A stretch of 32,000 nucleotides of DNA, taken from Trichlorobacter lovleyi SZ. GTDB lineage: Bacteria; Desulfobacterota; Desulfuromonadia; Geobacterales; Pseudopelobacteraceae. Of this stretch, positions 1 to 32,000 are shown piece after piece. The stretch lies in assembly GCF_000020385.1 (NCBI RefSeq), contig NC_010814.1, positions 2,280,001 through 2,312,000 of the forward strand, read 5' to 3'. Below the pieces are notes generated by a model. It did no database searches and was not told where the DNA came from. It saw only the letters and a list, made by a program, of their open reading frames with translations. Made by a program: the position numbers and the translations under genes. How positions within the stretch are numbered: the stretch's first letter is position 1; each line of letters opens with the position of its first letter.

Positions 1-1
1 C

Positions 2-3000
2 TGGCTTCTTAATGTAACCGGCAAAACGGATCGATCTCGATGCAATTTAAAAAAATGGCTTGATGCGCTGCAAAAAATCGATACTGATAAACTCGGAACC
101 ATTCAGCTTATCACCAACAAAGTTCCTGATCGCGATATTGAGGCATGCCTAGGCGGTGGAAGGCATCTGGATTTATCCAAAGCGCCCGAAAGCATCCAAA
201 GTCATGTAGAGGCAACACTTGGTAGCCGGGAAAATGCCGAGTGGTTGTTCTCCCTGTTGCAAGTTGTGCACAGTGACAAGGGTTACTTGAATCTTGAAAA
301 TGTGATTTATGATTCACTGCAGCGTTTTACAGACCGTGACGGCATCGACCGCTTATTGATTCAGGCCAGCAAATGGACATCCTTCAAGGATATGCCCCCC
401 CCTGATGGATGGATCACTCTTGACGTTCTTAACAGCATCATTTCTACCAAACGTCCTCGTCCAATCCCTGAAGACTTTGCAATTCCTGAAGGCTACGAAG
501 TTCCCGACGAAGAGTTTCACTCAGGTTTTGTTGCTGAAATCGAATCTGGAATAAAATCAATTCTTGTTCTGACCGGTCCGCCTGGCCGCGGCAAAAGCAC
601 ATACCTCAGCTATCTCTGCGAAACCTTGGAACAACACGGCATCCCCAATGTTCGTCACCACTACTTTCTTTCTCTGGTAGATAGAACCGATGACAGGCTT
701 TCTCCTTACGTCGTCAAAGATTCGCTCCTGCGCCAAATTGAGCTTTTTCATGCACAAGCTCATGTGGGAATCAAAAGCAATGTAGATTTATTTGAAGCTT
801 TGAGTAGATGCGCGGCTTATTACAAAGCACATAAGAAGCCATTTGTTGTTGTCATAGATGGGTTAGATCATGTCTGGCGTGATAATGCTGGAGATAAACG
901 CCCACTGGACGATCTCTTCAAGCAGCTCATACCAGCTCCCGATAACCTCGTACTCATTATTGGCACCCAACCAGTTACAGATTCTCGGCTTCCCGACAGA
1001 TTGCTGGTCCACGCTCCCCGACACGATTGGAAATTGCTCCCAGTCATGTCCGAAGTCTCGGTAATGCGTTACCTACAGGCTCAACTATCTTGTGGGCGGT
1101 TGTTCATGCAACACGGCACTCATGCGGCTGAAGAACTGGCAAAAAGTGCTCGCCTGATGCGCCAATTAACCGGAGGGCATCCACTGCATGTCATCTACGC
1201 GACCGGGCACCTTGTGAATAGTGGTGAAGGGCTTTCAACATGGAGTGTTGAGCATATTCCGGGAGATTTGAGCAGTGATGCCGAGACGTACTATCGATCC
1301 TTGTGGTTTGGGCTTTCCTATGTCCAAAAAGATATTCTGATACTGTTGGCAGAGTTCAGGTTTTATTGGCCAAGAAGGGCTTTTATAAGCTCCATGCTTC
1401 TGCCGGAAAATTGCAGCGAAGCTAACGTACATACCATTGAACACCTTCTTCATAGCTCCGTCATTGGGCTTCAACCGTTTCATGAAAGTCTTATCGTATT
1501 CATAAAGAACACCGCTGAATACACGGCCCGCGTCCAGATACTGCTTCCAGGCGTATTGCAATGGCTGGATTTTGAAGCTCCAGATCGTTTGAAAAATACA
1601 TGGTTGTGGATTGTTCAAGCGCGAACCGGAATCCCCGACCCTCTGATTGCCGGGCTCACTCGCGATTGGGTTCTCGACCGCTTGGCGGCTGGCTATCCTA
1701 TTGATGTGATTGCAGATATACTCACGGAAGCTGAAGAATCAGCATTCGACTTGCGGCGTTACGCTGATGCATATCGCTTGCGCCATCTGAAAACAAGAAT
1801 CCTGAATGGGCCGGAATTTCAGATCCCTGATGCAACCCGTTTAAAAATCTGCTCGTGGAAATGCGCGGATGATGGCTCTGTGCTTGATGAGGCTTTTGCG
1901 TCGCGTGAGGGCCTTTCGATTGTTGATGAAGCTGCACTTGGTCAAGCTTTGCAGTGGAAACAGCTTGATCAGGAAGCAAACGTTTGTGGAAAGGATGCAC
2001 TCCGCAGACACAGGGGGGACAGCCGCTTTGCTGTTGATGAGCAGCGCGACTCGAACCTAATGGGTGAAATCCTGTATTTGGGGCGAGTGTTTGCGGAACT
2101 GAACACAATTGCTGTTGAGGATGTTAGTCTGAAAGGGGTTTTTAACTCCGGTGATGTGCGCCTGACAGCAGCATTTGTGAGTGGACTTGTTTCGTGCCAG
2201 GATTTGGCGAGAATCATGATGCTCAGGACAAAGTTGCTACGTCCTTCGCGAAAAAAGTTGGTTGAAGATGCGGCCATTCGTGTTGCGGCGCTTCAGGGTG
2301 TGAAAATCCATTACTGGGCAGAATTTAAATCATTCAAACATAGCACCATTGCCGGATGTTGGGCTCAGCTTGTTGACACCCCTCTGGATGCGTACTCCTT
2401 TACGCCTTTTCCAGAAAACTGGAGGGATTACAACAACAACGAAGCGTTAGCTCGGATGGCGCATGAGTGGTTTTTCAAGAGCATCCTCGTAATGCTAACA
2501 GCGGGTGGCAAGTTTTCCTGGCTTTCCCTGCCAGTATCACAGGACACTTATTTTCCGGAAGTTGTTCACTACCTTGATCGAATGACACAGTACGCAGAAA
2601 ACGTTGCGATCATGTGGCGAAGCGAGACCCCCGTAGCGTTCCACCAGTTTTATGATTTTTTTTCAAACCTTACCCCTCCTGGCAGAAACGAGCCCAACAA
2701 GCACTATCCATTTTCAAAGTTCTGCAAGGCATTGATTCCGATTGCTTTGGACTGCCAGCTACTTAGCACTGCAATAGGTGGTACGATCTTGATTGATGCG
2801 GCTTCTTTGGAGTCGGCTGCGAAAAGTCCCTGGCTGAACCTGCATCATTTCAGGGAGTCATATGCACAAAATGGGATAAAGCTGCTTACGGATGATGGTG
2901 CAAAATTCCTTATTGACCACGGAAGGGCGTATCTCTCTCAATGGGATGAAACCTGCGAATACTCACGTGCATTACTTGAAATGTGCGAAATTGCTTTACT

Positions 3001-5593
3001 GCATGAAATGGATAGTGAGGCTCGGCAACTCTGCCGACTCTGCTGGGATTATGTGTTGGGGTATGGCCATCGAAAAGACCTGACAATGCTCACGCTTTTG
3101 GACGCGATTGAATATCTTGCTGATGATGCTCCAGATTTTTGTCGCTCCACACTTGCGGAAATTGCACCACAGATACACCACATTACTGATTACACTGATG
3201 GTAAGGGTACACAACAGGCTTTAAGTTATGCAGACACTCTTCTTGTGAAGCTGGATCTTTCAAGGCTTGCCGAAAAATACGCCGACCACGTCAGTTCGGG
3301 CGATTGGCGCTATGCCGATGAGTGCTTTACTTCATTGTTTACTGGCGATATTACTTCGCCATTTTTTGAAGCTTTGGCACGGACAGGGCTACCAAAGGAA
3401 GCTGTCGAAAACCTGCGCAAACGCGTCCAGAAAGGAGATCAAAGGGCTGCGGAGCTTTTGGATGTTGCCAACTCCCATGTTGGTGCTTCATTTGGAACAA
3501 TCGAAAGACAAGATGTTCAAAACAAATCTGACGAACTCCGAGCGTTCGAGGGCAAGCCAGAAGAATACCCTCCGGTTGCTTTTACAACGCTTCTTTCGGA
3601 GATGAGAGAAAGCGGTACGTACGACATGTATTCTTACCTGCCAAGCTGGTACGAATATTGGGCTGCTCAGGGGCGAGAGTCGGATTTGTTGCGAACGCTT
3701 GAGCCGTTGTTATTGAGTGAAGAGGCTCGCCGTGACGACGTCAAATACATGCTTGATCTGGCTTTTGAGACATGCCTGAAACTCCGCGGGAAAGCAAGTG
3801 CCTTCAGGTATGCAGTTCAGGCACAGAAAGAAATGGGTGGCTGGTCTGATTTTTATGAATCATCCGACAAGTCATTACACAGGCTGTATCAGGTCGCCGA
3901 GCTATATCCTGAACATGCTGATGAATTCATCGCTTTATCCTGCTTTTCAATGTATCGCCGCAAGCATAAATCAAGTGCCAGGGTCATTCCCAATGATAAG
4001 CTGGTCTACTTTCTTGTCAGGCTGGGACGAGTTGAGGAAGCCATGCAGCTTGTTCGCGCAATGGTGCAGTCTGTACTTGAAGATACTCGGCATTTACCGT
4101 TGACACACCCGGTATGGGCTAATGTGTCTGAACGGGAAGACAGTTCTGCTCAGATACGTTTTCTTGTCGTGAGAAGTAGATGGCCGGTGCCTGCGGTGAA
4201 ATGGTGGTCGTTGCAGCAATTGGCAAACCTGCTCAACTCAGAGTTTACGGGAATCGTAGAGACTGAGTTGTATCGTGCCCTGGACGAGGCCAAACTTGAA
4301 ACAGAGGTTGCGGAGCTTCTTTGCTGTTTCTGGCTGGCAAAACAGGACGGTTACAAGCCGAGTGTGGTATTACCGAGGCACATCCATGCTCAATCTCCAT
4401 TATCAACGTTGATACTAGGTGACCTTGTCGAACCGCTCCTTTTTGAGGGTAGCCAGAGAGCCCCTTTACTATTGGCACCTTACGGATATCAGGCGGCCGT
4501 TGATTTTGAAGAAGCACAAGGGACAACGGTTCCCCGAATTTACAGAACTCTTCTTGAACACCTTGAGCATCCTCAATTGCCTCCGTTTGTCAAACAGTAC
4601 GCATTTGAGTGGGATAATACGTCTCACCTTTACCCGGAAGCACCGTTCCAGAGTGATGTCGGCTACTTTCTTGGATATGCTTCTCGTAGCGAGATGACGG
4701 GGCAATTTGTGCCACGCGCCACTCAACGTGGACGTTCCGCCTTTTTGCGCACGTTAGCCGTCGCGCAAGATATCTGCAATGCCCCTCAAAATCTTATCGA
4801 CGATCATACGCTAGTGGCATTGCCTGTTGATCCGACATTCGCCGCGCTTACCCCGTCAAAGCCCGATTGGCTTCCTGCGTGGGAGACTGAACTATCACCC
4901 ATTAGCCGGGAAATTGAGAGATTCATAATTGAGACCATCACACAGATGTCAGTATCTGAACCGGGAACAGCGCTATTGGCATTATCCACACCTCTCAACA
5001 TCAGTGAAAACAGGATCATTAATCTTCAGGTAATCAGATGGGTGCAATGGGAGGATAAACCCCTCGATGCGGAAGAGCTCATTACCCGCCATAGGCATCA
5101 AACGAGTTCTCAAAACCTTGGTTGGTGCCATGTCAAAGGAATGCAGAAAACGACAGTTATTCCGGTAGTGCCTCTGAACAATCTTATTGATCCAGAGACA
5201 TGTGCTGCTCCAACAGCCTTTGAGCCCGGTCGCTGGAGACGAGGCTACCTTCATTCTGCCCTTGATTCACGAGGACTATTTTTCCCAGCGTCAACTGTCG
5301 CGGGAACAGAAATTAGAGTCAGGCCGGTTGCCGGTCAGGTGGAACTTCAAATCGGTACTTCTGGAGTAGGGGGATGGGAATATTGGAATGCCGGATGGCA
5401 TTCATCTCATCCAAAAGGCGCTAAAGCATTCTGCGGTACAGCTCTGACGTTGACTACGGATGCCATGCACTCCCTTTGGGAAAATGCACCAGTAAAACAT
5501 CTGTATGTTTGGAAATGCACCATGCTTCATCGGGAGGCGTCTTATGATAGATTCACTTGTCAACATAACTTTGGAACATTTGCTGCGCCATGA
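2..5593 (+). CDS. Giant STAND (NACHT-like) P-loop NTPase, 5'-partial because it runs off the window edge; at least 1,863 sense codons in the window
   Basis: Frame 2 has no stop from nt 2 to TGA 5591-5593. The track's start at 245 is a TTG and is simply the first ATG/GTG/TTG in frame. There are 81 stop-free codons upstream of it and no Shine-Dalgarno, so the gene most likely starts off-window. Walker A GPPGRGKST is at nt 575-601. The Walker B has the NACHT-type hhhhDGLDx pattern, FVVVIDGLDH, at nt 842-871. About 1,450 aa follow with no motif I recognise. Confidence 0.8.
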   Translation, partial: WLLNVTGKTDRSRCNLKKWLDALQKIDTDKLGTIQLITNKVPDRDIEACLGGGRHLDLSKAPESIQSHVEATLGSRENAEWLFSLLQVVHSDKGYLNLENVIYDSLQRFTDRDGIDRLLIQASKWTSFKDMPPPDGWITLDVLNSIISTKRPRPIPEDFAIPEGYEVPDEEFHSGFVAEIESGIKSILVLTGPPGRGKSTYLSYLCETLEQHGIPNVRHHYFLSLVDRTDDRLSPYVVKDSLLRQIELFHAQAHVGIKSNVDLFEALSRCAAYYKAHKKPFVVVIDGLDHVWRDNAGDKRPLDDLFKQLIPAPDNLVLIIGTQPVTDSRLPDRLLVHAPRHDWKLLPVMSEVSVMRYLQAQLSCGRLFMQHGTHAAEELAKSARLMRQLTGGHPLHVIYATGHLVNSGEGLSTWSVEHIPGDLSSDAETYYRSLWFGLSYVQKDILILLAEFRFYWPRRAFISSMLLPENCSEANVHTIEHLLHSSVIGLQPFHESLIVFIKNTAEYTARVQILLPGVLQWLDFEAPDRLKNTWLWIVQARTGIPDPLIAGLTRDWVLDRLAAGYPIDVIADILTEAEESAFDLRRYADAYRLRHLKTRILNGPEFQIPDATRLKICSWKCADDGSVLDEAFASREGLSIVDEAALGQALQWKQLDQEANVCGKDALRRHRGDSRFAVDEQRDSNLMGEILYLGRVFAELNTIAVEDVSLKGVFNSGDVRLTAAFVSGLVSCQDLARIMMLRTKLLRPSRKKLVEDAAIRVAALQGVKIHYWAEFKSFKHSTIAGCWAQLVDTPLDAYSFTPFPENWRDYNNNEALARMAHEWFFKSILVMLTAGGKFSWLSLPVSQDTYFPEVVHYLDRMTQYAENVAIMWRSETPVAFHQFYDFFSNLTPPGRNEPNKHYPFSKFCKALIPIALDCQLLSTAIGGTILIDAASLESAAKSPWLNLHHFRESYAQNGIKLLTDDGAKFLIDHGRAYLSQWDETCEYSRALLEMCEIALLHEMDSEARQLCRLCWDYVLGYGHRKDLTMLTLLDAIEYLADDAPDFCRSTLAEIAPQIHHITDYTDGKGTQQALSYADTLLVKLDLSRLAEKYADHVSSGDWRYADECFTSLFTGDITSPFFEALARTGLPKEAVENLRKRVQKGDQRAAELLDVANSHVGASFGTIERQDVQNKSDELRAFEGKPEEYPPVAFTTLLSEMRESGTYDMYSYLPSWYEYWAAQGRESDLLRTLEPLLLSEEARRDDVKYMLDLAFETCLKLRGKASAFRYAVQAQKEMGGWSDFYESSDKSLHRLYQVAELYPEHADEFIALSCFSMYRRKHKSSARVIPNDKLVYFLVRLGRVEEAMQLVRAMVQSVLEDTRHLPLTHPVWANVSEREDSSAQIRFLVVRSRWPVPAVKWWSLQQLANLLNSEFTGIVETELYRALDEAKLETEVAELLCCFWLAKQDGYKPSVVLPRHIHAQSPLSTLILGDLVEPLLFEGSQRAPLLLAPYGYQAAVDFEEAQGTTVPRIYRTLLEHLEHPQLPPFVKQYAFEWDNTSHLYPEAPFQSDVGYFLGYASRSEMTGQFVPRATQRGRSAFLRTLAVAQDICNAPQNLIDDHTLVALPVDPTFAALTPSKPDWLPAWETELSPISREIERFIIETITQMSVSEPGTALLALSTPLNISENRIINLQVIRWVQWEDKPLDAEELITRHRHQTSSQNLGWCHVKGMQKTTVIPVVPLNNLIDPETCAAPTAFEPGRWRRGYLHSALDSRGLFFPASTVAGTEIRVRPVAGQVELQIGTSGVGGWEYWNAGWHSSHPKGAKAFCGTALTLTTDAMHSLWENAPVKHLYVWKCTMLHREASYDRFTCQHNFGTFAAP

Positions 5594-5780
5594 CATTTAA
5601 ACCAGTCAAACTTGCCTGTAGCACGACAGCTTTATCCATGATACATGCCGCTGTCTGTCGGGCAGTACTTGACGGTCGGCCTGAGTATCTTCAGGAATTC
5701 GCAACACCGAATTCACCGAGACTGACGCTTGATACGGACCAATATTAGTCGTACAACGAACAGCATACCAAGGAGCTATC

Positions 5781-6050
5781 ATGCCAACAATATCGATGTT
5801 TTATGGGATAATTATCTACCTCTACTTTTACGATGACGAGCGACACCATGTACCACACGTTCATGCCAAGTATCAGGGACAAGACGTTTCTGTATCGATC
5901 ATCGACGGAGAAGTGCTGGCTGGAGAGATTCCTCTGGCAAAGCTACGGCTTGTGCAGGCATGGATTGAAATCCACCGTGAAGCACTGCTGGCCGACTGGG
6001 AACTGGCAGTTAACGGACAGACACCATTCCCCATCGATCCGCTGCGTTAG
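5781..6050 (+). CDS. DUF4160 family small protein
   Basis: 89 aa. The N-terminus MPTISMFYGIIIYLYFYDDERHHVPHVHAKYQG is the characteristic DUF4160 signature (MPTIs.FyGi.i.my..D..h..PH.Ha.Y.g). SD AAGGAG at 5770-5775 lies 5 nt before the ATG. Confidence 0.85.
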   Translation: MPTISMFYGIIIYLYFYDDERHHVPHVHAKYQGQDVSVSIIDGEVLAGEIPLAKLRLVQAWIEIHREALLADWELAVNGQTPFPIDPLR

Positions 6051-6060
6051 GAGCAATGTT

Positions 6061-6330
6061 ATGGAAAAGGTAATCAAGGTAGTTCCCAAAGAAGACTTCC
6101 GGTTGTTGATAACCTTCAATACAGGGGAAACAAAGTTGTTTGATGCCCGCTCATACTTGGAAAAGGGTGTCTTCACCAAGTTGAAGCAACCTGAATTGTT
6201 CCGACAGGCGTATGTAGCGTTTGATACGGTCTGCTGGCCCGGTGAATTGGATATCGCACCAGAGACGCTGTATGACGCCTCTGTTCCGCTATCTGTGTGC
6301 GAAGATCCGCCGGAATACAAGTCCGGTTAA
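6061..6330 (+). CDS. DUF2442 family small protein, the usual partner of DUF4160
   Basis: 89 aa from ATG 6061, with SD AGGAG at 6049-6053. It has the DUF2442-like pattern: V.VVP..DF.LLITF..GE...FD...YL..GVF..L....LF....V.FDTV.WP.ELDIAPETLY. The part of the 165-aa track ORF upstream of 6061 overlaps the DUF4160 gene in another frame and was discarded. Confidence 0.85.
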   Translation: MEKVIKVVPKEDFRLLITFNTGETKLFDARSYLEKGVFTKLKQPELFRQAYVAFDTVCWPGELDIAPETLYDASVPLSVCEDPPEYKSG

Positions 6331-6385
6331 AATCGGTTGATTTTCGCAGATTCACACATATGCCTATCACCTCAAGAATCACTTC

Positions 6386-6414
6386 TTGACCAACGATACC
6401 ACTATTGATACTAT
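6386..6414 (+). promoter_or_regulatory. Putative sigma-70 promoter of hicAB with an extended -10; predicts a leaderless hicA mRNA
   Basis: -35 TTGACC (6386-6391), a 17-nt spacer ending in TGa (6406-6408), and -10 TACTAT (6409-6414). Only 5 nt separate the -10 from ATG 6420, and there is no SD. Confidence 0.4.
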
Positions 6415-6419
6415 AAATC

Positions 6420-6683
6420 ATGCCAACATTGTCCGACCTTATTGAAGCCATGCGCAATAGCCCCACTGGGGTACGCTTTATTGATCTATGCAAGGTCTGT
6501 GACCACTATTTTGGGTCAGCCCGCCAGTCAGGCAGCAGTCACCGGGTATACAAAACACCATGGATCGGAGACCCACGGGTAAACATCCAGAACGATAAGG
6601 GTAAGGCAAAGGCATATCAGGTGAAGCAGGTTCTTAAGGCAATCGAACGAATGGAGATGGAACATGGTTGCGAGAAAAACTGA
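6420..6683 (+). CDS. hicA: HicA-family toxin (mRNA interferase), type II TA
   Basis: 87 aa. The core GSSHRVYKTPWIGDPRVNIQNDKGKAKAYQVKQVLKAIE matches the long HicA variant I know as a partner of RHH-type HicB. It overlaps the downstream antitoxin gene by 20 nt. Confidence 0.8.
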   Translation: MPTLSDLIEAMRNSPTGVRFIDLCKVCDHYFGSARQSGSSHRVYKTPWIGDPRVNIQNDKGKAKAYQVKQVLKAIERMEMEHGCEKN

Positions 6684-7005
6684 TATCTACGACAAATATA
6701 CCTACCGCGTGACTTGGTCGGAAGAGGATTCCGAATATGTAGGGCTTTGTGCCGAGTTTCCCAGCCTGAGCTGGCTGGCAGAGTCGCGCGAGGCAGCGCT
6801 GCGCGGAGTGAGCAAGCTGGTGGCAGAGGTGGTTGAAGATATGCGCCATAATAACGAAGCAACGCCAGAACCGCTTGCCGTCAAGCAGTTTAGCGGTAAA
6901 TTTATGGTCCGTATCCCTCCCGAGGTACACCGGCAACTGGCTATTCAGGCTGCAGAAGCGGGAGTTAGCCTCAACAGGCTGGCAAGCACCAAACTGAGCC
7001 GCTGA
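6664..7005 (+). CDS. hicB: HicB-family antitoxin with a C-terminal RHH-like DNA-binding tail
   Basis: 113 aa. YTYRVTWSEEDSEYVGLCAEFPSLSWLAESREAALRGV is the typical HicB N-domain. The C-terminus FSGKFMVRIPPEVHRQLAIQAAEAGVSLNRLASTKL is typical of an Arc/RHH-type tail. Confidence 0.85.
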   Translation: MVARKTDIYDKYTYRVTWSEEDSEYVGLCAEFPSLSWLAESREAALRGVSKLVAEVVEDMRHNNEATPEPLAVKQFSGKFMVRIPPEVHRQLAIQAAEAGVSLNRLASTKLSR

Positions 7006-7051
7006 AGTTTTTACACTTTCTGTGTATTTAATAGTTAAATAGAGACACGAT

Positions 7052-7657
7052 ATGATCTTGGACAACAAACTCACTATCACCGATCAGATCGAACTGGCCA
7101 AGGCCGAAGAAAAAATCAGCAAACAGAAAGCCAGACAACTGTTTGACTCTGGCGATATTAACAAAGTAGAAATCGGTACCTTTGCCGGCCTTGCGTTTAT
7201 CCATGCCTATCTTTTTGAAGATATGTACCCCTTTGCCGGGAAAATCCGCGATCTGAACATTGCCAAAGGGGATTTCCGTTTTGTGCCGTTGATGTATCTG
7301 GAGCCATCGTTGAAACATATCGATGCCATGCCCCAAGGCACGTTTGATCAGATCATTGAAAAATATATTGAGATGAATGTTGCCCACCCTTTCCGCGAAG
7401 GCAATGGCCGCGCTACCCGTATCTGGCTGGATCTGATGCTTAAAAAGGAAATCCGGCAGGTGGTGGATTGGAACCGGGTCGATAAGGAAGAATACCTTTC
7501 CGCCATGCAGCGTAGTGTGGTGAAAGATCTTGAAATAAAATTCCTGCTGAAACAGGCCCTTACTGACCAGATTGACAACCGTGCCCTGTTTATGAAGGGG
7601 ATTGATGTTAGCTATTACTACGAAGGCTACAGCGAATTTAAGACCGAGGAGCTATAG
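7052..7657 (+). CDS. fic: Class III Fic protein (NmFic-like AMP transferase) with a C-terminal autoinhibitory helix
   Basis: 201 aa. Fic active-site motif HPFREGNGRATR at nt 7385-7420 (consensus HxFx[D/E]GNGRxxR). C-terminal inhibitory motif S-YYY-E-G at nt 7610-7627 ([S/T]xxxE[G/N]). As far as I remember the Neisseria meningitidis NmFic sequence, the resemblance runs end to end (..LF.SGDI...E.G....L..IH.YLF...Y.FAG.IR..NI.KG.FRF...). Confidence 0.92.
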   Translation: MILDNKLTITDQIELAKAEEKISKQKARQLFDSGDINKVEIGTFAGLAFIHAYLFEDMYPFAGKIRDLNIAKGDFRFVPLMYLEPSLKHIDAMPQGTFDQIIEKYIEMNVAHPFREGNGRATRIWLDLMLKKEIRQVVDWNRVDKEEYLSAMQRSVVKDLEIKFLLKQALTDQIDNRALFMKGIDVSYYYEGYSEFKTEEL

Positions 7658-7659
7658 CC

Positions 7660-8202
7660 GTGACCTCTAAATTGCTACACGCCCCCACCACCCCAAAAAT
7701 TGTCATCATCGCTGGTCCCAATGGTGCGGGCAAAACCACCTTTGCCCGTGAATTTCTCCCCCATGAGGCAAACTGTCCAGATTTCATCAATGCCGACCTG
7801 ATTGCTGCCGGGCTGTCACCATTCAAGCCGGAAGCTGCGGCATTCCGTGCCGGGCGCCTCATGTTGCAGGAAATCCATGAAAAGGTACGGCAACAAAAGA
7901 GTTTTGCCTTTGAAACCACCTTAAGCGGTCGCACCTATCTGAAACTTTTGCAGGAATGCCGTGCTAATGGTTATCACATTATGCTGATATTTCTCAGTTT
8001 ACCAACAGCAGACATGGCTGTAACGCGAGTTGCCGCACGGGTAATCCAAGGCGGGCATAATGTGCCGGAGCTGGATATCCGGCGCAGATTCAAAGCTGGT
8101 TTGAACAACTTTCATGCGGTTTACAAGCAGGTTGCGGATATCTGGACGCTTTACGACAATTCTGGTACCATTCCATCCATCTTGGATCAGGGAGAAAATT
8201 AG
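7660..8202 (+). CDS. Zeta-toxin-like P-loop kinase / COG4185-type ATPase
   Basis: 180 aa. GTG start 2 nt after the fic stop, with SD GAGGAG at 7646-7651. Walker A GPNGAGKTT, followed by FINADLIA, then a helical lid region (RVIQGGHNVPE..IRRRF) typical of the zeta/AAA_33-like small kinases. Confidence 0.78.
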   Translation: MTSKLLHAPTTPKIVIIAGPNGAGKTTFAREFLPHEANCPDFINADLIAAGLSPFKPEAAAFRAGRLMLQEIHEKVRQQKSFAFETTLSGRTYLKLLQECRANGYHIMLIFLSLPTADMAVTRVAARVIQGGHNVPELDIRRRFKAGLNNFHAVYKQVADIWTLYDNSGTIPSILDQGEN

Positions 8203-8400
8203 ATGCGTAGCAAGACTGTTAAACCTTTAAATGAAGAGCTGGTCGGTGTTGATGCTGCCTTGCGCCGGGCAGCCAAGGCAGCCCAAGCCCTGGCACGCAA
8301 AACCAAGACCCCCTGTTATGTTTGGAAAGATGATAAAATTGTTGACGTTACTCTCACTAAAACACGTCGCCAGGTTTCCATTACTACGAAACATCAGTGA
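8203..8400 (+). CDS. Small basic protein, putative cognate antitoxin/partner of the zeta-like kinase
   Basis: 65 aa. Its ATG directly abuts the TAG of the kinase gene (stop 8200-8202, ATG 8203), with GGGAGA upstream. The motif AALRRAAKAAQALARKTKTPCYVWKDDKIVDV resembles small ORFs I have seen beside COG4185 kinases. No function is known. Confidence 0.55.
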   Translation: MRSKTVKPLNEELVGVDAALRRAAKAAQALARKTKTPCYVWKDDKIVDVTLTKTRRQVSITTKHQ

Positions 8401-8492
8401 TTATTGTCTGTATCCCCCCTTGATTTCTGACGATTGATGCTTATCTTATCTGCTGTCCAGACTATTTACCCTGCACAAGGAGATTTATCCGT

Positions 8493-10427
8493 ATGTCCAA
8501 GGCAACAAAGCAGTTTCAGACCGAAGTAAAGCAACTACTTGACCTGGTTATCCACTCACTCTATTCCAACCGCGATATCTTCCTGCGGGAGCTGATCTCC
8601 AACGCATCCGACGCCATTGACAAGGCCCGTTTTGAGGCCCAGTCCAATGAGTCTCTGCTGGAAGGCAACAGCGACTGGAAGATCAAGCTGATCCCCAATA
8701 AGGATGCCGGTACCCTGACCATTCGCGACAACGGCATCGGTATGTCCATGGCCGAGGTGGAAGAGAACATCGGCACCATTGCCAAGTCCGGCACCAAGTC
8801 GTTCGTGCAGGCCATGAAGGATGCGGCCGCAGCCCAGCAGCCGGAACTGATCGGCCAGTTCGGGGTTGGCTTTTATGCCTCGTTTATGGTGGCAGACAAA
8901 GTTACCCTGACCACCCGCCGGGCCGGTGATGCAGCCCATGGCACCTGCTGGGAGTCAATCGGCGATGGTTCCTATACCATTGAAGACTGCACAAAGGCAG
9001 AGCGCGGCACCGAGATTGTGCTGCACCTGAAGGAAGAGTTTAAAGAGTATCTGGATGAGTGGAAGATCCGCTCCATCGTCAAGAAGTACTCTGACTTTAT
9101 CCAGTACCCGGTCTGCATGGATATTACCCGCACCGAGACCCCCAAAGGGGTGGATGGCGAGGAGATCGAAGGAGCCGGCACCATCGAGAAGATCGAGGAG
9201 CAGACCCTTAACTCCATGAAGGCGATCTGGGCCCGTCCCAAGAGCGAGGTGACCGAGGAGGAGTACAAAGAATTCTACAAGCATGTCTCCCATGACTTTG
9301 ACGATCCCTTCAAAACCATCCACTTTGCTGCTGAAGGTACCAGCGAATTCAAGGCGCTGCTCTACCTGCCGGCCAAGAAGCCGTTTGACCTGTTCATGGC
9401 CGAGCGCAAGCGTGGCATCCAGTTGTATGTCAAGCGGGTCTTCATCACCGAAAAGTGCGATGCCCTGCTGCCGGATTACCTCCGTTTCGTACGGGGCGTG
9501 GTTGATTCATCCGACCTGCCGCTGAACGTCTCCCGTGAGATCCTGCAGGAGGATGTGCAGATCAAGCGGATTCAGAAGAGCCTGGTCAACAAGATCCTCT
9601 CCACTCTGGCTGACCTGAAGGAGAAGGAATATGACCAGTACCTGACCTTCTGGAAGGAGTTCGGCCCGGTCTTGAAGGAGGGGCTGCACTTTGACTATGC
9701 CAACAAGGAGAAGCTGCAGGAGCTGATGCTGTTCCAGAGTACCCGCACTGCTGAAGGGGAGTATGTATCTCTGAAGGAATATGTAGAGCGGATGCCGGAA
9801 GCACAAAAGGAGATCTACTACATTACCGGCGAAGACAAGTCCAGCCTGGAGCAGTCACCGCTGCTGGAGGCGTTCAACGCCAAAGGGTTTGAAGTTCTGT
9901 TCCTGACTGACCCGGTTGATGAATGGGTGGTGCAGTCCCTGCACGAATACCAGGAGAAGAAGCTGAAGGCGGTTGACCGGGGCGATGTGGACCTGGACAG
10001 CGAAGATGAGAAAAAGGAGAAGGAGAAGAAGCAGGAAGAGGCCAAGAAGGAGTTCGGCTCGCTGCTGGAGCTGATCAAGGGTCGCCTGGAGAGTAAAATC
10101 AAAGAGGTTCGCTTCTCAAACCGTCTGACTGACAGCGCCTGCTGCCTGGTGGCTGATGACTTTGGCATGAACGCCAACATGGAGCGGATCATGAAGGCCA
10201 TGAACCAGGCCGTGCCTGAGTCCAAGCGGGTGCTGGAGCTGAACCCGGACCACCCGATTGTGAAGGTGATGGGCGACATGTACAAACAGAACCCGGAAAA
10301 CAGCCGTCTTCTGGATTATTCTGACCTGCTCTATGATCAGGCGTTGCTGACCGAAGGTACACCGATCAAAGACCCGCTCAAGTTTACCAAGCTGGTCAGT
10401 GAGCTGATGGTAAAAGCAGCTCAATAA
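8493..10427 (+). CDS. htpG: Molecular chaperone HtpG (Hsp90)
   Basis: 644 aa. Hsp90 N-terminal signature [51 protein letters not shown]-type motifs and a charged linker [25 protein letters not shown] at 8477-8482. Confidence 0.97.
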
Positions 10428-10450
10428 GCTGTTTCACACGCTCGTTACAC

Positions 10451-10482
10451 AAAAAGGACAGGCAACATGCCTGTCCTTTTTT
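10451..10482. terminator. Bidirectional Rho-independent terminator between the convergent htpG and DUF309 genes
   Basis: Perfect 9-bp stem GGACAGGCA (10456-10464) / TGCCTGTCC (10468-10476) with a 3-nt loop. It is flanked by A5 (10451-10455) and T6 (10477-10482). Confidence 0.75.
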
Positions 10483-10505
10483 ATGTAACAATTGATTACG
10501 CGGCT

Positions 10506-10967
10506 CTAAACTGAAACAGTCACAATTTTGGGAATACAGTCTGGATCCAGTTCCGCCATCCCCAACCGCCCCAGAGACGCAAGCTGTTCTTTCACAGACT
10601 CAGCCTGCCTGATCAGCCCTTCAACATCAATCCACAGACAGGTTTGTGGCAGCTTACGTAAATAGCCCACACCGCCATCAAGCAAACTGACTGCACCGCT
10701 GAAGTTACCATTACGCCAGTGGTGCAGGGCTATGGCAAGCTGGATAATCCCCTGATACAGATTACGCAGATCGCCCGTTGCCGGAATCCAGAGTAGCTCC
10801 AGGGTTTCATGGCATTCATACCACTGGGCAGCATTAAACTGACGAATCCCCAGCAACAACTGACCTGACGGGCTATCCTGGCATTTTTTTGTCGACTCCG
10901 GACCGGTCGGCACCTGTCCCTCCCCATCACCACCATGCAAAAAGGGCATCGTACCAACTGGTACCAT
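10506..10967 (-). CDS. DUF309 domain protein
   Basis: 153 aa. GIRQFNAAQWYECHETLELLW...LYQGIIQLAIALHHWRNGNFSGA matches the DUF309 pattern (G..lFN.g.yfE.HE.lE..W....r.flqGliq.Ava.hH...gN..GA). The start is uncertain: 10967 or the ATG 18 nt downstream. Confidence 0.7.
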   Translation of the reverse strand: MVPVGTMPFLHGGDGEGQVPTGPESTKKCQDSPSGQLLLGIRQFNAAQWYECHETLELLWIPATGDLRNLYQGIIQLAIALHHWRNGNFSGAVSLLDGGVGYLRKLPQTCLWIDVEGLIRQAESVKEQLASLGRLGMAELDPDCIPKIVTVSV

Positions 10968-11003
10968 GCCCCTCTTGCAGTTACGTTACAAAGAACTGCT
11001 AAA

Positions 11004-12725
11004 CTAGCGTGCCTTATCCATCTGGCTCTTCAGCAGGTCGCCCAGGTTTGAGGTTGCCTCACCCTGGCCACCACCGAGATAGGACTCAAACTCGGCCTTC
11101 TCAGCAGCTGCTGCCAGAGATTTCACAGAGAGAGAAATCCGGCGCTCGCGAGAATCAGCGTTCAGCACAACCGCCTCGATGGAATCACCGACAATGGCGA
11201 AGTCTTTGGCAGAAGGTACTTTTTCACGGGAAAGCTCGGAAACGTGGATCAGGCCTTCAATCCCCTCTTCGATCTCAACAAAGACACCGAAGTCGGTGGT
11301 AGAGGCGACCTTGCCAACCAGACGGGTGCCCGGCGCATACTTCTGGGGTACCAGTGACCATGGGTCCGGAGTCAGTTGCTTGATGCCCAGGGAGACACGC
11401 TCATTCTGGGGATCAACCTTGAGTACAACGGCCTGAACCAGGTCACCCTTGCTGTACACATCGCCAGGATGCTTGACCCGCTTGGTCCAGGAGATATCTG
11501 AAACGTGTACCAGACCGTCGATACCTTCTTCAATACCGATGAACATACCGAAGTCGGTCATGTTCTTGATCTGGCCCTCCAGCTTGGTACCAACCGGATA
11601 GCGCTCAGCAATGGACTGCCAAGGGTTATCGTTAACCTGCTTGAGGCCCAGAGAGATCTTACGGTTCTGCAGATCCACACCCAGCACAACCACATCCACC
11701 TGATCGCCAACGTTCAGCATGTCAGCGGCCTTACGAACCCGCTTGGTCCAGGACATCTCGGATACGTGCACCAGACCTTCGATGCCCGATTCAAGCTCAA
11801 TAAATGCGCCGTAATCCATCAGGCTGACAACCTTGCCGGATACGCGGGTGCCTTCCGGGAAACGGTTGGCAATATCCTGCCACGGATCTGGCAGGGTCTG
11901 CTTGATACCAACGGAAACCTTACCCTTTTCACGGTCAAACTTGAGGATCTTGACGTTTACTTCCTGGCCCGGCTTCAGTACATCAGCAGGCTTGCCTACC
12001 CGTCCCCAGGAGATATCAGTCACGTGCAACAGACCATCAACACCGCCCAGATCAACAAATGCGCCGTATTCAGTCAGGTTCTTGACCACGCCCTGCATAA
12101 TCTGCCCTTCAGACAGTTTCTCAAGGGTTGCCTTGCGGGATTCAGCACGCTCTTCCTCAAGCAGTGCGCGACGGGAGAGAACGATGTTGCCACGCTTCTG
12201 GTTCAGACTGATGACCTTGAACTGGCCGGCTACACCGATATAGGCATCGCCATTGCCGGAAGGACGGGTGTCAACCTGTGAAGCAGGCAGGAATGCATTG
12301 ATGCCGCCAATAGCAACGGTGAAACCGCCATTGGTTTTGGCAATGATTGTACCTTCAAGAACAGCACCTTCGCCACCAGCCTCATGGATGGTTTCCCAGG
12401 CTGCCATCTGGTCAGCACGCTTCTTGGAAAATTTGTTACCGCCATCACGGCTGGATACAACCTTGACTTTATCGCCAACACTGACCGATACATTGCCTTC
12501 AGCATCCCTGAACTCACTGATGGGAACAAAGCCTTCAGATTTACGGCCAACATCCACCAATACCGTATCAGGATCAACACGAACAACGGTCCCCTCAAGT
12601 ATTTTATCCCGCTCAGGCCGCTCCTGCTCTTTCAGACTGGCGCTGAACAGTTCTGCAAATTCGTTGCTTTGGTGCTCAACGTCCATATCATCGGTATCTA
12701 CGTTGAGTCGTTTCACTTCAGTCAT
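11004..12725 (-). CDS. rpsA: 30S ribosomal protein S1
   Basis: 573 aa with six S1 repeats (recurring G.V...T.FGAFV.L..G..GL.H.S..SW motifs). Confidence 0.97.
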   Translation of the reverse strand: MTEVKRLNVDTDDMDVEHQSNEFAELFSASLKEQERPERDKILEGTVVRVDPDTVLVDVGRKSEGFVPISEFRDAEGNVSVSVGDKVKVVSSRDGGNKFSKKRADQMAAWETIHEAGGEGAVLEGTIIAKTNGGFTVAIGGINAFLPASQVDTRPSGNGDAYIGVAGQFKVISLNQKRGNIVLSRRALLEEERAESRKATLEKLSEGQIMQGVVKNLTEYGAFVDLGGVDGLLHVTDISWGRVGKPADVLKPGQEVNVKILKFDREKGKVSVGIKQTLPDPWQDIANRFPEGTRVSGKVVSLMDYGAFIELESGIEGLVHVSEMSWTKRVRKAADMLNVGDQVDVVVLGVDLQNRKISLGLKQVNDNPWQSIAERYPVGTKLEGQIKNMTDFGMFIGIEEGIDGLVHVSDISWTKRVKHPGDVYSKGDLVQAVVLKVDPQNERVSLGIKQLTPDPWSLVPQKYAPGTRLVGKVASTTDFGVFVEIEEGIEGLIHVSELSREKVPSAKDFAIVGDSIEAVVLNADSRERRISLSVKSLAAAAEKAEFESYLGGGQGEATSNLGDLLKSQMDKAR

Positions 12726-12819
12726 GTGACCAATACCCCCTGGTTAATTTTCGCCGTCCGGCTACCGCCGACCGATAGCTGACGCGAGTTGATTACTTTT
12801 ACACACTTTTACTATTTAT

Positions 12820-13662
12820 TCAATGTGAATTGTTTACCTGATCAAGACGATTCATGACTTCATCAATGATCCATTTCGGGGTTGAGGCGCCAGCGGTCAC
12901 CCCCACCGTGTCAACCCCCTGAAACCATGAACAATCTATCTCTGCAGCCGTTTCGATATGGTAGGTCCTGGGCTGAATTTCTGTACATATTTCAGCCAAA
13001 CGACGGGTATTGGCACTATTGAAACCGCCAATCACAATCATACAGTCAACCTGCTGGGCCAGTTCTGTTGCTTCCTGCTGCCGTACCGCCGTTGCATCAC
13101 AAATGGTGTTGTAGACCCGCACCTCACCACCACGGCGCAGGCACTCGGTAACCACACTCTTCAGGTTGTCAAAGGACTGGGTGGTCTGAGCCACGACCCC
13201 CATTTTACCCATTTTGGGCAACTGCTTGACCTGGTCGCCGGAAGCCACCACATAGACCTTTTCCTTGCCGTAGGAGACAATACCCTGCACTTCAGGATGG
13301 TCTGCATCACCGACCACCAGCACATCATAGCCGGCCTCGGACAGATATTGCACATGCTCCTGTGCCTTCTTCACAAAAGGACAGGTGGCATCCACCACTT
13401 CCAGCTGCTTCTGGTGCGCCTCATCCATCTCGCTTGCCAGTACCCCGTGGGAACGGATGATAACGGTGCCGTTACTGACGCCGGAGAGGTCCTTGACCAC
13501 CCCTACGCCCATTTCTTCCAACTTGTTGACAACCTGCGGAGAGTGGATAATCGGCCCCAGGGTAAAGGTCTTTTGATCCTTGCCGGCTGCCTCAAAGGCC
13601 ATCTGGGTGGCTCGCTTGACACCGAAACAGAATCCGGCCCGTTTTGCCAGGATTACCTTCAT
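12820..13662 (-). CDS. ispH: 4-hydroxy-3-methylbut-2-enyl diphosphate reductase
   Basis: 280 aa. MKVILAKRAGFCFGVKRA N-terminus, conserved Cys-containing motifs (ATCPFV, NTICDAT), and SANTRRL. Confidence 0.95.
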   Translation of the reverse strand: MKVILAKRAGFCFGVKRATQMAFEAAGKDQKTFTLGPIIHSPQVVNKLEEMGVGVVKDLSGVSNGTVIIRSHGVLASEMDEAHQKQLEVVDATCPFVKKAQEHVQYLSEAGYDVLVVGDADHPEVQGIVSYGKEKVYVVASGDQVKQLPKMGKMGVVAQTTQSFDNLKSVVTECLRRGGEVRVYNTICDATAVRQQEATELAQQVDCMIVIGGFNSANTRRLAEICTEIQPRTYHIETAAEIDCSWFQGVDTVGVTAGASTPKWIIDEVMNRLDQVNNSH

Positions 13663-14357
13663 AGCTCGATATCCTTTCCTGCTGTTCGTTCACGATAGAC
13701 CTGCTCCATCAGGGCAATCACCTCTTCAATGGTCAGACCGGTGGAGTCAATCGGGATTGCGTCTTCAGCCTGCCGCAAAGGAGCAAGTTCCCGTTCAGAA
13801 TCCTGCTGATCACGCTTGGCAACGTTATCAATCGTCTCCTGCAGGCTGGTCTGCACCCCTTTGGCTTGCAGCTCCAGAAACCGGCGGCGCCCCCGCTCTT
13901 CAGCAGATGCAGAAAGAAAGAATTTTATTTCAGCATCAGGAAATACCACCGTACCGATATCCCGTCCATCCAGCACAACACCACCCTTGGCCCCCATTTT
14001 TCGCTGCAGGGTCATCATCGCCTCACGCACCGGCGCAAGGGCTGATATCTTCGAGGTAAGCATCGAAATTTCAGGGGTACGGATCTCACTGGTTACATCC
14101 TGACCATTTGCCAACACCCGGGTAGATCCGTTATGAAGCTGCAGCTCAACTTCGGCACGATCACTAAACGATTTAACCGCCTGCTGATCATCGCAATCCA
14201 GCCCGGCTTCACGGGCCAGCCAGGCCATTGCCCGGTACATGGCGCCGGTATCGATCTCCAGATATCCCAGCCGTTTTGACAACGCCCTGCTGATAGTGCT
14301 TTTACCTGCACCAGAAGGCCCATCAACGGCAATGACAACACCACGCTCACGCTTCAT
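13659..14357 (-). CDS. cmk: (d)CMP kinase
   Basis: 232 aa. IAVDGPSGAGKSTISRALSKRLGYLEIDTGAMYRA. It has 4-nt overlaps with both neighbours. Confidence 0.95.
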   Translation of the reverse strand: MKRERGVVIAVDGPSGAGKSTISRALSKRLGYLEIDTGAMYRAMAWLAREAGLDCDDQQAVKSFSDRAEVELQLHNGSTRVLANGQDVTSEIRTPEISMLTSKISALAPVREAMMTLQRKMGAKGGVVLDGRDIGTVVFPDAEIKFFLSASAEERGRRRFLELQAKGVQTSLQETIDNVAKRDQQDSERELAPLRQAEDAIPIDSTGLTIEEVIALMEQVYRERTAGKDIEL

Positions 14358-15658
14358 CGTACCGACACCCTGTCCAGCAGCTCATAAAAGCCGGGAAACG
14401 AGGTGGCTACGCAGGCAACATCGTCAATCTCTACTTGGTGTCTACACACCAGCGCCGCCACCGACAGTGACATGGCAATCCGGTGATCACCATAACTGGT
14501 TACTGAACCACCAGAGAGCGATTCAACTCCCTGGATGATCATGCCATCCTCAGTTTCATCAATCTGCCCTGCCCCGACAATGCGGAGATTGGCTGCCATG
14601 GCGGCAATCCGGTCGGTTTCCTTAACTCGCAACTCTTTGGCGTCTTTAATAGTGGTGGTACCTTCAGCCACTGCAGCGGCCACACAGATCGCGGGAAACT
14701 CATCAATGGCACGGGGCACCACATCGCCACCGATCTCGACCCCTTTCAGACGCGATGAACGCACCAGCAGGTCAGCCACCGGCTCACCGGAAACCTCACG
14801 CTGGTCCTGCAGGGTAATATCTCCACCCATTGCCTGCAGGATATCAATCACACCGGTACGGGTAGGATTAACCCCGACATTGCGGATCAACAGTTCTGAA
14901 CCGGGTACGATCAGCGCTGCTACCAAAAAGAAGGCAGCTGAAGAGATGTCACCCGGCACGCAGATTTCCTGCCCCTGCAACTCCCTGCCGCCACGCACGG
15001 TCACACCATGACTGGACCTGTCCAGATCAGCTCCGAAGAATGTGAACATCCGTTCAGAGTGGTCGCGTGAGAGCGATGGCTCAGTCACCCTGGTCTCCCC
15101 GCTGGCATATAAACCAGCAAGCATAAGCGCTGATTTCACCTGAGCACTGGCAATTGGGGACTGGTAGTCAATGCCGGTCAAGTTGCCACCGGTAATGGCC
15201 AGAGGAGCGAGGGTTCCACCTCCCCGCCCTGCAATCCGAGCTCCCATGCGGGCCAACGGCTCCACTACCCGCTTCATGGGACGCTTACGCAGATACTGAT
15301 CACCGGTAAGCACTGAGAAGAAGCTCTGACCTGACAGGAGACCAGTCATCAGGCGGATGGTCGTACCCGAGTTGCCACAGTCCAGCACATCCCCCGGTTC
15401 TTTCAGTCCATGCAGTCCAACGCCATGTACGATGATGGTCTGACCATCGTCCTCGATCGGAACCCCCATGGCCCGAAACGCCTTCATGGTGGAAAAGTTA
15501 TCTTCACCCCGCAGGAAGTTGGTGATACGGCTGGTGCCCTGTGCCAGGGCGCCCAACATAATTGAACGGTGGGAAATGGACTTGTCACCAGGAATTGCAA
15601 GCTCGCCCCGCACAGCTCGGGCCGGTAAGACGCTAATTGGTTGCGCTTGTTCGTGCAT
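14354..15658 (-). CDS. aroA: 3-phosphoshikimate 1-carboxyvinyltransferase (EPSP synthase)
   Basis: PGDKSISHR, LDCGNSGTT and RVKETDRI motifs. I prefer ATG 15658, which has GAGG 5 nt upstream, over the track's GTG at 15664. Confidence 0.94.
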   Translation of the reverse strand: MHEQAQPISVLPARAVRGELAIPGDKSISHRSIMLGALAQGTSRITNFLRGEDNFSTMKAFRAMGVPIEDDGQTIIVHGVGLHGLKEPGDVLDCGNSGTTIRLMTGLLSGQSFFSVLTGDQYLRKRPMKRVVEPLARMGARIAGRGGGTLAPLAITGGNLTGIDYQSPIASAQVKSALMLAGLYASGETRVTEPSLSRDHSERMFTFFGADLDRSSHGVTVRGGRELQGQEICVPGDISSAAFFLVAALIVPGSELLIRNVGVNPTRTGVIDILQAMGGDITLQDQREVSGEPVADLLVRSSRLKGVEIGGDVVPRAIDEFPAICVAAAVAEGTTTIKDAKELRVKETDRIAAMAANLRIVGAGQIDETEDGMIIQGVESLSGGSVTSYGDHRIAMSLSVAALVCRHQVEIDDVACVATSFPGFYELLDRVSVR

Positions 15659-15689
15659 GGTCACCTCAGGGTGGTATTCCCTTAAAATG

Positions 15690-16556
15690 TCAGATTATTT
15701 CATCTCTCAGGCGCTTTGATGTGGTGAAATAGTTTTCAAGCCAGGCACCGTCGCCGCTTGCAACCCTTTCTCGCAACGCAGCAAATTCACTCTGATAGCG
15801 ATCAAGCATTGCAAGTAGCGGCAACCTGTTCATCAGGGCGATATCCCGCCACATGGAAGGATCAGACGAAGCTATCCGGGTAAAATCGCGAAAACCACCG
15901 GCAGAGAAGGCCAGAATATTCTCCTCTTCTTCTGCAGAGCCGTTTACGGCATGCACCAGGGCATAGGCAACCATATGGGGCAGATGGGACACTGCAGCAA
16001 AGACCCGGTCATGGGTCAACGGCTCCATGCATTCAACCCTGCTGCCTGCTGCCTCCCAAAGCCGCTGCACCAGATCCAGGGCCTGTTGATCGGTGCGGCT
16101 GGTGGGGGTCAAGATACAGCGCCGCCCCTGATACAGCGTGGCGAACGAGGCCTTTGCACCGGAATGCTCGGTACCGGCGATGGGATGTCCCCCGACAAAA
16201 AAACAGCCGGCAGGCACCAGCTGTTCGCAGGCAACAACCAGTTCATCCTTGACACTGCCTCCATCAGTCACCACGCATCCTGGCCGAAGAAACGGGGCGC
16301 AAGCCGACACAGCGGCAGTCATTGCCCGAACCGGCACGGCCAGAAACACCAGATCTGCAGAGCTGACTGCAGCGGCATAATCAGCAGCAATCTCGTCAAC
16401 GACCCCTAACTGCAGCGCCTCAGCCAGGTTTGCAGAATCCAGGTCAAAACCGATCACCCGCTTAACAACACCGGCCTGCTTCAACGCACGACTGAAGGAA
16501 CCGCCAATCAGCCCCACTCCGATCACGGCAAACGTATTGATAACAGGCTGACTCAT
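15690..16556 (-). CDS. tyrA: Prephenate dehydrogenase
   Basis: Rossmann motif IGVGLIGGSF and GGHPIAGTE. I prefer ATG 16556, which forms an ATGA overlap with the pheA stop (16553-16555), over the upstream ATG at 16598. Confidence 0.85.
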   Translation of the reverse strand: MSQPVINTFAVIGVGLIGGSFSRALKQAGVVKRVIGFDLDSANLAEALQLGVVDEIAADYAAAVSSADLVFLAVPVRAMTAAVSACAPFLRPGCVVTDGGSVKDELVVACEQLVPAGCFFVGGHPIAGTEHSGAKASFATLYQGRRCILTPTSRTDQQALDLVQRLWEAAGSRVECMEPLTHDRVFAAVSHLPHMVAYALVHAVNGSAEEEENILAFSAGGFRDFTRIASSDPSMWRDIALMNRLPLLAMLDRYQSEFAALRERVASGDGAWLENYFTTSKRLRDEII

Positions 16557-17629
16557 CGTGCCTTCGGATAGGAACCGAGTATTTTTAAAAACTGACAAAA
16601 GCTCTTCAATTCATCAATTGCTTCACGAACCGGCGCTTCCGAAACATGGCCGGACATATCAAGAAAGAAGATATATTCCCAGGCCTTGGTCTTAACCGGC
16701 CGGGATTCAATTTTTGAAAGGTTGACACCGCGCCGTGCAAACGGTTCGAGCATCCGGTAGAGGATGCCGGGTTCATCCCTGACCGAAAACATGATTGAAG
16801 TCTTATCGTTACCGGTTGGCTCAGCAGGCTTGCGCGAGATCACCAAAAAACGGGTGACATTATTGACCTGGTCTTCAATTCTGCTGCGCACCATCTTGAG
16901 ATCATACATCGATGCAGCCAATTCACTGGCTATGGCTGCAGCGGTATAGTCCTCACTGACAATCTGTGCAGCAACGGCAGTTGAGGCCACATCCACCAAT
17001 GGCACATTGGGCAGATTTTCTTCCAGCCAGTGCCGGCACTGAGCAATCGGCTGCGGATGGGAATACACCTTGCGGATATCCTCCAGCCGGCCAGTACGCG
17101 AGAGGAGATCATGGTGAATATCAAGGATGATTTCAGAAATAATCTGGAGATTACTATCCACGAACATATCAAGGGTATGGGTAACAACACCCTCAGTAGA
17201 GTTTTCCACCGGTACGACACCATAGAGTGCCTTACCTTTTTCAACCTCCTCAAAAACAGCAGGTATTGATTTTTGAGGTTCAAGCTGGGCAGACAGACCA
17301 AACTGCTGCATGGTGGCCAGATGGCTGAAGGTTGCCTTTGGTCCCATGTAAGCCACCTTCAAAGGAGACTCCAGAGACAAACAGGCAGACATGATCTCAC
17401 GGAAAATGCTGTGCAAGGCCTCTTCCGGCAGGGGGCCCTGATTCATGCGGGCAACCCGCTCATGCACTTCCCTCTCACGACTGGGCACGTGGAAATCACG
17501 GTCCTGGCCAGCCTTAAGCCTGCCAACATCAGAGGCTACTCTGGCACGCTGATTCAGCAACTCAACCAGTCGGCTGTCGATCTGGTCTATCTCGCCACGC
17601 AACTGCTCAAGACTTTGATTCTTTGGCAT
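16553..17629 (-). CDS. pheA: Bifunctional chorismate mutase / prephenate dehydratase (P-protein)
   Basis: The CM domain LEQLRGEIDQIDSRLVELLNQRA is followed by PDT (VAYMGPKATFSH, VPVENSTEGVV) and ACT (TSIMFSVRDEPGILY, ESRP) regions. I chose ATG 17629 because of the GGAAGAG SD; the track ORF extends to 17707. Confidence 0.9.
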   Translation of the reverse strand: MPKNQSLEQLRGEIDQIDSRLVELLNQRARVASDVGRLKAGQDRDFHVPSREREVHERVARMNQGPLPEEALHSIFREIMSACLSLESPLKVAYMGPKATFSHLATMQQFGLSAQLEPQKSIPAVFEEVEKGKALYGVVPVENSTEGVVTHTLDMFVDSNLQIISEIILDIHHDLLSRTGRLEDIRKVYSHPQPIAQCRHWLEENLPNVPLVDVASTAVAAQIVSEDYTAAAIASELAASMYDLKMVRSRIEDQVNNVTRFLVISRKPAEPTGNDKTSIMFSVRDEPGILYRMLEPFARRGVNLSKIESRPVKTKAWEYIFFLDMSGHVSEAPVREAIDELKSFCQFLKILGSYPKAR

Positions 17630-17726
17630 GGGGACTCTTCCGAAACCTGCAGGGTATATACATTTTGGGACCGCTACCTTAGTGGATAGACCGTCAAAAG
17701 GCAACATTTTTTGCCCTGCAACAGCT

Positions 17727-17757
17727 AACGGCAGCCCACTTGTGTGGCGCTGCCGTT
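17727..17757 (-). terminator. Stem-loop downstream of the last pilus gene; possible operon-end terminator or insulator
   Basis: 9-bp inverted repeat AACGGCAGC (17727-17735) / GCTGCCGTT (17749-17757), with an inner CCAC/GTGG extension. No clean U-tract follows on either strand, so confidence is low. Confidence 0.3.
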
Positions 17758-17793
17758 ACACGTCAATCTGCTACTGTTTAGCAAACTTAAATA

Positions 17794-18411
17794 TCAGTAG
17801 GCATACAGCACCGACATGTTTGCCTGTTCAGTTGCATTTGTTACCTTTTCAGCCTGAACTTCAAGCCGATACACGTAGGGTATGTGTTGAGGAGTAATTA
17901 CAGAAAGAGATTCTGCTACTCCAGCCCCCTCAAGTTCCAGACCACTGACATCAGTATTACCAAAAACAGTATCAACAATTTTGGAATAAATGGCATAAGG
18001 CTGCCCCCCGGTTGCAGAAGGCAGCCTAAAGGTAAAGTCAGCGCCAGATTTAGCTGAAACAGTACTACTACAGGCCGAACCCCACTGGGATGTTTCCTTG
18101 GTGAGTTTGTCGTTTAAACAAGAATCAGTTGCAAGCACAGAAAGGTTAATGCTTGTTCCATAGGTTGTCTCCAAAAACGTTTTAGGAGAGGCAATATTTT
18201 TTAGCACCTGTGGCACAAGCTCTTTCATGACAATGTCAGTGCCGCCATAGGATGCTTCCAGGGCTGTTTTATAGCGCTTCAACGCGCCTGTACGCTGAAT
18301 ATTCTGGGTTATCATGTACATTACAGACATCACAATTGCCAGCGAAATCAAGGTCATTACCAATGACGTAACAAGCGCTACTCCCTCTTCCTGTTGTAAA
18401 AACCGCTTCAT
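17794..18411 (-). CDS. PilX-like type IV pilus minor pilin (PilX_N-type N-terminus)
   Basis: MKRFLQQEEGVALVTSLVMTLISLAIVMSVMYM resembles the PilX N-terminal hydrophobic helix. Its position after pilW fits. I chose ATG 18411 because GAGGAG lies 5 nt upstream; the alternative ATG 18438 forms an ATGA overlap with the pilW stop. Confidence 0.65.
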   Translation of the reverse strand: MKRFLQQEEGVALVTSLVMTLISLAIVMSVMYMITQNIQRTGALKRYKTALEASYGGTDIVMKELVPQVLKNIASPKTFLETTYGTSINLSVLATDSCLNDKLTKETSQWGSACSSTVSAKSGADFTFRLPSATGGQPYAIYSKIVDTVFGNTDVSGLELEGAGVAESLSVITPQHIPYVYRLEVQAEKVTNATEQANMSVLYAY

Positions 18412-18434
18412 GGTCACTCCTCGTTTAACGTGCA

Positions 18435-19730
18435 TCATTGATTTGACATGAGGTTTTTAGGACGGACCACTAACCGATAAATCTTCCAGCGATAATTCCG
18501 CATATCAGAGGTAAATGTATAGGTCTTGGTGATGCCATCTGTTGCAGCATCACCAAGCACAATTGAACTGCTTGGGCTCTGATAATTTGCATCACGTCGC
18601 CCTACCTGAGCCAGCAGGTACACTTTCACAACTTTCAGGCTATTGCGTAGTTTTTCAGGGTTACCCAAAGCATCTGTCACACGTGTTTGCATTGCAGATG
18701 CAGAGGGAGTTGCTGAAGACTGAACTGTAATGGCACCACCGGTACCAATTGGGGTAGAGTAGGTATCAATCACACCATCCTGCCCTTCATTACCTTGACC
18801 GTCATCAAGATCCCAGCCAAAAATGACCTGCATATCAGCAACACAGTCAAGCAATGGAATGTAGGTTAATTTTGCATAAGCAGCAGAATTGGCATGGACC
18901 ACTGCACCTTTATACAGAATCCCGGTATTTGCATGACAAAAAGAAGGAATTTTACCAGCTGTTGTTGGGCGGGCAACAAAATAATCAGTGCGGTTAAAAG
19001 GCATTCCTAGGGGATCATCGGCTTTAATACCATAAAGGTAATAGACTTCTTCTTTTAGTGTCGGGTTGAATACAGGATCAGCAAAACCGTCCGCATAATA
19101 TCGAGCCCAGTAAATAGAAGGATCAGAGGAGGTTATCATCTGGTTTGAGTAGCCAGAGCTGGTGTAGGTCTTTTTTAGCACAATCACCCGTGAGGCGTCT
19201 GCGCTGGGACCGTCAATCAGGTTTCCGGTTTGCCAGATCCTGGGTTTAAGCTTACCGGTTGTTGCACTACTATAGGGCATGTAGGTCCATCTTTTTGCTG
19301 TTTCATTCATACCCAGTGTAGAGCCTTTTAAGGCAAGGTAGTCGGTGCCAAACACGATATTAGTAGCCTCGTCACCGGTAGCCCCGGCAACCGCCCCCAG
19401 ATTGTCCCCAGCCACCACTGCGCGCGGCACACCGCTTGTTGTTGATCCGGTACAATCATTATAGTTGCTGGCAGGTGCATAACCGGCTTCAATGCAGGAT
19501 ATTGGCGATAAATACGAAAACGGCAAACCATAGCCTGCCTGTTGCAGATCATGGCGAAACATCTCAAGACCGACCACACCCTCAATGTTGCTTTCTTCTG
19601 ACTTGGTGATTTTGGTCATCTGCGTCAAGATAGTTTTAAATGAGTCCGCAGTAATCATGATGACGACAACAAACACCGCCATGACTACAATCATCTCAAC
19701 TAATGTAAAACCCTTACGGGAGTTTAGCAT
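18435..19730 (-). CDS. PilW-like type IV pilus minor pilin
   Basis: Prepilin leader and cleavage/methylation motif MLNSRKG|FTLVEMIVVMAVF. ATG 19730 is preceded by GGAGG (19737-19741). The track's start at 19742 is a TTG lying inside that SD. Confidence 0.75.
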   Translation of the reverse strand: MLNSRKGFTLVEMIVVMAVFVVVIMITADSFKTILTQMTKITKSEESNIEGVVGLEMFRHDLQQAGYGLPFSYLSPISCIEAGYAPASNYNDCTGSTTSGVPRAVVAGDNLGAVAGATGDEATNIVFGTDYLALKGSTLGMNETAKRWTYMPYSSATTGKLKPRIWQTGNLIDGPSADASRVIVLKKTYTSSGYSNQMITSSDPSIYWARYYADGFADPVFNPTLKEEVYYLYGIKADDPLGMPFNRTDYFVARPTTAGKIPSFCHANTGILYKGAVVHANSAAYAKLTYIPLLDCVADMQVIFGWDLDDGQGNEGQDGVIDTYSTPIGTGGAITVQSSATPSASAMQTRVTDALGNPEKLRNSLKVVKVYLLAQVGRRDANYQSPSSSIVLGDAATDGITKTYTFTSDMRNYRWKIYRLVVRPKNLMSNQ

Positions 19731-19748
19731 GACTGCCTCCAATGCACT

Positions 19749-20156
19749 CTACTGGTACTGTGACACAACTGATGATATAGAATGCACATAGCGTTGCCCT
19801 TTGTATTTCCAAATCAGCTGCATATCAATATTGGTGGATTGAGACGTAAGCGCGGTACTGGTCTTGATCACAGAATAATTCCTAAATGCACCATTAACCA
19901 TACGTGGCACAACGGCAGAACGAGTATTAGTTGAAATAGCTTCAAACTTCTTGGCTTTTTCAAGATTAATCTGTTCATCACCAACCATCAACGCCTCTTG
20001 ACGCAGCTGGTTGGTCATATTGTTGGAAATTGCGTAGTTGACAGTCTGCAATAACCCCAACATGCCAACCATCAGAATCACAATGGCAACCAGAAACTCG
20101 ATCAGAGTAAAGCCGGAATTATTGGTATTCACACTTTTTGGGACTAAGAGTTTCAT
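19749..20156 (-). CDS. PilV-like type IV pilus minor pilin
   Basis: 135 aa. ...NNSG|FTLIEFLVAIVILMVGMLGLLQT is a PilV-type N-terminus. It overlaps the upstream fimT-like gene by 38 nt. Confidence 0.8.
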   Translation of the reverse strand: MKLLVPKSVNTNNSGFTLIEFLVAIVILMVGMLGLLQTVNYAISNNMTNQLRQEALMVGDEQINLEKAKKFEAISTNTRSAVVPRMVNGAFRNYSVIKTSTALTSQSTNIDMQLIWKYKGQRYVHSISSVVSQYQ

Positions 20157-20619
20157 TAATTTTCCCCATGTTTACCCTTGCGGTAGACACCCCAAGGCAG
20201 TTATATGCCGGACTTCCTACCCCAACTCCAACGGCAATAGTCAACCAGTCGTTGGTATAGCCACGATCATCAAAGCTCAGTATCGTGTTAGTGAATGCGG
20301 CATATGTTCCATCTGATTTAAGTTGTTGAACCGAATACTTAAGATTTTTACTAAACACCTCTGTACCATTTACATCGAACTCACTACTGTAACGACGAAA
20401 AGCATAAGATGTGGGATTAAGAATCACCCTATGCTGTTGTTTAGTCGCTATTGCTCTGGTGCGTACATCCGTCAGATCCCCAAGCATCTCTTTAACCTGG
20501 CCTTCAATATTATATTTTTTCTGCCAATCATTGAAGTTCAAGGTCGCTACAGCCAGCATGATTGAAATCAAGGCAATAACGACTATCAACTCTGTCAGAG
20601 AAAAACCACGGTTATTCAT
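20119..20619 (-). CDS. FimT/FimU (GspH-family) minor pilin
   Basis: 166 aa. MNNRG|FSLTELIVVIALISIMLAVA prepilin motif followed by a GspH-like region (..DLTDVRTRAI...). Confidence 0.8.
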   Translation of the reverse strand: MNNRGFSLTELIVVIALISIMLAVATLNFNDWQKKYNIEGQVKEMLGDLTDVRTRAIATKQQHRVILNPTSYAFRRYSSEFDVNGTEVFSKNLKYSVQQLKSDGTYAAFTNTILSFDDRGYTNDWLTIAVGVGVGSPAYNCLGVSTARVNMGKINETLSPKKCEYQ

Positions 20620-20673
20620 GGGCTACCTCGCCCTCCCTGCCGCCGGATACAGCGACAGGGAGAATGCAGTCAA

Positions 20674-23600
20674 CTACTTTTCCTGGATATGGATAATTTT
20701 CTTAATCGGCTTGGGGTTAGTCAGCAATGACAAGCCTTGCGCCTTGGGCGGGACACCCTGTATGGCACCTGAACGCCTGTTTTCCTTGTCGGTAAATCCT
20801 GCTGACATGGACACCTCTGCAAATGCACCAGTTGATACTTGCACCATGATTTTACCCTTCATGGTATTTGGCGCTGGAGCACCACCAGTTGCATAATTTA
20901 GTGCCCAGATATACGAATTGCCTCCATATCCGCAGACATCGGATGTCGGGCGGAAGGTGGTGTAGAATACCGTGCCACTCGTCGAAGCAACCGGGTCAGT
21001 GATGACCCGCTCGGAAGAGTAACCATCCCCCAAGGAGTCATCATCAAGGTTGATGTACCAACCTTTTTTACTTGCTGCCAGTGTAGCTGACGGCGATGTA
21101 GTCTGATCATCCAGGTCTGTCGCAGCTACTGTTGTTGTACAGCTCGGTAGAATCTTATTGGTCGCAGCATCATAACAAGGATCTTGCACTGCATACAACC
21201 GCCTGGAACTGCCCGAGTCATCTATTTCGGTTGAGTTCTTGTAGAAATAACGACCGGTACCGAAATACAGCCATAACTTTCCGTTAGCCCTGTCCTGAAG
21301 TTTTGCCACAGCTGCAGATACCGGCCCTATACCGCTAATCACGGAACTCCAGGTCCAGGGTTTGCTACCATCATTAGGGTCAACACTCTCATTAGTAGAC
21401 AGACGAATAACCCCACCCTTTGACCAGTGTGTTGCGTCTACCTTTTGCACATACCCGAAATATGCTGCATCATCCTTGTAGAAACCGTCTTTATAGGAGT
21501 ATGAACGATCATTGTCAACCGCAGCATTGGAGGCTGAACCTGCAAAGGCATCAGTCAGCGTCGTGGTAATAGTCTTGACTAATGCACCGGTTGCCAAATC
21601 AACTATAAAGAGCCTTAGGGGCTGATCTGAACGTCCAAGAAACTGGTTATTGGCAGTATCTATAGTACCGGTCGGGCCAGAGGCAAAGACAGCAAACCAG
21701 CGTCCGTTCTTGTTTTTATCACCGACCCTCATGATAACCGGCCCTGCCGTAGCATGCCCCAGATTGTTTGCTGCAGTTGTGTTTCCAGGAAACTCCCACA
21801 GGTATTTGGGTTGCATTGGATCTGTTACATCAAGCGCAAAATACGATGAATAGCCAAATCCTCTGGTATTGGGAGCTGCCGTACTGTCAGTAGGATCAAC
21901 AATGGGAGTTTTAATACAATCCGTACCGCCACCTGCACAGCTTCCTGCACGACTCCTGCTGGCGCCACCTAGCCCGCTTCCACCTATCAGGACCGTCTTC
22001 CAGCTGGTATTAGCGACATCAAGATTTTGGGTACCGGAATTATATTGTGTCTGTTTAGGGCACTCCCAGTAATTGGTTGAGCAGTTTGGATAAGCCACCG
22101 TGTCATAGGTAGCTGGCTTGTTAATTGAGATATCCACGATCAACGGCGTCCCATCCACATAAAACAGGTGGGGATAGGCCGTGTCTGCCAAGTATTTTAG
22201 ATAGGGCAAAACCTGCCGGGGAACGAAGGCCCATTCTTCCTTTCCAATAGCATCTGCAGCATCCGCCCTGATGTTTGCATTGGCACCAATAGTTGTACCA
22301 GAGGCAACTTTTGTATAGTCGTTGAGTTTTGCCTTGTCTGCCTTGCAACTGGTGCTGTTTGAATCCGACTCCAGATTCCGGCAAGGGTCAGTAAGTTCTT
22401 TCAGCACTCCAAGCCTGAAGGCATGCAACATACCGTCATTTGCACCAACATACGCCATACCACGATTACCATAATCATTTGATTTTATGAATTTTTCATA
22501 CGAACTATCGGCATAGCCAACCGGTGGATTCTGACTATACGCATTCAATCCCACGTTACCCTGAACCTTTGGGGTGGAACTGATAATATCACCCAGCCGC
22601 CAGGTGCCTGCAGTGCCAGCTATGGTAGCAGCCCGGGAGCGATAGCCCGATTGATCAGTACCCCTTATGAAGTTAATGATCTTTTCTGCTTCTGTAGCAT
22701 TCGCTGCCTGCAGATAGGTAAGCACGGTAGAATCTGTCTTTAAAGCAGTTGCAAATTCTGCCAGATGGGTTGCTTCACTTGCAGCGTTAAGTACTGAATC
22801 AAGAGTAGAGTCTGTTGACCCGCCAATACGGGTATAGATTTTACGTGCATCAGTCGTTAGATTGCGTGCCCAGAGTATACGACCGGCACGCCAGAGACTC
22901 TTGACGTTGGTGGTGTCATCAGGGTTGAAAGAACCGAGGTCTGCCAGGACAGTACCATCGCCCTTGGTATCCCTTAAAAGTCGAACGAGCGTTTGACTAC
23001 TTGAACTGTCGAAGTAAAACTGGGCAACATAATCTTCCAGCAGATTAAGCTTGTTGTTGGCAACGGTATCCACCCTGATGGAGGTAAAATTAAGGTAGGG
23101 GTCAAGGTAGTACCACATGTTCTGAAGCTCTCCAACCCAGGTTGCTTCAGAGCCCGCATCGAAGGTTTTTTTGGGGTAGAACACTGCCTGTAACAGGCTG
23201 GCTCCGCTACCCTCACTATTATTGAGGATTGAAGCTGCCGTACCGGAAGAAACACGAGACAAAATATCGTTAAACGCTTGACTAAGGGCTGTTACCAGTT
23301 GCTGCCCCTGTTGGGCCTCAAAATACGTATCTGGAATGCCATCACCGTTTTTATCCCATTCAGAACACTTTGAGTTAGGTGATGCCGTACCACAGGTGCT
23401 GTCAGTATATGGTTTTCCGTTATTATCGAGGTCTTCATAGCCACCATACTTGGCAGTCCGCTTCAAAAGTTCACGCCCAACAGATGAATCATCAAAGGCA
23501 AACACCGTATAGATGGTCAGGTTTTGCTTACCGTCAATATTACTTTTACCAACAGAAGCTGTTCTTAAGTCAGTGTTATGGGCATAATAAGCAACCCCTT

Positions 23601-25734
23601 CCAGATAATAGGTACCTTCCGAGCTATTGGCAGCGGTTGCCTTCTGGCTCGTGATCCCTTCGTTGGCTGCAATACTGTCCATCCAGGTCTGCACGTTGAA
23701 ACTATAAGGATCTGTTACCTTTGAGACAGAACCGTCGCCGTTAAAAGCGCTACTTGGCAGATTCTGATCTTTTGTTGATTCACCATCAGTTACAATCATG
23801 ACAAAGTTTCGCTGACATGATTGGGTCACCGGGTCGCTGCTACTGTAATCAACTGAAGAATTATAGGCGCTGGGACGGGCCTCAAAATAGCGTACCGCCT
23901 CATATAATGATTCTGCCAGCGGTGTCCAGGACGATGGATCACTGGTTTCAATCTGATAAGTAAGGTTCTCTTTGGTAGCCCCGACATTTGATGCTATATA
24001 GCCGCCGTCTTTATCACCGCTGTTTGCATCTTCATAATAAGTACCGTCAGTATTAAAAAACATGGCTCCAATCCGGATGCGGTCGGCATACTGAGTGACC
24101 AGACCATCGGTTGGTGGCTGGGTCCCGTACAGCACCTTGATATTATAGGTAGCAGTATAAGAAGAGCAGCTACTGCTGGTACATACATACAATTTGGGAC
24201 CGTCATTTACCTTATAATAGACTCCTGAATACAATTTGTAATAGTCTCGACTGGTATCAGCCAGACCGACCAGGTAATTATTGGTTGAGGTGGTAACGCG
24301 AGGATTCACAGGGTTAGTGTTACTGCCCTGTACTACCCTGCCCCCAACCAAAACCTTGCGCACAACATCCACCCGGCGCATGGTCAGCCAGTTCAGCATA
24401 TTGCCGGACCAGAAATTAGTTTTATCCAGCGTCTTGGTTGTATCGATCTCAAAATAGCCGCTGCTGTTGTATTTATACATCTTGGTATTATCAAAGTAGC
24501 CGTAATAAATCGTGCTGGAATTATAGCTGGCATCAGCCCCTGAGCCGGTATAATTCCCTTTCCCTGCAGTCTTGTAGGCAAACTCCTCCATACTGCCTGA
24601 GTTGTCAACAATCAGAAGCAGGTTGGGCTTTACGCCAGTACCCGCAACAAAAGGTGGAACCTGGGCGTATTCGATAATATTGGGGGGTGTCAGATTCTGC
24701 ACTGTGGTAAATTTCAAAAGATAGGCACTTGACATACTATTTCCAGCCAAGTCTTTAACCCCCGTAGATACCGTGACAGTGTAATCAGTTGCATAGTTCA
24801 GGGAACCGCTGCTAAGTGTCAGGGTAACTGTACGGTCACCATCAAATGAAGGTGCTGCCCAGCTGCCTCCGGACACAGTGAAGTTGGCAGCACTAATGCT
24901 GGATGTCAGCATTGCCTCATTAAATACAATCTGTATGGTGGGGGTAACCGAAACCCCTGTTGCACCTGTTACAGGGACAGTTGACAACACCTGAGGAGGC
25001 GTGCTGTCTGGATTCACAGTGGTAAAACTCCAGCTATAATTACTCAACATGGCATTGCCAGTAACATCCTTAACCGTATTGTGGACAGTGACGGTATAAG
25101 TGGTACCGGGGCTTAGGTTGGTAGATGGCTGAAAAGTGGCCTCTTTGGTGTCATAGGTAATGGCACCGGTTACTGCGGGAGAAAGAGTGATACTGGCAGC
25201 CGGAGATTCGACAGTAGTGGCATCCATATCTTCACTGAACAAGGCAGAAATAGACGAATCAACCGGTATGTTGGTGGCGCCACTGGCAGGATAGATTGGA
25301 CTGACCGTTGGAGGGGTCACATCAGTGCTGGCAACGGTTTTAAAGTAGTAGGTATAATTTGTTCCAAGATCTTCCCAGTTTGAAACTGCAATCTTTTTAC
25401 TGATAGAAATCTTGTAAATGGTATTCGCCTTCAGGTTGCTCTTAGGGGTCAGGGTATAGCTTGAGCTATTTGAAGTAGGCGAGTAGGTAACGGCCACTGA
25501 ATTGCCACTAACTGATTCATTTAACGTGATCCTGTAAGTATTATTATTAAGGATTGTAGACCACTTGACAGTTTTATCAAAAGTAACAACGACACCTGAA
25601 GTTACCGGCACGTTGAGGGTTCCTGGTGAAGATGTGGTACCTGGGGTCACCGAGCTAATTGAGAGTGCCTGAGCAAAAGAGGAAAGACCAAGCAGACAGC
25701 TGAACAGCACAACCAAACGAAATAAGTTTTTCAT
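20674..25734 (-). CDS. Very large PilY1-like pilus tip adhesin: signal peptide, three Ig-like repeats, vWA domain, PilY1 C-terminal domain
   Basis: 1,686 aa. Signal peptide MKNLFRLVVLFSCLLGLSSFAQA. MIDAS motif DNSGS at nt 24592-24606. EF-hand-like loop DKNGDGIPD at nt 23329-23355. PilY1/PilC hallmark GANDGMLHAF at nt 22417-22446. SD GAGGAGG lies 7 nt before the ATG. Confidence 0.85.
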   Translation of the reverse strand: MKNLFRLVVLFSCLLGLSSFAQALSISSVTPGTTSSPGTLNVPVTSGVVVTFDKTVKWSTILNNNTYRITLNESVSGNSVAVTYSPTSNSSSYTLTPKSNLKANTIYKISISKKIAVSNWEDLGTNYTYYFKTVASTDVTPPTVSPIYPASGATNIPVDSSISALFSEDMDATTVESPAASITLSPAVTGAITYDTKEATFQPSTNLSPGTTYTVTVHNTVKDVTGNAMLSNYSWSFTTVNPDSTPPQVLSTVPVTGATGVSVTPTIQIVFNEAMLTSSISAANFTVSGGSWAAPSFDGDRTVTLTLSSGSLNYATDYTVTVSTGVKDLAGNSMSSAYLLKFTTVQNLTPPNIIEYAQVPPFVAGTGVKPNLLLIVDNSGSMEEFAYKTAGKGNYTGSGADASYNSSTIYYGYFDNTKMYKYNSSGYFEIDTTKTLDKTNFWSGNMLNWLTMRRVDVVRKVLVGGRVVQGSNTNPVNPRVTTSTNNYLVGLADTSRDYYKLYSGVYYKVNDGPKLYVCTSSSCSSYTATYNIKVLYGTQPPTDGLVTQYADRIRIGAMFFNTDGTYYEDANSGDKDGGYIASNVGATKENLTYQIETSDPSSWTPLAESLYEAVRYFEARPSAYNSSVDYSSSDPVTQSCQRNFVMIVTDGESTKDQNLPSSAFNGDGSVSKVTDPYSFNVQTWMDSIAANEGITSQKATAANSSEGTYYLEGVAYYAHNTDLRTASVGKSNIDGKQNLTIYTVFAFDDSSVGRELLKRTAKYGGYEDLDNNGKPYTDSTCGTASPNSKCSEWDKNGDGIPDTYFEAQQGQQLVTALSQAFNDILSRVSSGTAASILNNSEGSGASLLQAVFYPKKTFDAGSEATWVGELQNMWYYLDPYLNFTSIRVDTVANNKLNLLEDYVAQFYFDSSSSQTLVRLLRDTKGDGTVLADLGSFNPDDTTNVKSLWRAGRILWARNLTTDARKIYTRIGGSTDSTLDSVLNAASEATHLAEFATALKTDSTVLTYLQAANATEAEKIINFIRGTDQSGYRSRAATIAGTAGTWRLGDIISSTPKVQGNVGLNAYSQNPPVGYADSSYEKFIKSNDYGNRGMAYVGANDGMLHAFRLGVLKELTDPCRNLESDSNSTSCKADKAKLNDYTKVASGTTIGANANIRADAADAIGKEEWAFVPRQVLPYLKYLADTAYPHLFYVDGTPLIVDISINKPATYDTVAYPNCSTNYWECPKQTQYNSGTQNLDVANTSWKTVLIGGSGLGGASRSRAGSCAGGGTDCIKTPIVDPTDSTAAPNTRGFGYSSYFALDVTDPMQPKYLWEFPGNTTAANNLGHATAGPVIMRVGDKNKNGRWFAVFASGPTGTIDTANNQFLGRSDQPLRLFIVDLATGALVKTITTTLTDAFAGSASNAAVDNDRSYSYKDGFYKDDAAYFGYVQKVDATHWSKGGVIRLSTNESVDPNDGSKPWTWSSVISGIGPVSAAVAKLQDRANGKLWLYFGTGRYFYKNSTEIDDSGSSRRLYAVQDPCYDAATNKILPSCTTTVAATDLDDQTTSPSATLAASKKGWYINLDDDSLGDGYSSERVITDPVASTSGTVFYTTFRPTSDVCGYGGNSYIWALNYATGGAPAPNTMKGKIMVQVSTGAFAEVSMSAGFTDKENRRSGAIQGVPPKAQGLSLLTNPKPIKKIIHIQEK
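24697..25662 (-). repeat. Three tandem Ig-like (SbsA_Ig/Big_5-type) domain repeats encoded at the 5' end of the pilY1-like gene; the repeat is at protein level and the DNA has diverged
   Basis: The repeat starts align by eye: ISSVTPGTTSSPGTLNVPVTSGVVVTFDKTV / PPTVSPIYPASGATNIPVDSSISALFSEDMD / PPQVLSTVPVTGATGVSVTPTIQIVFNEAML. Each ends in a ..Y.V.V....D..GN.......F.T-type strand. Confidence 0.6.
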
Positions 25735-26030
25735 TTCGGCACCTCCTCAACGACAACAAAAGCTGCTGTATCGCCCTCCAAAGAAGCAGCTATCCGGTCA
25801 TTTTTTCTGGGCTTTGGCGGCTCAGACTGTTCACCAGAGCCTGGCCGGTGCATGAATTTCGTCGCTTCATTCAAATAGATCGTCTTTTTCTGGCCATCTG
25901 ACAGACGGACCACCAGCCTTGTTGAGGTTAGTTCAATCACCTTGCCTCTTACTAGCTCATTGGCCACCAAAGGAACAGCACAACTGAGACTCAAAACCAC
26001 CATGAGCACCCACCCCAATAATCTGTTCAT
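25731..26030 (-). CDS. Small secreted protein of unknown function, translationally coupled to the pilY1-like gene
   Basis: 99 aa from ATG 26030, with AGGAGG at 26038-26043, 7 nt upstream. N-terminal signal-like helix MNRLLGWVLMVVLSLSCAVPLVA. Its stop TGA overlaps the pilY1 ATG (ATGA at 25731-25734). Confidence 0.6.
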   Translation of the reverse strand: MNRLLGWVLMVVLSLSCAVPLVANELVRGKVIELTSTRLVVRLSDGQKKTIYLNEATKFMHRPGSGEQSEPPKPRKNDRIAASLEGDTAAFVVVEEVPK

Positions 26031-26103
26031 ACATGATCCTCCTGCTTCAAAGCCGGGCATTAATATCAGCTTAAAAGTTTAGCTGGCAGACAATTATACA
26101 AAA

Positions 26104-26901
26104 CTACATTCCCTCAATTGCCTTCTTGATACTTTCAGCATCCCGAGGCCCCTGATACGGCTTGCCGTTCGGCAGCAACACCATCGGGGTACCATTGATC
26201 CCCTGTTCCTGGGCAAACTGTATCACGGCATCCACACCAGCCTTGCCTGCATCCCCTTTGGGCTTGGGTAGTTCCTTGCCTTCAAAGGCAAGATCAAGAT
26301 TCTTGCGGCTCTTGGTCGACAGCACCGTCCGAGCCTTGTCGTACGCCTGGGGATGCAGCTGCTGCAAGGGGTAGAGCATGATATGGATCGCCAGATCAGG
26401 CATCATTTTTTCAAGTTTCTGTAGTTCCGGGTGCAGGGTACGGCAGTAGGGGCAGTCGGGGTCGGTAAAGACATACAGTTTCTTTGCAGCCTTGGGGTTG
26501 CCCATGACCATGGCATACTGCACCGGGATCAGCTTGGGATCAAGGCCGCTAAACTGCTTTGGTTTGGGAATATCCTTTTCATGGGCAGCAACCGGCTCTT
26601 TGGTCTTCAGGTCAATGATTACCCCCTGAATCAGGTGCTTCTTGCCATAATCGATAAATACGATCCCTACACCGCCATCTTTTTGGAACAGGACCTCGTG
26701 CATACCGTGGCTGGGAGCCGGTTTGACTGATTTAACCGTAACACCGGCAAAGCTGAGCAGGTCAGTTGCTTCCTTTACTGACAGAGAATGGCACTTGGAG
26801 CATTCTTGGGTACCGCAGCCATCTTTGGCGGGGGACATGGCAAAGGAAGAGACCGCAAACAGCAGCACAAGGGATAGAGTCGTCAGTGTAGTGCGAATCA
26901 T
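26104..26901 (-). CDS. DsbC/DsbG-family periplasmic thiol:disulfide interchange protein with an extra N-terminal Cys-rich CxxCH motif
   Basis: 265 aa from ATG 26901 (SD AAAGGA). Signal peptide MIRTTLTTLSLVLLFAVSSFA. Thioredoxin-fold active site DPDCPYCRTLH (CPYC, as in DsbG). C-x4-C-x2-CH (CGTQECSKCH) at nt 26788-26817. The part of the track ORF upstream of 26901 was discarded. Confidence 0.8.
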   Translation of the reverse strand: MIRTTLTTLSLVLLFAVSSFAMSPAKDGCGTQECSKCHSLSVKEATDLLSFAGVTVKSVKPAPSHGMHEVLFQKDGGVGIVFIDYGKKHLIQGVIIDLKTKEPVAAHEKDIPKPKQFSGLDPKLIPVQYAMVMGNPKAAKKLYVFTDPDCPYCRTLHPELQKLEKMMPDLAIHIMLYPLQQLHPQAYDKARTVLSTKSRKNLDLAFEGKELPKPKGDAGKAGVDAVIQFAQEQGINGTPMVLLPNGKPYQGPRDAESIKKAIEGM

Positions 26902-26940
26902 TGAATAAATCCTTTCAGTTAAGTTGTTCAGACAGACACT

Positions 26941-26958
26941 TTGCAAAAAAAATGCCGC
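26941..26958 (-). promoter_or_regulatory. Candidate sigma-54 (-24/-12) promoter for the dsbG-like/pilY1/minor-pilin operon
   Basis: The minus strand reads cGGCA-TTTTTTTT-GCAaa. GG (26956/26955) and GC (26944/26943) have the exact consensus spacing of TGGCACG-N4-TTGCW, and the -12 element reads TTGCA. The predicted TSS is ~30 nt upstream of ATG 26901. Caveat: the same T8 follows a 5-bp hairpin (TGCCG/CGGCA) and could instead be a weak terminator for the upstream regulator gene. Confidence 0.4.
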
Positions 26959-27019
26959 CCTTGTACGGCAGCATAACAGACTGTATTCATGGAATTTTTC
27001 AACAATCAAAAACACGACC

Positions 27020-27076
27020 ATGCAGATATTGCATAGTGAGCTGTGGGTTATTGCCAGACAACACCGCAATTTTTGC
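27020..27076 (-). promoter_or_regulatory. Candidate enhancer (UAS) palindromes for a sigma-54 activator
   Basis: ATGCA-N5-TGCAT at 27020-27034 and ATTGC-N11-GCAAT at 27050-27070, followed by TTTTGC. They sit roughly -90 to -140 relative to the putative -12 element, the usual distance for bacterial enhancer-binding proteins. Confidence 0.25.
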
Positions 27077-27132
27077 AGAGTTCAACACCATCTTCAGTAC
27101 GCCTGAATCAGCGTACCGTACATGCCGGCAGG

Positions 27133-28494
27133 TTACTCAAGGGCATATTCCTTCAACTTGTACAGCAGGGCTCGATGGCTGATTTCAAGCATCTTTGCCG
27201 CATGGGTACGATTCCCTCCGGTCCGTTCAAGAGCCTTGCGGATCAGCTCAATTTCCATGTTCCGCTCCGCCTGTTTGATAGACAGATTTTCACCCGGACA
27301 GACCTTGATCTCAGACTCACCGGCGATCCCATCAAGCAGGCAGTGTTCAGCCAGCTGGTCGCCATCACACAGCACCAGTGCACGTTCAATCACGTTTTCA
27401 AGTTCCCGCACATTGCCGGGCCACTGGTATGCCATCAGACGCCGCAGTGCTTCGGGTTCTACTTTAGGTGCTGTTTCACGACCGATTCGCGCCGCGCAAT
27501 CCCTGACCAGCAGTCGCACCAGTAACGGAATATCATCAATCCGTTCCCGCAGGGGCGGGATCTGGAGTAAAAAGACATTCAGGCGAAAATACAGATCTTC
27601 ACGGAAGCGTCCCGAGGCGACTTCGGCCTGCAGGTCACGGGCCGTGGCTGAAACAACCCGCACATCAACCAGGGATGAGGTCGTGGCGCCGATCCTGCGC
27701 ACTTCCCCCTCCTGCAGTACCCGCAGCAGCTTTACCTGCAGTGCAAGCGGCATCTCGCCGACTTCATCCAGGAACAGCGTACCGCCGTCTGCCTGCTCAA
27801 ACAGACCGGGCTTATCAGAACTGGCACCGGTAAAAGCACCTTTGGTGTGGCCGAACAGCTCTCCTTCGAGCAGGGTTTCAGGCAGGGCGCCGCAATTAAC
27901 TGCCACAAACGGCTTCGCGCTGCGACAGCCGCTTTTATGCACGGCACGTGCAACCAGTTCTTTTCCGGTGCCGGACTCACCCTGAATCAGCACCGTGGTC
28001 TTGAGATCGGCCACCCGCTGGATCTGATCATAGATTGCCAGCATGGAGGGATTCCTGCCCACCAGGCCATAAAACGAGCTTTTGCCGGCAACCTCGGCTC
28101 GCAGGGTACGATTCTCCTCCTTCAATCGCTCCCGTTCCTCCGCCTTTTTCAGGACAATCACAATTTCATCCCGCTTGAACGGTTTTGAGATAAAGTCGTA
28201 GGCCCCTTCCTGCATACAGGCCACCGCAGTGTCAACCGCTCCATAGGCGGTCATCATCACAATCGGAGCAGTAACGCCGCTGCTGACAGCCTGTCGCAGA
28301 AACTCCCTGCCATCCATCTCCGGCATACGGATATCGCACAGGATGTAGTCATAGGCATGACCTGACAGCTTGGCCAGCGCCTCTTCACCGCCGGCGGCGG
28401 TATCCGCATGGTAGCCCTGCTTGCGCAACATGACCGACAGCATGTGGCGCAGGTTCTCTTCATCATCAATAATCAGGATATGAGGTTGTTTCAT
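27133..28494 (-). CDS. Sigma-54-dependent two-component response regulator (NtrC family; PilR-like by context)
   Basis: 453 aa. Receiver domain (ILIIDDE..., [12 protein letters not shown]), AAA+ sigma-54 interaction domain ([14 protein letters not shown], ...[11 protein letters not shown]), and a C-terminal Fis-type HTH ([23 protein letters not shown]). Confidence 0.9.
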
Positions 28495-29987
28495 ACCACC
28501 TGACCCTTCGTATAGACCGGTACATGGATAGTGAAGCGGCTGCCCAGCCCGACCCTGCTCTGCACCGTAATCCGGCCACCAAAGCTCTCAATGATGCGGG
28601 CTGAAATTGCAAGCCCCAGACCGGTCCCTTTTCCCGGGCTCTTGGTGGTAAAGAACGGGTCAAACAGCTTGCCAAGATGCTCTGGTGCTATTCCCGTCCC
28701 CGTATCCCAGACCTCCAGCAGCAGTATCTTTTTATCAGCGCCCTGCTTGAGTGCCAGTTTGATTTCACCGCCCTGCGGCATGGCATCACTGGCATTGATC
28801 AGCAGGTTGATCAGCACCTGCTGCAGCTGGTGCGGGTCAAGGCTGGCCAGCGAGGAGGCAGGTTCCGTGGTCATGGTCAGCTTTATCCCCTTGAAAAAGC
28901 CCTGATGTTGCAGCAGCTCAACTGTGGCCTGCATGAGCAGAGAAAGGTCAACCGGTTCATGAACGGTCTGTTTTGGACGGGCATACTCAAGCAGCCCCTT
29001 TACGATCCGGTCAATCCGGCCGCAGCTATCCATAATCCTGGCGAGGTAGTCAGCATGGGCCGGGTTATGCTCCAGTTCTTGGGCCAGAATCTCTGCGTAG
29101 CCCATTACAGAGGCCAGCGGTGTGCCTATTTCATGGGCAGTACCGGCGGCCAGCAGCCCCACCGATGCCATTTTTTCTGAACGGATCGCCTCTTCCCGTG
29201 CCTGCTGCAGATCCCGGTTGACCTGTTCAAGGGCGGCAACATGGGAGGTGACCTCCTGCTGCTTTTGCTCCAGTGTGCTGGACATGGCGTTAAACGACTC
29301 TGCCAGCCGGGCCAGTTCCAGCGCACCGGTGACCGTCAGCTGATGCCCGTAGACACCACCGGTGATCTTCTCCGTGGCTGAAAGCAGGCGGTTAACCGGC
29401 GCCACCACAATCCTGGACAGAATAAAGGCCCCAAGCCCGAGCAACAGGATAAAATCAAGGGCAAAATAGGTCAGCAGCAGCTGTCTGGTGCGCTGAATGC
29501 GTCGCTGTTCATCCTGCAAGGAGAGAATCAGACCGGCCCTGCCAACCTGTTGGCCATTGCGGATGACCTGCATTGAACGGACCAGCGCTGCGCCGTCTGC
29601 TATGATCCTGCTTTCTTCCACCTGACGCCCCGGCAGGCTGAACGGGCGATACAGATCACTGCCTTCTCTGCCAACACTGTAAATAACCTTGCCCGACCTG
29701 TCTAAAAGGGTCAGGCGCTCAAATGAACGTTCTTCAGAAAGCTTGGCGGCATAGAGCGTTGCCGGAGCATCCAGCGGCAGCATGCCTTCCGGGAAACTGG
29801 GCAGCTGTTCAGGCAGCTGGTTGACAAAGGTGGCCAGCAGCATCCGGGCATGTTCGCCCTTCTGGGCGTACAGGTCATTTTCAGCGGTTTTGAAGGCAAG
29901 CAGGCTGAAGAGCAGCCAGGTAAGCACCAGCAGGCAGGCCAGTGAGGCAAGAATGGAAAACGTGAGGCTTAACCGGACCGTCCGCAT
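28491..29987 (-). CDS. Sensor histidine kinase (two TM segments, periplasmic sensor, HAMP, HisKA, HATPase_c)
   Basis: 498 aa. H-box AGTAHEIGTPL, N-box LINLLINASDAM, G-boxes DTGTGI and GKGTGLGLAI. ATGA overlap with the regulator gene. The topology (two TM segments plus a ~130-aa periplasmic loop) is not that of canonical six-TM PilS. Confidence 0.9.
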   Translation of the reverse strand: MRTVRLSLTFSILASLACLLVLTWLLFSLLAFKTAENDLYAQKGEHARMLLATFVNQLPEQLPSFPEGMLPLDAPATLYAAKLSEERSFERLTLLDRSGKVIYSVGREGSDLYRPFSLPGRQVEESRIIADGAALVRSMQVIRNGQQVGRAGLILSLQDEQRRIQRTRQLLLTYFALDFILLLGLGAFILSRIVVAPVNRLLSATEKITGGVYGHQLTVTGALELARLAESFNAMSSTLEQKQQEVTSHVAALEQVNRDLQQAREEAIRSEKMASVGLLAAGTAHEIGTPLASVMGYAEILAQELEHNPAHADYLARIMDSCGRIDRIVKGLLEYARPKQTVHEPVDLSLLMQATVELLQHQGFFKGIKLTMTTEPASSLASLDPHQLQQVLINLLINASDAMPQGGEIKLALKQGADKKILLLEVWDTGTGIAPEHLGKLFDPFFTTKSPGKGTGLGLAISARIIESFGGRITVQSRVGLGSRFTIHVPVYTKGQVV

Positions 29988-29990
29988 CGG

Positions 29991-30767
29991 TTATTTGCCC
30001 AGATGCAGATACCAGTTGATCAGCTGGGGGCCATAAAAGATGTAAAGCACAGCCCCCAGAGCCAGATAAGGACCGAACGGGATGGCCAGATGGCGTCCCT
30101 TGCGTTGCAGCGCCATGATCGAGAGGCCGGCCACGGTCCCCACCAGTGATGAGGTAAAGATGATAAACGGGACAGCCTTCAGTCCCAGAAAAGCCCCCAG
30201 CATGGCAAGCAACTTGGCATCTCCCCCGCCCATTCCCTCACGCCCGGTCAGCCAGAGATAACTGTAAAAAACCAGAGCCAGACTGCCCCAGCCGACAACA
30301 ATGCCCAGCAGGGAGGAAAGCCAACCCGGCTCAGGCAGGAAAAAAGAGGCCAGGAAACCAAGGCCGACACCCGGCAGCGAGATCTCATCTGGGATGATCT
30401 GATGATCAAAATCAATGAAGGTGACCACAATCAAAGCGGCAACAAGTAGGGAATAGATAAAGAAGGGGACGGTCAGACCGAAACGCAAAAACAGCAGCAG
30501 CAGCAGGCAGGCGGTAAGCAGCTCAACCAGGGGATAGCGGATCGAAAAGGCTGCCCCGCACCCCCGGCAGCGCCCCCGCAGCAGCAGCCAGCTGATGATC
30601 GGGACATTGTCAAACCAGCGTACGGCTGCACCGCAGGACATGCAGCGGGAACCGGGGCTGACAATTGACTGGTCAAGCGGCAGCCGGTAAATACAGACAT
30701 TCAGGAATGAGCCAATCACCGCTCCGAACAGAAACACCACCACCGCCAGGTACATAAGCGGAGGCAT
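29991..30767 (-). CDS. pilD: Prepilin peptidase / N-methyltransferase (A24 family)
   Basis: 258 aa. GSFLNVCIYRLP, the Cys-rich CMSCG...CRGCG motif, and the polytopic membrane segment with GGGDAKLLA containing the catalytic Asp. Confidence 0.93.
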   Translation of the reverse strand: MPPLMYLAVVVFLFGAVIGSFLNVCIYRLPLDQSIVSPGSRCMSCGAAVRWFDNVPIISWLLLRGRCRGCGAAFSIRYPLVELLTACLLLLLFLRFGLTVPFFIYSLLVAALIVVTFIDFDHQIIPDEISLPGVGLGFLASFFLPEPGWLSSLLGIVVGWGSLALVFYSYLWLTGREGMGGGDAKLLAMLGAFLGLKAVPFIIFTSSLVGTVAGLSIMALQRKGRHLAIPFGPYLALGAVLYIFYGPQLINWYLHLGK

Positions 30768-30769
30768 GG

Positions 30770-31036
30770 CTATTCTTCACCAAATCCATCAATGATCAAG
30801 GCGCCGATAGTCTGCATCGCCTCTGCCTCATCCGGCCCTTCTACGGTCAGACGGATCTTTGTGCCCTTTGAAGCAGCAAGCATCATGATCCCCATGATGC
30901 TCTTACCATTCACCTCAACCGATTCACGGGCTAATTTAACTTCTGACTGAAATTTGCTGGCAGTCTTGACAAACAGTGCCGATGCACGGGCATGCAGCCC
31001 CAGTTTATTAACGATCTCAAATTCTTGCTGTTGCAT
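30770..31036 (-). CDS. ptsH: Phosphocarrier protein HPr
   Basis: 88 aa. His15 in NKLGLHARA and Ser46 in NGKSIMG are both conserved. Confidence 0.93.
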   Translation of the reverse strand: MQQQEFEIVNKLGLHARASALFVKTASKFQSEVKLARESVEVNGKSIMGIMMLAASKGTKIRLTVEGPDEAEAMQTIGALIIDGFGEE

Positions 31037-31049
31037 GTAAGTACCTGTT

Positions 31050-31442
31050 CTATCTTAGAAATTCTCCAGCAACAATCACACTTTCACGGCCACAACGCAG
31101 CAATGAGGCACACAGTTCCTCCAGAGTCATGCGCTCGCGGCGGGAAAAGAAATCCACCATCATCGGCAGGTTAACGCCGGTCACCACCTCAACCCTGCCC
31201 TCCTGCAAAAATGACATGGCCGCATTGGACGGCGTGCCGCCAAACATGTCGGTCATGATGATCGCCCCATCGCTACCAACCTTTACCAGCGCTTCTGCAA
31301 TACGGGCAACAAGGCCGTCTGCAGGGTCATCAACGTGCAGTTCAACAGCCTCGCAGCAGTCATTACTGCCGGTTATCATGGTTGCCGCTGCAATCAATGA
31401 TGTGGCAAGTCCTGCATGGGTAACAACAACAAGTCCAATCAT
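31050..31442 (-). CDS. PTS EIIA component, mannose/fructose family
   Basis: 130 aa. MIGLVVVTHAGLA (phosphorylatable His near residue 9), ...DMFGGTPSN, and the size and pattern of EIIA-Man. Confidence 0.85.
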   Translation of the reverse strand: MIGLVVVTHAGLATSLIAAATMITGSNDCCEAVELHVDDPADGLVARIAEALVKVGSDGAIIMTDMFGGTPSNAAMSFLQEGRVEVVTGVNLPMMVDFFSRRERMTLEELCASLLRCGRESVIVAGEFLR

Positions 31443-31448
31443 GGCTTA

Positions 31449-32000
31449 CTATCCCTTCTCAATATCACGGTGACTGATACGCACCTTGAGGCCCAATGTC
31501 TCCAAACGGGCGGCAGTTGCCTCGGTAATGGCCACTGAGCGATGCCGTCCGCCGGTACAGCCGATGGCAATCGTCAGATAACTCTTCCCTTCGCGGCAAT
31601 AGGCCGGAATCAGGAACTGCAGCAGGTTAAAAAAGTGATCAAGGAACGCTGTGGTGTCCGGCTGTTCAAGCACGAACTGCCGTACCGCCGGTTCCTGACC
31701 GCTATAGGGGCGCAGCGCAGGAACAAAATGGGGGTTGGGCAAAAAGCGGACATCCATAACCAGACTGGCATCCAGCGGCACACCATAGCGGAAGCCGAAC
31801 GAGACCACTTCCACGGTAAAATTGCTGCTGCCCTGTTCACCCTTGATGGCACGGATCACCTGTTCCTTCAGCTGATGGACATTGAATTCGGAGGTATCGA
31901 TGATTAAGGTGGCATTCTGACGCAGGGCTGCCAGCCGCTCCCGCTCAATCCTGATCCCCTCCGGAACCGTACAGTGCTCGTCAGCCGGATGACGGCGGCG
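31449..32000 (-). CDS. rapZ: RNase adapter protein RapZ (YhbJ), C-terminal part; the 5' end lies off-window
   Basis: The frame stays open to nt 32000: ...RRRHPADEHCTVPEGIRIERERLAALRQNATLIIDTSEFNVHQLKEQVIRAI... The C-terminal domain reads SFGFRYGVPLDASLVMDVRFLPNPHFVPALRPYSG....AIGCTGGRHRSV. Confidence 0.88.
   Translation of the reverse strand, partial: RRRHPADEHCTVPEGIRIERERLAALRQNATLIIDTSEFNVHQLKEQVIRAIKGEQGSSNFTVEVVSFGFRYGVPLDASLVMDVRFLPNPHFVPALRPYSGQEPAVRQFVLEQPDTTAFLDHFFNLLQFLIPAYCREGKSYLTIAIGCTGGRHRSVAITEATAARLETLGLKVRISHRDIEKG

Follow-up and report, generated by a model that had tools for sequence, protein, structure and literature searches.

The product of the gene at the left edge of the 32,000-nucleotide stretch of Trichlorobacter lovleyi SZ DNA analysed here (the window) is probably an intracellular receptor of the Avs type (bacterial NLR-like), made as a single chain, that would act by causing abortive infection. 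Its full-length relatives share one architecture, in which a Cap4/DUF4297-like DNase is followed by a NACHT module, a helical sensor of ~850 aa and a C-terminal module of ~480 aa. The family is already catalogued and not new, and the window gene is a well-preserved allele of it. The abortive-infection reading is supported by a NACHT match above the Pfam cut-off, invariant motifs, the Cap4-like N-terminus, a sensor resembling that of SeAvs3, the mobile and defence contexts of homologues, intragenic recombination and the seed-STAND status of one family member. It is weakened by the catalogued relative bNACHT27, which was cloned with a second gene and for which Kibby et al. list no phage defence, as well as by the failure of the Avs1-5 models, the below-cut-off Cap4 score of the closest full-length relative, the purely structural nature of the SeAvs3 likeness and the count of 0 in 50,697 phage records.

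Reading frame, nuclease domain and NACHT module

The + strand carries, in frame 2, an open reading frame that runs from nt 2 to a stop codon at 5591-5593; this 5'-truncated ORF (2..5593, +) comprises 1,863 sense codons plus the stop, and no upstream stop occurs in the window. An ORF of this length is not a product of chance, since at ~48% GC stop codons are expected every few dozen codons. This frame check bore out the earlier note, which had described an uninterrupted frame of at least 1,863 codons still open at the window edge, and the Trp/Gly/Cys-containing tail strings that it had singled out, GVGGWEYWNAGWHSSHPKG and YVWKCTMLHREASYDRFTCQH, were found at the C-terminus of the window protein. 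The closest full-length relative, P0001, is 1,944 aa long and 90% identical to the window protein. The first window residue aligns with W84 of P0001, and ~83 N-terminal residues are thus cut off by the window edge; judged from the length of full-length relatives, the whole protein would have about 1,945 residues. A contig search for the DNA encoding a further protein, P0065, returned none.

It is improbable that the window gene is an inactive remnant or one in decay, its N-terminal nuclease having been lost or disrupted past the window edge. Such decay would be compatible with the position of the catalytic ~83 residues outside the window and with the shortened or partial ORFs found at 4 of the 23 genome loci of the family. 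However, the 1,863 codons in the window are intact, all NTPase motifs are conserved, and the closest allele, which has the same genes downstream, is full length.

The first 107 residues of the window protein (2..322, +; aa 84-190 of P0001) correspond to the second, non-catalytic half of a Cap4/DUF4297-like PD-(D/E)xK nuclease. Read from the full-length relatives, the missing ~83 residues should hold the entire catalytic core, and residues E43, D53, D54, Q68 and K70 (P0001 numbering), all upstream of the window, are invariant in 25 of 25 relatives. The Pfam model Cap4_nuclease (PF14130) scored 16.5 bits on aa 12-190 of P0001 and 20 bits on P0089, both under the cut-off of 26.2 bits, and matched 7 of the 25 family members at E<=0.01 (best 5.8e-9). 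Two PADLOC models, SAVED-PDDEXK (Cap4-type, 2e-9) and LmuA (2e-6), also matched the family N-terminus. An effector N-terminus upstream of the window had been proposed from the sequence, together with a faint Cap4/DUF4297 likeness of the first in-window residues. The full-length relatives, the Pfam and PADLOC matches and the invariant catalytic residues supported the former, and the latter is supported as well, window aa 1-107 forming the second half of the Cap4-like domain. The nucleases CBASS Cap4 and Lamassu LmuA (DUF4297 / PF14130) share with this family the PD-(D/E)xK core with its invariant E, DD and QxK; they are activated by oligomerisation and belong to the same effector-domain family. 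The window family differs in having the nuclease fused with a NACHT receptor, where CBASS Cap4 and LmuA have a SAVED sensor or an SMC-like partner, and most of its Pfam Cap4 scores lie under the cut-off.

A NACHT NTPase with nucleotide-binding, helical and winged-helix parts occupies 536..1588 (+; window aa 179-529). Pfam NACHT (PF05729) matched the window protein with 34.8 bits against a cut-off of 26.7, AAA_16 and NPHP3_N were likewise above cut-off (all within aa 179-334), and the NACHT model matched 25 of 25 relatives, which substantiates the earlier assignment to the NACHT-type STAND NTPases. The Walker A motif GPPGRGKST (575..601, +; aa 192-200, with K198) proved correct to the exact position, and the reading DGLDH in place of DGLDE was confirmed. 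G..GKST is invariant in the family. Walker B and its extension, VVIDGLDHVWRDN, span 848..886 (+; D286, D289, H290), within which VVIDGLDH covers nt 848-871 and DGLDH nt 857-871, and the longer string FVVVIDGLDH ends at nt 871 as well. The substitution of His after DGLD is no peculiarity of this copy: all 25 of the 25 full-length members aligned share it. The family alignment also revealed the motif PFHESL (1475..1492, +) with an invariant His at window aa 494, which appears to sit where the winged-helix His of STAND proteins is expected. Invariance throughout the family extends to Walker A, Walker B, a GxP-like motif and the His of FHES.

Helical sensor and terminal module

The NTPase is followed by an all-alpha solenoid sensor of ~850 aa (1589..4147, +; window aa 530-1382), defined by AF2 and Foldseek. 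The AF2 model of this region reached a pLDDT of 89.7 and a pTM of 0.89, and a Foldseek search against the PDB retrieved 8dgc_A, SeAvs3 with phage terminase, at E 3.4e-5 (prob 1.00, TMq 0.48). SeAvs3 8DGC was the only specific PDB neighbour of the model, the other matches having TM <= 0.17. When P0001 and the 61-row family profile were searched against PDB sequences, only P-loop noise was returned, and neither query found 8DGC at E <= 1. The likeness of the sensor to SeAvs3 is structural only, with 13% identity at this TMq. The earlier note had been unable to assign any of the ~1,450-aa C-terminus; this no longer applies to the ~850 aa of SeAvs3-like helical sensor, and it still applies to the last ~480 aa, for which no known relative was found.

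Conservation falls along the protein, from 0.50-0.51 in the nuclease and NTPase to 0.35-0.40 in the sensor and 0.28 in the alpha/beta half of the terminal module. In addition, a shift in identity to the closest allele, L001, marks an approximate intragenic recombination breakpoint within the sensor at 2850..3010 (+). Upstream of it the two alleles share 76-89% amino acid and 43-78% codon identity, and downstream of it 98-100% and 96-100%, respectively.

The C-terminal module (4148..5590, +; window aa 1383-1863, ~480 aa) consists of a helical part and then an alpha/beta, beta-rich part, and was modelled by AF2 with a pLDDT of 94.6. Foldseek found no neighbour for it in the PDB or BFVD (best E 5.7e-3 and 4e-2, TM ~0.1), SeAvs3 was not matched in the PDB search, and neither the module nor gene 2 of the split form gave any Pfam or PADLOC match. 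A sister lineage encodes the module in a gene of its own (~481 aa), which is translationally coupled to the preceding one, the stop and start codons of the two genes overlapping as TTGA or ATGA. BLASTP aligned the module end to end with gene 2 of one such locus, L002 (34% identity, E 2e-90), and the split-form protein P0072 (~1,470 aa) is collinear with window aa 1-1383. Among 535 representative clusters the module occurs in only two architectures, solely with this NACHT family. The residues that are invariant in the module (R, G, P, W and W) do not suggest catalysis or any known binding site, and within the family variation is greatest in the module's alpha/beta half.

We tentatively consider that the module may be an undescribed fold acting as a detachable co-sensor or gatekeeper. 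The system would then be a two-component NLR that has repeatedly switched between two-polypeptide and single-chain forms by a one-nucleotide frame change at the overlapping stop and start codons, and the hypervariable alpha/beta half would set which phage protein is recognised; we hold this to be possible rather than likely. There is also a modest chance that, the rest of the receptor working unchanged, the module does not bind a phage ligand and serves as an autoinhibitory lid, a host-factor adaptor or a second effector. A module that can exist as a separate polypeptide, with its own compact and confidently predicted fold, would suit such a role, and the helical sensor by itself already resembles a complete Avs3-type sensor. 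Host factors do take part in Avs and bNACHT sensing, as exemplified by EF-Tu for Avs7 and DnaJ for bNACHT25 (Lee et al., Conte et al.). However, the module lacks conserved catalytic-looking residues, no enzyme or known domain was matched in Pfam, PADLOC or by Foldseek in the PDB and BFVD, and its alpha/beta half, the most variable region, is more in keeping with a surface shaped by an arms race than with a housekeeping interface to a conserved host protein. Whatever its role, this last quarter is separable and family-specific, and its natural split and fused forms lend themselves to reconstitution in trans and to swaps of the module, both of which bear on the way bacterial NLRs assemble and diversify their sensors.

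Catalogued relatives and proposed mechanism

The NACHT model, the Walker motifs and homology to bNACHT27 place the window protein among the bacterial NACHT / NLR-related proteins (bNACHT27-like, clade 2). In Kibby et al., bNACHT27 is a split form of 1,473 aa, noted as '2 genes in operon' and cloned with a second gene; its phage-defence column is empty there and no domain is assigned past residue 490. It belongs to the same family, with 50% identity over an aligned 319 aa covering nuclease and NTPase (E 3e-102; a 399-aa portion of bNACHT27 was compared), and the motifs RHHYFL and DGLDHVWR are common to both proteins, whereas bNACHT27 is split and the window gene fused. Other fused members are WP_128452452.1 of E. 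coli and WP_234262172.1 of K. pneumoniae. A Salmonella family member, ECC9552481.1, is listed in Lee et al. 2026 as seed #25 of the 656 seed STANDs in a census of defence STANDs, and its NTPase shows 49% identity. Class-level novelty, which the earlier note had expected, is therefore small, as the family is present both as bNACHT27 (Kibby et al.) and as seed #25 (Lee et al. 2026).

Two identifications of census seeds were considered and dropped. Seed #25 is apparently not SeAvs7, as by our own count the Walker residues are K292/D358 in SeAvs7 and K282/D370 in the seed, and the neighbouring seed #24 was rejected as SeAvs3 because it has no PDB match. Public annotation describes the proteins only as 'ATP-binding protein' (RefSeq) or 'AAA family ATPase'.

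The family follows the general Avs layout of N-terminal effector, central STAND NTPase and long C-terminal sensor and is among the largest single-chain bacterial NLR-like receptors. None of the Avs1-Avs5 models of PADLOC and NCBIfam gave a full-length match above cut-off, the one match being to Avs1b at the level of the NTPase. SeAvs3 (Avs3 / AVAST type 3, PDB 8DGC, a sensor of the terminase large subunit) has the same plan of Cap4 nuclease, STAND NTPase and very long helical sensor in ~2,000 aa, but the NTPase of the window family is of the NACHT clade and a sequence relationship is undetectable. The best-scoring defence HMM was that of Avs1b (AVAST type 1 protease-STAND; PADLOC PDLC02159, NCBIfam NF041810), which matched in the NTPase region only, with PADLOC E-values of 1.9e-7 to 9e-11 (1e-10 for P0001) and an NCBIfam score of 13.5 bits against a cut-off of 1,500 bits. 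Avs1b resembles the family in total length (~1,925-1,930) and in the position of its NTPase and winged helix (profile 207-626), but it carries a trypsin-like protease at its N-terminus, partners the MBL nuclease Avs1a and leaves the sensor and terminal module of the window family unmatched. The comparable SeAvs7 and other Cap4-STAND receptors (Avs7-24) of Lee et al. 2026 carry a Cap4 effector that STAND oligomerisation assembles once a phage core protein has bound to the helical sensor.

By analogy with SeAvs3, EcAvs4 and SeAvs7, the window receptor would rest as a closed monomer in which the nuclease is sequestered. A phage-made protein would be clasped by the helical sensor plus the terminal module, although a ligand-binding role of the latter is one that we purely infer. 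Clasping would open the NACHT module and allow ATP-dependent oligomerisation, and the oligomer would join the Cap4 domains into an active DNase, whereupon DNA would be degraded, phage replication halted and the cell sacrificed. Because the sensor fold is Avs3-like, we would offer the large terminase subunit as the trigger, as a weak guess.

Genomic setting and mobility

On the same strand, the gene is followed by a pair of small genes (5781..6330, +) encoding DUF4160 (5781-6050) and DUF2442 (6061-6330) proteins, a pair that also lies downstream of the 90% identical relative. An 87-aa gene (6420-6683) then overlaps a HicB-family antitoxin gene (6664-7005; together 6420..7005, +); it had no Pfam match at E<=0.01, and we read it as HicA-like solely from its position upstream of hicB. 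The next gene (7052-7657, +) encodes a Fic/Doc protein with a full-length match to the PADLOC defence candidate PDC-S04, and a zeta-toxin/AAA_33-like P-loop protein (7660-8202, +) comes directly after it. The accessory genes stop before htpG (8493), forming a small metH-htpG island. GC content provides no clean island marker, with 0.46-0.50 in the NACHT gene, 0.55 in the core block at 9-17 kb and 0.45-0.49 in the pilin region. No tRNA genes were found in the window, and a promoter and terminator scan around the 3' end of the gene gave counts within shuffle expectation.

Homologues were found in the hotspot after traN of SXT/R391-type ICEs (Vibrio, Proteus, Providencia), in Tn7-like cargo with BrxR, in an island with AbiE, a type IV REase and an integrase, in a Klebsiella island alongside CBASS, and, in E. 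coli (4 of 5,426 genomes), in an island flanked by IS elements and integrases. They also occur on 21 plasmids, 9 of them conjugative, including large Klebsiella, Pseudomonas and Cupriavidus plasmids. By qualitative assessment these amount to six independent defence or mobile contexts plus plasmids. None was present among 50,697 phage records, and no prophage link was seen. The family is horizontally mobile and is found among defence genes. The proposed defence-island setting agrees with the TA-like pairs and full-length PDC-S04 Fic protein of the window and with the homologue contexts, which are variable mobile islands with defence genes and no fixed housekeeping neighbourhood.

This distribution bears on two further explanations. 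A system serving mainly conflict between mobile elements rather than phage defence (ICE or plasmid exclusion, addiction, anti-plasmid or anti-satellite defence) would explain the carriage in the SXT/R391-type hotspot, on conjugative plasmids and in Tn7-like cargo, the TA-like modules adjoining the gene and the lack of a reported phage phenotype for bNACHT27. We regard it as unlikely, since the cargo hotspots of SXT/R391-type ICEs, conjugative plasmids and Tn7-like elements often carry anti-phage systems, the neighbours of homologues include CBASS, AbiE, type IV restriction and BrxR, and the closest structural analogue, SeAvs3, senses a phage protein. It is very improbable that the protein works outside immunity as a STAND signalling ATPase, for instance as a regulator of transcription or of housekeeping functions. 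Regulators do exist in STAND clades, according to Lee et al., and the generic public labels would fit one, but the N-terminus is of nuclease type, Pfam detected no HTH output domain for DNA binding, the family is rare (as in E. coli), mobile and patchily distributed, and the contexts are variable rather than fixed, with neither a housekeeping neighbourhood nor a regulatory phenotype seen. The family rides clinically relevant mobile elements and, in keeping with the abortive-infection receptor that we favour, copies more than 90% identical occur across many genera.

Nuclease and NTPase domains of the giant NACHT protein

Frame 2 of the plus strand is free of stops from nt 2 to the stop codon at 5591-5593 and comprises 1,863 sense codons; at the ~48% GC of this DNA, such a length is no chance event. 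Translation placed a Walker A motif, GPPGRGKST, at nt 575-601 and a Walker B stretch, FVVVIDGLDH, ending at nt 871. Pfam assigned a NACHT domain to window residues 179-334 (34.8 bits, cut-off 26.7), where AAA_16 and NPHP3_N were likewise above their gathering cut-offs; beyond these three, no Pfam domain exceeded its cut-off anywhere in the window protein. The single frame open to the window edge, the Walker A coordinates and the NACHT-type NTPase, all described in the earlier note, were thereby confirmed.

Among 5.8 billion clustered proteins, more than 1,000 relatives were retrieved, mostly of 1,920-1,970 aa with a second class of about 1,470 aa. The nearest of them, P0001 (1,944 aa), has 90% identity. 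To score residue invariance, 25 diverse full-length family members were aligned and P0001 numbering was used. Walker A (G275..G280, K281, S282, T283) and Walker B (D368-G-L-D371-H372) are invariant, as are the further NTPase motifs RHHY, GTQ, a GxP-like PL and FHES with H576. The reading DGLDH in place of DGLDE, which had been remarked on before, is present, and since the whole motif including its His is invariant across the family, it is a family trait and no lesion. By its position alone, H576 of FHES would be the winged-helix nucleotide-contacting His.

Window residue 1 aligns to W84 of P0001, therefore about 83 residues lie off the window, as the earlier note had supposed of the N-terminus. 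The P0001 residues matching this part read FDYQ...FE...DDIV..ER...WQVK, of which Y18, Q19, E43, D53, D54, Q68 and K70 are invariant among the 25 members. Judged from sequence, the E43/D53/D54/Q68/K70 set with Y18 and Q19 is a PD-(D/E)xK signature. The Pfam model Cap4_nuclease (PF14130) reached 16.5 bits on P0001 residues 12-190 and 20 bits on P0089, a further family member, both below the cut-off of 26.2, and matched 7 of the 25 members at E <= 0.01 (best 5.8e-9). The PADLOC models of CBASS Cap4-type effectors agree (SAVED-PDDEXK, 2e-9; "Effector endonuclease", 6e-7), and the PADLOC model of Lamassu LmuA also matches (2e-6). The same region was labelled "Tox-REase-8" by Kibby et al. (bioRxiv 10.1101/2022.07.19.500537). 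On these alignments, the first ~107 window residues are the second half of a Cap4-like nuclease domain whose catalytic half lies just upstream of the window. The weak resemblance to Cap4 suspected in the first in-window residues was right, because the Cap4 and LmuA models match and the PD-(D/E)xK residues are invariant in relatives.

Helical sensor and separable terminal module

Window residues 530-1382 of this plus-strand gene, which link the winged helix to the fusion point, were predicted to form an all-alpha solenoid (pLDDT 89.7, pTM 0.89). The best PDB matches of this model were two chains of SeAvs3 with the phage PhiV-1 terminase (8DGC; E 3.4e-5, probability 1.00, TMq 0.48), and all remaining matches were generic solenoids (TM 0.10-0.17). 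SeAvs3 is likewise a Cap4-STAND-helical-sensor protein of about 2,000 aa. The model thus identifies residues 530-1382 as an Avs3-like sensor, and the likeness is structural only: searches of PDB sequences with P0001 and with the family profile did not find 8DGC. The earlier statement that the C-terminal region could not be assigned therefore fails for residues 530-1382, which have a SeAvs3-like fold, and holds for the last ~480 residues, which have no fold neighbour.

The ~1,470-aa class stops exactly at window residue 1383 (43% identity over 1,397 columns). Its NACHT gene is followed by a gene of about 481 aa whose start overlaps the NACHT stop (TTGA in Burkholderia, ATGA in Chitinibacter). 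Pfam found no domain in this second protein, which aligns end-to-end with window residues 1383-1863 (34% identity, E 2e-90); therefore, the window gene represents the fused state of a system that otherwise has two genes. Searching 1.84 billion representative proteins with a module profile gave 535 clusters, 156 of them at E <= 1e-30. In the best 150 of the 535, the module occurs only as a free protein of about 480 aa or as the end of proteins of about 1,900 aa, apart from a few fragment-like ones of odd length, so by these searches it appears only in the NACHT family of the window protein. The AlphaFold2 model of the module, built on a 61-row alignment, is very confident (pLDDT 94.6, pTM 0.92) and predicts a helical first half and a beta-rich alpha/beta second half. 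In Foldseek searches, neither the PDB (best E 5.7e-3, TM ~0.1) nor BFVD yielded a credible neighbour. The residues invariant over the 61 sequences (R, G, P, W, W) include no catalytic-looking constellation.

Fused (132) and free (97) forms are interspersed in a rough neighbour-joining tree built from 240 module sequences, on which parsimony requires about 20 changes, a count that assembly frameshifts could inflate. This pattern fits easy interconversion at the overlapping stop and start. Among 23 species-representative genome loci, the gene is fused in 17, split in 2 and shortened or partial in 4. The shortened frames (L016, L026, L030 and L036; 314-1,205 aa) are in some cases not at contig ends, which may reflect pseudogenes or misassembled sequence in some lineages.

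Recombination, mobility and proposed mode of action

Mean pairwise identity among 25 members is 0.50-0.51 for the nuclease and NTPase, 0.35-0.40 for the sensor, and 0.39 and 0.28 for the helical and alpha/beta halves of the module; therefore, variability increases toward the C-terminus. Comparison with the locus of the closest allele (L001:232-6066) revealed a sharp breakpoint at window 2850-3010 on the plus strand, near residue 1000. The 5' ~3 kb show 76-89% amino acid and 43-78% codon identity, the 3' ~2.6 kb 98-100% and 96-100%, and the DUF4160/DUF2442 genes 3' of both alleles are nearly identical. This indicates, from sequence comparison, that the two alleles are mosaic through recent intragenic recombination between diverged alleles.

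Clusters at >90% identity reach across Vibrio, Proteus, Providencia, Shewanella, Citrobacter, Acinetobacter and others. The window allele has its nearest genome relatives in Geobacteraceae MAGs (55-64%), so that group is the probable origin of the window. One relative lies between traN and ssb-bet-exo of an SXT/R391-type ICE, the position that is hotspot 4 of Wozniak et al. Others lie in Tn7-like cargo (TnsB/TniQ/TnsD) near BrxR, DUF5677, DUF2971 and H-NS, in an integrase/AlpA island adjoining AbiEi/AbiEii and a type IV restriction enzyme (3.5e-189), and in a Klebsiella island that also encodes SMODS + S_4TM CBASS, a dynamin-like pair and a further Cap4-AAA protein. In that Klebsiella island, a 932-aa protein encoded 2 kb from the family homologue (L006:5222-8020, minus strand) combines a faint Cap4_nuclease/LmuA-like N-terminus with an AAA_22 domain and a SEC-C motif, and is another uncharacterised Cap4-ATPase candidate. 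Relatives occur on 21 plasmids, including 171-kb Cupriavidus metallidurans CH34 plasmids; 9 of the 21 are conjugative. Four of 5,426 complete E. coli genomes carry one, annotated only as "AAA family ATPase" or "ATP-binding protein", in an island flanked by IS630/IS3/integrase. No relative is encoded in any of 50,697 phage records.

The split-form member bNACHT27 (Enterobacter asburiae WP_033145356.1, 1,473 aa, "2 genes in operon", 6,310-nt insert) was cloned by Kibby et al., whose phage-defence column for it is empty and whose Table S1 lists Tox-REase-8 + NACHT, clade 2, with no assignment past residue 490 (bioRxiv 10.1101/2022.07.19.500537). The window protein is 50% identical to it over 319 aligned residues (E 3e-102). 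The 656 seed STANDs of Lee et al. include ECC9552481.1 of Salmonella enterica subsp. salamae, whose NTPase is 49% identical to that of P0001 (bioRxiv 10.64898/2026.01.04.697583; Nature 2026, PMC13581612). PADLOC 2.0 and NCBIfam models did not recognise the protein as Avs1-5, the Avs1b model matching over the NTPase and winged helix only. The window protein belongs to a bacterial NACHT family that is already catalogued and functionally unsolved, and it is no new class. The overall interpretation in the earlier note is essentially correct and the finding real; added here are the effector identity, the Avs3-like nature of the sensor, the evidence for intragenic recombination, and a last ~480 residues that form an orphan-fold module, a separate gene in sister lineages that was repeatedly fused and split.

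These results show the four-part architecture, intact NTPase motifs, nuclease residues invariant in relatives, an Avs3-like fold of the sensor model, an end module that is separable and specific to the family, horizontal movement and neighbourhoods rich in defence genes. The mechanism proposed here is drawn by analogy with SeAvs3/EcAvs4, whose activation mode was reportedly described by Gao et al. in 2022, and with SeAvs7 as described by Lee et al. (bioRxiv 10.64898/2026.01.04.697583). At rest, the receptor would be a closed monomer. A phage protein would be enveloped by the solenoid, probably jointly with the terminal module, then ATP-dependent oligomerisation would follow and the Cap4 domains would join into an active DNase, aborting infection. 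Overall, we consider this reading, of an Avs-type receptor that aborts infection through a Cap4 DNase, likely. Whether the module is part of the ligand-binding surface or a regulatory or host-factor-binding subunit appears about evenly balanced.

Neighbouring genes in the window

Within 5781-7005 on the plus strand, a pair with the Pfam names DUF4160 and DUF2442 follows the NACHT gene; it is conserved 3' of the 90% relative and not at more distant loci. Next comes an 87-aa gene overlapping a HicB-family gene. It has no Pfam match at E <= 0.01, and we read it as HicA-like only by its place upstream of hicB. At 7052-8202 (plus strand), a 201-aa Fic/Doc protein, a full-length match to the PADLOC phage defence candidate PDC-S04 (E 1.8e-103), precedes a 180-aa zeta-toxin/AAA_33-like P-loop protein, and the pair may be a two-gene defence or toxin module of its own. 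Core genes follow the island (htpG, rpsA, ispH, cmk, aroA, tyrA, pheA; further on, minor pilins, pilS/pilR, pilD, HPr and rapZ).

The gene upstream of the 90% allele (L001:1-231) looks like the C-terminal part of methionine synthase MetH and stops 23 nt ahead of the NACHT ATG. This gap leaves hardly any space for a dedicated promoter, so transcription may begin within the upstream gene or read through. With the putative MetH, the island layout would be roughly metH / NACHT + TA-like genes / htpG.

A second giant ORF of 1,686 aa (20674-25734, minus strand) contains three Big_5 Ig-like domains together with a stretch weakly resembling CglB. Three N-methyl (prepilin-type) minor-pilin genes of the same strand (18435-20619) lie directly downstream of this ORF, which has no PADLOC match and looks like a pilus-associated adhesin. 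In addition, window 30001-31000 shows an unusually high AT skew (+0.33 on the plus strand); this interval contains minus-strand prepilin peptidase (A24) and HPr genes, and the skew may come from T-rich codons of the membrane peptidase.
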